A stretch of 64,000 nucleotides of DNA from NCBI GenBank assembly GCA_052168235.1, contig JBQLZK010000032.1:13145-77144 (forward strand), read 5' to 3'. Position 1 is the first letter of the stretch. Each line of letters starts with the position of its first letter. A program made the position numbers and the translations under genes. The notes under the pieces are model-generated. The model did not search any database, was not told where the DNA came from, and saw only the letters and a list, made by a program, of their open reading frames with translations. The DNA comes from Thainema sp. (lineage in GTDB: Bacteria; Cyanobacteriota; Cyanobacteriia; Phormidesmidales; Phormidesmidaceae). Shown in pieces: positions 1-64,000 of the stretch.

Positions 1-297
1 CCACTTGGGCAACAACGCTGGTGAACTGTTCCCGGCTGCGCTGTTCCTCCTTGGCGGAGCGACTTGGATAGCAAAGCCACATGCACCAGGCCCGAAAAAT
101 TCCTCTAGCCACAGCCAAACCTTTTGGCAGTAGGGACACCAAGCATGATTATCGCGATACAGCGTCACTCGCACGTCGGCTTCAGAATGGCCAAACAGGC
201 GCAGTCGCGCTTGAGCATTGGTTGGCCCATTGACAGTGTCGATCTGGAAATCAGTCAGGGCTTCTAGTTCTGTCCAACTGAGAGGAGCAGTAGTCAT
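1..297 (-). pseudogene. Glutathione S-transferase family gene with internal deletion and frameshift (runs off the left edge)
   Basis: Manual translation from ATG at 297 gives [66 protein letters not shown] (CPYC GST N-terminus). Near position 99 the sequence jumps, in another frame, to [25 protein letters not shown], which as I recall lies much further downstream in cyanobacterial homologs. Confidence 0.7.
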
Positions 298-477
298 AGC
301 GTTATGGCTTCTAAGCAAGAATGTTAGGTCGCTATCGTCTAATGTAAAACAAAGTTTACATTTCTCACACCTTACACGAAGTCCGATGAAAACTCGATGG
401 TTCATTTTTGTGAAAGGCTGGCTGGGCCAGCCTTTCACAAAAATCAATTGGGCTCTCATACAGGGACTTAACCTTAC

Positions 478-540
478 GAATCCATCCCAAACGAGAGCGT
501 CTGCTGCGGTGCGGCAGACGCTCTCGTTTGGGATGGATTC
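478..540. repeat. Long perfect inverted repeat downstream of malQ (possible terminator or REP-like element)
   Basis: GAATCCATCCCAAACGAGAGCGTCTGC...GCAGACGCTCTCGTTTGGGATGGATTC. Confidence 0.7.
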
Positions 541-553
541 AGACAACGACGCG

Positions 554-2047
554 CTATCGACTATAAGTTTTGGTACAGTCCAGCAACCGTTGTGCTAATT
601 CCTCACTGAGCTGGTCAGAACTCGTGTAGCGCCAGCGCCAGTTACCTGCGGGCGTACTGGGGTCGTTCATGCGGCCTTCGTGGCCGAGGCCCATCACGTC
701 CTGTAGCTGCACAACGGCTAGATCGGCAATCGACGCATAGGCTAGTCGCAGCAGTGCCCAGTTGATTTCCTGAATTTGGTTAGGAGAGTCAAAACCGAGA
801 TAACGAGCGACAGACTGCTTCACCTGATCGCTGGCATCCTGCTCCCACCAGCCAATGGCCGTATCGTTGTCATGGGTACCGACGTAGACGACGCAGTTGC
901 GGACAAAATTATGGGGCAAATAGGGATTTTTATCGTCCTCTCCAAAGGCAAACAGAAGAATTTTCATGCCGGGGAATTCGAAATTGTCGCGCAGCGCTTC
1001 CACTTCCGGCGTTATAATGCCCAAGTCTTCGGCCAGGACAGGTAGACTGCCAAGCCGCTCTCCTAAGGTTTCGAAAAAGGCATATCCTGGTGCTTCAATC
1101 CACTCGCCATTCATCGCTGTTTCTTCCCCAGCAGGCACCTGCCAGTAAGCTTCGAAGGCGCGGAAGTGGTCAATCCGGACGATATCAACGTATTCCAGGG
1201 TGGCTTTGAAGCGCTTCACCCACCAGTCAAAATTAGTGTTCTTCAGGTAGTCCCAGTCGTAAACGGGATTACCCCAGAGCTGTCCAGTGGCGCTGAAGTA
1301 GTCTGGCGGAACGCCTGCGATGTAGAGCGGCTGGAGTGTTTCCGGGTCGAGCTTGAAGCATTTTGGATCGGCCCAAACGTCAGCGCTGTTGTAGCACACA
1401 TAGATGGACACATCGCCGACAATTTGAATGCCGCGCTCGTTGGCGTAAGCTCGTAACCGCTTCCACTGCTCAAAGAACTTGAACTGCACAAAGCGGTGAT
1501 ACTGAATCTCATCCTTGAGCGTTTCGGCCTGCTCTTGGAGGGCGGCGGGTTCGCGACGTGCGATCGCACTTTCCCACTGACTCCATTCTTTACCCTCATT
1601 GGCGTCTAGCAGCGCCATAAATAAGACGTAGTCCTCTAGCCAAGCAGCCTGTTCTTGGCAGAACTGTTCAAAGGCATCGTCGGGTTTGAATCGCTGATAG
1701 GCTTGCCGGAGATACTGGGTTTTGTGGGGAATGACTCGGTCGAAATCAACGCGGGTCGGATTAGTATCCGTGATCGGTTCGAGCTGATCGGCATCTAGCA
1801 AACCTTCTTCTGCCAACTGCTCCAGGCTGACCATCAGCGGATTGCCCGCGAAGGCGCTGAAGTTCATCGTGTAGGGGGAATGCTCGTAACCCGTTGGCCC
1901 CAGCGGTAGGATCTGCCAAATCCGCTGACCGCTGCGCTCCAGAAAATTAATAAATTCATAGGCTGACTGGCCTAAATCACCAATCCCAAACTGACTGGGT
2001 AAGCTAGTGGGGTGTAGGAGGATTCCGCTGGAGCGTTGGAAGGGCAT
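554..2047 (-). CDS. malQ: 4-alpha-glucanotransferase (amylomaltase, GH77)
   Basis: [14 protein letters not shown]-terminus; [37 protein letters not shown]. Confidence 0.97.
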
Positions 2048-2209
2048 ACAAAATTTGAGTTAATTGGCTACCACAAATTAACGTTAGATCACGATTTCAG
2101 GCATGAATCGCAGGATAGATTTAAGGTGCAGTAGGTGAAATAGATGCGGTAGGTGCAATAGGTGCGATCGCATCTATCGCAGCTCACTGGCTAACAATCG
2201 CAAGCTGTT

Positions 2210-2223
2210 GTATAGAAGATTAC
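2210..2223. promoter_or_regulatory. Candidate NtcA box upstream of amidase 1
   Basis: GTAtagaagatTAC (GTA-N8-TAC); no clean -10 at the canonical spacing. Confidence 0.3.
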
Positions 2224-2403
2224 TAGCAAGATTACTGATTAAAGATTTATCAAGGCTTCCTAACCTGCCTCACACTTTAGCTTACGCTTTAGTCACAAGT
2301 AATACAGTGAAATCACTGAATTTGCTCCTATAAATCTCTATAGGTTGTGTGTGCTGCGTGTACTGCGCTTTAACTCCCGTAATTACACGCAGAACTTCTT
2401 CTT

Positions 2404-2504
2404 ATATCAAGTCTGGTTAAAAAAACATCATTCATTTTTGTGAAACGCTTGCAGAGCAAGCGTTTCACAAAAATGAATTGGGTTCTTACACACAGACTTG
2501 ATAT
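2404..2504. repeat. Family A ~100-bp palindromic dispersed repeat (MITE-like)
   Basis: Ends ATATCAAGTCTG...CAGACTTGATAT with an internal hairpin TTTTGTGAAACG...CGTTTCACAAAA. Related copies at ~372, 14988, 24330, 26391, 28854, 46520, 48258, 49792, 50289 and 57355. Confidence 0.85.
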
Positions 2505-2536
2505 TAGTTTTCAATTACTTTGTAGGAGCGGACTCG

Positions 2537-4216
2537 GTGTTTAATCCTGTAAAATATGCCGCTGTTGCGGCGGCGGTCTCAGTAGTTTCACTTCCCAAAG
2601 CCTCTTTAGCGGCGACATTCAGTTTAATTGATGCTTCCGTTTCAGATATCAATCGCGCCTTTAACGCAGGTGCTCTGACCTCAGAAAGCCTAACTCAGCT
2701 CTATCTCAACCGGATTGACGCCTATGAAGGGCAGCTCAACAATTTCATCAGCATCAATCCCGATGCCTTAGAAACAGCCAAGCTACTGGATCTAGAGCGG
2801 CAAACCTCCGGGCCACGCAGTATCCTACACGGCATTCCCGTTGTCCTGAAAGATAATATTGACACCTTTGATCTGCCCACAACAGCCGGGTCAGTGGCTT
2901 TAGAAGGCTCGATTCCGCCAGATGATGCGTTCATCACGGCTAAGTTGCGCGATGCTGGAGCCATCATTCTGGGCAAAGCCAGTCTGACTGAATTTGCCAA
3001 CTTCCTTACGTCAGGTATGCCAGGCGGCTATAGCTCCCTCAATGGCTATACCTTTAACCCATACAATCCGTTTCCGCTTGAGGGCGGAGATGGTAGACCT
3101 GCGCTGTCGCCTGGCGGATCGAGTGCAGGATCGGGAGCTTTAATAGCCGCAAACTTGGCCCCGCTTTCGATTGGTACTGAAACCTCCGGATCGATCTTGA
3201 GTCCGGCCAACCAAAATTCGGTTGTTGGCATTAAGCCAACCGTCGGTCTGATTAGCCGCGACGGGATTATTCCAATCGCCGCCAGTCAAGATACGGCTGG
3301 CCCCTTCGGTAAGACGGTTGCTGATGCGGCAGCCCTATTGGGCTTCTTGACGGGAGTTGATCCCAGCGATCCGGCAACAGCAGCAAGCGAGGGCAAGTTT
3401 TTTACTGACTACACCCAATTTTTAGATAAAGATGCGCTAGCAGGCGCTCGGATTGGGGTGCCCCAGGCACAGTACTGGGAGGGTCTGGACGCCGATCAGA
3501 TCGCTATTGTCGAAGATGCGATCGCAACCATTCAGTCTCTCGGTGCAGAGATCATCTACGAAGATATTCCTAATCTGGAAGATGTCAATGCCCTCAGCTC
3601 TGACGTACTGTTTTACGAGTTCAAGCGTGACCTAAACGCCTATCTTGAAAGCCTGGGGCCAGATGCTCCGGTTAAGAGTTTAGCCGACGTAATCGCCTTC
3701 AATGAGGCCAATGCAGACGTGGCGCTGAAGTATGGTCAAACTCGTGCAGCCCTGGCTGAGGAAAATGATCTGTCCCCCTTCAGCGAAGACACACTGGCCT
3801 ACTTGGAAGCTCGGGCAGCAGATCTACGGGTTGCCAAAGAGGAAGGCATCGACACCTACATTGAAACATTTGACCTAGATGCAATTCTGTTTCCAGCCAC
3901 CCGAGGCGCAGGCATTGCCGCTAAAGCTGGCTACCCCAGCGTTTTGGTACCAGCTGGCTACTTAGAATCAGGCGCACCCTACGGTGTCACCTTCTCAGGA
4001 CTGGCGTTTAGCGAACCTGACCTGATTGGCTTTGCCTATGCCTACGAGCAAGCATCTCAAAAGCGAGTGGCACCGAGTCTATTTCCAGCCCTCGCCGGAG
4101 AAGAGTTTGAGTACAAGGCTGTGCCTGAACCTGGCACGCTGCCTGCTGTCGTTGCTCTGGGTGGTGCCCTGCTGGGATATCGGCTGATCAAGCGGCGGTC
4201 TACTGTTCAGGTCTAA
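2537..4216 (+). CDS. Secreted amidase-signature family amidase with PEP-CTERM tail (amidase 1)
   Basis: Signal-peptide-like N-terminus; PVVLKDN, GGSSAG and GTETSGS (Lys-cisSer-Ser triad); C-terminal VPEPG-hydrophobic-KRR. Likely GTG start at 2537 after AGGAG. Confidence 0.9.
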   Translation: MFNPVKYAAVAAAVSVVSLPKASLAATFSLIDASVSDINRAFNAGALTSESLTQLYLNRIDAYEGQLNNFISINPDALETAKLLDLERQTSGPRSILHGIPVVLKDNIDTFDLPTTAGSVALEGSIPPDDAFITAKLRDAGAIILGKASLTEFANFLTSGMPGGYSSLNGYTFNPYNPFPLEGGDGRPALSPGGSSAGSGALIAANLAPLSIGTETSGSILSPANQNSVVGIKPTVGLISRDGIIPIAASQDTAGPFGKTVADAAALLGFLTGVDPSDPATAASEGKFFTDYTQFLDKDALAGARIGVPQAQYWEGLDADQIAIVEDAIATIQSLGAEIIYEDIPNLEDVNALSSDVLFYEFKRDLNAYLESLGPDAPVKSLADVIAFNEANADVALKYGQTRAALAEENDLSPFSEDTLAYLEARAADLRVAKEEGIDTYIETFDLDAILFPATRGAGIAAKAGYPSVLVPAGYLESGAPYGVTFSGLAFSEPDLIGFAYAYEQASQKRVAPSLFPALAGEEFEYKAVPEPGTLPAVVALGGALLGYRLIKRRSTVQV

Positions 4217-4538
4217 CAGCTATTTGAGTGAAAGCCTTTGTCCAGTGAGTGTTTCGCGTAGTCGATGGCTTCGCCTAGAAAAAGGGGGGAATTGACTCAA
4301 AGTTCCCCCTTTTCAAGGGGGATTTAGCAGGGTGGTTTCATTTTGCCAAAATAAATTCTAGAGTCGCCATTTCACGTATCTGGTAGGGGCGAATGGCCAT
4401 TCGCCCTTACGCAACGTTTATGGTTCTAAATTATTCTCTGCCTAGGGGAATCTTAACGGTAAACGGAGTCTAGAGACTTGTGCATATATTGCTCCCACAG
4501 GAGAAGGGGAGCCGGATCGAAAGTCCCTCTCCTGCGGG

Positions 4539-4703
4539 CTACTGTTTATACATAAGTCTCCTAGACTTCGTTTCGGCGTTGAGATCCCCCCTAGCCCCCC
4601 TTAAAAAGGGGGGAACTGGCTCAAAGTTCCCCCTTTTTAAGGGGGATTTAGGGGGATCAGTCCGGGATTTAGAAGGACTATTTAGGATGTGTATAAGCAG
4701 TAG
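4539..4703. mobile_element. Family B 165-bp MITE inserted in a REP-like hairpin
   Basis: TIRs CTACTGTTTATACA...TGTATAAGCAGTAG; flanks CTCCTGCGGG / CTCCTACGGG resemble a TSD; four copies in the window. Confidence 0.85.
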
Positions 4704-4740
4704 CTCCTACGGGAGAGGGATTTAGGGTGAGGGCAAGCTA

Positions 4741-6498
4741 TTAAACGATTACTCGGTGTCTGCTTGCACAGCGGGAACGCCGTTTCAGGAGTCTGTATCC
4801 CAGTAAAGCGCCACCCATACTGACCAGAACCACTTCAAAACCGGGTTCTGAAACGGGTGTATACTCAAACTCTTCGCCTGCCAAAGCTGGCGTTAGGGTT
4901 GGAGCTTTACGGTACTTCGTTGCCTGCTCAAATGAGTAGGCCAATCCTAATAGAGTGGATTCACTGAACGGGCGGCCTGTGAGGGACAAGGTAACTGGCA
5001 AGCCCTGAGAGCCAAATCCGGCTGGAACAGTGACATCCGGCAGTCCAGTCGAACTAGCAAACAGCGCTTGCCGAGATGGCGGATTACCCGGCGGATCGAC
5101 AAAGGTTGGATCGCTAATTCCAATTGCCGGACGGGCAAAGGTATCGACTGTCGGGAAAAGAAACGCATCCAGATTGAGCGAATCGAGCCGACCAATCAAT
5201 GTGTCTCTGAGGAAGGGCGCAATCACTTCAGCCACTTCCTGATAATCGGCTACTTCTGATTCTCCCTCTTCAACCGAGGAGCTTAATGTGCCGATGATTC
5301 TAGAGGGCGTTGCAGAATTGGCAACTTCTGGAGACTCCAAAATGGCAATGATTTCTTCTAACGTCTTGGGATATTTAGGATCTAAGGTCGCCAAATATTC
5401 TTCCAGGTAGATCTCCTGCTCAACATCAATTGCAGTACCGTATACCCCGCTTAAGGTTGACAAGAAAGCGTCTTCAAATGACGTTTCAACAATCTCGGCT
5501 CCTAAGCCTTTCATCACCTGGATCGCGTTTTCTACCAGAGCGGTAACTTCTGGATCGACCCCGTTTTCTTCACCCAGATAGTTGGTGACTAAACCCAAGC
5601 GAGCCCCCTTCAACGCATCCTTATCGAGGAACTGGGTGTAGTCATCGTAAAACTTATCTAGCTCAATCGGTGGAGCCTCAATCGGCGTTTTGATGCCTGG
5701 GTTATTCGGATCAAACTCTGCCATTACACTCAGTGCGATCGCAGCATCTTCGACCGAGCGAGCCATCGGGCCGATCATGTCTCTAGACAACACGAACGGA
5801 ATAATGCCGTCCAAACTCAGCAGTCCCCGCGTTGGCCGGACACACACCAACCCTTGGAACGAACAGGGTGTTCGAATGGAACCACCTGTATCGCTACCTG
5901 TACCAAAGGTGGCAAAATTGGCTGCGATCGCAGCTCCTGTACCGCCGCTTGAACCACCGGACTGCCGCAGCAAATTGTATGGATTAAAGGTTTGCCCGCC
6001 AAGGGAACTGTAGCCTGAGCCAGAAATGGCAAATTCGTCCATCTCGGCTTTGCCAAAAATAATAGCTCCAGCATCGCGGAGTAAATCCACAACAAAGGCA
6101 TCATCTGGCGGAATCGAACCTACTAATGCATCTGAACCTCCCGTTGTTGGGATGTCAAAAGTGTCGTGATTGTCCTTGAACAGAATCGGAATGCCATGCA
6201 GTGGACTGCGAGGGCCGCTCGTTTGACGCTCCAAATCGAGGGCTTTAGCAATGTCTAAAACATTCGAATTCGTGGCAATAACCGAATTAATGGCTGGGCC
6301 AGTATCATCATAGGCGGCAATCCGATCCAGGTACAATCCCACCAATTTTTCTGATGTTAAAGCACCTGAGTTGAAGGCTTTATTGATATCGCGAATGGTG
6401 GCATCCTGCAAGCTAAACGTTGCTGCGATCGCAGATTCTGCTGTAACAATAGCCAGCGATGCACATGCCGCTGCAAAACTCGCAACAGTTTTGAACAT
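4741..6498 (-). CDS. Secreted amidase with degenerate PEP-CTERM (VSEPG) tail (amidase 2)
   Basis: PILFKDN, GGSSGG, GSDTGGSIR; signal-peptide-like N-terminus; VSEPG-hydrophobic-KRR C-terminus. Confidence 0.9.
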   Translation of the reverse strand: MFKTVASFAAACASLAIVTAESAIAATFSLQDATIRDINKAFNSGALTSEKLVGLYLDRIAAYDDTGPAINSVIATNSNVLDIAKALDLERQTSGPRSPLHGIPILFKDNHDTFDIPTTGGSDALVGSIPPDDAFVVDLLRDAGAIIFGKAEMDEFAISGSGYSSLGGQTFNPYNLLRQSGGSSGGTGAAIAANFATFGTGSDTGGSIRTPCSFQGLVCVRPTRGLLSLDGIIPFVLSRDMIGPMARSVEDAAIALSVMAEFDPNNPGIKTPIEAPPIELDKFYDDYTQFLDKDALKGARLGLVTNYLGEENGVDPEVTALVENAIQVMKGLGAEIVETSFEDAFLSTLSGVYGTAIDVEQEIYLEEYLATLDPKYPKTLEEIIAILESPEVANSATPSRIIGTLSSSVEEGESEVADYQEVAEVIAPFLRDTLIGRLDSLNLDAFLFPTVDTFARPAIGISDPTFVDPPGNPPSRQALFASSTGLPDVTVPAGFGSQGLPVTLSLTGRPFSESTLLGLAYSFEQATKYRKAPTLTPALAGEEFEYTPVSEPGFEVVLVSMGGALLGYRLLKRRSRCASRHRVIV

Positions 6499-7066
6499 AA
6501 TAGGAACTCTTCAGTGAATTGAACAACAGGGAGCAGCTTTTAAAGCAAAAGAAAACAGCAAACTTTTCGTATTTTTAAAAGCAATCAACCCACAATATTT
6601 TTCAGATTCAATTGTCTCAATAATTTCCGCAAAAAACCGTTCAAACTGAACAATAAAAATCGAGTCAGGGAGAGAATATTCGAAACTTTAATATGAGAAA
6701 TTTACTGCAAAAATAATTGTAAATATTGGATTTAGCACTACACCTATAAGGTAGATAACAGTGCTTTAAGGATTATGAAGCAATTAGCCTACAAGTCGTT
6801 TCACCTGTAGGAACACGGCAATGCCGTGTCCCTACAGCAAGAATTTCAACTGATTAAATTTGCGTTCCTAAGTATCGCTTTGTTTGTCAGATATGGCAAC
6901 GCAATTTTTTGAAATAAGAACAAGTTAACAGCACAAAACTGCAACTGCTTTTAAGGAAATTTATTTTAGTGGGTTGGATTGAATAACGCCAAACCCAATC
7001 CCAAACGAGTTCTTTTTTGTCAGCAAGCTAGATGGCAGGACTTCATCACTGGTAATAACTAAATAC

Positions 7067-8713
7067 CTAAACCTGGCTAGATTTTCTTCTGCTTACAACT
7101 AATGCTCCGCCGACAACCATTACTAAGGCCGCAGTTGCACCAGGCTCAGGAATTTTTTCACCTGGTAGTGGAGGGGTAGTGCTGGGTGGACGACGAAAGC
7201 CTGTACCTTGTTCAAAAGCGTATGTAAGCTTGAGCAACGTTGGCTCATCATAGGCTCTGCCCAAAAACTCTAAGCCAACGGGTAAGCCATCCTCTGTAAA
7301 ACCAGCCGGGACCGTAATTGCAGGAAAACCAGAGAATGGGCTCAAGCGATTACCCGCACCAGCCGCCAAGCCCTCGCCTAGAATATTCGGTGGGCTTGCC
7401 ACCGAGGGATAGATCAGCGCATCTAATCCCATCAGTGCCTCCAACAGAGAGGTTTGTGTGAGAAGGGGACGCTCAGTGATGATGCGAATATACTCTGGGT
7501 CATCTTCTGGTGCAGGCCGCTCATTCCGGGAGATATAGGATCCTTCAAAGTCTTCCAGATAGAGCCCACTGTCAATGATGTCTCCTAATGATTTGACTCC
7601 AGACGGTGGGGTAGGACGCTCCGCCAGATAGTTGTTCAGATCCCGCTTGAACTCGAAGGAACTGAGACTAGGGAACGACAGTATTTCGCTAAGGTTGGGA
7701 ATGGTAACGTCTTTCACCTCTGCGCCCAAGGCACTGAGGGCGTTGATCGCGTTGTTAATCACCGCTGTTGTCTTGGCACTCTCAGGATTTGAGTCGAGGC
7801 CGAATAAATCGCGCACGACGCCAATCTTGGCCCCCTGTAGCCCATTTAGATCGAGAAAGGTCGTATAGTCATCAGGAGTCTTACCGATACTGCCCGCAGT
7901 CGCTGGATCGTCTGGATCAAAGCCCACAGTTGCGTTGAGGGCTAAAGCTGCGTCCGTCACAGTGCGGGTCATGGGGCCACCCACATCTTGACTCAGCGCC
8001 AGAGGAATAATGCCGGAACGACTGGAGAGGCCAATGGTCGGACGAATACCAACTAGGCTGTTAAACGACGAAGGTACCCGAATTGAGCCACCCGTGTCAG
8101 TACCAAAGCCTAAAACACCAAAATTAGCTGCGATCGCAGCTCCCGTACCGCCACTAGAACCACCAGCATTCCGAATTGGGTCATAAGGATTGACCGTTGT
8201 CCCTCCCAGCGAGCTAGTGCTAGTAAACGAAAACGCAAATTCTGAAAGGTTGGCCTTGGCTAGAATGAGTGCCCCTGCTTCCCTCAGACCCGCCACCTGA
8301 AACGCATCTTCTCCGGTCAAAAAGCCTTCTAGGGCCAAAGCTCCGGCAGTTGTCGGCATATCGACCGTGTCATAGTTATCCTTCAGAATGACAGGGACAC
8401 AGTGGAGTGAGCCGACTGGCCCAGACGCTGCATAGGCAGCATCAAGTTCAGCCGCAATACCCAGTGCATTGGGGTTCGTCGCAATAATGGCATTAAGAGA
8501 TGGGCCTTGATCGTCGTAAGCCTCAATCCGGTTGAGATAGAGCTGGGTGATATCGGTACAGGTCACTGCCCCAGAACTCAGCCCCTGCTGAATGCTCTCA
8601 ACGGTTGCTTCGCTGAGGTCAAATTTCGCCGCCTTTGCCGCATCTACAGCACAAAACAAGACTGTAGCCGACAAAGTTGTGCAAAAAGCAGCCGTTTTAG
8701 CAAAATTAGTCAT
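7067..8713 (-). CDS. Secreted amidase with PEP-CTERM tail (amidase 3)
   Basis: PVILKDN, GGSSGG, GTDTGGSIR; IPEPG-hydrophobic-RRK; likely start ATG at 8713. Confidence 0.9.
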   Translation of the reverse strand: MTNFAKTAAFCTTLSATVLFCAVDAAKAAKFDLSEATVESIQQGLSSGAVTCTDITQLYLNRIEAYDDQGPSLNAIIATNPNALGIAAELDAAYAASGPVGSLHCVPVILKDNYDTVDMPTTAGALALEGFLTGEDAFQVAGLREAGALILAKANLSEFAFSFTSTSSLGGTTVNPYDPIRNAGGSSGGTGAAIAANFGVLGFGTDTGGSIRVPSSFNSLVGIRPTIGLSSRSGIIPLALSQDVGGPMTRTVTDAALALNATVGFDPDDPATAGSIGKTPDDYTTFLDLNGLQGAKIGVVRDLFGLDSNPESAKTTAVINNAINALSALGAEVKDVTIPNLSEILSFPSLSSFEFKRDLNNYLAERPTPPSGVKSLGDIIDSGLYLEDFEGSYISRNERPAPEDDPEYIRIITERPLLTQTSLLEALMGLDALIYPSVASPPNILGEGLAAGAGNRLSPFSGFPAITVPAGFTEDGLPVGLEFLGRAYDEPTLLKLTYAFEQGTGFRRPPSTTPPLPGEKIPEPGATAALVMVVGGALVVSRRKSSQV

Positions 8714-8991
8714 GGTAGATGAAGGGAACTCTGTAGTGAAATAACTCAGACAGCCAGCACATTGAGTGCTGCGCTCCCGAATATTACTGAGGCTTTCTGT
8801 GTCAAGTTTGTTTTTACTGATACAAGCTTCATCAACCCTTACAGATTCTTTGCAGAAAGATCGGTTTTTGTGAAGCTGCGATAAAGCCACGGCTAGATTA
8901 AGATTGCATCAAATTAGCATCACAATCCAAAACGTGATGCTGGTGACGAACAGCGACAGCAGCAAAATCACTCTGCTGCTTTTTTGAGCGA

Positions 8992-9005
8992 GTATGTGAA
9001 TCTAC
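8992..9005. promoter_or_regulatory. Candidate NtcA box upstream of amidase 3
   Basis: GTAtgtgaatcTAC. Confidence 0.3.
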
Positions 9006-9148
9006 GTACTCGATAGAAACAAATAGGTCGGATAGCCCTTCGAGCGTAGCTACGCTAGCGCCTTACACACGAGCAACACATACAATCAACCGTTTTGGCC
9101 TTGCTCTAAAACAGGAAAACCTCTGCTTGATAAAGCAATCGGACAGAA

Positions 9149-9529
9149 TCAGTTAAATAGCGTGTGTCTGATGCAGCGACCGATAGCTTTGCCATAGCGG
9201 CTGTCTTCTACTTCAAATGCCAGGTTATCAGCCAAAGCCGTCACCTTCAGATCCTGTCCCTCTCCAGTCTGCCCTAGCCACAGGCGCTCAGAGCTATCCT
9301 CTTCTTCACGACTAACGGTTACGATTTCAATGAGTGCCTCATAGCCAGATCCCCGATAAATCTGGACACTAAATGTCGAGGCCATAACATCTAATTCGTC
9401 TACTTGATAAGACCGCAGCTCACCCGCTGCTTCACACTGCCAAACAATCGTTTCGTCAAACGTCATGGGAGTTCCAGCAACAACTAGAGAACTGAGCAAT
9501 CCGAGCCAGAGAGAAATGAGCAGCATCAA
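9149..9529 (-). CDS. Hypothetical secreted protein
   Basis: 126-aa ORF with a hydrophobic N-terminus and AAGGA upstream. Confidence 0.6.
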   Translation of the reverse strand: MMLLISLWLGLLSSLVVAGTPMTFDETIVWQCEAAGELRSYQVDELDVMASTFSVQIYRGSGYEALIEIVTVSREEEDSSERLWLGQTGEGQDLKVTALADNLAFEVEDSRYGKAIGRCIRHTLFN

Positions 9530-9761
9530 TTTCGTCCTTATTTATATATTTATATCGGTAGCAGGAAGCCAATTTGATCAGAAACCATTAGTTTGGGAGG
9601 GTTGTTTTTGGATATAAGTCGCCTTCGTTGTGACCAGATGTGTTGTGACCAGATGCGATCGCATGTCAGCAGATTGTCATTGGATTGGCCATTTGAGCTA
9701 GCATAATGCCACCAGCAACAGCGCTCTTGAACCGAAACAAAGCTGCTTAGGAGAAATAATA

Positions 9762-13172
<3,411 letters not shown>

Positions 13173-13350
13173 ATCAGCTTATCGGCAGCGGCTTGCCCTC
13201 ACCCTAAGTCCCTCTCTCGCTGGGAGAGGGACTTTTGATCTAGCTTCGCTGCTAACTTGCGCTAGATTTTCTAACGCTAGAGAAGTGGAAAAGGCGTTAC
13301 TTAATCTCGGTATGGGCTGTGATGTGGGAGCGCTGATCCCTCAACAAGAG

Positions 13351-13433
13351 GAACTTTGAGCTAGTGGTGGCATAGCCCCTTTTTCAAGGGGGCGGCGACA
13401 GCGGGGGATCGTACAACTACGCCAAACACATAC
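13351..13433. mobile_element. Partial family C MITE inside another hairpin repeat
   Basis: Reverse complement of the left half of the 46881-47045 element, flanked by inverted arms TGTGATGTGGG / CCCACATCACA. Confidence 0.6.
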
Positions 13434-13754
13434 GCTGCCCCACATCACAATTCATACTTAAGATCAGCAATCCCGACCGAGGAAAACGCTTGGTTTAGCT
13501 ATCGTTTACCCATTCATCATCTCAACTAAGGCAGACCTATATAAGTTTTAGATTCCAACCCGATACAGAGGCAAATCGTAGATGGTCACGAAACCATAGA
13601 GGAATGGAATGTATTTGATAAAAACCTGAATCGGGGTACAGAATTGGTTTTCGCGCAACGCCCGCGCTGCGGGCGTTGCGCGAAAATAGTTGAAATTTAC
13701 TACCAAATTCCGTATGACCGACTAGGGTTGCAGTAAACGAGAGGTTTCTAAATT

Positions 13755-14633
13755 ATGGCTGGTCGGCTAGAAGGTAAAGTTGCCATCATCACGGGTGCCG
13801 CAACGGGGATTGGCGAGGCGATCGCACATAAATTTGCGATGGAAGGAGCAAAAGTTGTCATCAATGGATTGCCGGATGATCCCGTCGATGATGTTGTCAC
13901 CGCAATGCAAAAACATGGTGCAGATGCGATCGCACATAAGGGCGATATTTCCCAAGTGGCAGAAGCGCAAGCTTGTGTACACATGGCAGTTCAGCAGTTT
14001 GGGAAACTGGATATTCTGGTTAACAATGCGGGTGTATTCTTGGTAGCCGCAGAAACGCAGGACTATCCAGTTGAGCTGTTCGACCGGACGCTGCAAATGA
14101 ATCTGCGATCGGCCTTTTTGATGACTAAGTGTGCCCTGCCCCATCTGCAAAAGACGCGTGGCTGCATTGTTTCAGCAGGTTCGGAAGCCGGTTTTAATGG
14201 ATTAGCGCAAAACACGACCTATGGCGGCACCAAAGGCTGGATGCATTCATTTATGAAGGGTGTAGCCGTGGAGCAGGCCAAATACGGCGTTCGTGCTAAC
14301 TGCGTCTGTCCTGGAGCGATTGATACTGCTTGGACGCATAAGGAAACCGGGCCGATGGATCAGCAAATGGAGAAAATGCTGATTCAAGCTACGCCAATGG
14401 GACGGCGCGGTACACCCGAGGAAATGGCCAACGTCTATGCTTTCCTGGCGTCGGATGAAGCCAGCTATGTAACGGGTTCGCTCTGGCTCGCGGACGGCGG
14501 CGTTACCGTTGCCAAAGGTTCTGTGGGTAGCCAGGTACCTGATGAGCTGAAGCAGGAACCACAGGGTTCACTGTCCGATTTGAAACATAGTCGCGATGGT
14601 TTAGAAGGAAAGCAGGTGAAGACACTGAAATAG
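13755..14633 (+). CDS. Short-chain dehydrogenase/reductase
   Basis: TGAATGIG, NNAG and YGGTK motifs. Confidence 0.93.
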   Translation: MAGRLEGKVAIITGAATGIGEAIAHKFAMEGAKVVINGLPDDPVDDVVTAMQKHGADAIAHKGDISQVAEAQACVHMAVQQFGKLDILVNNAGVFLVAAETQDYPVELFDRTLQMNLRSAFLMTKCALPHLQKTRGCIVSAGSEAGFNGLAQNTTYGGTKGWMHSFMKGVAVEQAKYGVRANCVCPGAIDTAWTHKETGPMDQQMEKMLIQATPMGRRGTPEEMANVYAFLASDEASYVTGSLWLADGGVTVAKGSVGSQVPDELKQEPQGSLSDLKHSRDGLEGKQVKTLK

Positions 14634-14826
14634 TCGATGCCTAAGAGACTATTTTGCCGCCGCGATGCGGCGGCAAAATAATCCTCCTGGGTTTTGGCAA
14701 GATGTGAGTAAGTACGGTTATGTGGAGCGCTCTGCGTCCACATAACCGTTTTTGTACTGAATGGGGTCAAACCGCTATAAATCAATTTGTGAGTTTTATT
14801 ACTGTTTTATTACATAGAGGGCAATA

Positions 14827-14842
14827 TGTATTGATCAATACA
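14827..14842. promoter_or_regulatory. Candidate NtcA box upstream of the FGE-CobW-nitrile hydratase genes
   Basis: Perfect 16-bp palindrome TGTATTGATCAATACA (TGTA-N8-TACA). Confidence 0.55.
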
Positions 14843-15116
14843 ATCGTTGTCAGAGTCTTCCTATTTACTACCGAAACAAGGTGAAGGCCAAATATCACTA
14901 GATAAACCAGTTTTGCTGTGGCTGAAGCTGGCAGATTGTTTTGTTCCTCTTTCTCTAAAAAACGTTTGGCTAACACCCGTTGAGCTAATACGAAATCCGC
15001 TCACAAAAACCAGTTTTTATTTTTTGTGAAAGTTAGACACAGCCCGACTTTCGCAGAACATAGTTCAGGTTCTTGCTAGTCGGATTCGGTACAAGAGTGC
15101 GTGAGGTGATGCATCA

Positions 15117-16076
15117 ATGAAGCGGCGAAGGTTCTTTCAGTATGCGGGTTTAGGTAGTATTGGCTTTCTGCTAGCAAGCCGCGATCGCGCTTTCGGCTCA
15201 TCTCTGACTCAAGCCGAGTATCAGCCCGATTTGAGTTTAAGAACCTTTCGGTTTGATGTGGCCACAGTTGATAAAGCGGGACGGATTAAGCAGCGTTCGA
15301 CCCATACGGCTCAATTCTTCTCAGCTCCTATTGGTCAGACTGAATCTTCTGAATTTATCGATATGGTAGCGATTGCTCCCGGTCAGTTCTGGATGGGCGC
15401 ATCTAAAACTGAAGCTGATGCTAAAGGCCATGAATTTCCTCGGCATCGGGTCAATTTATCACCCTTTTTGATCAGTAAGTATCCGATTACCCAAGCCCAA
15501 TGGACAGCCGTAGCAGCACTGCCCAAAGTCCAGCGTGAGCTTGATCCTGTGCCTTCCTACTTCCAAGGTGATCACTATCCCGTTGAAAGCGTGTCTTGGC
15601 TAGATGCGATGGAATTTTGCGATCGCATCAGTCAGTATACGGGTCGTCGCTATCAGTTGCCCAGTGAAGCCCAGTGGGAATATGCCTGTCGGTCTGGGAC
15701 GCGAACGCCGTTTAACACCGGGGAAACGATTACTAGCGAACTCGCTAATTATGTCGGAGCCTATACCTACCGAGCGGAACAGAAGGCCAGCTATCCGCAA
15801 TCGACCTTACCCGTGGGACAATACTCGCCGAATGCCTTTGGTCTTTACGATATGCACGGCAACGTTTGGGAATGGTGTGCTGACACCTGGCACGCCAACT
15901 ATCGAGGCGCACCGAGAGATGGAACAGCCTGGGTAAGCGCTAAACCCTCCCAACTGCGGACGATTCGGGGTGGTGGCTGGCTCGATGCCCCTGCAACAAT
16001 TCGATCTGCCAGTCGTTCTGGTTATCTAGAAACGGCGCTGAATCGAACGATTGGGTTCCGAGTGGTTACAGTTTAG
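15117..16076 (+). CDS. FGE-sulfatase (SUMF1/EgtB/PvdO) domain protein with twin-arginine-like N-terminus
   Basis: LPSEAQWEYACR, NAFGLYDMHGNVWEWC, RGGGW, GFRV; N-terminus MKRRRFFQ. Confidence 0.9.
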   Translation: MKRRRFFQYAGLGSIGFLLASRDRAFGSSLTQAEYQPDLSLRTFRFDVATVDKAGRIKQRSTHTAQFFSAPIGQTESSEFIDMVAIAPGQFWMGASKTEADAKGHEFPRHRVNLSPFLISKYPITQAQWTAVAALPKVQRELDPVPSYFQGDHYPVESVSWLDAMEFCDRISQYTGRRYQLPSEAQWEYACRSGTRTPFNTGETITSELANYVGAYTYRAEQKASYPQSTLPVGQYSPNAFGLYDMHGNVWEWCADTWHANYRGAPRDGTAWVSAKPSQLRTIRGGGWLDAPATIRSASRSGYLETALNRTIGFRVVTV

Positions 16077-16209
16077 GATTTCTCTCATCCTCACCCTCAT
16101 CCACAATAGAGCAAACAAAATATTTTCATCTAGCTCTCCTCTCCCGTGGGAGAGGGGTCGGAGGTGAGGGCTTCCCACAACAGTTACGTAAGCAGAGAGC
16201 AGGAAACGA

Positions 16210-17193
16210 ATGACATTAGTGCAGAAAGTTCCCGTTACGGTCTTGACCGGCTATTTAGGAGCAGGGAAAACCACCTTGCTCAATCGCATTTTGACCGAAG
16301 AGCACAATCAGCGAATTGCCGTGATTGTCAACGAGTTTGGCGAAGTCGGCATCGACCATCAGCTAGTGGTCAATGCCGATGAAGAAATTTTTGAGATGAA
16401 TAACGGCTGCATTTGCTGCACCGTGCGCGGCGACCTGATCCGCATCATTGGCGAGCTGATGTCGCGCCGCGATCGCTTTGATCATCTGGTGATTGAAACA
16501 ACGGGACTGGCCGATCCGGCTCCCGTCATCCAGTCCTTCTTTGTCGATGAAATCATGCTGCGGCAGACCCAGCTCGATGCCGTGGTCACTGTGATTGACG
16601 CCAAGCATATCTGGGAGCACTGGGACAGCAGCGAAGCCCAGGAGCAGATTGCCTTTGCCGATGTCATCTTGCTCAACAAAACCGATCTCGTTTCTGCTGA
16701 GCAGCTACATGCACTAGAGACGAAGGTGCGGGGCATCAATGCGATCGCAAAAATCCACTCTACCCAAAACTGCGAAATCGATCTCAACGCTTTATTGGGC
16801 GTACAAGCGTTTGACCTGAAGAATGCGCTGAGCATCGATCCGGAGTTTCTGGAGGAAGACGCCCATGAGCATGATGAGACGGTATTCTCGGTGGCGATTA
16901 CTGAAATGGGCACGGTTGATGGCGACAAGCTCAATCGCTGGCTCTATCAGCTGATACAGGAGCGGGGGCCAGACATTTTCCGCATGAAGGGCATTTTGGA
17001 CATGGACAACGCCGATCGCCGCTTCGTCTTTCAAGGCGTTCACATGACCCTTGATGGCCGCCCCGGCAAGCCCTGGCGACCAGGAGAGACGCGCCGCAAT
17101 GAGCTGATCTTCATTGGCCGCAATCTCGACGAAGCCGCACTCCGGGCTGGCTTCCAAAGCTGCCTAGCCAAAGCCTATGCCCATTCTTCTTAA
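16210..17193 (+). CDS. COG0523/CobW (G3E) GTPase metallochaperone
   Basis: [30 protein letters not shown]; CobW_C with short EDAHEHD. Confidence 0.95.
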
Positions 17194-17241
17194 TTGACAT
17201 CCTAATGAACAACCACTTTCTGAAGTCCTTCTTCCTCTGGA

Positions 17242-17406
17242 CTGCTGTTTATACATAAGTTTCCTAGACTTCGTTTCAACATTGAGATCCCCCCTAGCCC
17301 CCCTTAAAAAGGGGGGGATTGGCTCAAAGTTCCCCCTTTTTAAGGGGGATTTAGGGGGATCAGTCCGGGATTTAAAGGGATTATTCAGGATGTGTATGAG
17401 CAGTAA
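17242..17406. mobile_element. Family B MITE between the CobW gene and nthB
   Basis: Near-identical to 4539-4703, with slightly degenerate TIRs. Confidence 0.8.
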
Positions 17407-17473
17407 GGAGTTTAGGGTGAGGGCAAACGTTCTGTTTACCGCAGTTAGTACCATTTGAACTAGAGACAGACCT

Positions 17474-18220
17474 ATGAAACTACAGCATAATCTGGGTGGA
17501 TTAGAAGGGCTTGATCCGATCAATCCCGAACCACAGGTTTTCGTTGAACCCTGGGAAAAGCGCATTTTCGGCATCCACACGGCGATGATGGCGCTCAGTA
17601 ACCATCTGGGCGAATCCTTACCGGGCTATACGATTGAGGCTGTACCCACCAACTTCAAAAGCTTTTGGACATGGGGCCATCTGCGGATGGGTGCTGAGGG
17701 CATGCATCCCTTTGAATATTTCCGGTTGCGCTACTACGAAAAGTGGCTCGGCGGTATCTCCGGCTTTTTTGTGGAAGAGGGCTATATCACGCAGGAAGAG
17801 CTAGATACCCGCACCGCTGAATTTCTGGAAGATAGCGAGAAGGCGGCTGCACCTTTACCCAGTGGTGGCGATCCGGCCATTGATGCTCAGGTGCTGAAAT
17901 ACCTGCGGGAAGGAGATTCCCCGATGCGGGATTTACCTGCACCACCTTTGTTTAGCGTTGGCGATCAAGTGCGGGTGAAAAACGTAGCTCCAGGGGCGCA
18001 TAGTCGATTGCCCGGTCATTTGCGAGGACGTGTAGCCACGGTCGTTCTGGTTTATGACAACGCTTTCACCTACTTCTTTCCCACAGAAGACGGCATCGGC
18101 GTACCCATGCCCGTTTACAGCCTGGCGTTTAAGCCGGAAGATATTTGGGACGCGTCACTGATTGATGCTAACTCAGTGTATTACAACGACATTTTTGAAG
18201 TGTATTTAGAAGCGGTGTAG
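17474..18220 (+). CDS. nthB: Nitrile hydratase beta subunit
   Basis: HNLGG, FVEPWEKRIFG, YYEKWL, FSVGDQVRV, HSRLPGHLRG, EVYLE. Confidence 0.88.
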   Translation: MKLQHNLGGLEGLDPINPEPQVFVEPWEKRIFGIHTAMMALSNHLGESLPGYTIEAVPTNFKSFWTWGHLRMGAEGMHPFEYFRLRYYEKWLGGISGFFVEEGYITQEELDTRTAEFLEDSEKAAAPLPSGGDPAIDAQVLKYLREGDSPMRDLPAPPLFSVGDQVRVKNVAPGAHSRLPGHLRGRVATVVLVYDNAFTYFFPTEDGIGVPMPVYSLAFKPEDIWDASLIDANSVYYNDIFEVYLEAV

Positions 18221-18229
18221 GGAGAGAGT

Positions 18230-18853
18230 ATGCCTAGCAACTATCCAGGATTTAAGTACAGTGCCGATCGGGAGACGTTTAGCGCCGCCAAGGTCAAAGC
18301 CCTAGAGTCTCTTTTAATCGAAAAGGGCATCATCACGGGCGATACGGTAGACAACATTCTCGGCTACTTTGAAACCGAGATGGGGCCGTTCAATGGGGCC
18401 AAACTGGTGGCTCGGGCCTGGGTTGATCCAGAGTTCAAAGCGCGACTGCTAGCTGACTGTAACGCGGCCTGTGCCGAAATGGATTTTCCTGAAGGCATGT
18501 CGGGTGCAGAAGGTGAGCACATGCGGATCGTGGAAAATACACCCGAGGTACATAACGTGATTGTCTGTACCCTTTGCTCCTGCTATCCCTGGCCGACGCT
18601 GGGTTTGCCGCCCTATTGGTTCAAAGATCCCACCTTTCGGGCACGGGTGGTTCGCGAACCGCGAGTAGTGCTATCGGAGTTTGGCGTCGATTTAGATGAA
18701 TCGGTTGAGGTACGAGTTTGGGACAGTAGCGCTCAGATTCGCTGGTGGGTGCTGCCGATGCGTCCCGCTGGCACAGAAGGCATGGGCGAAGCGGAATTGG
18801 CGGCCTTACTAACCCCAGAAGCAATGATGGGCGTCGCCACTGTCAAGGCTTAG
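18230..18853 (+). CDS. nthA: Nitrile hydratase alpha subunit, cobalt-type motif
   Basis: VCTLCSCYPWPTLGLPP metal site; VARAWVDPEFK; VRVWDSS. Confidence 0.95.
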   Translation: MPSNYPGFKYSADRETFSAAKVKALESLLIEKGIITGDTVDNILGYFETEMGPFNGAKLVARAWVDPEFKARLLADCNAACAEMDFPEGMSGAEGEHMRIVENTPEVHNVIVCTLCSCYPWPTLGLPPYWFKDPTFRARVVREPRVVLSEFGVDLDESVEVRVWDSSAQIRWWVLPMRPAGTEGMGEAELAALLTPEAMMGVATVKA

Positions 18854-19131
18854 TTCTGTGGGGGCCAATGGTGTGCGCGTTTAGCATGGCCGTATGATCC
18901 CCCGCTGTCGCCGCCCCCTTAAAAAAGGGGCTATGCCAACTCTGGCTCAAAGTTTCCCTTTTTTAGGTAAAGCCATGCCCGAAGGGCTATAGGGGGATTC
19001 AAGGGGAATCAAATTTGTAGGTTGGGTTGAGCTTGCGAAACCCAACAGATACACATCATAGCGGTGATTGAAGAAAGTGGATAGTCCCCAGCCAAGAGCT
19101 GAAATTCTGATTATGGGCAGGTTTGAAGCGC

Positions 19132-19494
19132 ATGTTTACTAAGTTTGAACACTTTGCCGCCACTAGTTTAATGGGGTCGCCGGAAGAGGCTCCGCCGCGC
19201 AAAGATGGCCATTTACACTTTGACCGCGATTGGGAAAAGATGGCCTTTGGAGTTGCGATCGCGCTTTCCAAGCAGGGCTACTTTGAATGGGAGGATTTTC
19301 GCCAAACGTTAATCAGCACCATTCATGAATGGGAATCAACTCATAAGCTGGACGATCCGGAGTGGGATTACTATCAGTGCTGGCTGGCGGCCCTTGAAAA
19401 GCTGGTGGTTGAATCCGGCGTGCTCAAAGCCGGAGAACTGGAAGCTCAACTGGCTCAGTTACTGGACTGTAAAGGTAACACCCTGCAAGCATGA
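19132..19494 (+). CDS. Nitrile hydratase accessory/activator protein (P14K/NhlE-like)
   Basis: PPRKDGHLHFDRDWEKMAFG, FEWEDFRQ, YYQCWLAALEKL. Confidence 0.88.
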   Translation: MFTKFEHFAATSLMGSPEEAPPRKDGHLHFDRDWEKMAFGVAIALSKQGYFEWEDFRQTLISTIHEWESTHKLDDPEWDYYQCWLAALEKLVVESGVLKAGELEAQLAQLLDCKGNTLQA

Positions 19495-19495
19495 G

Positions 19496-22400
19496 CTACA
19501 ATAAGCTCCGCAGATCTGGAGCAAGATTGGCAACCATTGGGGAACTGGTAGGACGATTATTCAGAGTCAATCGTAAGACAAATGTAGTTTGCCCATCGCC
19601 ACTTTCGACGTGAATAGCGCCGCCCAGCCGTTCGGTCAGCTTCTTGACCAGAGCCAATCCCAACCCGGTACCGCCATGTCTCCAGGGATCGTTATTGGGG
19701 ATTCGGTAAAATTTATCAAAAATGCGATCGCGCTCTACTGGTGCAATTTCAGTGCCTGAATTACTAACGCGCAGCTCCAGCCCATCGGTCATCGCTTGGG
19801 CCGATATTGTGATAATGCCTCCGGCTGGTGTGTATTTGCAGGCATTGTTCAGCAATTCGCTGAGGATGCGCTCTAGGTAAGGCAAATCAGTCGTGATTGC
19901 TGGCAGGTCAGCCGGAATTTGAAACACGAGGTGCTGCTGCTGACGCTGTATCCGTTCACTAAATACCTCAGCCAGATGGGGAATATAGAACTGGAGATCA
20001 ATAGTCGTCAAGCTCAAAGCTTCCACTCCGGCATCCAATCGAGCCAAGTCAAGCAGATCGTTAATCAGATTAATTTCTCGTTCCTCTTCTTCGTGCAGTA
20101 CTTTAACATAGCGATTAATCGAGGAGGATTCACTCGGCAGCACCCCCAGATGGTTTAAGCTAATCTCCAGCATTTGCGTCGCCATCTTGATATTGGACAT
20201 GGGCGTGCGTAGCTCATGGGATACCGTACTCAAGAAGTCATCTTTTAGCTGATTCAACCGCTCTAGTTCCTTAACCTGAGCCTGCGCTGCCTGGTAGAGA
20301 CGGGACTGGCGTAGTGCGATCGCACATTGGCTGGCAACCTGCTGCACCAGCCGAATTTCTGGTTCAGTAAACACCTCCTGAGACGGTCGGAACAGCCACA
20401 GATCGCCCAAGGTTTCCTGATCGTCACAGATTGGTACGGCCAGCATCGTTAAATGCTGCTGGTTTTGCCGCAGAAAATTCGGCACAGCATCACAGAACTG
20501 ACAGACTTGCCCGCTGAGTAGCCCGTCGTATACGGCGGCATAGGGAGCATTGGTAATCTCAAATGTTTGGCCTTGGGCGGGAGCAAGCGTTGTGATCGAT
20601 TCGTGGGCAATGGTTGATGTGGTGTGGTCAACATTGTACATACCAGCATCGCAACCCGCTAACGCTAGCTTATGCACCAATTCCTCCACAGCCGCTTGCA
20701 GGATCAGTCGCTCATTTAAGCTGTCGCGCACCCGTTCGGTAATGCGCCTAAGTAACGCTTCAAAGTCCAGAGCCTGCTGTAGCTCATTGGTTCGCTGCTG
20801 TACCTGTATTTCCAACCCAGTGTTGAGCGACTGCACCTGTTGATACAGTTCAGACTGCTGAATTGCGATCGCAATTTGAGTGGCCAACTGCTGCTGCAGG
20901 TCAATTTCCCAGTCCTGCCAGTTACGCGGCGCACGACAGTGCTGAGTCACTAACAGTCCCCAAAGATGGTTATTTTGCAGGATGGGGACGACTAGCTTGG
21001 CTTTCACCTGCATGCGTTCCAGCAACTCTAAATGACACGGATCCAGATCAGCGGTTTGCACATTCGACGTAGCTTTAATAAAGCCCTGCCCATAGGACTG
21101 TCCTGCCATTTTGACAAAATAGGTGTCGGTAATTTGCATGCCCAAAACGGATGACCAACCCGCTGCCACCGATTCGGCAATCACAACGCCGCTCCAGTCG
21201 GGATTAAAGCGATAGATCAGCACCCGATCCGTTTGTAAGCAGTTGCGGATCTCGGTCACAGTGGTATTGAGAATTTGATCTAAATCCAGCGTTTGGCGGA
21301 TGTGCTGGGCGATGTCAGACAGCAACCGTTCACGCTCAATTTGCTGACAGAGAGCGGTTTGCGTTTCTTTCAACAGGGTAATGTCCACCGCCACCCCAGA
21401 ATACTGGCAGGGTGTACCATCAGGAGCACGCTTGAAAATGCGATCGCGACTTAATAGCCAGCGGTAACTGCCGTCTTTATGCCGCAATCGATATTCAACT
21501 TCGATATATTCTTCATCGTTTAAGTGCAGCAACTGCTGACGATTGGCCAGGACTTCGGTTCGATCATCCGGATGGAGCAAATTGGGCAGAAATGCTTGAC
21601 CCATCCCCTGAATTTCGGCGACAGAATAGCCCAATACGGTTTCGATTTGAGGATTACAGTAGATATTGCGCTGTTCAACTAAATCGTAAACATACAGGAT
21701 AGCCAGCGTAGACTCAGCAATTTGCTCTGTAAACTGCTGTTGCTCACGCAGAGCTAGCTCAAAGGAGCGGTTTTCCAACTCAGCCAGCTTGAGGGCAGTT
21801 AGGTCGTGCAGGTTGATCACGACGCCCGAAATGTGGCCATCTAGCTCAATATAGGGAACCAGAGAACAGCGAACAAACCGCCGCTGACCATCGTCATAGT
21901 CTCGCCAGTCTTCAAATCCTTGAGTCATGTCACCGGCCAATGCGCGATCGCACATTGAGCGACAAAACGGTTCAAACCGATTGTATCCAATCAGTTCCGT
22001 CAGCGAGTGACCAATGATGTCAGCCTGGGAGCGTTGATACCAGTTCAAGTAGGCTTGATTCACCACCTGATAGGTATAGTTCCGATCCACTAATGCGATC
22101 GCATCCGGAGTCGCCGACACAATGCGCTCATACCGACGCAGCAACGCTTCCGATCGCTGTCTTTCCAATTCAGAAGCGGCTCGCACCGAAAAAATTGTCA
22201 AAACTTCTTCGATAAACTGCACATCTGTAATCGGCTGATCGTGATGGACACAGATCAAGCCCAGTACAGATCCGGCTGAATCAACTAAGGAAATACCCAC
22301 GTAGCCTTCGATGCCATGTTCGTCTAGATAGTGATCGTCTGGAAAACACTGCTGCACCTTGTCACAGAACAGGCAAAATCCCTGCTGCACAACTTGCTCA

Positions 22401-23587
22401 CAGGGCGAGCCCGGTAGGTCATACTCTAAACCATCCACTCTTTGCCCATGACTGATGCCAGCAATTACTCGAACGCGATCGCAATCAGGCTCAATCACTT
22501 CACTGACAAACGCATGATCCATCTTGAGCAAGCGCACCAAGCACTCAACCAGCGAGTAGAAAAATGCGTCTCCGGTTGTGGCTGCAACTCCTGCAGCCAG
22601 ATTCTGAATAAATTCTTCTCGCCGCTTGCGGTCTGTAATGTTTTTTGCGGCACCATTAATCGCCATTACCGTCTTGCCGCTGGGATCACGCTCAGGCCGC
22701 GCAAACAGGTTCATCCAGAGCACATCACCGTTCTTAGCGACAAACCGCGCCTCCATTTCGTCGCTTTGTCCAGTCTGTACAACGGTTTGAAAAAACTGCA
22801 CCACCTGTGACAAATCATCAGGATGGATAAACCGCTGCCAACTGTCATAGCTCGTATCATCCATCTGTGGGTCATAGCCCAGCAGCCGATAATTATCTTC
22901 CGACCAAATTGTCTGATTAGTGGACATGTCCCAGTACCACATGCCTGCCTTTGCAGCCTTCAACGCCTCTGATAAGCGATGTTCGGTTTCTTGCAGCTCA
23001 GTCTCTGTTCGCTGCCAGTTGGCCTGCTGAATTGCTAATCCTAGATGTCCAGCCATCTGCTGCAAATACTGAATGTCCAGCGGTTGCCATGTCCGGCTGG
23101 CGCGGCAGTGATGCACCATTAGCAGTCCCCACGGCTGACCTTGGCTCAAAATGGGCAGTACTAAATAGGCGCTGACTTGCAACGCCTCAACCCACTGGAC
23201 TGCACCAATTGCACCATCTGAGACGGGATGATTTGCGATCGCAGCCATCAGTGGCGTGGCTGTACCGTTAGATGTGACTTGGGCTTGAAAAAACGGCTCA
23301 ATCCAGGTGACATCGGCACAGATGTCGGTTAGGTGTCGGCCCAGGAGGGACGAATCGCCGATCCCCACCGACTCAAACACAACTCCAGCATCCTGCTCCG
23401 GAAAACAGCGATATAGGAATACTCGATCGGTTTGCAGCAGGTTTTTCGCATCTGCGATCGCAGTTTGCACAATATCTTCTAGATCCCGACACTGCTGCAT
23501 CTGGAGGGTCATCGTTGCAATCTGCTCTAAAATCACCTCCACGGAAAGCGACGGGAATTCCACATCGTTATACACAACCGACTCCAA
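19496..23587 (-). CDS. Multi-sensor histidine kinase (GAF/PAS array including a cyanobacteriochrome GAF)
   Basis: GAF with TDTYF...DPCH...LWGLL; several PAS domains (HPDD); FLSTVSHELRTP, NNACKYT, GGTGLGL. Confidence 0.93.
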   Translation of the reverse strand: MESVVYNDVEFPSLSVEVILEQIATMTLQMQQCRDLEDIVQTAIADAKNLLQTDRVFLYRCFPEQDAGVVFESVGIGDSSLLGRHLTDICADVTWIEPFFQAQVTSNGTATPLMAAIANHPVSDGAIGAVQWVEALQVSAYLVLPILSQGQPWGLLMVHHCRASRTWQPLDIQYLQQMAGHLGLAIQQANWQRTETELQETEHRLSEALKAAKAGMWYWDMSTNQTIWSEDNYRLLGYDPQMDDTSYDSWQRFIHPDDLSQVVQFFQTVVQTGQSDEMEARFVAKNGDVLWMNLFARPERDPSGKTVMAINGAAKNITDRKRREEFIQNLAAGVAATTGDAFFYSLVECLVRLLKMDHAFVSEVIEPDCDRVRVIAGISHGQRVDGLEYDLPGSPCEQVVQQGFCLFCDKVQQCFPDDHYLDEHGIEGYVGISLVDSAGSVLGLICVHHDQPITDVQFIEEVLTIFSVRAASELERQRSEALLRRYERIVSATPDAIALVDRNYTYQVVNQAYLNWYQRSQADIIGHSLTELIGYNRFEPFCRSMCDRALAGDMTQGFEDWRDYDDGQRRFVRCSLVPYIELDGHISGVVINLHDLTALKLAELENRSFELALREQQQFTEQIAESTLAILYVYDLVEQRNIYCNPQIETVLGYSVAEIQGMGQAFLPNLLHPDDRTEVLANRQQLLHLNDEEYIEVEYRLRHKDGSYRWLLSRDRIFKRAPDGTPCQYSGVAVDITLLKETQTALCQQIERERLLSDIAQHIRQTLDLDQILNTTVTEIRNCLQTDRVLIYRFNPDWSGVVIAESVAAGWSSVLGMQITDTYFVKMAGQSYGQGFIKATSNVQTADLDPCHLELLERMQVKAKLVVPILQNNHLWGLLVTQHCRAPRNWQDWEIDLQQQLATQIAIAIQQSELYQQVQSLNTGLEIQVQQRTNELQQALDFEALLRRITERVRDSLNERLILQAAVEELVHKLALAGCDAGMYNVDHTTSTIAHESITTLAPAQGQTFEITNAPYAAVYDGLLSGQVCQFCDAVPNFLRQNQQHLTMLAVPICDDQETLGDLWLFRPSQEVFTEPEIRLVQQVASQCAIALRQSRLYQAAQAQVKELERLNQLKDDFLSTVSHELRTPMSNIKMATQMLEISLNHLGVLPSESSSINRYVKVLHEEEEREINLINDLLDLARLDAGVEALSLTTIDLQFYIPHLAEVFSERIQRQQQHLVFQIPADLPAITTDLPYLERILSELLNNACKYTPAGGIITISAQAMTDGLELRVSNSGTEIAPVERDRIFDKFYRIPNNDPWRHGGTGLGLALVKKLTERLGGAIHVESGDGQTTFVLRLTLNNRPTSSPMVANLAPDLRSLL

Positions 23588-23932
23588 GCGCTCTAGCCAA
23601 ATTTTATCGGGAACAGTCTGTTGCCCTTAGTATTTGGCAAAATATCAACCGAACCAACAAAACACCATAAAAAAACACAATTTTATCCGTCAAATGATAT
23701 ATCGCCTGTCCCTACGGGTTTGTCAGCGGTTTATTAGTGGCTTATCAACAGTGTTTGGGTGGGTTTTGAAGGTTGATCTGCCGCGCAATGCGCGGCAGAT
23801 CAACCTTCAAAACTTATTTCACACCGCACCAGCGCAACCCTGCTCAAACGCCAACCTAAATCTAGCGCTGCGCGATTTGGGCTTGATATGATAGCCGTGA
23901 CTGAACAGTAGAACTAGCAAGGACTGAAGTGA

Positions 23933-24148
23933 GTGGCTCTTTCTAAATCAGAAGTCAAACAGCTATTTGAACGCTTGATTTTCGATGATGATGCTCCGCA
24001 GGAGTGGGTGCAAGACGTTTGGGGCTTGAGCCCAACACTCGGCGAAACGGCGGCCACACTCCTAGACGTTTTTGAAAGAGTCGTAGAATCTTGTCCGGAC
24101 GATCTGTTAGAAGACGTACTCAACGACTGCTATCAAGACACTGACTGA
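23933..24148 (+). CDS. Small acidic hypothetical protein
   Basis: 71-aa ORF after AAGGA; EWVQDVWGLSPTLGE motif. Confidence 0.65.
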   Translation: MALSKSEVKQLFERLIFDDDAPQEWVQDVWGLSPTLGETAATLLDVFERVVESCPDDLLEDVLNDCYQDTD

Positions 24149-24457
24149 CACTTGGCTTAAAAGTACTAGACTTCATTGGAAATAAAGTTTTTGGGGTTGG
24201 AAATTGTTTTGTAGCGCGGCTTCGCCGCGCTACAAAACAATTTCCGATAAAGTCTACTGTAGAGAGATGAAGCCGATGCTGTAGTTGTATCCAATCCGCG
24301 TATATAGCCTTTCCTGGGCTACTGAGGTATAAGTTATTTTTCGTGAACGGCTGGCTAGGTCAGCCGTTCACGAAAAATCAACTATTGGGTTTTAACCGAA
24401 TTTCGTATTAAAGCAAAAGCGGCTGGCGCAACGGTGGCGGTAAATTAGCTCTGTAGA

Positions 24458-25105
24458 TTAGCGCTTGCGAGCAACAATATTATAAATATGCCAGTGTTTG
24501 TCTTCGCCAAGAGCCGTCTTACCCGGATGTTCTTCCTCATCTAAAAGCTCGATTTCGAAGGGAGCCAGTAGCCGCTCAATCTGCGGGCGAGTATGGTGAT
24601 TCACATTCGCATTACTCGCCCAAGAATCGCGATCGCCAAATAGATGCCCACAAAATCGTCCCCCCGATCGCAACGCCGCCACAATTTCTTCCCACAGATC
24701 TAAAAAGTGGCTGGGCGGACAAAACGGTAAGCAAAAGCTAGCATTAATCAAATCGACATCAGGCGGCAAGGTCAACTCTTCAAACCGCTGCACACGAGTT
24801 TCCAAATATGTTCGATCAATATCCTGGCGCTGACGAAGACGGGTCAGTGCTTCCGGCTCACCATCAATGGCTAAAACTCGCCAGTTGCGCCGCAGTAGTT
24901 CCACCGTATCGCGTCCGTTACCGCAGCCTAAATCAACTGCAAATCCAGCAGTCGGCTCCGCATTTGGCTCAGCCTGCGTCGTAAAGGAATTAAGCGCCGC
25001 TAATAAAGTTGCGCGGGGCGGACGATTGGAAACAGCCTGGTAGTAGTTAACCCAGCGGTCATGAAGCTGGTTGGCATCAGCAGCCGATAAGGTTGGATTG
25101 TCCAT
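24458..25105 (-). CDS. Class I SAM-dependent methyltransferase
   Basis: AVDLGCGNGRD motif I; LRSGGRF. Confidence 0.9.
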   Translation of the reverse strand: MDNPTLSAADANQLHDRWVNYYQAVSNRPPRATLLAALNSFTTQAEPNAEPTAGFAVDLGCGNGRDTVELLRRNWRVLAIDGEPEALTRLRQRQDIDRTYLETRVQRFEELTLPPDVDLINASFCLPFCPPSHFLDLWEEIVAALRSGGRFCGHLFGDRDSWASNANVNHHTRPQIERLLAPFEIELLDEEEHPGKTALGEDKHWHIYNIVARKR

Positions 25106-25229
25106 TTGCCATCTCGTCCAAAAGTCACACATTTTATGTTAAATCAGTTGAGTTTGGGTAGGGGCACGGCAATGCCGTGCCCCTACCTGGGTTAATTTGC
25201 AGAACAGGAATCAATCAATCTGCTAAAAG

Positions 25230-25838
25230 CTACAGCAGGGCAGGTATAGCTGCCGTGTTCTGTGTGTTTACCAACGGCTCACGAGCGGGTTGTGCAGGGG
25301 GTTCACCTTTGCAAAATGCGAGTTCCGCTTCCAGCTCATTAACAGCATCCCAAGCGGCTTCTGCTTCCGCTGCGTCAGGGCCAGCCTGAGCCTCAACGGC
25401 ACGAGCATTAGCCACTACTTCTTGCAGAGCCTTCTCTAATAGCGGCACTCGAGGATTCTCGATGAAGTCGCTCTTCGTGAGAATGTCCTGTATCGACACG
25501 ATGCCCAGCAAATCACCTTTGATGACGGGTGCGCGGTCAATGTTAGTCTGGGCAAATAAACGAGCCACATATTCAACGGCCAAGTCGGGATTAACGACCA
25601 CACAAGGTTTGGTCATTACCTCGTAAACCTTGACCTGCTTGGGATCTTTGCCATAAGCAATGACTTTACTGGCGATGTCTGTGTCGGTGACAATGCCGTA
25701 GGCATCTTCCTCGTGGCGGCGATCAACAATCAAGGAATGAATGCCTTTGAACTTCATGAGCCGAGCCGCGTCTGCTACGGTGGCAGAGCCTTTCACGATA
25801 GCGACATCTTCGGTCATTACATCTTTTGCTTTCGTCAT
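25230..25838 (-). CDS. CBS-pair protein fused to a CP12-like domain
   Basis: Tandem CBS (AKDVMT, YGIVTDTDI, VYEVMTKP) followed by AAWDAVNELEAE. Confidence 0.85.
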   Translation of the reverse strand: MTKAKDVMTEDVAIVKGSATVADAARLMKFKGIHSLIVDRRHEEDAYGIVTDTDIASKVIAYGKDPKQVKVYEVMTKPCVVVNPDLAVEYVARLFAQTNIDRAPVIKGDLLGIVSIQDILTKSDFIENPRVPLLEKALQEVVANARAVEAQAGPDAAEAEAAWDAVNELEAELAFCKGEPPAQPAREPLVNTQNTAAIPALL

Positions 25839-26027
25839 TGAGGTATCCTCATCTCTTTAATGCAATTGTTTAAGCGGTCACCCGCTAATACCTCTCAACT
25901 GGTCTGGAACATGAGCAGTATCTAGGTTTAAGCTTCAGTCACTGAAGCAAACCATACTAATCTGCTTGAACTGAAGAAGCCATCACCTCATATCAATAGG
26001 CATCACCTCCTTACTTGGTATGTCAAA

Positions 26028-26327
26028 TTAGGCTAGAGCTAAGGGTGCATAGACATGACAGCCTTTAGGACAAACGCGATCGCAGGCTTGGCAACCAATG
26101 CAGTTATCGGCATTGATCACGCTCATCACCTTGCGTTCAACTTCATCATCATCGTCATCTTCGTCTACGACTTCGCCTTCATCATTGAGGGCAATCAGCG
26201 CCATCACGCCTCGGCCACAGGCTTTGAAGCAGCGACCGCAGCCCAGGCAGGTTTCCCAATTAATCTTTTGCAGAAATTGAGGCGTCCAGGACTTGCCTCC
26301 AAACGTTAAACCAGTTGCGTAACTCAT
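26028..26327 (-). CDS. fdxB: Ferredoxin III, nif-specific
   Basis: [11 protein letters not shown], acidic insert, [12 protein letters not shown]. Confidence 0.92.
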
Positions 26328-26488
26328 CGTGAAATCCTCTCAAAATACATCGGCAGATGTGAGCAGATATGGGCAAATACATGACTTGTACTAAGTCTGG
26401 TTGAAAACCCATCATTTATTTTTTGTGAAACCCTTGCAGAGAAAACGTTTTACAAAAATAAATTGGGGTCTGATACACAGACTTGACA

Positions 26489-26740
26489 TTAAGATGCTCG
26501 GGTTCGCACATAAATTGCCTGAATCATGGCGTGATCTAGGGTTAGTTGCTGATTCCGAGTCCGAACGATGAAGCGTGGAAATCGCTGTTCGAGCGTAATC
26601 GGTGTTCCTGGCGATAAGCCAATTGAGCTGAGCTTTTGCAAAAGGGTTGGATCACTTTCTGTAAAGCGGGCAATGACGCCCCGTTCACCAACTTTTAGCA
26701 GCTTGAGTGAAGTCCCAGACAGGGTGAAACCAGTAAACAT
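26489..26740 (-). CDS. feoA: FeoA family protein
   Basis: LKVGERGVI...KLSSIGLSPGTPI. Confidence 0.82.
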   Translation of the reverse strand: MFTGFTLSGTSLKLLKVGERGVIARFTESDPTLLQKLSSIGLSPGTPITLEQRFPRFIVRTRNQQLTLDHAMIQAIYVRTRAS

Positions 26741-26802
26741 GTGCAACTTCTCCCAGAATAGTGGAATGGAACCAGAGCAAGGCTTACGGCATTGAGGCTA
26801 CG

Positions 26803-27102
26803 TTAAACAAGATAGGCTTCCATATGAGTTTTAATCGTGCAGTCTGAGCGGGGATAGGCAGAGCAGAGTACGACAAAACCCTTGGCAATTTGGTCGTCAT
26901 CTAGGAATGACTGGTCTTCCTGATCGATTTCGCCTTCAACTAATTTGCCAACACAGCTAGAGCAGGCACCGGAACGGCAGGAAAAGGGCAGATCAATATC
27001 GTTCTCTTCAGCCGCATCAATGATATAGGTATCGTCGTCAACCGGAATTGTGATGTCGATTTGACGCTTTTTATTGATTAGGCGAACTTGGTAGGTAGTC
27101 AT
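26803..27102 (-). CDS. fdxH: 2Fe-2S ferredoxin FdxH
   Basis: [24 protein letters not shown]; nif context. Confidence 0.9.
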
Positions 27103-27323
27103 GGTGGGGTTCCTCAAGGATTAGTGGTTAATAGTGGATAAGTGGAAAGGTGAGGAGTTGAGGAGTAAGGAGTAAAAGTAGGGTGGGCATTGCCCACCAA
27201 TTTCACAAAGTGGTTAGAGCCATACAAAACCCATTTGTCATAAAGACTGAGCGAGTTTCTGGCGCTTACTGATTCGGTGGGCGGTGCCCACCCTACAGCG
27301 CCTTACTCCTCACTCCTCACTTC

Positions 27324-27689
27324 CTACGAACATGGCACTCCTGCTGGGCTACAGTCTCCGGCTTGGAAGGATTTCCCACAGCCGCAGGCGTCGGTGGCGT
27401 TGGGATTGGTAAACTTGAAGCCGCTTTCGAGCATGCTGTCGATGTAGTCTACGACGATGCCGTTGAGGAGTGGAGCGCTCTTGGGATCGATGAAGACTCG
27501 GAGACTGCCGGATTGAACGACTTCATCGTTGGGACTGGGTGCATCGGCAATCTTGATATCGTATTCGTAGCCGTTGCAGCCGCCATCTTTGACCGCTAAG
27601 CGGACACCGCGTTCAGGCGTATAGTTAGGGGTGCCACGCACGAAGGTACGCAGGCGCAGTTCCGCTAATTCAGTGAGAGTAACAGTCAT
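27324..27689 (-). CDS. hesB: HesB/IscA Fe-S assembly protein
   Basis: GGCNGYEY, NPNATDACGCGKSF. Confidence 0.95.
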   Translation of the reverse strand: MTVTLTELAELRLRTFVRGTPNYTPERGVRLAVKDGGCNGYEYDIKIADAPSPNDEVVQSGSLRVFIDPKSAPLLNGIVVDYIDSMLESGFKFTNPNATDACGCGKSFQAGDCSPAGVPCS

Positions 27690-27979
27690 AGGAGTCTCCT
27701 CGAATGGGGTTTGTAGTCAGATCTACATTGGGTTCTGAACAGGCAGTATTTGGGACAATTGGACTTGAGGATGCGATCGCAGGGTGTACAGGTGGGACAT
27801 ACCATCAACGCAATTAGCACACCAGTTTTGAGCAGCCAAGGAGCAGCGACTAAGCCTGCCATCAGGCTGACTAGAGCCAGTGAGATTTCAAGAAACTGAA
27901 TCACCTCATCGATCTGGCGCTGACCATGTAACCAAAGTGCGATCGCGCATCCGAATAGAAATAGGGCAATCCAAAGCAT
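27686..27979 (-). CDS. Small membrane protein with Cys-rich C-terminus
   Basis: Hydrophobic segments followed by CPTCTPC...CPKYC...C; stop overlaps the hesB start (ATGA). Confidence 0.6.
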   Translation of the reverse strand: MLWIALFLFGCAIALWLHGQRQIDEVIQFLEISLALVSLMAGLVAAPWLLKTGVLIALMVCPTCTPCDRILKSNCPKYCLFRTQCRSDYKPHSRRLL

Positions 27980-28063
27980 AATTTGGGCCAGAATTCAGCA
28001 GGTTGCAACGGGCTTGAAATCGCGATTGGGTAAGCGATCAGACAATTGATTGGCCAAATGATC

Positions 28064-28813
28064 TCAACTGAGCTGGCCGCAAACTGGGCAGTCCAGATCG
28101 TGATAGGAACGGCGTTTGGCAAACTCAGCGCGGGCTAAGTCCATCGTCAGCAACTGACCGAGTAACGGTTCACCCAAACCCGTGATCAGCTTGACCGCTT
28201 CCAGAGCAGCGAGGCAGGCCAATGTCCCGGATACTGCGCCCAGAACGCCAAAGCCCCAGCGATCCCACTCTGGCTTTTCGGGAAATAGGCAGGTGAGACA
28301 GGGCGTTTGCCCCGGCACGATGGTGGTCAAATAGGCATCCATGCTGTTCATGGCGGCCTCTACCATCGGCTTGCCCCAGCGGACACAGGCCGCATTCAGC
28401 AAGTCACGCTCCTTGAAGTCAAAGGCGCAATCGAGGGCGATATCGGCCTGCTGTACCAAAGCGTCAATGTTATCGGCACTGACGTACTCACACACTGCTT
28501 CAATTTCAATATCAGGATTCAGTTTAGCTAGCGTCTCCTGAGCCTTGAAAACACGTGGTTTGCCGACCCAATCATCCGTCATTAATATCTGACGATTGAG
28601 ATCGTCTCGCTGGAGATCACCACCGCGCACGAGGATGAGCTTACCCACACCCGCAACGGCCAGGTAAAGCGCTGCCGTCCCGCCCAAGCCACCCACTCCA
28701 GTGACCAAAGCCGTGGTGTTTTTCAGCTGTTGCTGACCGACTTCGCCCAGCCCAGGCAGCATGATCTGGCGGCGATAGCGTTCGAGTTCAGTTGCGGTTA
28801 GGGTTGGTAGCAT
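28064..28813 (-). CDS. hesA: HesA (ThiF/MoeB family)
   Basis: ERYRRQ, GVGGLG, DLNRQIL, PCLTC, CPVC. Confidence 0.94.
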   Translation of the reverse strand: MLPTLTATELERYRRQIMLPGLGEVGQQQLKNTTALVTGVGGLGGTAALYLAVAGVGKLILVRGGDLQRDDLNRQILMTDDWVGKPRVFKAQETLAKLNPDIEIEAVCEYVSADNIDALVQQADIALDCAFDFKERDLLNAACVRWGKPMVEAAMNSMDAYLTTIVPGQTPCLTCLFPEKPEWDRWGFGVLGAVSGTLACLAALEAVKLITGLGEPLLGQLLTMDLARAEFAKRRSYHDLDCPVCGQLS

Positions 28814-29030
28814 AGTGAATTCGTGCGTAGATTGGTGACAGAAAGTAGAACTGATATCAAGCCTGTGTATAAGAACCCAATTTATTTTTTGTAAAACGTT
28901 TGCTCCGCAAACGTTTTACAAAAAATAAATGATGGGTTTTCAACCAGACTTGATAGGAGCTGGCTGGCCTGCTGATGCTAGGTTTCGTGCCTCAACTCAA
29001 CCGACGGTTTGCAAGTGCTGAGCCGAGCGG

Positions 29031-29348
29031 CTATTCCATCTCGATATCAGACAGCATCACAACGTTCTTCGGCTTGTCTTTGAAAACCTTGAATAGCTTT
29101 TGCTCAACGGAACTTGACGTAACGAACAGGATATAAGCATTCTGTAGTTCCTGCCGATAGGCAGCTAGCAAGGCATCCTCGCTTTGATTCTTATCTACAG
29201 ACTGCACCAGTTGAGAAAACTTACGCAGAATATGCAAACGGTTAACGTTCACCACCTTGGGATCGTAGTCCAGGCCAAAGAATTCAAGATATTCTTCAGC
29301 ATCTTTCAACTGGTTGAACTGAGCTAGGGATAAGGTTAGGGTCGTCAT
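29031..29348 (-). CDS. nifW: Nitrogenase-stabilizing protein NifW
   Basis: AEEYLEFFGLDYDPKVVNVNRLHILRKF. Confidence 0.95.
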   Translation of the reverse strand: MTTLTLSLAQFNQLKDAEEYLEFFGLDYDPKVVNVNRLHILRKFSQLVQSVDKNQSEDALLAAYRQELQNAYILFVTSSSVEQKLFKVFKDKPKNVVMLSDIEME

Positions 29349-29563
29349 TGGGCGGCCTCCAGGGTTTTTAGCTGTTGTTTGAGTTCGCGGAGTTGACAGT
29401 AGATAGCGTAGGTACGCTCAGCGGCTTCTGGTAATTGTTCGAGGTCATTCGGTAAACCTTCAGCAATATCGTGAAGATCCATCTTCATCTGACCCGCTTT
29501 GCTGTTCAGCCGTTTGATTTGCTGCTTGAGTTCGTCAACGGTAGGTTCAGTGATCTGAGTCAT
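29345..29563 (-). CDS. DUF683 / CCE_0567 family nif protein
   Basis: KRLNSKAGQMKMDLHDIAEGLP. Confidence 0.9.
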   Translation of the reverse strand: MTQITEPTVDELKQQIKRLNSKAGQMKMDLHDIAEGLPNDLEQLPEAAERTYAIYCQLRELKQQLKTLEAAQ

Positions 29564-29641
29564 AGGAGAACAAAGCTTGAGACATGAAAGGTCGGGAGTG
29601 AAGGAAGTAGGGGCGACTGGCAGTCGCCCAGAGGATTAGGG

Positions 29642-30121
29642 TTAAATATCACACACTTCAGGATACTTGCGAGCCAGATCAACCCCTTTCTGCACCAGCT
29701 TTTCACCTTCAGCATTGAGCTTTTCCAGAGTGTCAAAACCAAAGCGTTGAGCATCACGCAGGGTCTTGGAAACTAGGATTAAGCGACCGGAGAAGATCAG
29801 CGCCCAGCCAAAGCCTTCGTGGCTCAAATCCACAACCACTTGGGAAAGCTGGCCCGTTTCTTCCTCAATCCGAGCTGCGATCGCACGATAGAAACCCAAA
29901 ATTCGGCTCAGCGTGATCGGGTCTACATCGCCTTCTACCGGAATCTCTCGACGCTGCTTCTTGGGAATCACATAGGGCTTTAGCAGCAGCTCATCACTCC
30001 AATTTTGGTAAGTACCATAGGGATCATTGGCGCGAATTTGCTGAACAATGGCTTTGAGAAAGGGCGAATTATCGACCAGTAGCGCTGCGCTAAACGTGTC
30101 AGGAGTTTCAACTGGACTCAT
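29642..30121 (-). CDS. NifX-associated protein (DUF269)
   Basis: SHEGFGWALIFSGRL, LRDAQRFGF. Confidence 0.92.
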   Translation of the reverse strand: MSPVETPDTFSAALLVDNSPFLKAIVQQIRANDPYGTYQNWSDELLLKPYVIPKKQRREIPVEGDVDPITLSRILGFYRAIAARIEEETGQLSQVVVDLSHEGFGWALIFSGRLILVSKTLRDAQRFGFDTLEKLNAEGEKLVQKGVDLARKYPEVCDI

Positions 30122-30555
30122 ACAAGTACCTCTTCTTCAACTGTGTCAAAATCATCATCGAACTGGCTGGCTGCTTGGGCTGCTTTTCCCTTTTGTAGAG
30201 CCTTACGCAGCCAAGGTGGTGGGCTGCTGTTGAGGGTCTTCACCAACCGAGTCAGCACGGCTTCAATTTTGTCATCTTCAGACTCTGCTTTAATCGGTGT
30301 GATGTTGCGGTGAATTAGGCGAGCGGCTGCGCTACCACCAATGGCAGCTACATAGACAATCGTGCAGTCGTGTAAGGCTTTCAGCTTCGGCTCCAGCTTG
30401 TCTTCATTGCCATCTTCTTTGAGGTCGCCTGTGAACTCTAAGGCTTCTACAAAGTTGTAGCCTTCTGTATCAACCTCATACACATCAATCTGATTAGCCC
30501 AGCCAAAGTGAGCATTAATATGAACGGAATCCTTGGTTGTGAATGCTATTTTCAT
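30118..30555 (-). CDS. nifX: FeMo-co carrier NifX
   Basis: MKIAFTT...INAHFG, DGNEDKL, IGGSAAA. Confidence 0.95.
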   Translation of the reverse strand: MKIAFTTKDSVHINAHFGWANQIDVYEVDTEGYNFVEALEFTGDLKEDGNEDKLEPKLKALHDCTIVYVAAIGGSAAARLIHRNITPIKAESEDDKIEAVLTRLVKTLNSSPPPWLRKALQKGKAAQAASQFDDDFDTVEEEVLV

Positions 30556-30592
30556 CAGTTGTCTCCGTTTGAGAATAAAACTTCCTCTCGTT

Positions 30593-33397
30593 TCACTCCT
30601 GTCTCCACCCCTGCACCAGCTCATGCGCGTGCTCCTCGTCTGCTTCCATAAAGATGTTGCCAATGTCGAAAAGGAGCTGGGTGGTGCCGTCGTAGCCGAC
30701 AATGCAGCGGCGACCATTGCCAAGGCGGTCGAAGATCGGAAAGCCCAAGCGATAGAGCGGAATCTCCAACTGCTTCGAGAGCGCTTTGGCGTTGGAATTA
30801 GCAATCAGCAGATCTGCCCCGTTTGCCAACTGGGCAAAATCTTCTAGGTCGCCAATGGTGACCGTCTCAATCGGCAAATCCTTGAGCAGCTTGGACTTCG
30901 TGGTGGTAACAGCCGCATGAACTTTCGCTCCAGTGGTAGTGAGCCACCATGCGATCGCATGTAGCAAATCGGGTTCCAGAGCCAGAGCCACTCGCTTGCG
31001 ACCAAAGAAGAAATGGGTATCCAGAATGGCATCCTGAAGCTGGCGGCGCTGGTGCAGGTATTTTGCGGGAACAGGTTGACCACTAATGACAGAAAGTTTA
31101 TCTAAAAACTGATCGACGGCAGCTAGACCTGTCAGGCTGTTAAGTACGGTAAACTCAGTGCCAAACCGCTGTTGCAGGATCGCGGCGGCGGCGGTCATCG
31201 TATCGCCAATCGCTAAGGTCAAGATAGAGCGATTGAGCGATCGCAACTCTGCCAAGGTCGTACCACCTGTGGTCACAGCGCTATATTCGTCCGATAAATG
31301 CCCATCCAGAGAAGCGGATAAATCCGGTAGCACCACAGGCTTTAGACCAAAGGCTTCTACCATATCTTTGACCGCCTGCACATCACCTGGAGCCAGAGAC
31401 GATCCGACCAACACCGTTACCTGCTGCTCGGCAGTCGGAACTGGATGGGGATAGTAGGGGTCGGTGTGCAGCGCATCTAAATCAAAGCCATTCTCATGAC
31501 CGATCGGAATATCTCGCACCAGTGCTTCAACCGCCGTCGCATAGCCATCCTGCAATGCCCCCTTAAAGTCCGGCGTAGATGCAAATGCAATCGGTAGATT
31601 AGCTAGTTCGGGCCGATTCTGCCGAATCGTGCGCAGGATGCCCTGCATATCATCCCCCCTTGTCTCTGTAAGCCCTGTGGTGCAAAGGCCAATCACCTCT
31701 GGCTGCGCCTTTTCAAGCAGAGTCAGAATCGCGGTTTCGATATTTTCTTCTCCACCCAGAATAGTGGTCACCTCCGTCATCGCCGTCGTAGACATCGGAA
31801 TCGCTTCCCGGAAGTGGCGCACCAGCATCACTTTGGCAAACGCCGTACAGCCCTGCGACCCGTGGAATAGCGGCATGATGCCTTTGACGCCTAAGAAAGC
31901 TAGCGATGCTCCCAGCGGCTGGCTTTGCTTCAGAGGATTGACGGCAACGGACTTTTTGCGAGCGACAATTTTGGTGGGAGGGTGGATGGGTGGATGGGTG
32001 GATGGGTGGATTGCATCAGCTCCCTTGCTCTCTTCCCACGGCGCAGCCAACCGCACCTGTTGCCAAATCGGACTATGCAGCGCTTCATCCAGCTCCTTAG
32101 CCATTTCAATCATGCCGACATAGCCAGCGTAGGGATGGTGGCGTTCTTGGTTAATATCGAGGAAGGGAATACGGGCTTTGAGGGCAGTGTACTGGTTGCG
32201 ACCTCCGGCAATCAGCATGTCGGCATTGGTCTTGGCGATCACCTTCAGCAGCTCTTGGGCGTTCCCCTTCTGCATCATAATGCCGTCTTTGCCCAGCAGC
32301 TCTTTAATCCGAGCCTTATCTTCCTCAGTACTCTTTTTGGTACTGGTGGCAACTACTTCAATTCCAAGGTCTTGAGCCGCAGAGATAATCGACCAGCTCT
32401 TAACGCCGCCCGTGTAGAGCACAACGCGCTTGCCCTGGAGTCGCTGGCGATAGGGTTCTAGAGCCTGATTAAGCTTAGCGGTTTCCTCCGCAATCAGATC
32501 TTCGACACGAGCTTTGAGGTCATCGTCATTGAAATGAGCTGCGATCGCACGAAGCAAGTTATTCATATCTTCCACGCCATAAATTGACGCTTCGATATAG
32601 GGAATGCCATAGCGCTCCTGCATCTTGTGCGCCATATTAATCAGCGCCTTTGAGCAGATCATCACATTGAGCTTGGCTCGGTGAGCACAGGTGATTTCTT
32701 TGTAGCGGGCATCGCCAGTAATCTTAGCTAGTACACGGATACCCAGCTTTTCCAGCAGCGGCACCACGCCCCACATTTCACCAGCGATATTGTATTCACC
32801 AATCAAGTTAATGTCATAGGGAGTCGTATATTCCGGTTCACCTGTGCCGACAACATACTCCAGCAGCGCCTCACCGCCGATCCGGTTGCCCAGGTTCTTG
32901 CTGCCCACAAAGCCAGGAGAACTAACGGGTACAACAGGTAAACCAAACTTTTTAGTTGCCGCCTGACAAACCGCATCCAAATCATCCCCAATCAATGCCG
33001 TCACACAGGTCAGGTAAACGAATACTGCCGCCGGGTTATACCGTTCCTTAACCTCGTGAATCGCCTTATAAAGCTTCTTTTCGCCGCCGAAGATAATGTC
33101 GTTTTCGCTTAGATCCGTCGTAAAGCCCATCTTGTAAATCATGGGTCCAGACGAAAGGCTACCCCGACTGCCCCACGAGTTGCCCGCACAAGCAATGGGG
33201 CCATGTACCAAATGCGCCACATCCGTGATAGGAACTAAGGCAATACTGGCTCCATCGAAGGCGCATCCGCCCTGAGCCGCACCGGGTTGAGCTTGCTGCT
33301 GACAGGCTTTGTTCTTACCCTTCTCACCTTTCTTGTGATTATGCTCACAGCCCGGCTGGGTCAGCAGTTCGTTGATTTTACCAGCAGTCATTTTCAT
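30593..33397 (-). CDS. nifEN: Fused NifE-NifN scaffold protein
   Basis: NifE ([16 protein letters not shown]) and NifN ([20 protein letters not shown]) lie in one continuous frame. Confidence 0.95.
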
Positions 33398-33549
33398 GGC
33401 AGTTGGGGAGGTAAGGAGCAAAGAGTAAAGCGTGAGGCGTGAGGCGCTAAATCTGGACGTAGGGGCGAAGCATTTGGGTTAGAAGTTATAAATATGACTC
33501 AAAGGCCGTTGACCAAATGCTTCGCCCTCCTTCGCCCTACCGATGAAAT

Positions 33550-33873
33550 TCAGCAAAGGTACTGGGTGACATCTTCGCCACAGACATCTGCCAGATAACC
33601 CAAAGAGCGAAACCGTAAACCGACCAGTTCGTTATAAAGCGGATTGAGTTTGCACAGAGCTGGAATATGAACCGTGCGGCCAAATAGAGAAATATCTCGT
33701 TCAAAGGGGCAGCAGCAGGGAACAACTCGGCAAACCAGATGAGCAAAATGACGGTTGGTGACTTTAATCTGCTCAACCCAGCGACGCAGCGGTCTGAGTA
33801 GGTCAAAGCCAGGTAATTTTCGAGGCTCTGCCGCAACAGATTGGGGATGGGAGTGTGGTGTGAGGAGTACCAT
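33550..33873 (-). CDS. Mo-dependent nitrogenase C-terminal domain protein
   Basis: PCCCPFERDI...HIPALCKLNPLYNELVGLRFR. Confidence 0.9.
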   Translation of the reverse strand: MVLLTPHSHPQSVAAEPRKLPGFDLLRPLRRWVEQIKVTNRHFAHLVCRVVPCCCPFERDISLFGRTVHIPALCKLNPLYNELVGLRFRSLGYLADVCGEDVTQYLC

Positions 33874-33964
33874 AGGTTGGCCTCAGAAATAGCAATTTAC
33901 GATTTGAATTTTGATGTGCCTTGATCGAAAATCAGCAATCTAAAATCCAAAATCCAAAATATAC

Positions 33965-34258
33965 TTACCAGTCTTCTTGCTCGATCAGCGGCTTATGATC
34001 TTCGGCCAGTTCCAATTCGCGACTGAGGCAACCAACTACAAAGTTGGATTCCAGAAAATGCACGGAGTAGATGTAAGCCCGCTGTAGGTAAGTCCCAATG
34101 CCGACAATGTAGCCAATGTCGCCTTTCTTCGCCAGATGGAAACCAATATCTTTGCCGGGAAAGGTGCCGTCGTTACGGATCAATTTACGGGTGCGAACAC
34201 GCTGGCCCATATCAAAAATAGGTGGCCCATCCAGTTCAATTTCTTCGCTGAGTTTCAT
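33965..34258 (-). CDS. nifZ: NifZ
   Basis: IRNDGTFPG, GDIGYIVGIGTYLQ. Confidence 0.93.
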   Translation of the reverse strand: MKLSEEIELDGPPIFDMGQRVRTRKLIRNDGTFPGKDIGFHLAKKGDIGYIVGIGTYLQRAYIYSVHFLESNFVVGCLSRELELAEDHKPLIEQEDW

Positions 34259-34362
34259 GAAATTCTCCAGTGAAGGGTCAAATGTAGGGGCGAATGGTAT
34301 TCGCCTGTACGGGCAAGGTTCAGGTGTAGGGGCGAATGGCATTCGCCCCTAAGGGAGACGAA

Positions 34363-35937
34363 TTAACGAATCAGGTCAAACGAGATATCCGTCTTCGCCG
34401 GAATGATCGTCTTGCGATCCAGCTCGTCCAGAATGGTGTTGATAATCCAGTTGAACTGGTTGATCGCACCCTGATAGCCCAACGTCGGATAGCGGTGCAT
34501 GTGGTGCCGATCAAAAATCGGATAGCCAATGCGAACCAGCGGCGTTTTTGTATCCCGCCAGAGGTACTTACCGTAGGAATTACCAATCAGCAGGTCTACT
34601 GGCTCAGTGAACATCAAAGAGCGGAGGTGCCACAGGTCTTTCTTGCCCCAGATGGTAGCTCCTTGGCCGTAGGGGCTGTTAGCTAGTACCTCACGCAGTT
34701 CTGTCTCAAACTGTTCATTCGAGTTGGTGACAACAATGTGGACTGGCTCAGCGCCCATTTCGAGTAAGAACTGGGTAATACCAAACACATGGTCAGGATC
34801 GCCATAGAGGGCAACCCGCTTACCGTGAATCCAAGCTTGGGAATCGGTCAGCGCATCAACTGCACGGCCCCGCTCTTGCTGTAGCTCTTGAGGAATCGCC
34901 TTGCCGGTAACCGCCGACAAAGCCATCAGGAATTCGTCGGTACCCTTAATGCCAAACGGACGGAAGTTGTAGGTTTTCTGGCTCCACTCGGTGGTGATGT
35001 ACTCCTGAGTCTTCGGCGTCGTATACTTCTGGAAGAAGAAAGTACCTTCAGCATTGATGGAATCACCAGCTTCTTCAAGAGTCGTTAATCCGTTGTACAT
35101 CTTGAATTCACCCGTATTGGGAGAATCAAACGTATCGGAGTTGTCCGACAGAATGGTGTAGTCGATGCCGAACAGGTTCAGGATGCGCTTCAGCTCGCGG
35201 ATATTGCCGACGTAGGGATCGAAACCCAGGTTGAAGTTAAACTTACCATTCGTGGTTTCAGCTTTCTTGCCAGCCGTCAGCGTCTTAAGAATGCTGATCA
35301 GCATGTTGTCGTAGCCCGTGATGTGGGAACCAACAAAGCTAGGCGTGTGAGCAGCAGGAACGGGCAAGTCCGCAGGAATCATTTCTTCGTTCTTAGCGGT
35401 CGTAATGTATGCGCCAATGTCATCCCCGATGACTTCCGCCATACAGGTGGTGCAGAGGGCAATCATTTTAGGCTTATACAGCTCGTAAGAGTTCTGCAAA
35501 CCCTGCTTCAGGTTGTTGAGGCCACCAAATACTGCCGCATCTTCTGTCATAGAGGAGGAAACAGCTTGGAACGGCTCTTTGTAGTTACGGGTGAGGTGGG
35601 TGCGGAAGTATGCGACGCAACCTTGAGAACCGTGGCTGTATGGTAGCGTACCTTCAAAACCGGAAGCGACAAACAGGGAACCGAGAGGCTGACAGGCTTT
35701 CGCGGGATTAATAGTCAAAGCTTCCCGAGCGAAATTCTTTTCCCGATATTCCCAGCTTTTCGTCCATTCAGCCACTTCGGCAACTTTTTCAGGGCTATGG
35801 GCACCTTCAAACTGGCGCTTGTACTCAAATAGATCCTGATAGGTATCCGTATGGAACAGATCAAAGTGATCCTGGATCTTACCAACTTCCTCTGCTCCGC
35901 AGGGAGTCGGAATGTTGTTTTCTTCGTTCTGAGTCAT
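34363..35937 (-). CDS. nifK: Nitrogenase MoFe protein beta chain
   Basis: NPAKACQPLG, HGSQGCVAYFR, TTCMAEVIGDD. Confidence 0.98.
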   Translation of the reverse strand: MTQNEENNIPTPCGAEEVGKIQDHFDLFHTDTYQDLFEYKRQFEGAHSPEKVAEVAEWTKSWEYREKNFAREALTINPAKACQPLGSLFVASGFEGTLPYSHGSQGCVAYFRTHLTRNYKEPFQAVSSSMTEDAAVFGGLNNLKQGLQNSYELYKPKMIALCTTCMAEVIGDDIGAYITTAKNEEMIPADLPVPAAHTPSFVGSHITGYDNMLISILKTLTAGKKAETTNGKFNFNLGFDPYVGNIRELKRILNLFGIDYTILSDNSDTFDSPNTGEFKMYNGLTTLEEAGDSINAEGTFFFQKYTTPKTQEYITTEWSQKTYNFRPFGIKGTDEFLMALSAVTGKAIPQELQQERGRAVDALTDSQAWIHGKRVALYGDPDHVFGITQFLLEMGAEPVHIVVTNSNEQFETELREVLANSPYGQGATIWGKKDLWHLRSLMFTEPVDLLIGNSYGKYLWRDTKTPLVRIGYPIFDRHHMHRYPTLGYQGAINQFNWIINTILDELDRKTIIPAKTDISFDLIR

Positions 35938-35952
35938 GATGTTCTCCTGAAG

Positions 35953-36091
35953 GATGAGGGGTGGAGGAGTGAATGAGGGAGAGGAGAGGAATGAGGGGTG
36001 GATGGGTGGGAGCGTGGATGGGTGGGAGAGTCTTAATATTCACTTACTCGCCTATCCATCTACCCATCTACCCACCGACCCATCTACCCGT
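35953..36091. repeat. Inverted pair of octamer tandem repeats (GGATGGGT / CCATCTAC) between nifD and nifK
   Basis: Seen directly; similar tracts at 37551-37582 and 41520-41740. Confidence 0.75.
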
Positions 36092-37537
36092 TTACTCATT
36101 CCAAGGTGCGTTAATCAAATCCCAGGTTGGATTGTTAATCGCGAGATCCATATCGCGGGCGAAGACTTCAAAGCCGTCGTAGCCGTGGTATGGGCCGGAG
36201 TAATCCCAGGAGTGCATCTGACGGAACGGCAGGGCCATCTTCTGGAAGACGTATTTCTCTTTAATACCTGCTGCAATCAGGTCGGGCTTGAGTTGCTTGG
36301 CCAGTTCTTCAAACTCATAGCCGCTGACATCGTCGTAGATAACAGTGCCTTCGTCTACATAGTCGGCGGTGCGCTTGTAGTCGTCGCCGTGGCCAAACTC
36401 ATAGCCAGTACCAATTACTTTCATGCCTAGGTCTTCAAAAGCGGGGATAACGTGGCGGGGGCGCAGACCACCAACCATCATCATCACTTCCTTACCTTCT
36501 AGGCGGGGGCCATATTTTTCAACGACAGCATCCATGCGGGCTTGGTACTTCGCGATCACCCGCTCAGCGTTCTCCTGGATGGTTTCGTCGAACTGAGCGG
36601 CAATCTTGCGGAGTGACTTCGCGATTTGGGTCGGGCCAAAGAAGTTGTACTCGATCCAGCCGATGCCGTACTTCTCTTCCATGAAGCGGCAGATGTAGTT
36701 CATGGAGCGATAGCAGTGGATCAGGTTCAGCTTCGCTAGCGGCGTCATAACCACTTCATTGAAGGTACCGTCACCGGAGAATTGGCAGATGACGCGGAGG
36801 CCAATTTCTTCTAGTAACAAGCGGCTGGGCCAAGCATCTCCACCGATGTTGTAGTCACCGATGATGTTGACATCGTAAGGACCAGGTTCGAACCCTTCGG
36901 GTAGTTTGCGGTATTCATCAGCTTTGGGCAGTACCCAGTCTCGCACGGTGTCGTTGGCGATATGGTGACCCAGGGATTGAGATACACCCCGGAAGCCTTC
37001 GCAGCGAACCGGAACAACGGGCTTGCCGTACTCTTTGGCTTTTTTCTTGGCAACGGCTTCAATGTCGTCTCCGATTAGGCCGACGGGGCATTCTGATTCA
37101 ATGGTGGTGCCTTGGCTGAGCGGGAAGAGTTCTTCGACTTCGTCGATTAGCTTATCTAGCTTTTTGTCGCCACCAAATACAATGTCCCGCTCCTGGAAGT
37201 CGGAGGTGAACTGCATGGTGCCGAAGGTATCGACTCCGGTGGTGCCGATGTAGTAGTTACGACGACCAGACCAGGAGTAGTAGCCGCAACCAACTGGGCC
37301 GTGACTGAGGTGAATCATGTCCTTGACTGGCCCCCAGACCACACCTTTCGCACCTGCATAGGCACAGCCACGGGTGGTCATTACGCCGGGAACAGACTTT
37401 TTGTTGGACTTCACGCCGCAGTCAGAAGCGCCTTCTTCAGTGACGTTCAAGTGCTTGGAGCGGCTCTTTTTAGCTTTTTCAGGATACGCTTCCAGTACTT
37501 CCTGGACGAGCGCTTTTCTGTCTTCTACGGTGGTCAT
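36092..37537 (-). CDS. nifD: Nitrogenase MoFe protein alpha chain (uninterrupted)
   Basis: [30 protein letters not shown]. Confidence 0.98.
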
Positions 37538-37648
37538 GATGCCCTCTTAGGTAGGGTGGATGAGTGGATACGATAGGTGGGGAAGGGGCAGAAACCGGGT
37601 TTCCTAGCTAGTTGATGGTTATAGAAACCCGGTTACTAGATCAGGTAA

Positions 37649-38575
<927 letters not shown>

Positions 38576-38696
38576 TCAAAATTCACCAGCCAGGAGGAAT
38601 ATGCAGGTTGAATTCTGTTAGGAGATTGAATCGCAACTTTGGGGTCAGGCCGGAGGCGATCGCCCAAAGTGGATGGGGGTTAGGGTGTTCATGGGG

Positions 38697-38850
38697 AAGT
38701 GAGGAGTGAGAGAGTGAGGAGTGAGGAGTGAGAGAGTGAGGAGTGAAAGAGTGAGGAGTGAAAGAGTGAGGAGTGAGGAGTCAAGAGTAGAGTCAGAATC
38801 AAGGTAAGACGTATATAACGCCTCTCGCCTCTCGCCTCACTCCTCACCTC
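38697..38850. repeat. Heptamer tandem repeat (GAGTGAG) with a complementary tract, between nifU and nifH
   Basis: About 12 GAGTGAG/AGAGTGA-like units followed by CCTCTCG/CTCCTCA units. Confidence 0.8.
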
Positions 38851-38855
38851 TTCCC

Positions 38856-39755
38856 TTACTCAGTTATTTCTTGAACCACTAGGGATGGTAGTACTCGCTC
38901 TTGCAGTTTGGCTTCGATGGCGTATTTCAACGTTGCTGTGCTGCTGGCGCAGGAGCCGCAGGCTCCGCGTAGTTTGACGAGGACGCGATCGCCATCGACA
39001 TCGTGAAGTTCGACATCGCCGCCGTCTGCAATCAAGATGGGACGGATTTCTTCGTCCAGTACCTGCTGGATCAGCATGATTTTTTGAATGGTGGTCATGG
39101 GAGCTGAGGGGCGAGGCTCAGGCTCGATCTCGGCGGCTACGCGGGCGGGCATGGCGGCTCGCTCCTGCTGCACTTCGATCAGGATATCTTCAATGCCAGC
39201 GAGGCAAGACCCACAGCCACCGCCTGCTTTGACGTAATTGGTAACTTGCTCAACGGTCGTTAGGTCGTTCTCGATAACAATGCGGCGAACCCGTGGTTCT
39301 GAGATGCCGTAGCAGGCGCAGATTAGAGTTCCTTCATCGTCTTCGTGATGCTCAACTTCGATGCCGCGATACTTGTAAATCGCTGCTTCTAGCGCCTCTT
39401 GCCCCATGACGGAACAGTGCATTTTCGCTTCTGGCAAACCGCCCAGATAATCAGCAATATCTTGATTGGAGATATTGAGCGCTTCGTCGAGGGTTTTACC
39501 TTTAATGATTTCTGTCAGTGCCGAAGAAGACGCGATCGCACTGGTGCAGCCAAAGGTTTGAAAGCTAGCATCCAGAATCTGATCTGCTGATACCTGGATT
39601 TTGAGATGCAGTCTGAGCGCATCACCGCAGGCAATACTGCCCACTTCGCCGTAAACGACCGCTACATCAGTTTCACTGGGATCTGCATCTGCGATCGCGC
39701 CTTGGTTTACGGGATTGTAGAACAGTTCGAGTACTTTTTCGGAATAGTCCCACAT
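38856..39755 (-). CDS. nifU: Fe-S scaffold NifU
   Basis: GSIACGD, FGCTSA, KMHCS, CACY, GGCGSC, GACGSC. Confidence 0.97.
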   Translation of the reverse strand: MWDYSEKVLELFYNPVNQGAIADADPSETDVAVVYGEVGSIACGDALRLHLKIQVSADQILDASFQTFGCTSAIASSSALTEIIKGKTLDEALNISNQDIADYLGGLPEAKMHCSVMGQEALEAAIYKYRGIEVEHHEDDEGTLICACYGISEPRVRRIVIENDLTTVEQVTNYVKAGGGCGSCLAGIEDILIEVQQERAAMPARVAAEIEPEPRPSAPMTTIQKIMLIQQVLDEEIRPILIADGGDVELHDVDGDRVLVKLRGACGSCASSTATLKYAIEAKLQERVLPSLVVQEITE

Positions 39756-39836
39756 GGCAGTTTCAGGGGTAGAGGGTTAGGGTGGATAAGGTAGGTTTTG
39801 TAGGGGCAAATGGCCATTTGCCCCTACCGTGCGTAA

Positions 39837-41030
39837 CTAAGACACAACAGCAACGTTTCGTTCTTGCAGCCAGTCGGCTTGGTCGTTGTTAAAGGGAGAG
39901 AGTGCCCGTAGTTTTTCGACGATGCCGGGCATTACCGCTAACACGTGCTGGATGTCGTTTTCAGTGGTGAAGCGGGAGAGGCTGAAGCGGATCGAGCCAT
40001 GCAGGATGGTGTAGGGTAGTCCCATTGCGGTCAGGACGTGGGATGGGTCGAGGGAGCCGGAGGTGCAGGCGGAGCCAGAGGAAGCACAGATTTCGTGCTT
40101 GTTGAGCATGAATAGGATCGCTTCGCCTTCAATGTACTTAAAGCCGATATTGGTGGTGTTGGGCAAGCGCTCGGTACCGCCGCCATTTACGTCACAGTCT
40201 GGAATTAACTCCAGTAGCTGCTTTTCGAGTAAGTCGCGCAGCCAGCGCTCCCGATCCACATTTTGTAGGTGTTTCTGAGCTAGTTCCGCTGCTTTGCCGA
40301 GCGCTACAATTCCCGGTACATTGTGGGTTCCAGCTCGCCGCCCGCGCTCTTGGTGTCCCCCCAGGAGGAACGGACGGAACCGGAAACCGCGCCGCACATA
40401 AAGCGCACCGATGCCCTTGGGCGCATGGAGCTTATGTCCAGACAACGTCAGCAGGTCAATTGTGCTGTTACTCAAATCAATGGGCACTTTACCCACGGCC
40501 TGCACGGCATCGACGTGGAATGTTGCGCCATATTCTTTTGCGATCGCGCCAATTTGTTCGATTGGAAAAATCACGCCCGTCTCGTTATTGGCGTACATGG
40601 TGGTGACGAGCGCTGTACCGCCTGTCATGGCCGCTTCAACTTCCATCATGTCAAGCTGACCACGCTTATCGACGGATAGATAAGTAACGGTGTAACCTTT
40701 CTTTTCTAAATGCTTGCATACGTTAAGGATAGCCGGATGCTCGACTGCCGTAGTGACGATATGGCGCTTTTCGGGCTGGGCCGCAAGAGCCGCATGGATG
40801 GCTGTATTATTGCCTTCACTGCCGCAGCTATTGAAGATAATTTCGGTATCTTCAGCCCCAAGCAGCGCCGCCACTTGCTCTCTGGCCTGTTGAACTACCG
40901 CACCAACCTGGCCACCAAAGCTGTGCATTGACGAGGGATTCCCGTAAAGGTCGCTTAAATAAGGCAGCATCGCCTCCAGCACTTCCGGATCAACCTGAGT
41001 TGTGGCGTTGTTATCCAAATAAATGACCAT
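39837..41030 (-). CDS. nifS: Cysteine desulfurase NifS
   Basis: YLDNNATT, SGHKLH, SSGSACTS. Confidence 0.97.
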   Translation of the reverse strand: MVIYLDNNATTQVDPEVLEAMLPYLSDLYGNPSSMHSFGGQVGAVVQQAREQVAALLGAEDTEIIFNSCGSEGNNTAIHAALAAQPEKRHIVTTAVEHPAILNVCKHLEKKGYTVTYLSVDKRGQLDMMEVEAAMTGGTALVTTMYANNETGVIFPIEQIGAIAKEYGATFHVDAVQAVGKVPIDLSNSTIDLLTLSGHKLHAPKGIGALYVRRGFRFRPFLLGGHQERGRRAGTHNVPGIVALGKAAELAQKHLQNVDRERWLRDLLEKQLLELIPDCDVNGGGTERLPNTTNIGFKYIEGEAILFMLNKHEICASSGSACTSGSLDPSHVLTAMGLPYTILHGSIRFSLSRFTTENDIQHVLAVMPGIVEKLRALSPFNNDQADWLQERNVAVVS

Positions 41031-41075
41031 TACTTCATCTCCGCAGTGAAAACAAATGTGGGCTGGTATTAAAGG

Positions 41076-41492
41076 CTAGGAACAGGTTTCGGGCTGGTAT
41101 GAGGCGTGGTGAGCAGCCTGCAAATTCTTTAGCGTTTTGGCATAGGTCTCAAACCACTGACGCCAATAGCTTGACTGCTGATTGTCGGCTTGTTTCCCTT
41201 TCAGTCGCGCCACCATGCGGGTGTAAGACTCGAACCACGTTCTCCAATATTCATTCAGCGGTTCAGTTCTAGATGCCAGCAGGACGGCTTCAACTTCTGT
41301 AGTTAGGGCAATACAGCCTTCATTAGTCGGACAAACCGCCCAGCACTGGGGCACTCCATATGAGCCTTCACACTGATTACAGCGATTGATATCAATCCAG
41401 AAACTCATTCCGTCAGTTTGAATCGCTCCCGTAGGGCAAGCAGAGTAACAGCGCTGACAACTAATACAGTCACTTGTAATGGTGTAGGTCAT
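41076..41492 (-). CDS. fdxN: Ferredoxin FdxN
   Basis: CISCQRCYSACP, CNQC...CWAVCP; located between nifB and nifS. Confidence 0.9.
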   Translation of the reverse strand: MTYTITSDCISCQRCYSACPTGAIQTDGMSFWIDINRCNQCEGSYGVPQCWAVCPTNEGCIALTTEVEAVLLASRTEPLNEYWRTWFESYTRMVARLKGKQADNQQSSYWRQWFETYAKTLKNLQAAHHASYQPETCS

Positions 41493-41726
41493 GGCTCAGT
41501 TCCTCGTGGTGTGTAAGGGAGAGGCGGGAGAGTGGGAGAGTAGATGGGTGGATGAGTGGGAGGGTGGATGAGTGGGAGGGTAGATGAGTGGATGAGGTGT
41601 TAAGTATGAGATTTTAGGCATTAAGTTTTGGGTTGCAGATGTTGCCTTTTGACTGGCACCCAGTACCCTTCTACCTATCTACCCATCCACTCTCTTACCC
41701 ATCTACCCATCTACCCATCCACCCAT

Positions 41727-43214
41727 CTACCCATCTACCAAAACCTGTTCGTCATAAAACTGCCGTGCGACCGTTTCAATCACGTCGTAGGCTTCAATCA
41801 CGGTCAATCCGGCTTTCTGTAGCTCTTTCTGGGGGCAGGGGCCAACTTTGGCCGCTAGAATCGCTTTACAGTCAGCGATGGTCTTGATGATGCCGTCGAG
41901 AGCCGCCTCTTCGCCGTAGCCGCCTTGGCAGTAGTCAGCGACTTTGCGGTGGCCGATGAACTTGGCTTCGGTGGCATCGACTTCGTAAATCATGAACTCT
42001 TTGGCGTGACCAAAATGCTGATTTACTAAGCCACCGCCTTTAGTTGCAACAGCAACAAGGACTTTGGGACTTGCCTGGACAGTTGAAGAGCCATTTGCGC
42101 CAACGGCTGCCTTTTTCTTTTCTGCAACGGCGGCACGGGTTTGCTCGATGTTGAGATGAATGGCCTGTCGGGTTTCTAGGCTATAGTCTGCCGACATCTC
42201 CATGAATTTCTCTTTGGTAAATTCTTGGCTGCGGTCTTCACCTAACAGACCGACGGCATCTGCTCGGCACTGGCGACAGTGGCGCATCAGTTTCATGTTG
42301 CCGGAGCACTTGTCTTGAACGGTTTTTAGCTCCTTGGGGTTAGGTCCACGTTGACCGTTTAGACCAAAGTACGTGCCGTGCTCCGGTGCCGAGATCAGGG
42401 GCATAATGTTATGCAAAAATGCGCCTCGTTCCCGGATAGCTTTATTCACTTCTGGCATGTGCTCATCGTTGATGCCAGGAATCAAAACGGAGTTCACTTT
42501 ACAGAGAATATCGGCTTCTTGCAGAGCCTGTAAGCCTTCCATCTGCCGCTCATGCAGGATTTTTACTCCTTCAATGCCGCGATAGCGACGACGGCGGTAG
42601 TGAACCCAGGGATAAATCTTTTCACCAATTTCCGGGTCAACCATATTAATGGTGATCGTGACGTGATCAACATTGAGTTGTTTAATCCGGTCTACATAAT
42701 CCGGCAGCATCAAGCCATTGGTCGAGAGGCAGAGCTTGATATCCGGTGCTTTGTCGGCAATGAGTTCGAAAGTACGGAAAGTTTTCTCTGGATTCGCTAA
42801 TGGATCGCCAGGGCCAGCAATGCCCAGTACCGTCATTTGAGGAATCTTGCCTGCGACCACTAATACTTTATGAGCCGCTTCTTCAGGCGTTAACAGTTCG
42901 CTAACCACGCCGGGACGGCTTTCGTTCGCGCAGTCGTATTTACGATTGCAGTAGTTACATTGGATATTGCAAGCGGGTGCAACAGCAACGTGCATCCGGG
43001 CATAGTGGTGATGGGCTTCTTCGCTGTAGCAGGGATGCTTCTCGATACGAGCCTTCATTGACTCACTTAGGCCAGTAGCAGTGTCGTTTTTACTGCTACA
43101 GCCGCAGCCGCCGCCAGACTTTTTGACTTCAACTTTTGTTTTAGTCAATGTAATGTCCAGCTCGGGCGTCGCAGCAGGCGCGGAAGCAAGGGCAGAGGGT
43201 GGCGGTGGCGTCAT
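41727..43214 (-). CDS. nifB: Radical SAM FeMo-co biosynthesis protein NifB
   Basis: [23 protein letters not shown]-terminal NifX-like domain. Confidence 0.98.
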
Positions 43215-43635
43215 TGTTTTTGGTGTAGTAAGGGGCAGGACAGCAATAAAAAGGAAGCAGTGGAAAAAAGAAAGAGAGAAGAAAGAGTGGCGCTACATCA
43301 ACTAACCGCATCAATACTGTAAACACAGTTGCTTTTCTACAAGGCCAACTTAGCTGTAGACCAAAAATGAGAGACTAGATGATGCAGCGCGTGTGGTTTT
43401 AAGAGAGTGCTATGCCTTATCCGATGACCTGAATTTGTTGATAGTGCTTAGCTGAATTAACGGAATCAAACAGACATGATTCAAATAAATAAAGGTGCTC
43501 TAACCGAGCCGATTGATCAGGTCTGAATTGATTCCACCGATTTCAACTAACTCTCAAAGACTGGTTGCTCGGCGTTGAACGATTTATAGCAATGGGGCTA
43601 GGACGTGCTTTGTCAAAATGCCCGATAAAGTTTAT

Positions 43636-44493
43636 TGAGTAATTAACGCTGTACTCAACCGCTGTAACACCTATCAATTCGCAATCAAAAATATTTTTAG
43701 GGTCAGGGCACTAGTCTTTTACGAAGGGAGGACTAGTATTTTTTTCACTCGGCCCGATCATTACTGTACTCAGCGCTATTCGCTACACCACAAGGATTTG
43801 GCGCAGTTTAAGTACACTTCAAAAAGAGTTGCCGCTGAGTACTCAAATGGACTGATTCTGATAAATTAGCTACAAAATAAATTGGATTGTTTAACAGTCT
43901 AAATCATCGTCTGTATCAGTTCTTTCAATTTCATGATTTCTTTAGTAACAAGCCGCACTTTTTTGTGTTAAACAATGTAACAGTAGCAAGTTGAGCTTTA
44001 GTGACGCTAGGTCTAGATCTCGTTTGTTTGGGGATGATGCGATCGCAAATAGCACTACTCGTATTCCCACTCATCGTGAATCACTCATATTGAATTTAGA
44101 CAGGGATTAGATAGAAATAGGTGCGGCAGCGAATGACCCTCTTTGAGTGTTGGTGCCTTGAATAGCTTACAAAAATCATTATCGGATTCCTACTAGCCAA
44201 TAGTTGTTAAGGAATGCTGAATTAAATCGAAGGGTTTTAGCATAGCCTGCTACAGTTTCTTTTATAAGACTATGATTACTGCAATCTAAATACTCATTTT
44301 GAGTACAATAGCGGCTGGTTTTCGCATCAGCTCAATCGCCGCTCAGGTCTTTGTATACCAGTGCTTCCGCCTGAGTACAGAATACTTGTACCTAGTCTTA
44401 GAAATACCTGTACATCCATCTCAAAATACTCGTCCCCTGTACCCAAAGAAATCTCAAATCCTCGTCTCTAATGGGTTTGAGCGATTGAGTACA
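43636..44493. promoter_or_regulatory. Divergent nifB/nifP promoter region with repeated TGAGTACA-like motifs (candidate CnfR-responsive elements)
   Basis: TGTACTCA at 43650 and 43765; TGAGTACTCA at 43836; TGAGTACA at 44300, 44372 and 44486. Confidence 0.65.
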
Positions 44494-44588
44494 GCAGTAA
44501 TTACTTTATTAAGTCTGGATTAGAGCAGTGCAATTTCTGGGCCTAACGGTCGCTTGCTATAAGCAGGTAAACACAGCCCTGCGGAACC

Positions 44589-45359
44589 ATGTCACTCTAT
44601 CTACCCCATCCCTTAATTCAGCCCGTACTCAACTGGTTCAACCAGTTAGAACAGCAGATTCCTCTCTTCGAAGACTTCGCAATTATCTTCAAGCGTGATC
44701 CGGCTGCCCGTGGTTGGGTCGAAGTCCTCTGCTGCTATCCCGGTCTACATGCGATCGCAGCTCATCGGTTAGCCCACTGGTTACACAATCGCGGCATCAA
44801 ATTCTTTCCTCGCTTCATTTCCCATCTGAGTCGCTTTTTTACCGGGATTGAAATTCATCCCGGTGCCCAGCTGGGGCGCGGTGTGTTTATTGACCACGGC
44901 ATGGGGGTGGTGATTGGCGAAACCGCCATTGTGGGTGACTATACGCTGATCTATCAGGGCGTTACCCTGGGCGGCACCGGCAAAGAAACGGGGAAGCGTC
45001 ACCCCACCATCGGCCAGGGCGTCGTGATTGGCACTGGGGCGAAGGTGCTGGGCAACATTCACATTGGTGATCATGCCCGCATTGGTGCGGGTTCCGTCGT
45101 TCTGCGCCAGGTGCCAGCTAACTGCACTGCCGTTGGCATCCCGAATCGCAACGTCTGTCGATGCAACACCGCAGCAGCACCGCTAGAGCATGGCCAGCTA
45201 CCCGATGCCGAAGCCGCTACCGTCCGCCTCTTACTCGATCGCATCGAAGCCCTAGAAACTCAAGTTCAACGTCTCTCCCTCTCCCACGCCTACTCTCCTA
45301 CTCCCTTACCCTCTATTCTTCCACCACTGCCCACTCTGGAGTATCAGCATCATGAATAA
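44589..45359 (+). CDS. cysE: Serine O-acetyltransferase (NifP/CysE)
   Basis: [22 protein letters not shown]. Confidence 0.95.
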
Positions 45360-45630
45360 CATAAATAAACCGATATCCACTGGCCCAACCTGCAGCCAGA
45401 TTGTATCTGTGCGCCGGTGCGATCGCTGGTCTATCTATCACCGCCTAAAAGAACTGGGTATTCCTTGCACCTGTCCAGCAGACGGTACGCTGCGCGTTGA
45501 TGTGAATCATGCAGTAGCTCTAGTACTGGTTCACAGCACCGTCCGCCAGTTTATGACCTCCCGCCGCGAAAGCGTTGACTGGCTAGAACGCTGCTGGCAA
45601 ACCCAGGAAGCGTGTCAGGTTGATCATTAG
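45352..45630 (+). CDS. Asr1405/Asl0597 family protein
   Basis: [16 protein letters not shown]...WLERCW. Confidence 0.8.
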
Positions 45631-45724
45631 CCTATTCTTATCCACCTATTCTCACCAATGTCCTTTCTATCTTTACTAATGCAATTTCACAGACTGCAAG
45701 ATCCCCTCTGCCCCCCTTAATAAG

Positions 45725-45890
45725 CTACTGCTTATACACATCCTAAATAGTCCTTCTAAATCCCGGACTGATCCCCCTAAATCCCCTTTAATAAAGGGGG
45801 AACTTTGAGCCAGTCCCCCCCTTTTTAAGGGGGGCTAGGGGGGATCTCAACGCCGAAACGAAGCCTAGAAGACTTATGTATAAACAGTAG
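45725..45890. mobile_element. Family B MITE with an exact 9-bp TSD
   Basis: CTTAATAAG on both sides (45716-45724 and 45891-45899). Confidence 0.88.
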
Positions 45891-45977
45891 CTTAATAAGG
45901 GGGATGGCGATAGCCGGGGGAGCTCATCCCTAGTCCACCTTTTCCTTATCTATCATTAACCCCACTGGAGTTATTTT

Positions 45978-46520
45978 ATGACCACTCAAACCCTGGTTCG
46001 TGCTTTTGGTGAAGTTGGTAGCAATCCAATTGGCCTCGAAAAAGACGTAACGATCACGGTATGCGAAGGACTCAATCTGGCTTATGCCAGCTTTCAAGCC
46101 CTTTATCTGCAGTACCAGAAGCACCACTTTGTTGTAGAAGGCACAGAATTCTATTCTCTGCATGAGTTTTTCCAAGAAAGCTACGATGCCACTCAAAGTC
46201 ATGCTCACGATGTAGCTGAGCGGCTGAATGGGCTAGGTGGCATACCAGCAGGCACGTTTGCCACCCTAGCAGAACTCTGCTGCTTTACTCCAGAACCCGA
46301 CGGAGCTTATACCTGCCGCCACATGGTTGAAAATGACCTAGCGGCAGAACAAGAAATTATTACCCTGCTGCGCCGTTTGGCGGCTCAGGCTGAAAGCGTT
46401 AGCGATCGCGCTACTCGCTATCTTTACGAAGAAATTCTGCTCAAGACTGAAGACCGAGCGTTCCACCTCGATCACTTCCTGACTACTGATAGCCTCACCT
46501 TGGCCTTTATCAAACAGTAA
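45978..46520 (+). CDS. dps: Dps family DNA protection/ferritin-like protein
   Basis: [24 protein letters not shown]. Confidence 0.93.
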
Positions 46521-46705
46521 TATCAGGTCTGGTTGAAAACCCATAATTCATTTTTTGTGAAACGTTTGCTCCGCAAACATTTCACAAAAAATGAACTGGG
46601 TTCTTACACACAGACTTGAGATAATCCAGATTTCGATCTGGATGTAGCGTCTGGTCTTCGCTTCGTCTTGGCAGAATTATCCGACGTTACAGGAGCATTT
46701 CCCCT

Positions 46706-46840
46706 ATGTTTTCTTATCTGATTGTATTTGGATTCTTTGCTGTCGTTGCCTGGGCACATCAGCTATTTCTCAATCAACTGTTGCCAGATAGCTACCCTAC
46801 CTCAGACAGTACACAGCACCACCAAACCATTAAAGAGTAA
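46706..46840 (+). CDS. Candidate 44-aa membrane microprotein
   Basis: AGGAG ~10 nt upstream; MFSYLIVFGFFAVVAWAHQLFLNQLLPDSYPTSDSTQHHQTIKE. Confidence 0.45.
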   Translation: MFSYLIVFGFFAVVAWAHQLFLNQLLPDSYPTSDSTQHHQTIKE

Positions 46841-46880
46841 GAAGCTCGCTTGAATGTTTTGAAAGCTTGGCTAGGCCAAG

Positions 46881-47045
46881 GTATGTGTTTAGCGTAGTTG
46901 TACGATCCCCCGCTGTCGCCGCCCCCTTGAAAAAGGGGCTATACCACCGCTAGCTCAAAGTCCCCCTTTTTCTAGGCGAAGCCATGCCCAAAAGGCCATA
47001 GGGGGATTTAGGGGGATCTGTCAGAGTGTTTCGCTAAACAAGGAC
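46881..47045. mobile_element. Family C 165-bp MITE with an 8-bp TSD
   Basis: AGGCCAAG on both sides; imperfect TIRs GTATGTGTTTAGCG / CGCTAAACAAGGAC. Confidence 0.8.
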
Positions 47046-47124
47046 AGGCCAAGCTTTCAAAACAATAAATTGGATTCTGATCCACGAATTGGATATAAGC
47101 TCGATGTCACCACTGGAGGCTGCC

Positions 47125-48261
47125 ATGTCTACTCCAACTTCAATTTATATCAACGATACAACTTTGCGAGACGGAGAACAGGCTGCTGGTGTGGCCTTCG
47201 GCTTAGACGAAAAGGTTGCGATCGCAAAATTCTTGGACGCCATTGGTATTCAAGAACTCGAAGTCGGCATCCCGGCAATGGGACAGGAAGAGATGAACGC
47301 GATCCGTGCGATCGCAGATTTGGGCCTTAATGCTCAGCTACTGGGCTGGAATCGGGCTGTACTGTCTGATATCCAAGCGTCTCTGGCCTGCGGTCTGAAG
47401 CGAATTCATATCTCGATTCCAGTCTCTGATATGCAAATCAAAGTCAAGTTTCAGGGACGCTGGGCGCGGATGCTGGAACAACTGCGAGACTCAATCAATT
47501 TTGCGCTTGATCATGGCCTGGAAGTCAGTATTGGCGGAGAAGACAGCTCACGGGCTGACGAAACGTTTTTAGTTGATGCGGCCCAGTATGCTCAAGAATG
47601 GGGCGCGTTCCGCTTCCGCTTCTGTGACACCGTTGGCATTCTCGATCCGTTTACCACGTTTGAAAAGGTGCAAAAGCTGGTGTCGTCACTCGATATCCCA
47701 GTTGAAATGCACACCCACAACGACATGGGTTTGGCCACAGCCAATGCTCTGGCGGGAATTCGAGCCGGAGCTACATCAATCAACACTACGGTAAATGGAC
47801 TTGGCGAACGGGCAGGCAATGCGGCATTAGAAGAAGTCGTGATGGCGCTCAAACAAATCTACGGCATTAAAACTGGGATTAAAACACGCCATTTTTTGGA
47901 GTTGTCGCGCTTCATCGCTAAAACAGTGAACTGTCCTGTTCCTCCCTGGAAGGCCATCGTGGGCGAAAACACCTTCGCCCATGAGTCTGGAATTCACGCC
48001 CACGGTGTGCTGCAAAACCCCAGCACCTACGAACCGTTTAATCCCCAGGAAGTCGGCTGGCAGCGCCGCCTCGTCGTTGGCAAGCATTCCGGTCGTCATT
48101 TAATTAATCAAGTTCTACACGACTATGGCATTGAGCTGGATGCCAATACGAGCCAATCTATTCTTGACGCCGTCCGCGATCGCTCCGTTCAACTCAAGCG
48201 CAACCTGTCTATTGAAGAGCTATTAACACTGGTTCCCCAGCACGCGGCATCCCCAGTGTAA
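47125..48261 (+). CDS. nifV: Homocitrate synthase
   Basis: DTTLRDGEQ, HTHND, GERAGNA, HESGIH. Confidence 0.96.
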   Translation: MSTPTSIYINDTTLRDGEQAAGVAFGLDEKVAIAKFLDAIGIQELEVGIPAMGQEEMNAIRAIADLGLNAQLLGWNRAVLSDIQASLACGLKRIHISIPVSDMQIKVKFQGRWARMLEQLRDSINFALDHGLEVSIGGEDSSRADETFLVDAAQYAQEWGAFRFRFCDTVGILDPFTTFEKVQKLVSSLDIPVEMHTHNDMGLATANALAGIRAGATSINTTVNGLGERAGNAALEEVVMALKQIYGIKTGIKTRHFLELSRFIAKTVNCPVPPWKAIVGENTFAHESGIHAHGVLQNPSTYEPFNPQEVGWQRRLVVGKHSGRHLINQVLHDYGIELDANTSQSILDAVRDRSVQLKRNLSIEELLTLVPQHAASPV

Positions 48262-48390
48262 GAATCCGATTTTTTGTAAAACGTCTGCTCCGCAAACGTT
48301 TCACAAAAACAAACTATGGGCTTCCAATAAGATTTCATATCACTCCTCACTCCTCATTCTTTACTCCCTAAACCCTACCCGGTATCCCTT

Positions 48391-48594
48391 ATGAAAGTTA
48401 TGCTTCACTCTGGTCACGCTGGCAAACTCATGATTTACGTTGCCAAGAAGGATTTAGAAGAAGAAGTCATCCAGCAGACGCAGACGGATGACGCTCACAT
48501 TTTCACTCTTGCCAACGGCTGGGAATTATCAGTAGCCGGACTGAGTGAGCCATTTCAATTGCCGAAAACGGTTAACGCCAAGCGTTTGAATTAA
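48391..48594 (+). CDS. nifT: NifT/FixU
   Basis: MKVML...YVAKKDLEE...LANGW. Confidence 0.93.
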   Translation: MKVMLHSGHAGKLMIYVAKKDLEEEVIQQTQTDDAHIFTLANGWELSVAGLSEPFQLPKTVNAKRLN

Positions 48595-48684
48595 TCAGCT
48601 ATTTCTTCTGTAGGGTGGGCACTGCCCACCTTTACCTATCCTCTAATGCACCCTATTCCTTACCATTACCACAGGAGAACCACC

Positions 48685-49359
48685 ATGCTAGAGCCTCAGC
48701 AAGTGCCATCTGGTCTATTCAGCATCGAAGGAACCTTTTTAGGATTTTTAGGCAAGAAACCGGATAAGCCCAGGTCAATCATACTAGAGGTTGAGCAGGA
48801 ACAGTTAACGATTAAATTACCCAAAGAACTCCGCACCTGTTTGCAGCAGCATCTCCAGATTGGTTGTCGGGTGCGCTGCATTGGTTCAAGCCAAGTGGAT
48901 TTCGAAGCAGGCGCGATCAGGCTCAAAGCCTATCAGGTTTTTGCGATCGCGGATTTCAGCAAAACAGAATCCAATTCTGCTTCCACTAATTTGGCCACAG
49001 TCTCACCACTCTCTAAAGTGAGTGCGATACCAACACAACCCCAATCTGGTTCTCAAGACGCCCCGCGCCGCACGAAGCGCAACACGATCTTGGTTTGCCG
49101 CAAGTCAGGCTGCCAAAAGCGGGGTGGACGCCAGATGGTCGTTGCTCTGGAGCAAGCCCTACGTCAGCATCAACTGCATGAGCACGTTGAAATCAAATAT
49201 ACGGGCTGCCAAAAACGCTGTTCCAAAGCGCCTAATCTCACCATCATGCCGGGTAAGCATCACTATGATCGGCTGCGGGCAAAGGACTTATCCACCATCG
49301 TTACTGAGCATTTCTGTACGTCTAAGCTGAGTTCAGACTCGAATTATGCTGATCTCTGA
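48685..49359 (+). CDS. Thioredoxin-like (2Fe-2S) ferredoxin domain protein with N-terminal extension
   Basis: VCRKSGCQKRGG...TGCQKRCSKAPN. Confidence 0.85.
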   Translation: MLEPQQVPSGLFSIEGTFLGFLGKKPDKPRSIILEVEQEQLTIKLPKELRTCLQQHLQIGCRVRCIGSSQVDFEAGAIRLKAYQVFAIADFSKTESNSASTNLATVSPLSKVSAIPTQPQSGSQDAPRRTKRNTILVCRKSGCQKRGGRQMVVALEQALRQHQLHEHVEIKYTGCQKRCSKAPNLTIMPGKHHYDRLRAKDLSTIVTEHFCTSKLSSDSNYADL

Positions 49360-49526
49360 TCCAGATTGAAACCTGAGTCGCGTCAGAATTGATACTTCAA
49401 CGTATGTCAACCCCTTGAAACGCCTAAAAGTCAGTATTCATAAGACATTTAATAGGAGATCTATGCGTTTAACTCAACTAGAACTTAATCTATCTACCCC
49501 ATTCCTTCCACACTCCCCCAAGCATC

Positions 49527-49685
49527 ATGAAAATCAAACGCCGCTACCTACTATTTCGACTATCACTCTGGCTTACGGCTGAGCTGTGGTTGAGCCTGCT
49601 TGGTTTAGACCATTTGGCTGACTATAGCGAGTATCTACACAGTCAGAATGAAGTCGTTATACTCAACCAAAGCTACGATTACTGA
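49527..49685 (+). CDS. Candidate 52-aa small protein (below the ORF-track cutoff)
   Basis: MKIKRRYLLFRLSLWLTAELWLSLLGLDHLADYSEYLHSQNEVVILNQSYDY; the WLxAExxLxxLGLDxLADYSE motif is recognised from cyanobacterial small proteins. Confidence 0.7.
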   Translation: MKIKRRYLLFRLSLWLTAELWLSLLGLDHLADYSEYLHSQNEVVILNQSYDY

Positions 49686-49893
49686 TTCTAAAACCGTTAC
49701 GTTGGGTAGGGGCGTTAGCGAAGCCATGCCCGAAGGGCTATATGGCCATTCGCCCCTATCGGCATGTATAGCGGTAATCATGTTGGTACTTATATCAAGA
49801 CTGTGTATGAGAGCCCAATTTATTTTGTGTGAAACGTTTGCTGAGCAAACGTTTCACACAAAATAAGTCATGGGTTTTCAATCAAACTTGGTA

Positions 49894-50259
49894 TTAAATG
49901 CGATCGCGGTATTCGGAGCGCTCATTCACGCGCATATCAAAAGGAGCACTCATGCCTAACGGCGGGTAGACGCGAATTTTGGCGTGGGTGCTAAACTGCG
50001 CTAACGGTTCAGCTAGAGCCGCCATCCGGTTGAGAATCCGCCAGTTGCGAATTGGATCAGGGCAGTGAATGATCAGCATCAGTACTTCGGCCATGTGAAT
50101 CGTCCACTGGCATTCCATCAGCAGTGATTGAGTTGAGCCATCACAGGCTTCAAAGAAGAGTTTGCTGGTCGAAAGCTCCAGCTGTCGCCGCAGCATCGCA
50201 TCCACATCGGTGGTTATATCAGGCGGCAAATCTTCCGGGGTTAAGTCGTTCGGCAACAT
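49894..50259 (-). CDS. Hypothetical protein
   Basis: 121-aa ORF; FFEACD...IHCPD...NWRIL. Confidence 0.7.
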   Translation of the reverse strand: MLPNDLTPEDLPPDITTDVDAMLRRQLELSTSKLFFEACDGSTQSLLMECQWTIHMAEVLMLIIHCPDPIRNWRILNRMAALAEPLAQFSTHAKIRVYPPLGMSAPFDMRVNERSEYRDRI

Positions 50260-50394
50260 AGAACTGAGCGTTGGTAACGCATCGATTTATATCAAGTCTG
50301 TGTATAAGAACCCGATTACATTTGCGAAAGCTGCTCTAGGCCAAGCTTTCACAAACGTAAGTCATTGGGGTTTCAATCAGATCTCGTATCAGCT

Positions 50395-50712
50395 TTAAAT
50401 TCGGCCTTCGCTTCGCTCCGTTGCTACAGCGGTAGCAATCGGCAGCGGAAATTCCTGTAGATCAGCGTCTTCGCCAGCAGGCATAGGCGATACAAACGTG
50501 TAGCAAGGATCGCATTCACCTGTATCAAAAACCTGCAAAACCCATTTATCCGGTAGCCCTTCCACGCCAATCTCCACCACATACCATTCGCTGCCGGATT
50601 CACGGGTGGACAACACTGAGAAAAACTCCTGGTCGTCTACTGGAATTTCGAGATCATCCATGAGAAAGCTCATGGCTAAAGCCTCAGCGTCTGTCGTCGG
50701 TAACTTCATCAT
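50395..50712 (-). CDS. Conserved acidic hypothetical protein
   Basis: WYVVEIGVEGLPDKWVLQVFDTGECDPCYTF; AAGGAGG upstream. Confidence 0.75.
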   Translation of the reverse strand: MMKLPTTDAEALAMSFLMDDLEIPVDDQEFFSVLSTRESGSEWYVVEIGVEGLPDKWVLQVFDTGECDPCYTFVSPMPAGEDADLQEFPLPIATAVATERSEGRI

Positions 50713-50749
50713 GGCTGATAGCCTCCTTGTCTTTGTATTCTTTGAAAGA

Positions 50750-51184
50750 TCAATTTGCGATCGCAGTTTCTTGAGGACAGCTCTGGACATCCTCAGTCAG
50801 GTCGCTATTCGGCGCTAACCCAATCCAGGCATCAATTTCCGCTAGGTCAAATCCAAACGTGTAGCGATCGCAAACCTGCAGCAGCGGACGCCGAATCAAA
50901 ATCGGCTGCTCCACCATCAGCGCCAGTGCCGCATCCACATCAAGTTCGGCTGGATTCACTTCTCCCGCTTTAATGGGCGGAGCCGTTGGGTTAAACCACT
51001 CCACAACTGGGCGATCGCCAAAGAATAAGCGTAACCGCTCTGGAGTCCAGGGTTCGGTCAGTAGGTTGTACACGCGCAAACTGTGCCCTGCCTCAATCAG
51101 CAGCTTTTTCTGCCGAGCATTGCCAACGCAACCGGGCTTCTCATAAAAATCTACAGTAACCACAATCAAACTCCTCAGTGACAA
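50750..51184 (-). CDS. ArsC/Spx-family nitrogenase-associated protein (NifO-like)
   Basis: FYEKPGCVGNARQK, WFNPTAP, PILIRRPLL; exact start uncertain. Confidence 0.88.
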   Translation of the reverse strand: MSLRSLIVVTVDFYEKPGCVGNARQKKLLIEAGHSLRVYNLLTEPWTPERLRLFFGDRPVVEWFNPTAPPIKAGEVNPAELDVDAALALMVEQPILIRRPLLQVCDRYTFGFDLAEIDAWIGLAPNSDLTEDVQSCPQETAIAN

Positions 51185-51278
51185 CAGTTGATTGCCCTCA
51201 CCCCCAACCCTTCTCCCACAGGGCGAGGGGAGCCGATCTATATTCTTGTTTCATCTTCTTGTTCCCTCTCCTGTGGGG

Positions 51279-51443
51279 CTACTGCTTATACACATCCTGA
51301 ATAGTTCTTCTAAATCCCGGACTGATCCCCCTAAATCCCCCTTACAAAAGGGGAACTTTGAGCCAATTCCCCCCTTTTCAAGGGGGGCTAGGGGGGATCT
51401 CAACGTCGAAACGAAGTCTAGGAGACTTATGTATAAGCAGTAG
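51279..51443. mobile_element. Family B MITE in a REP-like hairpin
   Basis: CTACTGCTTATACA...TGTATAAGCAGTAG. Confidence 0.85.
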
Positions 51444-51486
51444 CCCCACGGGAGAGGGCTAGGGTGAGGGCTTCCAGGCAATACTC

Positions 51487-51975
51487 CTATTCCTCCTCAT
51501 CGGCAGCGGAACTAAGAATATTCAGCAGCAGCTCAGCACCAAACTCTTTAGCCCCCAACTGCTGCACTTGATTGGCGACCCGCTGAGCCTCTTCAACTCG
51601 ACCTAAGCGCGCCAGCACCAACCCAGAAGCCACATAGGCACTGAGATACAGGCGCACAGCTGGAACATCCAAGTGAGCCATCAGCAGGGGCTGTAGCTTG
51701 GGCCATTCGGTTGGCCATTGTTCGGTGGAGCAAATGCGATCGCAAACTGTCGTTGCCACCTGCAACGCCTGGGACAACTGGTTCCGGTAGAAGTAATACC
51801 GATAAGCTCCAATCAGCACGTCAAAGCCGACATCAGCTTGCGCTAGTGCCTGTTCAATATACTGCTCTGAAACAGCGGCATCGTTCCAAGACTGTGCAGC
51901 AGCAGCAAACAAGTCCTGTATAGAAGAACTCGCAGAGAACCAAGAAGGCGATTTAGAACTAAATTTGGTGAACAT
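51487..51975 (-). CDS. Hypothetical helical (TPR-like) protein
   Basis: AYRYYFY, RLYLSAYVASGLVLARLG. Confidence 0.75.
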   Translation of the reverse strand: MFTKFSSKSPSWFSASSSIQDLFAAAAQSWNDAAVSEQYIEQALAQADVGFDVLIGAYRYYFYRNQLSQALQVATTVCDRICSTEQWPTEWPKLQPLLMAHLDVPAVRLYLSAYVASGLVLARLGRVEEAQRVANQVQQLGAKEFGAELLLNILSSAADEEE

Positions 51976-52126
51976 GGCAAGTATTGAAGCTGGGAAATTG
52001 ATCCAGTAGCCTGAAACAGCTACCATTCACAGATCAACTCAGCAGACTTATTGTGTATTTGATCTAATTCATTCAAACTTGCGCACTCTCTTAAACCTAT
52101 TAGGGAATACTTGAGGCAAATATTCC

Positions 52127-52167
52127 GTATCTTGCGATACTAAACCACGCCACAAAATCGGTAATTT
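52127..52167 (+). promoter_or_regulatory. Candidate NtcA-activated promoter for cnfR
   Basis: GTAtcttgcgaTAC, then 21 nt, then TAATTT. Confidence 0.5.
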
Positions 52168-52637
52168 CGAGACTTTTCACTTTAGTTCTCCAGAGAACTT
52201 ACAACCTGTTTTCCTAAATATCCAGATTGTAGTAGGCTACTAAAGCATAACTTTTTGTGAACTGTTTTTAATTTTCATGAATCTCAGTATAAATGTCGAA
52301 ATGCTGTTAAGAACTGGCCAGTTTTTGGCGGAAAAAACCGTATTTTCAGTGACAAACGATTAGTCTGTATAGCTCGCTATAAACACTATCTAGCCTACCG
52401 TTAAAAAATAATTAAATCGTATCGGATTAGATAGAGAATGGTTGCAATTTTTAGTTAACTCTAAAGAGTACAAATTGAAATTTCTCATCTTTAGCTACCG
52501 CATAGCGAGTTGCGATCGCGTCTAGTTTTCCTTCAACGTTCAAGGAAACTTACCAATCGCGATCCGCTCTAGCACTCTCAATAGCCTCAACGTTTTATTC
52601 AAGCTGAATTTGAAACTAAATTAGTCGCCTTTTACCT

Positions 52638-54239
52638 ATGGTTTATACGATTAAAGACGGTTGTATTAGTTGCGATAGCTGCTATCCTGAGTGCCCAAAT
52701 GGAGCGATTAAGCCTACAACTGATCGCGAAGGCTACTGGATTGATCCGACTCTGTGTGATGGCTGCCATGATTTAGACATGCCTCGCTGTGTTGAGGTAT
52801 GCAGCGTTGGTTCACTCGCCCCCTTACAGCCGAAAAAAGGACGCCATAAAAGCAGCTTATTACCCGCAGCGCTACTCGATATCTTCCTGAATGGCAAAAC
52901 AACGCCCTTTGCCTCCTCAATGGTGGTCTGGGAAGCCTGCACCCTCCTGGCCCAGCGGCAGTCACTGCCCTGGCAAGCCGATACGGAGCAGCATCTTTGC
53001 TATCAGCGCCCGGTTCATCGCGGTCGTGGAGAGCTACAGTTTCGTTTAGCTGCCGATCCAGAAGCCAAATTGCTGCAACCGATGATCATGGATGAGGGTT
53101 TGGATGCGATCGCAAATTTTGATATTCGAGCCACCTGCATTCACCTAATTTTTGCCGCCTACACCACCACGCTTGACTGCCCCTGGCAAGAACCATTTAC
53201 GATCAACGACCAGCAAATTGAACAATATTTAGGACTAGACAAGCGCAAAGATCTGACAAAGCTAGAGCGCCTGACCCTGATCAAGGACATGGTGTATCAG
53301 GTTTGCCAAATTATGGTGACGGTTGACTGGCCACGTCAAGGTAAAGTCCAGCCCTTCAAAATTCAGGAACATGCCATCTGGCAACTGCTGGATACTCAGT
53401 ACTACTTTGAAAAAGATGACCAAGGCAGTCGCCACCTGATTGGCTTAAGTTTTACGATCCAAGCCGGAATCTGGACGCAGCACTTTCTTAATCGGCAAGA
53501 TTATCATCGTCAAACTGCGTTTTATCAGTACGGTACACTCCCCCAGTCTCTCCTCTCAGAAGTGATGAGTAATTGGCAGCAGCATGAAGGAGCCATTCGC
53601 CTATTGCTGTGGTTACTGTTCAAGTTGCGGTTAGGAAGTGACCACCGCATCACCATTCGCACCCTGCTGCGCATTGCCTATGGTGAGGAGCGCGTCACAG
53701 CCACGATGAATATACGTGGTGCCCATAAGCGCCTGCTCAAAACGTTCGAAAGCGATTTGGAAACTGTCTACTACTACGGACTTAAACCCATCTTTGATCC
53801 AGACACCTATCCTCCGGCAATTCAGCCGCTCTGGGCCAGGGTAGCAGACATCCCGGACGATGCCGAAGATGCGCTTGAATTCTGGACGGAAGACGCCAAT
53901 CAAGTCCTCAGCTTAACGGATACTGCCCCCCGGAATAAATGGCAGCGGTTGCTGAATGCGCGTCTACTTGGATTTGAACTGCCCGAAGAATGGCAGCAAA
54001 CCGTCAAACGAACGACCCAAAAGCGGCGGCGGCGCTCAACCCAGTCTCGCAAGGCCCAACCAGACGACTCTCTCTCTGGAACCGAAATTAAAGCAGCTCG
54101 ACGACAGCAAAATCTTACTCAGCGCACATTAGCAGATCGTCTAGGCAAAAGCCAAAGCTGGGTACGTGATATTGAGAAAGGACGCTTCAGTATTAGTCCT
54201 GACGACCAAAACCTACTCCGCAAAACGTTGGGGATCTAA
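52638..54239 (+). CDS. cnfR: Nif master activator CnfR (PatB)
   Basis: N-terminal ferredoxin motifs CISCDSCYPECP and CDGC...CVEVC; C-terminal XRE HTH (LTQRTLADRLGKSQSWVRDIE). Confidence 0.93.
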   Translation: MVYTIKDGCISCDSCYPECPNGAIKPTTDREGYWIDPTLCDGCHDLDMPRCVEVCSVGSLAPLQPKKGRHKSSLLPAALLDIFLNGKTTPFASSMVVWEACTLLAQRQSLPWQADTEQHLCYQRPVHRGRGELQFRLAADPEAKLLQPMIMDEGLDAIANFDIRATCIHLIFAAYTTTLDCPWQEPFTINDQQIEQYLGLDKRKDLTKLERLTLIKDMVYQVCQIMVTVDWPRQGKVQPFKIQEHAIWQLLDTQYYFEKDDQGSRHLIGLSFTIQAGIWTQHFLNRQDYHRQTAFYQYGTLPQSLLSEVMSNWQQHEGAIRLLLWLLFKLRLGSDHRITIRTLLRIAYGEERVTATMNIRGAHKRLLKTFESDLETVYYYGLKPIFDPDTYPPAIQPLWARVADIPDDAEDALEFWTEDANQVLSLTDTAPRNKWQRLLNARLLGFELPEEWQQTVKRTTQKRRRRSTQSRKAQPDDSLSGTEIKAARRQQNLTQRTLADRLGKSQSWVRDIEKGRFSISPDDQNLLRKTLGI

Positions 54240-54449
54240 TTCAAGTGGTGGGACATGGGTAATGATGTTGGGTGGTGCGGGCGATCCTGCTCACCAACAT
54301 CGTTCGTTACCCTTTGAGGACTCTCCTGATTCAAGTGCGTTACATATCAAAAATCCCAAAGAACCGCATCTTGTCATATTCGCTACAATTTATCTGTAGA
54401 GCATGGTGCTCAAACATTCATAGCGTCGTTAAATAAGAGGTTTAGCTAT

Positions 54450-54734
54450 ATGTCTAAAGAAAATGTATTGAACTTTTTAACGGATGCCGCTAATGATGAA
54501 CAGCTACAAGCGCAATTGAAATCAGCCAAATCCCCGGAGGATTTGGTCGGGGTGGGAAATCAGGCCGGATATGATTTCTCGTCTGAGCATGTGGATGAAG
54601 CAATGAAGGAGTTAAGACACCAGCCCGGTTTCTTCAGCGTATTAGCAGAAGCAATTGGCCGGATTTTTAGCCCCTCAAGTGATGATTATCCTGAAACAGG
54701 CGTTCAACCGTTCAGTGGTGATTCCAATTCGTAA
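54450..54734 (+). CDS. Nif11-domain small protein with a C-terminal RIFSP..DDYP..GVQPFSG motif
   Basis: Nif11-like leader MSKENVLNFL...AGYDFS; GAGG RBS. Confidence 0.85.
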   Translation: MSKENVLNFLTDAANDEQLQAQLKSAKSPEDLVGVGNQAGYDFSSEHVDEAMKELRHQPGFFSVLAEAIGRIFSPSSDDYPETGVQPFSGDSNS

Positions 54735-54952
54735 AGGCTAGGGCTTGAGAAGCTACATACGACATATACGACTTGCACCCTACAAAACTGGTACTAAAAG
54801 AGGTTATTTTGCCGCCGCATTACGGTAGCCAATGACCTCTTTTGTTTTGGGTACAGGTTTTGGGTACAGACTTAGGAACGAGCCGACTCGAAACGCAGCT
54901 TGATCCACGACTAAACCGTTAGCAATGCCGTATTGCCCGTGCTTACAACTAT

Positions 54953-55450
54953 TCAAGTTTTTAGAAATGCAGATATTCGGTGAATTGCTTCTTTTGCTAC
55001 AGAGATAGGAAGAGATAAATCCGGACAGAGATGTAAATGTTGTCTGTGTGAAAGTACAAGTTTCACACCAAATCTATTCCCAAGTAGCTCTTTCCCGTCA
55101 CTATCCGCAACTTTGGAATCTAACTTCACTTCTGAAAGGTCTTGGAGCGAGTATTCAGTAACTTTTTTGCTGAGTAGAAATTTCTTGTTAATCAGCAAAT
55201 TCCCGTTCTCTTTATCAAAGCTCCATGTAATAGTTCTGCTAGAAAATACTAAAAACACACCAAAACCTATGGAGATCCAGACCAAGATATAAACAGCTAA
55301 CCCTTCGTCTGATGACGTTACAGGGACAGCAAATGCGGATAGCCCAATCATCAATAAAATTCCACAGGCCAACCAGCTTAGCACTGGCGAATGCTGAATT
55401 ATTAACTGCATTGACGTTTGCTTCACAGTTCTCATGGCCAAAAGAGCCAA
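54953..55450 (-). CDS. Hypothetical membrane protein (AT-rich)
   Basis: Two hydrophobic helices followed by a soluble domain. Confidence 0.7.
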   Translation of the reverse strand: MALLAMRTVKQTSMQLIIQHSPVLSWLACGILLMIGLSAFAVPVTSSDEGLAVYILVWISIGFGVFLVFSSRTITWSFDKENGNLLINKKFLLSKKVTEYSLQDLSEVKLDSKVADSDGKELLGNRFGVKLVLSHRQHLHLCPDLSLPISVAKEAIHRISAFLKT

Positions 55451-55573
55451 TCATGATATAGCAACTGTAGGTTGGGTTTCCTTCGTCAACCCAACATGCG
55501 CTATACGGGGCTACACATCAAAACCGTGCCTTATAAGGTGGGCATTGCCCACCCTACAGGCTACTTGAGATTT

Positions 55574-57049
55574 TTACTTATGGCGAATGTGTTCGTATAC
55601 GCCGACGTATTGCTCACCGGAACGGCTCCAGGAATAATCGCAGGCCATGCCCTGTTTCGCTAACTCCTTAAAGAGTTCCGGCTGGTCGTAATACAAATCC
55701 AGTGCCCGACCGAGAGCGAAGTCGATGGCATTAAAATCAGACTCGTAGAATACGAAACCGTTGCGCTCTTCTGGACGATGGGCTTCGTCATAATCCCAGT
55801 CGAACACGGTATTGACCAGTCCGCCAACACCACGTACCACGGGCACCGTACCGTAGCGTAAACCAATCAGCTGGGTTAATCCGCAAGGTTCATAGTTACT
55901 CGGCACGATCACAATATCTGCTGCCGCATAGATCAGGTGCGCTAGCTCCTCATTGAAGCCCAGTTCCAAATGGCAATCGGGGTTATCTTTGAGGTGTTGC
56001 TTCTCATGCCAGAACCAGCTATTGATGCTGTCTGCCGTGGCAGAACCCAATAGTACAAACTGAGCATTCCGTTGCAAAGAATAGTAGATGGCATGGTGAA
56101 CCAGATGGACACCCTTCTGATCATCTAAACGCCCGATGTAGCAGACCAGCGGTCGATCGGCTTGACGCAGATCCAACCACTCCCGCAGTGACTTCTTATT
56201 CAGCGCTTTGTCCTCAAAGTTATCTGCACTGAAGTGATACGGAATGTACTGATCAGTTTCAGGATTCCAGGTTTGATAGCTGATGCCGTTGAGAATGCCG
56301 CCGAACTTGTGCTGATGGGTTTCCAGCGTTGGCTGTAAACCGCAGCCCACTTCGCTGAAACGGGCTTCCCAAGCGTGGTGCGGCGATACGGTATTCACAT
56401 AGTTGGAGTACACGATGCCGCCCTGCATGAAGTTGATGGCATTGGGATTGTTGTTGTCCCGCAGACGACCATATTCGAAGTAGTAATCCTCCCGGTTCAA
56501 ACCCGTTGCCCACAGGGGTTCTGCGCTCCAGACGCCCTGGTGCTTAAAGTTGTGGATGGTGTAGCAGACTCGCTGAGTACCCATACCGTGCCAGCCATAC
56601 ATTTCGTACAGCATGACGGGGATCAAACCTGTTTGCCAATCGTGACAGTGGATCACGTCAGGACGCTTGTTAGAAACGAGGAGAAACTCTAGTGCGGCCT
56701 TACTGAAAAAGGCAAACCGCATGTGGTCATCTAGATCGCCATAGTACTTGCCGCGATTAAAGAAATTGTCGCCGGAATGAGGCTGAATAAAAAAGCAGAG
56801 CTGGCCGTGTACCCAGCCGCAAAAAACATCGCAGTGAATCGAACCGCCATACCAGGGCACCATCAAATCTCGGTAGGCATCATGCAATCCCCAAATGTGG
56901 TCGTACCGCATGCAGTCATACATCGGCAGAATGGTCTCAACGGTATGACCTCGCATGTCGATGTCCCGACTCAGGCCATACACGACGTCTCCTAGTCCAC
57001 CCGCCTTAATGACTGGGGCGCACTCAGACGCAATCTGCACAATGTACAT
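55574..57049 (-). CDS. glgA: Glycogen synthase
   Basis: KAGGLGDV, HCHDWQT, PSNYEPCGLTQ. Confidence 0.96.
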   Translation of the reverse strand: MYIVQIASECAPVIKAGGLGDVVYGLSRDIDMRGHTVETILPMYDCMRYDHIWGLHDAYRDLMVPWYGGSIHCDVFCGWVHGQLCFFIQPHSGDNFFNRGKYYGDLDDHMRFAFFSKAALEFLLVSNKRPDVIHCHDWQTGLIPVMLYEMYGWHGMGTQRVCYTIHNFKHQGVWSAEPLWATGLNREDYYFEYGRLRDNNNPNAINFMQGGIVYSNYVNTVSPHHAWEARFSEVGCGLQPTLETHQHKFGGILNGISYQTWNPETDQYIPYHFSADNFEDKALNKKSLREWLDLRQADRPLVCYIGRLDDQKGVHLVHHAIYYSLQRNAQFVLLGSATADSINSWFWHEKQHLKDNPDCHLELGFNEELAHLIYAAADIVIVPSNYEPCGLTQLIGLRYGTVPVVRGVGGLVNTVFDWDYDEAHRPEERNGFVFYESDFNAIDFALGRALDLYYDQPELFKELAKQGMACDYSWSRSGEQYVGVYEHIRHK

Positions 57050-57579
57050 ACGCTATCCTCTGCTTCATATAAATTCATCATTCTTATGCTTTACATTCAA
57101 ACGAGGAAATGGTTTCTTGGCAAGTCATTTGGCTTGATTTTTGATCCCCGCCTGCTGTAAGCCAGTGATGACATCGCTCCCATACCACTTTTGAGTATAT
57201 GCACTGTTATCTTTAACAATACTGTCCGTTGGGAACTGGATTAAGCTTCGCAAAACAATGTAAAACCCTGTGACATCACTTATTTCAGCTTAAGCCACCG
57301 AAAGAGGAATTCTCGCCTATCATCAGAAGTAACTCTGCCGCCCGACGACGGTAATATCAGATCCGTGTGTAAGAATTCACTTCGCTTCTATAAAACGTTT
57401 GCAGCACAAGGTTTTATAAAACAAGGGTAGTCCTCAAACGATAATGATTTCTCGTTGTGTGGGCGGTGCCCGCACAACGAGAAATCATTACTGAAACACC
57501 ACTACCCAAACAAGCTTTGGATTTTTAACCGGATTTTTGATTTGAGTTTGCTAGTTCTGCACACACATAAGGACAATTT

Positions 57580-59073
57580 ATGGTTGCTCAAGCCCCCTCA
57601 CAACGACCGGAGTTGGAGGCAACTCGCTCCGGCTTTCCCAATATTTGTGGATGGGAATCGGATATTACGGCTGTGGTGCAGCATGACGATCCCGTATTTC
57701 TGCCCGTTACTAACCTCAGCCTCGACAAAATTTCTGCGGGGTTCGCCTGCGCGCTTCACATGCATCAGCCGACGATTCCGGCAGGTGCCAATGGCGAACT
57801 GATCTGCAATTTGCAGCACATGTTTGAACATCCGGATCAGGGTGACAATCACAACGCCAACGTCTTCGCCTGGTGCTACAGCCGCATGGGTGAATTTATC
57901 CCCAATCTGGTGAACGACGGCTGCAATCCCCGCATCATGCTGGACTATTCCGGTAATTTGCTCTGGGGTTTGCACCAGATGGGTCGCCATGATGTGCTGG
58001 ACAATTTGAAGAAAATTGCCTGCGATCGCACTTACTATCCCTACGTGGAATGGCTCGGCACCATGTGGAGCCATGCGGTCGTACCCTCAACGCCAATTCC
58101 CGATCTGAAGCTGCAAATCCAGGCTTGGCAGCACTACTTCGCGGCTCTGTTTGGCTACGATGCGCTGAAGCGGGTCAAGGGCTTCTCGCCACCGGAAATG
58201 CACCTGCCCAACCACCCCGATACCCTGTACGAATACATCAAAGCGCTGAAGGAGTGCGGCTACCGCTGGCTGATGGTGCAGGAACACTCGGTTGAACGTC
58301 TGGACGGCTCCGGCATCTGGCACGAGCACAAGTACGTTCCCAATCGTCTGGTCGCCCGCAACACCCGAGGCGAAACCATCAGCATCACAGCGCTGATTAA
58401 AACCCAAGGCTCCGATACCAAGCTAGTCGCACAAATGCAGCCTTACCACGAAGCCAAAGGTCGCGGTCGGCAGCCAATTGGCGACCAGAATGTGCCCTCC
58501 TGCGTCACCCAAATCGCCGATGGCGAAAACGGCGGCGTGATGATGAATGAGTTCCCGCGCGATTTCCAGCCCGTTTGGTATGACATCAAAGAGAATGGCC
58601 GCAACGTCGAAGGCGTGGTTGGTCTGAACGGTACAGAGTACATTGAACTGCTAGAAGCCTCTGGTGTGAACCCAGATGACTATCCCACTTGCCAAGCGGT
58701 GCAGCAGCACAAAATCTGGCAGCGGGTTGACCCTGACAGCGCCACACCGGAAAAGGTGCAGGCGGCAATTGAAGAGCTGCAAGCCTCGGATCACCAGTTC
58801 AGTATGGACGGTGCATCCTGGACAAACGACCTCAGTTGGGTACGTGGCTACGAGAATGTGCTTGGCCCAATGGCAACGCTGAGCGCCAAGTTCCACGAAA
58901 AGTTTGACCGCGCGGTGCAGGCTGATCCCTCGGTGACACGGAGCCAGGAGTATCAGGAAGCGCTGCTCTATGTGATGCTGCTGGAGACGAGCTGTTTCCG
59001 CTACTGGGGACAGGGCGCTTGGACGGATTATGCTCAAGAGATTTATCGTCGCGGTGAAAGTGTGATGGGTTAG
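57580..59073 (+). CDS. Glycoside hydrolase family 57 protein
   Basis: LHMHQP, GFSPPEM, IADGENGG, ETSCFRYW. Confidence 0.88.
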   Translation: MVAQAPSQRPELEATRSGFPNICGWESDITAVVQHDDPVFLPVTNLSLDKISAGFACALHMHQPTIPAGANGELICNLQHMFEHPDQGDNHNANVFAWCYSRMGEFIPNLVNDGCNPRIMLDYSGNLLWGLHQMGRHDVLDNLKKIACDRTYYPYVEWLGTMWSHAVVPSTPIPDLKLQIQAWQHYFAALFGYDALKRVKGFSPPEMHLPNHPDTLYEYIKALKECGYRWLMVQEHSVERLDGSGIWHEHKYVPNRLVARNTRGETISITALIKTQGSDTKLVAQMQPYHEAKGRGRQPIGDQNVPSCVTQIADGENGGVMMNEFPRDFQPVWYDIKENGRNVEGVVGLNGTEYIELLEASGVNPDDYPTCQAVQQHKIWQRVDPDSATPEKVQAAIEELQASDHQFSMDGASWTNDLSWVRGYENVLGPMATLSAKFHEKFDRAVQADPSVTRSQEYQEALLYVMLLETSCFRYWGQGAWTDYAQEIYRRGESVMG

Positions 59074-59104
59074 CCCACCGAAATTAATACTGTGATACTG
59101 AACT

Positions 59105-59145
59105 AAAAAAACAGGATGCCTTTTATGAAAGGCATCCTGTTTCTT
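59105..59145. terminator. Bidirectional intrinsic terminator
   Basis: AAAAAAACAGGATGCCTTT-TATG-AAAGGCATCCTGTTTCTT between convergent genes. Confidence 0.75.
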
Positions 59146-59166
59146 GATGGCAAGATATTGGCAGAA

Positions 59167-59928
59167 CTAGACTTGTTCTTGCAGCTTTTTCTCCTGCCGC
59201 TTTTTCCGGAAAGCGGCAATGCCAGCACCTAAGATACTTGGGATCAGAGCAGGCGTCGGTACTTGACCAGTACCAACGCCACTCGCACCCTTATACGTAT
59301 CCCCATATCTGCCATCAGCATTGCTGGTCAGGCTCTGCCAACGCACTAGGAATTGATCCATTCTGACTCTGACGCTTTCACCCAGTGCACCATCATCAAA
59401 AAAGATTCTAGTGTAGAAACTACCTGTATCTCCTAGGGAGACACCACCGTTCCGGCCACCTGGACAGGCATTTCCATCGGTGTAGCAAACATCAACAGTT
59501 CTATAGCCTTCGGGATAATTTCCGTTGATGATGGCGTTATCAAAAGTGCCATTAGACGTGGCAGCCACAGCATCGGGATCAATAGCAAAAGCCAGACCAG
59601 ATAAACGGGCGGAATCCCAAATGTCACTGTTACTCCAGTTAGTCAGCGTTATATCGAAGTCAATATAATCTCGTTGACCATCTTGAGCAGCTACAAACGC
59701 TTTTAGTGCGAAGTTTGCAGTGGCATTAAGTCCTTCAACAGATGTGCCATTAATAGTAGATTCGTAGAAAAAAACATCAAAGGATGTTCCTACATGATCA
59801 GCAGTAAGTTCAGCCCAAGAGGGATCGCGCCAATCCCAAGTAAATGCACTTGCTGGTTCAGCAAACACCACAGACGCTGTAGCAAGCGCACCTGCCACAA
59901 GCGTCCCGGTTAAAAAAGTACGGTTCAT
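59167..59928 (-). CDS. Secreted protein with a PTPA-CTERM sorting signal (cistern-family-like domain)
   Basis: Signal peptide ending PASA; VDVC..GNACPGG; VPTPALIPSILGAGIAAFRKKRQ. Confidence 0.85.
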   Translation of the reverse strand: MNRTFLTGTLVAGALATASVVFAEPASAFTWDWRDPSWAELTADHVGTSFDVFFYESTINGTSVEGLNATANFALKAFVAAQDGQRDYIDFDITLTNWSNSDIWDSARLSGLAFAIDPDAVAATSNGTFDNAIINGNYPEGYRTVDVCYTDGNACPGGRNGGVSLGDTGSFYTRIFFDDGALGESVRVRMDQFLVRWQSLTSNADGRYGDTYKGASGVGTGQVPTPALIPSILGAGIAAFRKKRQEKKLQEQV

Positions 59929-60271
59929 AAATCACCATCTTTGCGTTGGTTCTAAAGAATAAGAACGAGTCTGCACCCTTGCTCAAACAACCCTAAGCTC
60001 GACCTTATCTTTAAGAACATTGTCTTAGATCAAATAACTGAATCTTTTCAATGTGCTCAAGATAACGAGGGTTCAAAGACAGAAAAAGCGATCGCTGGCA
60101 TAGTTTATCCGTACCTTTACAGAGAAGCTCAGATCCTGTACGGCAGAGCAGAGCCTATAATTGTTTAAAGTCAAGCACAGCCAGAATTTCTCTCTGGTCA
60201 GAAATTTTACAAAATTCAGTATTAAATTGCTAGTTGCAGAACCGTAGAAACACAGTCTCTTCACAAAAGCC

Positions 60272-61180
60272 TTACGTTGGCGAATTCGGCGACCTTACGG
60301 AAAACATAACTAAGTAGTAATAAAACGTGATCAGAACTGTCGCAAAGACTTGACCTCCCCAAAAGCCATGCCAAAACTTAAACCAAGCTTGACCCCAATA
60401 TACATAAGCAACGGCAACTAGCATGAGACGAGGTATATTCGCCAAGAACGCCATCATCACACCTACGGTCATAAATTTTATAATTTCAGAGAAAGACTGC
60501 TTAAAGATAAGTCCTATAAATAGGCCAACAGCCGCGACTGTAATGGCCATGTCTAAACCATTACAACCCCAACCCACCTCAACTGCACCTTTGGGAAACA
60601 AAATAAATCTTCCATCTGCTATGGACTGGAAACCCAAACCATTCAGGCCAACTGCTGCAATCTCTGCCATAATGCCTTCCAACGCAAAGGGCGGGAAAAA
60701 AAACTCCCAGACCGCGCGCGAAATGATGCCTAATCTAGGGTAAACCGTTAAACAAATAAAAAATGTAGAAAGCTTGTGCTGCAAGAGGAAAGGCAATCCC
60801 CAAGAACTGATTACTACACCCAACAGAATCATCAGCCAAACGATTGCCTGGGACCAGAGAGCAAAACGACAGAAGGGATACAAGAAAACCCCGAAAACTA
60901 TCAGTGCATGGCCTAAAGTCCTGTCTTCAGGATTAGGAATAATTTTTCTGATCGAATGACGCTGTTGCCAGAGTTCGACGCCAATGAAGCCAAGCATTAC
61001 CAGAATTAGGAACCAACTTGTGGCTCCTTCCATAGCTCGTTTGAACAAGTAGCCAAACCAGGCAGGGAAATAGCACAGACCAACAAATAAACCTGATAGA
61101 ACTATCAATCCATGAACAGTATGTGCAAATTCCAGAACTTGCACAAAACATCGGTAACAAGTTCTCTTATTCCAAATCAT
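60272..61180 (-). CDS. Exosortase (cyanoexosortase C-like)
   Basis: Multi-TM protein with VEVGWGCNG, LANIPR and FWHGFWGG (Cys/Arg/His); adjacent to a PTPA-CTERM gene. Confidence 0.85.
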   Translation of the reverse strand: MIWNKRTCYRCFVQVLEFAHTVHGLIVLSGLFVGLCYFPAWFGYLFKRAMEGATSWFLILVMLGFIGVELWQQRHSIRKIIPNPEDRTLGHALIVFGVFLYPFCRFALWSQAIVWLMILLGVVISSWGLPFLLQHKLSTFFICLTVYPRLGIISRAVWEFFFPPFALEGIMAEIAAVGLNGLGFQSIADGRFILFPKGAVEVGWGCNGLDMAITVAAVGLFIGLIFKQSFSEIIKFMTVGVMMAFLANIPRLMLVAVAYVYWGQAWFKFWHGFWGGQVFATVLITFYYYLVMFSVRSPNSPT

Positions 61181-61271
61181 TACTCTTTATATATAAGTCT
61201 GATTACGCATTCCAGAGCTGATTTTCCAGAGCCCAGTTCAAAACTGGCTTAATATCAACCACCAGATCTCA

Positions 61272-61862
61272 CTACTTTAAGGCAAGCCAGCCTAATCCAA
61301 TTAGGCCAATGCCTGGAATAAAAAGATTGCCTAAACTAACAATTCCTGCACGAGTAATATCTGATTTAGCTCTTTGCTGCAAATTTTCCTCCTGTAATGT
61401 TATTTGTCGAATCGCCTGATCAACCTGCTGTGAACCACCCAAACTACTAGAGTTCTCTTGTATCTGTTCTTTCGCCTGTCGGCTTTGTTGAGAAATATTT
61501 TCAGAGGCTTGTCCTTGAAGCGCTAGCGTATCATGAATAGTTAGTATGCAGCTCATCTGAAATAAAAGACCAATTATTAAACATATAGATGCTAGCTTTT
61601 TGCGTAACTCTGGATTACTAGATAAACTATAAAAAACCAAGCCAAAGCCTAGTAAGAGAGCAATACTGCGATTTGCAACCTGCTCCAGGAAGGTGACTCT
61701 CCACTGAACTGAATATAGATCTGGAGTTAATGCAAAGGCTAATATATTTATTACAAAGCTTGCTAGCGCTGTTATTCCAATTAATAAACAAGCTGCACTG
61801 ATATCGTAACCTTTAAAACTTTTAGATCTTAATGAAGTAGGCATAAAACTACAGTCCTTCAT
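61272..61862 (-). CDS. HpsJ-like membrane protein
   Basis: WRVTFLEQVANRSIALLLG; TM-coiled coil-TM layout. Confidence 0.7.
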   Translation of the reverse strand: MKDCSFMPTSLRSKSFKGYDISAACLLIGITALASFVINILAFALTPDLYSVQWRVTFLEQVANRSIALLLGFGLVFYSLSSNPELRKKLASICLIIGLLFQMSCILTIHDTLALQGQASENISQQSRQAKEQIQENSSSLGGSQQVDQAIRQITLQEENLQQRAKSDITRAGIVSLGNLFIPGIGLIGLGWLALK

Positions 61863-62105
61863 GTAAAAAATTCATGAATACAGATGCAAATGTATGAAAA
61901 CTGTGTATTTACTAGACATTGCACTTGTATAAATACACAAATAGCATACCATTACTATTAGCCTGCAGATAGATCCTGTAATAGGTTATAAAGCAGGTTA
62001 TCAATTTATATCTAAGTAGATATTGATTGGGCTAGGAGCGATCTGCGATCGCTCCTTTTTTGATATCGCTCTTAAAATAAAGGCAACTCTTCACCCCTGT
62101 TTGTC

Positions 62106-62772
62106 ATGGTTACAGCTCACAATTCGGATGCTTCTGCGGTGAGCGTCCCACCGGGCGACCTCTATAGCGATGAGCCAACGATGGAAACTGATTTGCATTT
62201 GCGCCAAATGCTGCTGCTGATTAGCTGCCTGAATTGGCTCTGGCGTGATCGCAATGATTACTTTGCGTCAGGCAATCTCACGGTCTATTTCAGCTCGAAG
62301 CAGATTAAGTCGCAGGATTTTCGTGGCCCGGACTTCTTTGTGGTGCTGGGGACGGAGCGGCGCATGCGCAAAAGCTGGGTGGTGTGGGAAGAGGATGGCA
62401 AGTATCCCAATGTGATTGTGGAACTGCTTTCGAAGAGTACGGCGCAGACTGACCGAGGCGTTAAGAAGGACATTTACCAAAACACGTTTCGTACACCAGA
62501 GTATTTCTGGTTTGATCCGGATTCGCTGGAGTTTGCTGTTTTTTTACTGGTCGGCGGCATCTACGAACCGATGGAACCAAATGAAAAGGGGCACGTCTGA
62601 AGTCGGCAGCTAGAGTTATTTTTAGGCATTAAAGGGGAAAAGCTACGCTTTTTCAAACCTGATGGAGAATTGGTTACCAACCCCAGAAGAGGCAGCAAAG
62701 TTAGCAGAGGAAAAAGCAAATCGGTTTGCAGATAAGTTACAAGAATTAGGTGTTGATCTCGATATAGCTTAA
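62106..62772 (+). pseudogene. Uma2 family endonuclease pseudogene
   Basis: FRGPDFFVV, SWVVWEEDGKYP. In-frame TGA at 62598-62600 where Trp is expected, then SRQLELFLGI...; a frameshift precedes PTPEEA...LQELGVD. Confidence 0.8.
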
Positions 62773-62846
62773 GTATAAAACAGGATATCAAAACGCAAGA
62801 TTAGATTACTCAAGCTTAAGTATAAAACAGGATATCGAAACGCAAG
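62766..62846. repeat. 34-bp direct repeat pair
   Basis: AGCTTAAGTATAAAACAGGATATC(A/G)AAACGCAAG at 62766 and 62813. Confidence 0.85.
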
Positions 62847-62856
62847 TTTCGATCAT

Positions 62857-63954
62857 TCAACTATCTTTTTGCTCTTTTTTTACTTCAAGTCTATCAATTA
62901 AACCATTCAAATAAGCATCGACATAAGACTTTAGAATCAGGCCACTAATTTTCCCATGCTTTCTATTAATTTCTTCTAATAAAGCAAAACGAAATTCTTT
63001 AAGCCAATCTAGCTCTTCAAGCAGCCGAGTATAAATATCAACAGGCTTATATCGACCAGCAAGCGCCCAAAAAACACCTTGTTGATTTTCAAAGCTCATA
63101 GACAAAAGCTTTTGCATGAATTTTTGTACACTTATGGATTTAAGTATAGGAATTTTGCGATATAAGCGGCTTAACTCATCATGTTGACTATTATCATGAT
63201 CTGAGTGAAGCATTCTGTAAAATCGCCAGATATCATTTTGCATAATATCTAGTAAATTTTGAGCTTCATCAGGTACACTCTCTTCTATCGCATGTTCTTG
63301 TGATTTAACAAGATAAGCAGAAAAATCTTGAAATTCCTTTGTTGCAACCTCATAAAAGCCAAGACTTTTGTAACTGCCCCAATCATGATTAGCTTTAGAA
63401 TTTATGAATATTGTTCGTCGATGAAATCTTAAATAATCCACATAAAGCTTGCCATCTTGTAGAATTTCCGCTCTTGATCTAGTATCTACTCCAGCATCAG
63501 AAAACAATAAAAACATCCCAAAGATGTGTTTGATTACCCCAATGTCTTCATATTCATTGGCTTCATAGGCCAGTCTAACTTTCTCAAAAACTTTGTCGAA
63601 TTCTTCATCGGAAGAGAACTCTCTATAATGCCACAATTTTATCCAATCAGGTGTATTTTCATCTTGAAAATATTTACTGCTTTGAATTGATTCCTCTAAT
63701 TGCTGAATATCTGATATCCCTTTATTAAAAAAGGTTTGCCACCATGACTCGTTCGGAAACACCATTGAAGGATTCATAAACAAATGCTTTGCATGCAATA
63801 AATTTTTAAAAAGAATTTTATCCTTTGTATCTGCAGGAGATTCATCAATTTCCTGAATACGTTTTTTGCGCAAATCAGCAATTGCTTCTTGCTGAATTTC
63901 GCCGCTTTTTATTGCAATAGAATAACTTATCAATAGTCTTAAGATAGGGAGCAC
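62857..63954 (-). CDS. AT-rich hypothetical protein, possibly the C-terminal remnant of a larger P-loop NTPase gene
   Basis: 365-aa ORF with no motif I can firmly assign; in-frame TAA at 63997-63999. Confidence 0.55.
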   Translation of the reverse strand: MLPILRLLISYSIAIKSGEIQQEAIADLRKKRIQEIDESPADTKDKILFKNLLHAKHLFMNPSMVFPNESWWQTFFNKGISDIQQLEESIQSSKYFQDENTPDWIKLWHYREFSSDEEFDKVFEKVRLAYEANEYEDIGVIKHIFGMFLLFSDAGVDTRSRAEILQDGKLYVDYLRFHRRTIFINSKANHDWGSYKSLGFYEVATKEFQDFSAYLVKSQEHAIEESVPDEAQNLLDIMQNDIWRFYRMLHSDHDNSQHDELSRLYRKIPILKSISVQKFMQKLLSMSFENQQGVFWALAGRYKPVDIYTRLLEELDWLKEFRFALLEEINRKHGKISGLILKSYVDAYLNGLIDRLEVKKEQKDS

Positions 63955-64000
63955 GTCATCCGCTGAGGAGATGAAAATATAATGGAGTGAGTGCCCTTAT

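Follow-up and report, generated by a model that had tools for sequence, protein, structure and literature searches.

The window, by which we mean the whole 64-kb stretch of DNA that was analysed, holds within 17 kb a nitrile hydratase (NHase) operon and a cluster of secreted amidase genes, with treS-mak and an SDR gene lying between the two. The genes and GTA-N8-TAC boxes named in an initial annotation of this DNA are all found in place, including the perfect palindrome that precedes the NHase genes, and are given below with the further elements that the argument requires.

2210..2223, no strand assigned: box 1, GTATAGAAGATTAC, upstream of both amidase 1 (by 327 nt) and malQ (by 163 nt)
about 2537..4216, plus strand: amidase 1, secreted and Pam-like, with a PEP-CTERM tail (TIGR02595, 16.6 bits; cut-off 16)
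4741..6498, minus strand: amidase 2, secreted and Pam-like, with the tail SEPG...KRR, in which SEPG stands in place of PEP
7067..8713, minus strand: amidase 3, secreted and Pam-like, with a PEP-CTERM tail (TIGR02595, 19.8 bits; cut-off 16)
8809..8824, minus strand: alternative imperfect box, TGTATCAGTAAAAACA, a candidate only, followed by TAATAT at 8781-8786
8992..9005, no strand assigned: box 2, GTATGTGAATCTAC, 279 nt upstream of amidase 3
9149..9529, minus strand: small exported ORF of 126 amino acids, assigned to no family and accompanying amidase 3 orthologues
14827..14842, plus strand: box 3, NtcA-type, TGTATTGATCAATACA, in the NHase operon promoter; perfect palindrome TGTA-N8-TACA, with GTAN8TAC from 14828
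14862..14869, plus strand: -10-like element, TATTTACT, with an ATTTACT block conserved in alignment
15117..16076, plus strand: FGE-fold, PvdO-like protein (PF03781), with the twin-arginine, Tat-like N-terminus MKRRRFFQY...
16210..17193, plus strand: COG0523 (CobW-family) GTPase with a GCICC motif (PF02492 and PF07683)
17474..18220, plus strand: NHase beta subunit (TIGR03888, 200 bits; cut-off 152.2)
18230..18853, plus strand: NHase alpha subunit (TIGR01323, 297.3 bits; cut-off 249.85)
19123..19494, plus strand: NHase accessory protein, beta-like and NhlE-type (TIGR03889, 82.7 bits; cut-off 46)

Positions 14827-19494 constitute a five-gene operon in which all genes lie on the plus strand, in the order FGE-like protein, COG0523 GTPase, NHase beta, NHase alpha and accessory protein. 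The alpha motif VCTLCSCY is that of cobalt-type enzymes (CTLCSCY), and the nearest solved chains are cobalt NHases. Cobalt-type NHase with an NhlE-type self-subunit-swapping accessory is known from Rhodococcus rhodochrous J1. The operon resembles this system and its counterparts in Pseudonocardia thermophila (1ire) and Bacillus (2dpp) in that the alpha, beta and accessory equivalog models all score above their cut-offs and CTLCSCY is present, but it adds a COG0523 GTPase, a signal-bearing FGE-fold protein and a cyanobacterial NtcA-type promoter, and it has neither an adjacent amidase nor a cobalt NiCoT transporter. The GTPase, whose nearest solved structure is YjiA (1nij, 2e-59) and whose gene lies next to NHase at almost every one of 80 loci, recalls the iron-type NHases with their Nha3 (COG0523) activator, in which a CXCC COG0523 gene likewise sits beside the NHase subunits, whereas the partner enzyme here carries the cobalt motif and is accompanied by a beta-like accessory. 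Nha3 is stated to cluster exclusively with Fe-type NHase (PMC2770081), and Co-NHase to show no need of a COG0523 chaperone (PMC11672702). A nitrogen-salvage setting is seen at other NHase loci, with cynS in 6, urease alpha in 3, parts of NMT1-type ABC transporters in 16-34 and HupE/UreJ in 34.

NtcA-activated promoters of the glnA type follow the consensus GTA-N8-TAC, about 22 nt, TAN3T. The NHase operon shares with them the box, the spacing (TTTACT at 14864-14869 follows the TAC of box 3 by 22 nt, index 23 in the scoring script) and the position upstream of a nitrogen-assimilation operon, but its -10-like element, TTTACT/TATTTA, departs from strict TAN3T, and its leader of about 240 nt is long and not conserved. 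Transcription would start near 14876. When we demanded a box score of at least 12 of 14 and a -10-like hexamer at 19-24 nt, 23 of 68 related NHase loci carried the pair, against an average of 3.0 and at most 8 in 200 shuffles, a contrast that overstates independence because the loci are related; the 45 loci that fail include most of a more distant cyanobacterial clade. Across 19 aligned upstream regions (138-363 nt long), conservation is confined to GT..AC, which is invariant in 19/19, and to the ATTTACT block, while the remainder is 29% identical. The same genome encodes ntcA (385 bits) and bears boxes of like kind at glnA and at one amt gene. The cyanobacterial NHase of Arthrospira sp. PCC 8005 is likewise induced by nitrogen shortage, with nthA1/nthB2 mRNA up by about 2.1-2.3 log units and the protein also increased, as that study reports (PMC4509649). 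Given that box 3 and ATTTACT recur in 23/68 loci against 3.0 in shuffles, NtcA-type nitrogen control of the NHase operon, through putative NtcA binding and induction, is well supported, as the initial annotation had proposed for this run of genes.

The COG0523 metallochaperone gene in the operon raises an alternative, namely that the palindrome at 14827-14842 is recognised by a different regulator, for instance a metal sensor (Zur or a cobalt sensor), so that metal supply rather than nitrogen controls expression. COG0523 genes are often under Zur regulation, according to one report (PMC2770081), and both the perfect symmetry of the site and a -10 that differs from the canonical NtcA partner TAN3T would suit such a regulator. 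We nevertheless consider this highly improbable, given that the invariant GT-N10-AC within TGTA-N8-TACA, set 22-23 nt from the -10-like block, is the NtcA architecture, that glnA of the same genome has a like box, and that the Arthrospira enzyme responds to nitrogen limitation. Moreover, the box promoter is present at none of 7 gammaproteobacterial or Polyangiales NHase loci, all of which keep the COG0523 gene.

By sequence alone, the boxes are not above chance, as judged from window, gap and 16-mer counts. The 64-kb window contains 8 GTAN8TAC sites against 6.16 expected, and at least 8 occur in 30 of 100 shuffles, so there is no window-wide excess. Boxes fall in 3 of 9 gaps here, whereas 7.4% of intergenic gaps of at least 150 bp contain one genome-wide (binomial p = 0.024, with the gaps chosen post hoc), and in 7.54 Mb there are 65 perfect 16-mers of this kind, that of box 3 included. 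It is comparison with other genomes that raises boxes above chance, and clearly so for box 3 alone. The boxes proposed as NtcA sites before amidases 1 and 3 are indeed present, but no canonical TAN3T -10 lies at 18-25 nt from box 1, in either direction, or from box 2. Box 1 has GATTTAT at the offset matching ATTTAC of box 3, and the candidate imperfect box lies some 60 nt upstream of 8713, the start picked for amidase 3 by its signal-like N-terminus.

The amidases match peptide amidase Pam of Stenotrophomonas maltophilia (1m21/1m22, 5ac3) over their full length at E ~1e-100, as against 1e-25 for the Rhodococcus-type amidase 3a1i. Pam and these proteins are both exported amidase-signature enzymes, but in cyanobacteria the copies bear an additional PEP-CTERM sorting tail and form tandem arrays. 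This tail is present on 34 of 58 cyanobacterial Pam-like amidases, an undercount owing to the strict pattern used, versus 1 of 77 outside cyanobacteria; in the window, amidase 2 has no TIGR02595 match. The genome contains 13 PF01425 matches, with at least 5 paralogues of the Pam-like type, and arrays of up to 7 copies occur in genomes without NHase. Homologues of the 126-residue ORF adjoin amidase 3 orthologues in two other loci (L084 and L106). An arrangement resembling an NtcA-type promoter precedes 9 of 56 cyanobacterial amidase genes, against 2.0 in shuffles, and thus some amidases may share nitrogen control.

The initial annotation had joined the NHase and the three exported PEP-CTERM amidases into a single NtcA-controlled route from nitrile to amide to ammonium, forming a nitrogen-starvation island beside nif. 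Its NtcA-type promoter for the NHase run has stood, but the coupling to the amidases is not supported and the nif adjacency is not conserved. All the parts do lie inside 17 kb with a box upstream of each amidase, some amidases elsewhere have the NtcA-like arrangement noted above, and NHase and amidase co-occur in 10 genomes versus 4.8 expected when kinship is left uncorrected (p = 0.015). That association is absent beyond kinship (Fisher p = 0.23 within the family, p = 0.72 outside it). NHase, CobW or FGE genes are found within 8 kb of 0 of 80 amidase loci, and an amidase homologue lies within 10 kb of NHase at 3 of 80 NHase loci, where two homologues are at most 31% identical and the third (L044) is situated past five unrelated genes and has no PEP-CTERM. 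NHase was not found in the genomes that hold the nearest orthologues of the amidases (81-63% identity), and of the 20 genomes that carry the FGE-type operon only 4 encode such an amidase at E <= 1e-70. The proposed chemistry is that of the two-step NHase-amidase clusters of Rhodococcus and Pseudomonas, whereas here no amidase gene was found within or adjoining the operon (14827-19494), and the nearby enzymes, unlike NHase-linked amidases, resemble peptide amidase and are separated from the operon by treS-mak and the SDR gene. The nif-associated genes, said to begin some 7 kb further on, run from fdxN at 26028 through nifB at 43214, starting about 6.5 kb after 19494, and nif genes occur at 0 of 80 NHase loci (44 of these with at least 8 kb downstream). 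A single route is accordingly improbable. We consider it fairly likely that the stretch comprises separate units side by side by chance, namely a nitrogen-controlled Co-NHase operon and independent secreted amidases.

The first gene of the operon encodes a protein whose nearest solved structure is PvdO (5hha, 5e-40), a periplasmic FGE-fold protein of pyoverdine maturation. Like PvdO, it would be extracytoplasmic, and it too is devoid of the FGE catalytic cysteines, but it scores 166.9 bits where the PvdO equivalog model demands 500 and so is not a PvdO, and its gene is linked to NHase rather than to pyoverdine genes. Its best 20 full-length matches in 301 genomes all adjoin NHase alpha, and these 20 genomes are distinct from the 15 in which a DUF1097 gene occurs. 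Likewise, a gene for a DUF1097 membrane protein is present in 28 of 31 loci without the FGE-like gene (FGE-) and in 0 of 39 loci with it (FGE+). The FGE-like gene is strictly NHase-linked and mutually exclusive with DUF1097.

Structure modelling newly predicts that the FGE-like protein binds NHase alpha/beta. The score, a model confidence rather than a measurement, was 0.89 (runs 0.90, 0.88 and 0.89) versus 0.00 for the best of three controls, with contacts agreeing by at least 94% between runs and partner pLDDT of at least 91. Of 157 solved complexes, 116 attain the mark set for this score, as do 2 of 215 mismatched pairs, a calibration that is only rough because we used our own alignments, the calibration set being without user alignments or three chains. 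Predicted contacts fall on the most conserved residues of the FGE-like protein and on alpha residue 17, which is aromatic in 39/39 FGE+ loci versus 3/31 FGE- loci, although only four independent contrasts remain on the tree, two of them concordant, none discordant and two showing no difference (sign test, p 0.5).

Tat hitch-hiker export is known for hydrogenase-2 HybOC and for DmsAB. As in those systems, the twin-arginine N-terminus is on one subunit only and the partner is a cofactor enzyme matured in the cytoplasm, whereas export of NHase here is conjectural. All 38 FGE-like homologues from NHase loci begin with M-[KR]-R-R, a Tat signal judged by eye; none of 6 N-termini scored passes the cut-off of Pfam TAT_signal, the window protein having no match and two gammaproteobacterial homologues scoring 18.1 and 21.0 bits where 22.7 is required. 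To our knowledge, all characterised NHases are cytoplasmic. This, together with the sub-threshold Pfam scores, the mismatched pairs that reach the mark and the loss of significance at alpha 17 after tree correction, would favour an independent periplasmic protein, perhaps a substrate or metal binder or processor, with NHase cytoplasmic and the complex a false positive. We hold this to be somewhat unlikely in view of the consistent contacts and null controls, their placement on conserved residues and on a position that tracks gene presence, the NHase linkage of the best 20 matches and the clean DUF1097 exclusivity. Predicted binding, NHase linkage and DUF1097 exclusivity together suggest that NHase is exported by hitch-hiking with the FGE-like protein through Tat, for which we found no description concerning nitrile hydratase in the literature open to search. 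Such export could place NHase in the same compartment as the amidases, easing the earlier worry about different compartments, but the scarcity of such amidases in genomes with this operon (4/20) stands regardless.

Taken together, these observations are consistent with a model in which nitrogen shortage leads NtcA to turn on the NHase operon via TGTA-N8-TACA and the ATTTACT promoter, whereupon cobalt loading and maturation of NHase in the cytoplasm would fall to the COG0523 GTPase and the accessory protein. The FGE-like protein, predicted to grip the N-terminal helix of alpha and a helix of beta at the site that forms the peptide-binding groove of true FGEs, would most likely escort the folded enzyme through the Tat pathway. 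NHase would hydrate nitriles to amides as the first step of organic-nitrogen salvage. The second unit (2537-9529), with its three secreted, exosortase-sorted Pam relatives and the small exported ORF, would act independently of NHase, its amidases, which belong to a multi-copy family, freeing ammonia from extracellular amides, probably peptide amides.

The initial annotation described this sequence correctly, in that an ORF listing and family scans confirm the genes it named. These are arranged as follows (NHase, nitrile hydratase; FGE-like, FGE-sulfatase-fold).

554-2047, minus strand: malQ (ORF listing and family scans)
about 2537-4216, plus strand: amidase 1 (PF01425), signal-like N-terminus and PEP-CTERM tail
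4741-6498, minus strand: amidase 2 (PF01425), signal-like N-terminus, tail reading SEPG
7067-8713, minus strand: amidase 3 (PF01425), signal-like N-terminus and PEP-CTERM tail
9149-9529, minus strand: exported ORF of 126 aa without a family (ORF listing and family scans)
9762-13172, plus strand: treS-maltokinase fusion (family scans)
13755-14633, plus strand: SDR dehydrogenase, two terminator-like hairpins 3' of the gene
15117-16076, plus strand: FGE-like protein (PF03781)
16210-17193, plus strand: COG0523 GTPase (GYLGAGKT, GCICC)
17474-18220, plus strand: NHase beta (TIGR03888)
18230-18853, plus strand: NHase alpha (TIGR01323; VCTLCSCY)
19123-19494, plus strand: beta-like accessory protein (TIGR03889)
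19496-23587, minus strand: large PAS/GAF histidine kinase, then a methyltransferase and a CBS-CP12 protein
26028-43214, minus strand: nif cluster, from fdxN (26028) to nifB (43214) (family scans)

The five genes from the FGE-like protein to the accessory protein form one operon. Within the nif cluster, nifE and nifN are fused into a single 942-aa frame (30593-33421, minus strand; NF011047, 1385 bits). Alpha-glucan genes (malQ at 554-2047, treS-maltokinase at 9762-13172 and glgA at 55574-57049) are interleaved with nitrogen genes around this cluster, and a sorting module composed of cyanoexosortase C, a 'cistern' PEP-CTERM protein and an HpsJ-like protein (59167-61862) lies 40 kb from the PEP-CTERM amidases.

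From this layout and three GTA-N8-TAC boxes (box 1 at 2210, box 2 at 8992 and box 3 at 14828, the last forming a palindrome at 14827-14842), the initial annotation had proposed that the NHase, the three exported amidases and the nif cluster make up an NtcA-linked nitrogen-starvation region. It had also recognized that the NHase genes have no adjacent cytoplasmic amidase. The nearest amidase is 6.4 kb from the first gene of the operon, on the other strand, and is separated from it by the treS-maltokinase and SDR genes. The proposed linkage does not recur in other genomes. An NHase alpha search yielded 132 relatives, 80 of which were kept as loci, and an amidase homologue is present in only three of these. 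Conversely, none of 80 amidase 1 relatives has an NHase, COG0523 or FGE-like gene within 8 kb. Two of the three homologues are no more than 31% identical. The third (locus L044), which is 50% identical, has a signal peptide, lacks a PEP-CTERM tail and is separated from the NHase by five unrelated genes; we rejected it as a linked case on the last two grounds.

Co-occurrence gives the same picture. Among 301 evenly drawn cyanobacterial genomes, NHase alpha is found in 41, an amidase 2 relative (counted at E <= 1e-70) in 35, and both in 10, of which seven belong to the window's own family. Fisher tests detect no association inside that family (p = 0.23) or outside it (p = 0.72), and only 4 of 20 genomes carrying the FGE-type NHase operon have such an amidase. 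A cytoplasmic amidase was considered as the NHase partner and set aside; several are encoded in the genome, and no specific tie to NHase was found. The adjacency to nitrogen fixation genes fares no better: of 80 NHase loci, none contains nif genes, the kinase or anything else that lies downstream in the window, and in 44 of them the downstream sequence extends for 8 kb or more. The tempting pathway annotation of an NHase with adjacent amidases was removed as unsupported. In this one genome the neighboring amidases could possibly act as the amide hydrolases, with proximity the single argument in favor. On other contigs of the same genome, we observed an N-heterocycle catabolism island (C83, locus L173) carrying a hydantoinase, two TRZ/ATZ-family hydrolases, PuuE, two cytoplasmic amidases and ABC transporters, and a locus (C59, L174) with cynABD-like genes, cynS, hupE and DUF1348, which flank NHase in other genomes and are unlinked to it here.

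Considered on their own, the amidases belong, by sequence, to the Pam branch of the amidase-signature family. All three carry a PF01425 domain with visible KDN and GGSS motifs, and the nearest solved structures are those of peptide amidase Pam (5ac3 and 1m21; E about 1e-100, full length), with the Rhodococcus-type amidase 3a1i at 1e-25. Signal-like N-termini and PEP-CTERM-like tails are evident in each protein, although TIGR02595 (cut-off 16) matches only amidase 1 (16.6 bits) and amidase 3 (19.8 bits) and not amidase 2 with its SEPG tail. Proteins of the PEP-CTERM type are described as exoproteins from which both ends are removed (PMC10957091), and an exosortase is present (cyanoexosortase C, 60272-61180; 342.8 bits versus a cut-off of 225). 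By a strict pattern that undercounts it, the tail occurs in 34 of 58 cyanobacterial copies versus 1 of 77 elsewhere, a distribution that identifies it as a cyanobacterial addition to Pam-like amidases. The genome contains 13 PF01425 matches and at least five paralogues of the exported type, on three contigs. The amidase 2 orthologues most similar to the window copy, five in number and 81-63% identical, reside in tandem arrays of up to seven, in genomes where no NHase was found.

Several variations on these amidases were observed. In four amidase 1 orthologues (L098-L101, from Hyella, Waterburya, Leptolyngbya FACHB-36 and Phormidium tenue), a shared C-terminal domain (TITDFEIGKDVIGI...) replaces PEP-CTERM. 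The small exported ORF beside amidase 3 (9149-9529, minus strand) has homologues (36-37% identity) beside amidase 3 orthologues in two other loci (L084, 1942-2238; L106, 11618-11908), and this 126-aa product is a possible partner of amidase 3. In one genome in which NHase was not found, an FGE-domain protein (L081, 10391-11104, G261:C89; 54% identity over the domain, 421-aa frame) adjoins the closest amidase 2 orthologue.

That the boxes exceed chance is clearly supported only for box 3. Counts from the sequence alone are indecisive: the window holds 8 GTAN8TAC sites where 6.16 are expected, a number attained in 30 of 100 shuffles, so that there is no excess across the window. Genome-wide there are 743 such sites, at an intergenic density 2.2 times the intragenic one, and 7.4% of intergenic gaps of at least 150 bp contain one. 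In the amidase-NHase span 3 of 9 gaps do so (binomial p = 0.024, for a span chosen post hoc). Box 3 is one of 65 perfect TGTA-N8-TACA sequences in the genome. It is comparison across genomes that decides; it supports box 3 and leaves boxes 1 and 2 weak.

For boxes 1 and 2, no TAN3T is present 18-25 nt toward the amidase. A GATTTAT lies as far from box 1 as ATTTAC does from box 3 in the NHase promoter, a post hoc match that carries little weight. For amidase 3, an imperfect box at 8809-8824 (minus strand) is better placed and has TAATAT 22 nt on. Among amidase 1 orthologues, the upstream site is conserved in 5 of 13. More broadly, a box plus -10 precedes 9 of 56 cyanobacterial amidase homologues, five of them amidase 1 orthologues, versus 2.0 +/- 1.4 in shuffles. 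Boxes 1 and 2 are weak candidates for NtcA promoters. Nitrogen control may apply to some members of the amidase family, and could at most extend to those of the window. Two hairpins were observed nearby. A palindrome with a 20-bp stem (2431-2477) lies between box 1 and amidase 1, and was rejected as an attenuator of amidase 1 because its arm is present 17 times in the genome, which makes it a dispersed palindromic repeat. The other is a terminator-like hairpin and T-run on the plus strand (8958-8987, GCAGCAG...CTGCTGCTTTTTT) just before box 2, where no plus-strand gene ends.

The promoter of the NHase operon was evaluated in 68 loci, the window among them, whose first operon gene is preceded by 500 bp or more. 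A box scoring at least 12 of 14 followed by a -10-like hexamer at 19-24 nt is found in 23 of these, whereas 200 shuffles average 3.0 and never exceed 8; the other 45 lack it, and the loci are related and hence not independent. The motif is conserved: TGTA/TACA and the downstream ATTTACT are constant across loci, whereas the spacer letters within the box vary. When 19 upstream regions are aligned, invariance is confined to G, T, A and C of the box (GT/AC in 19/19) and the A of TTTACT, while the sequence outside the box and -10 is 138-363 nt long and 29% identical. A conserved box and -10 within such divergent DNA is what a protein-binding site with its -10 leaves behind, and the variability around them leaves no space for a conserved leader RNA. 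An RNA element in the long leader, such as a riboswitch, was considered and rejected: this leader is unconserved, and Rfam (E <= 1, positions 1-26000) returned only microRNA-type chance matches. A consensus promoter and terminator scan was uninformative, with counts equal to those of shuffles.

The -10-like element after box 3 reads TTTACT/TATTTA, is conserved across loci, and differs from the TAN3T expected about 20-24 nt downstream. The box and -10 arrangement is absent from all seven gammaproteobacterial or Polyangiales NHase loci. The genome encodes ntcA (385.2 bits versus a cut-off of 244.95) and has boxes of the same kind at glnA and one amt gene. Judged by this comparison, box 3 belongs to a conserved, probably NtcA-type promoter, to which NtcA would bind and from which it would induce the operon. 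In Arthrospira sp. PCC 8005, whose NHase operon may be of another type, mRNA and protein of the NHase genes are reported to increase under nitrogen limitation (PMC4509649).

The 80 NHase loci derive mainly from Leptolyngbya-like cyanobacteria, and also from Acaryochloris marina, Raphidiopsis brookii and some gammaproteobacteria. Recurrent neighbors are HupE/UreJ (34 loci), parts of an NMT1-type ABC transporter (16-34), an AsnC regulator (22), an isochorismatase-family hydrolase (19, the commonest hydrolase), a second NHase (7), cyanase (6) and urease alpha (3), so that gene content places NHase elsewhere in an organic-nitrogen and cobalt/nickel context. A second NHase that is divergent occupies comparable places in about 20 loci (for example L002, 1353-3005), with an alpha 52-59% identical and a beta that is split or short; it lies on the opposite strand, adjoining an isochorismatase-family hydrolase and an NMT1-type ABC transporter. 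The operon is also found in Granulosicoccus (L059-L061) and other gammaproteobacteria (L070, L072, L073 and L075, each with an FGE-like gene), where alpha is 72-82% identical. Its presence in cyanobacteria and gammaproteobacteria alike points to transfer between phyla.

The NHase proteins pass their equivalog models (TIGR01323, 297.3 bits versus a cut-off of 249.85; TIGR03888, 200 versus 152.2; TIGR03889, 82.7 versus 46). The metal motif of alpha is VCTLCSCYPW, and by a published rule CTLCSCY denotes cobalt and CSLCSCT iron (PMC2770081). The closest solved chains to alpha are also cobalt NHases, and by motif and nearest structures the enzyme is predicted to be of the cobalt type. Its COG0523 neighbor, present beside NHase in nearly all 80 loci, carries the P-loop GYLGAGKT and the CXCC motif GCICC. 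It thus resembles the activator Nha3 in P-loop, CXCC motif and position beside NHase, but differs in having a cobalt-motif partner, whereas Nha3 is described as clustering exclusively with iron-type NHase (PMC2770081) and cobalt NHase as not requiring a COG0523 chaperone (PMC11672702). With a cobalt-motif NHase, COG0523 and a beta-like accessory protein together, this clade combines both maturation kits.

The first gene of the operon encodes the FGE-like protein. Its closest solved structure is PvdO (5hha, 5e-40), its score is far under the PvdO model cut-off, and its relationship to FGE is that of fold family PF03781 only. The catalytic copper-binding Cys pair of FGE is absent, with no Cys in the ...RGGGWLDAPATIRSASRSGY... 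of the window protein or in the examined C-terminal tails of its homologues. In all 38 homologues from NHase loci, an initial M-[KR]-R-R-x-[FL] leads into a hydrophobic stretch, a twin-arginine-like N-terminus that NHase alpha and beta lack. Pfam TAT_signal exceeds its cut-off in 0 of 6 N-termini and is sub-threshold in 2 of 6, with no match for the window protein, and so the Tat assignment rests on the pattern. An FGE domain is common, occurring in 178 of 301 genomes. The 20 best full-length matches (52-71% identity) are all within a few kb of NHase alpha; one more full-length match (in genome G201) is on a different contig from that genome's distant NHase alpha.

Structure prediction for the mature FGE-like protein with alpha and beta gave complex scores of 0.90, 0.88 and 0.89, versus 0.00 for each of three controls, with contact agreement of at least 94% and partner pLDDT of at least 91. 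Of 157 solved complexes 116 attain the mark for a complex, as do 2 of 215 mismatched pairs, counts that hold only roughly here because the alignments were user-made. Predicted contacts involve FGE-like residues 286-291 and 301-312 (its most conserved), residues 11-20 in the N-terminal helix of alpha, and a helix of beta at residues 106-122. No such complex is among the solved entries listed for the FGE-like protein or NHase alpha. An alternative role as an oxidase of the active-site cysteines was set aside, given the missing Cys pair and predicted contacts away from CTLCSC (alpha 113-118).

At alpha residue 17, in the contacted helix, all 39 loci with the FGE-like gene have F or Y, and 3 of the 31 lacking that gene have an aromatic residue; correction for the tree leaves only four independent contrasts (two concordant, none discordant), which is non-significant. 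A DUF1097 membrane protein is encoded in 28 of the 31 loci without the FGE-like gene versus 0 of the 39 with it, and among the 301 genomes 14 of 16 DUF1097 genes adjoin NHase alpha, and none of the 16 is in an FGE-type genome.

Our joint reading, which we hold tentatively and judge to fall somewhat short of probable, is that this clade makes a three-component enzyme wherein a Cys-less FGE-fold subunit grips alpha/beta by its former peptide groove and Tat-exports the cobalt-loaded enzyme to the periplasm or thylakoid lumen, all under NtcA control. DUF1097 of the sister operons would then be an alternative means of joining enzyme and external nitrile. The analysis establishes the operon structure, the conserved promoter motif and the linkage patterns; beyond these, in the most likely mode of action, nitrogen shortage would render NtcA active and switch on the operon, and COG0523 and the accessory protein would load cobalt. 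Folded alpha/beta would be bound by the FGE-like protein, which, provided that its N-terminus is a Tat signal, would carry the complex across the membrane in the manner of Tat hitch-hiker export. In DUF1097-type operons the enzyme would stay inside, and DUF1097 may serve in substrate import. The amide product would then be hydrolyzed by a further enzyme.

A nitrogen-regulated cyanobacterial NHase has already been published for one species (PMC4509649). Targeted literature searches on nitrile hydratase returned no report of a conserved NtcA-type promoter, no pairing of a cobalt-motif NHase with COG0523, and no signal-bearing FGE-fold partner with a DUF1097 alternative. Nitrile hydratases are industrial enzymes whose maturation and natural role are still poorly understood, and here a widespread cyanobacterial clade, also present in some marine gammaproteobacteria, unites maturation systems thought to be specific for iron or cobalt. 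Conservation of the nitrogen-starvation promoter speaks for nitriles as a genuine source of nitrogen in these phototrophs, and the operon brings with it a conserved signal-bearing partner of a fold previously unlinked to NHase. If the joint reading is true, this clade would contain the first exported nitrile hydratase and would put the FGE fold to a new, non-catalytic use. Nitrile hydration would then be extracytoplasmic, which would change where its substrates, and what becomes of the amide, should be sought.
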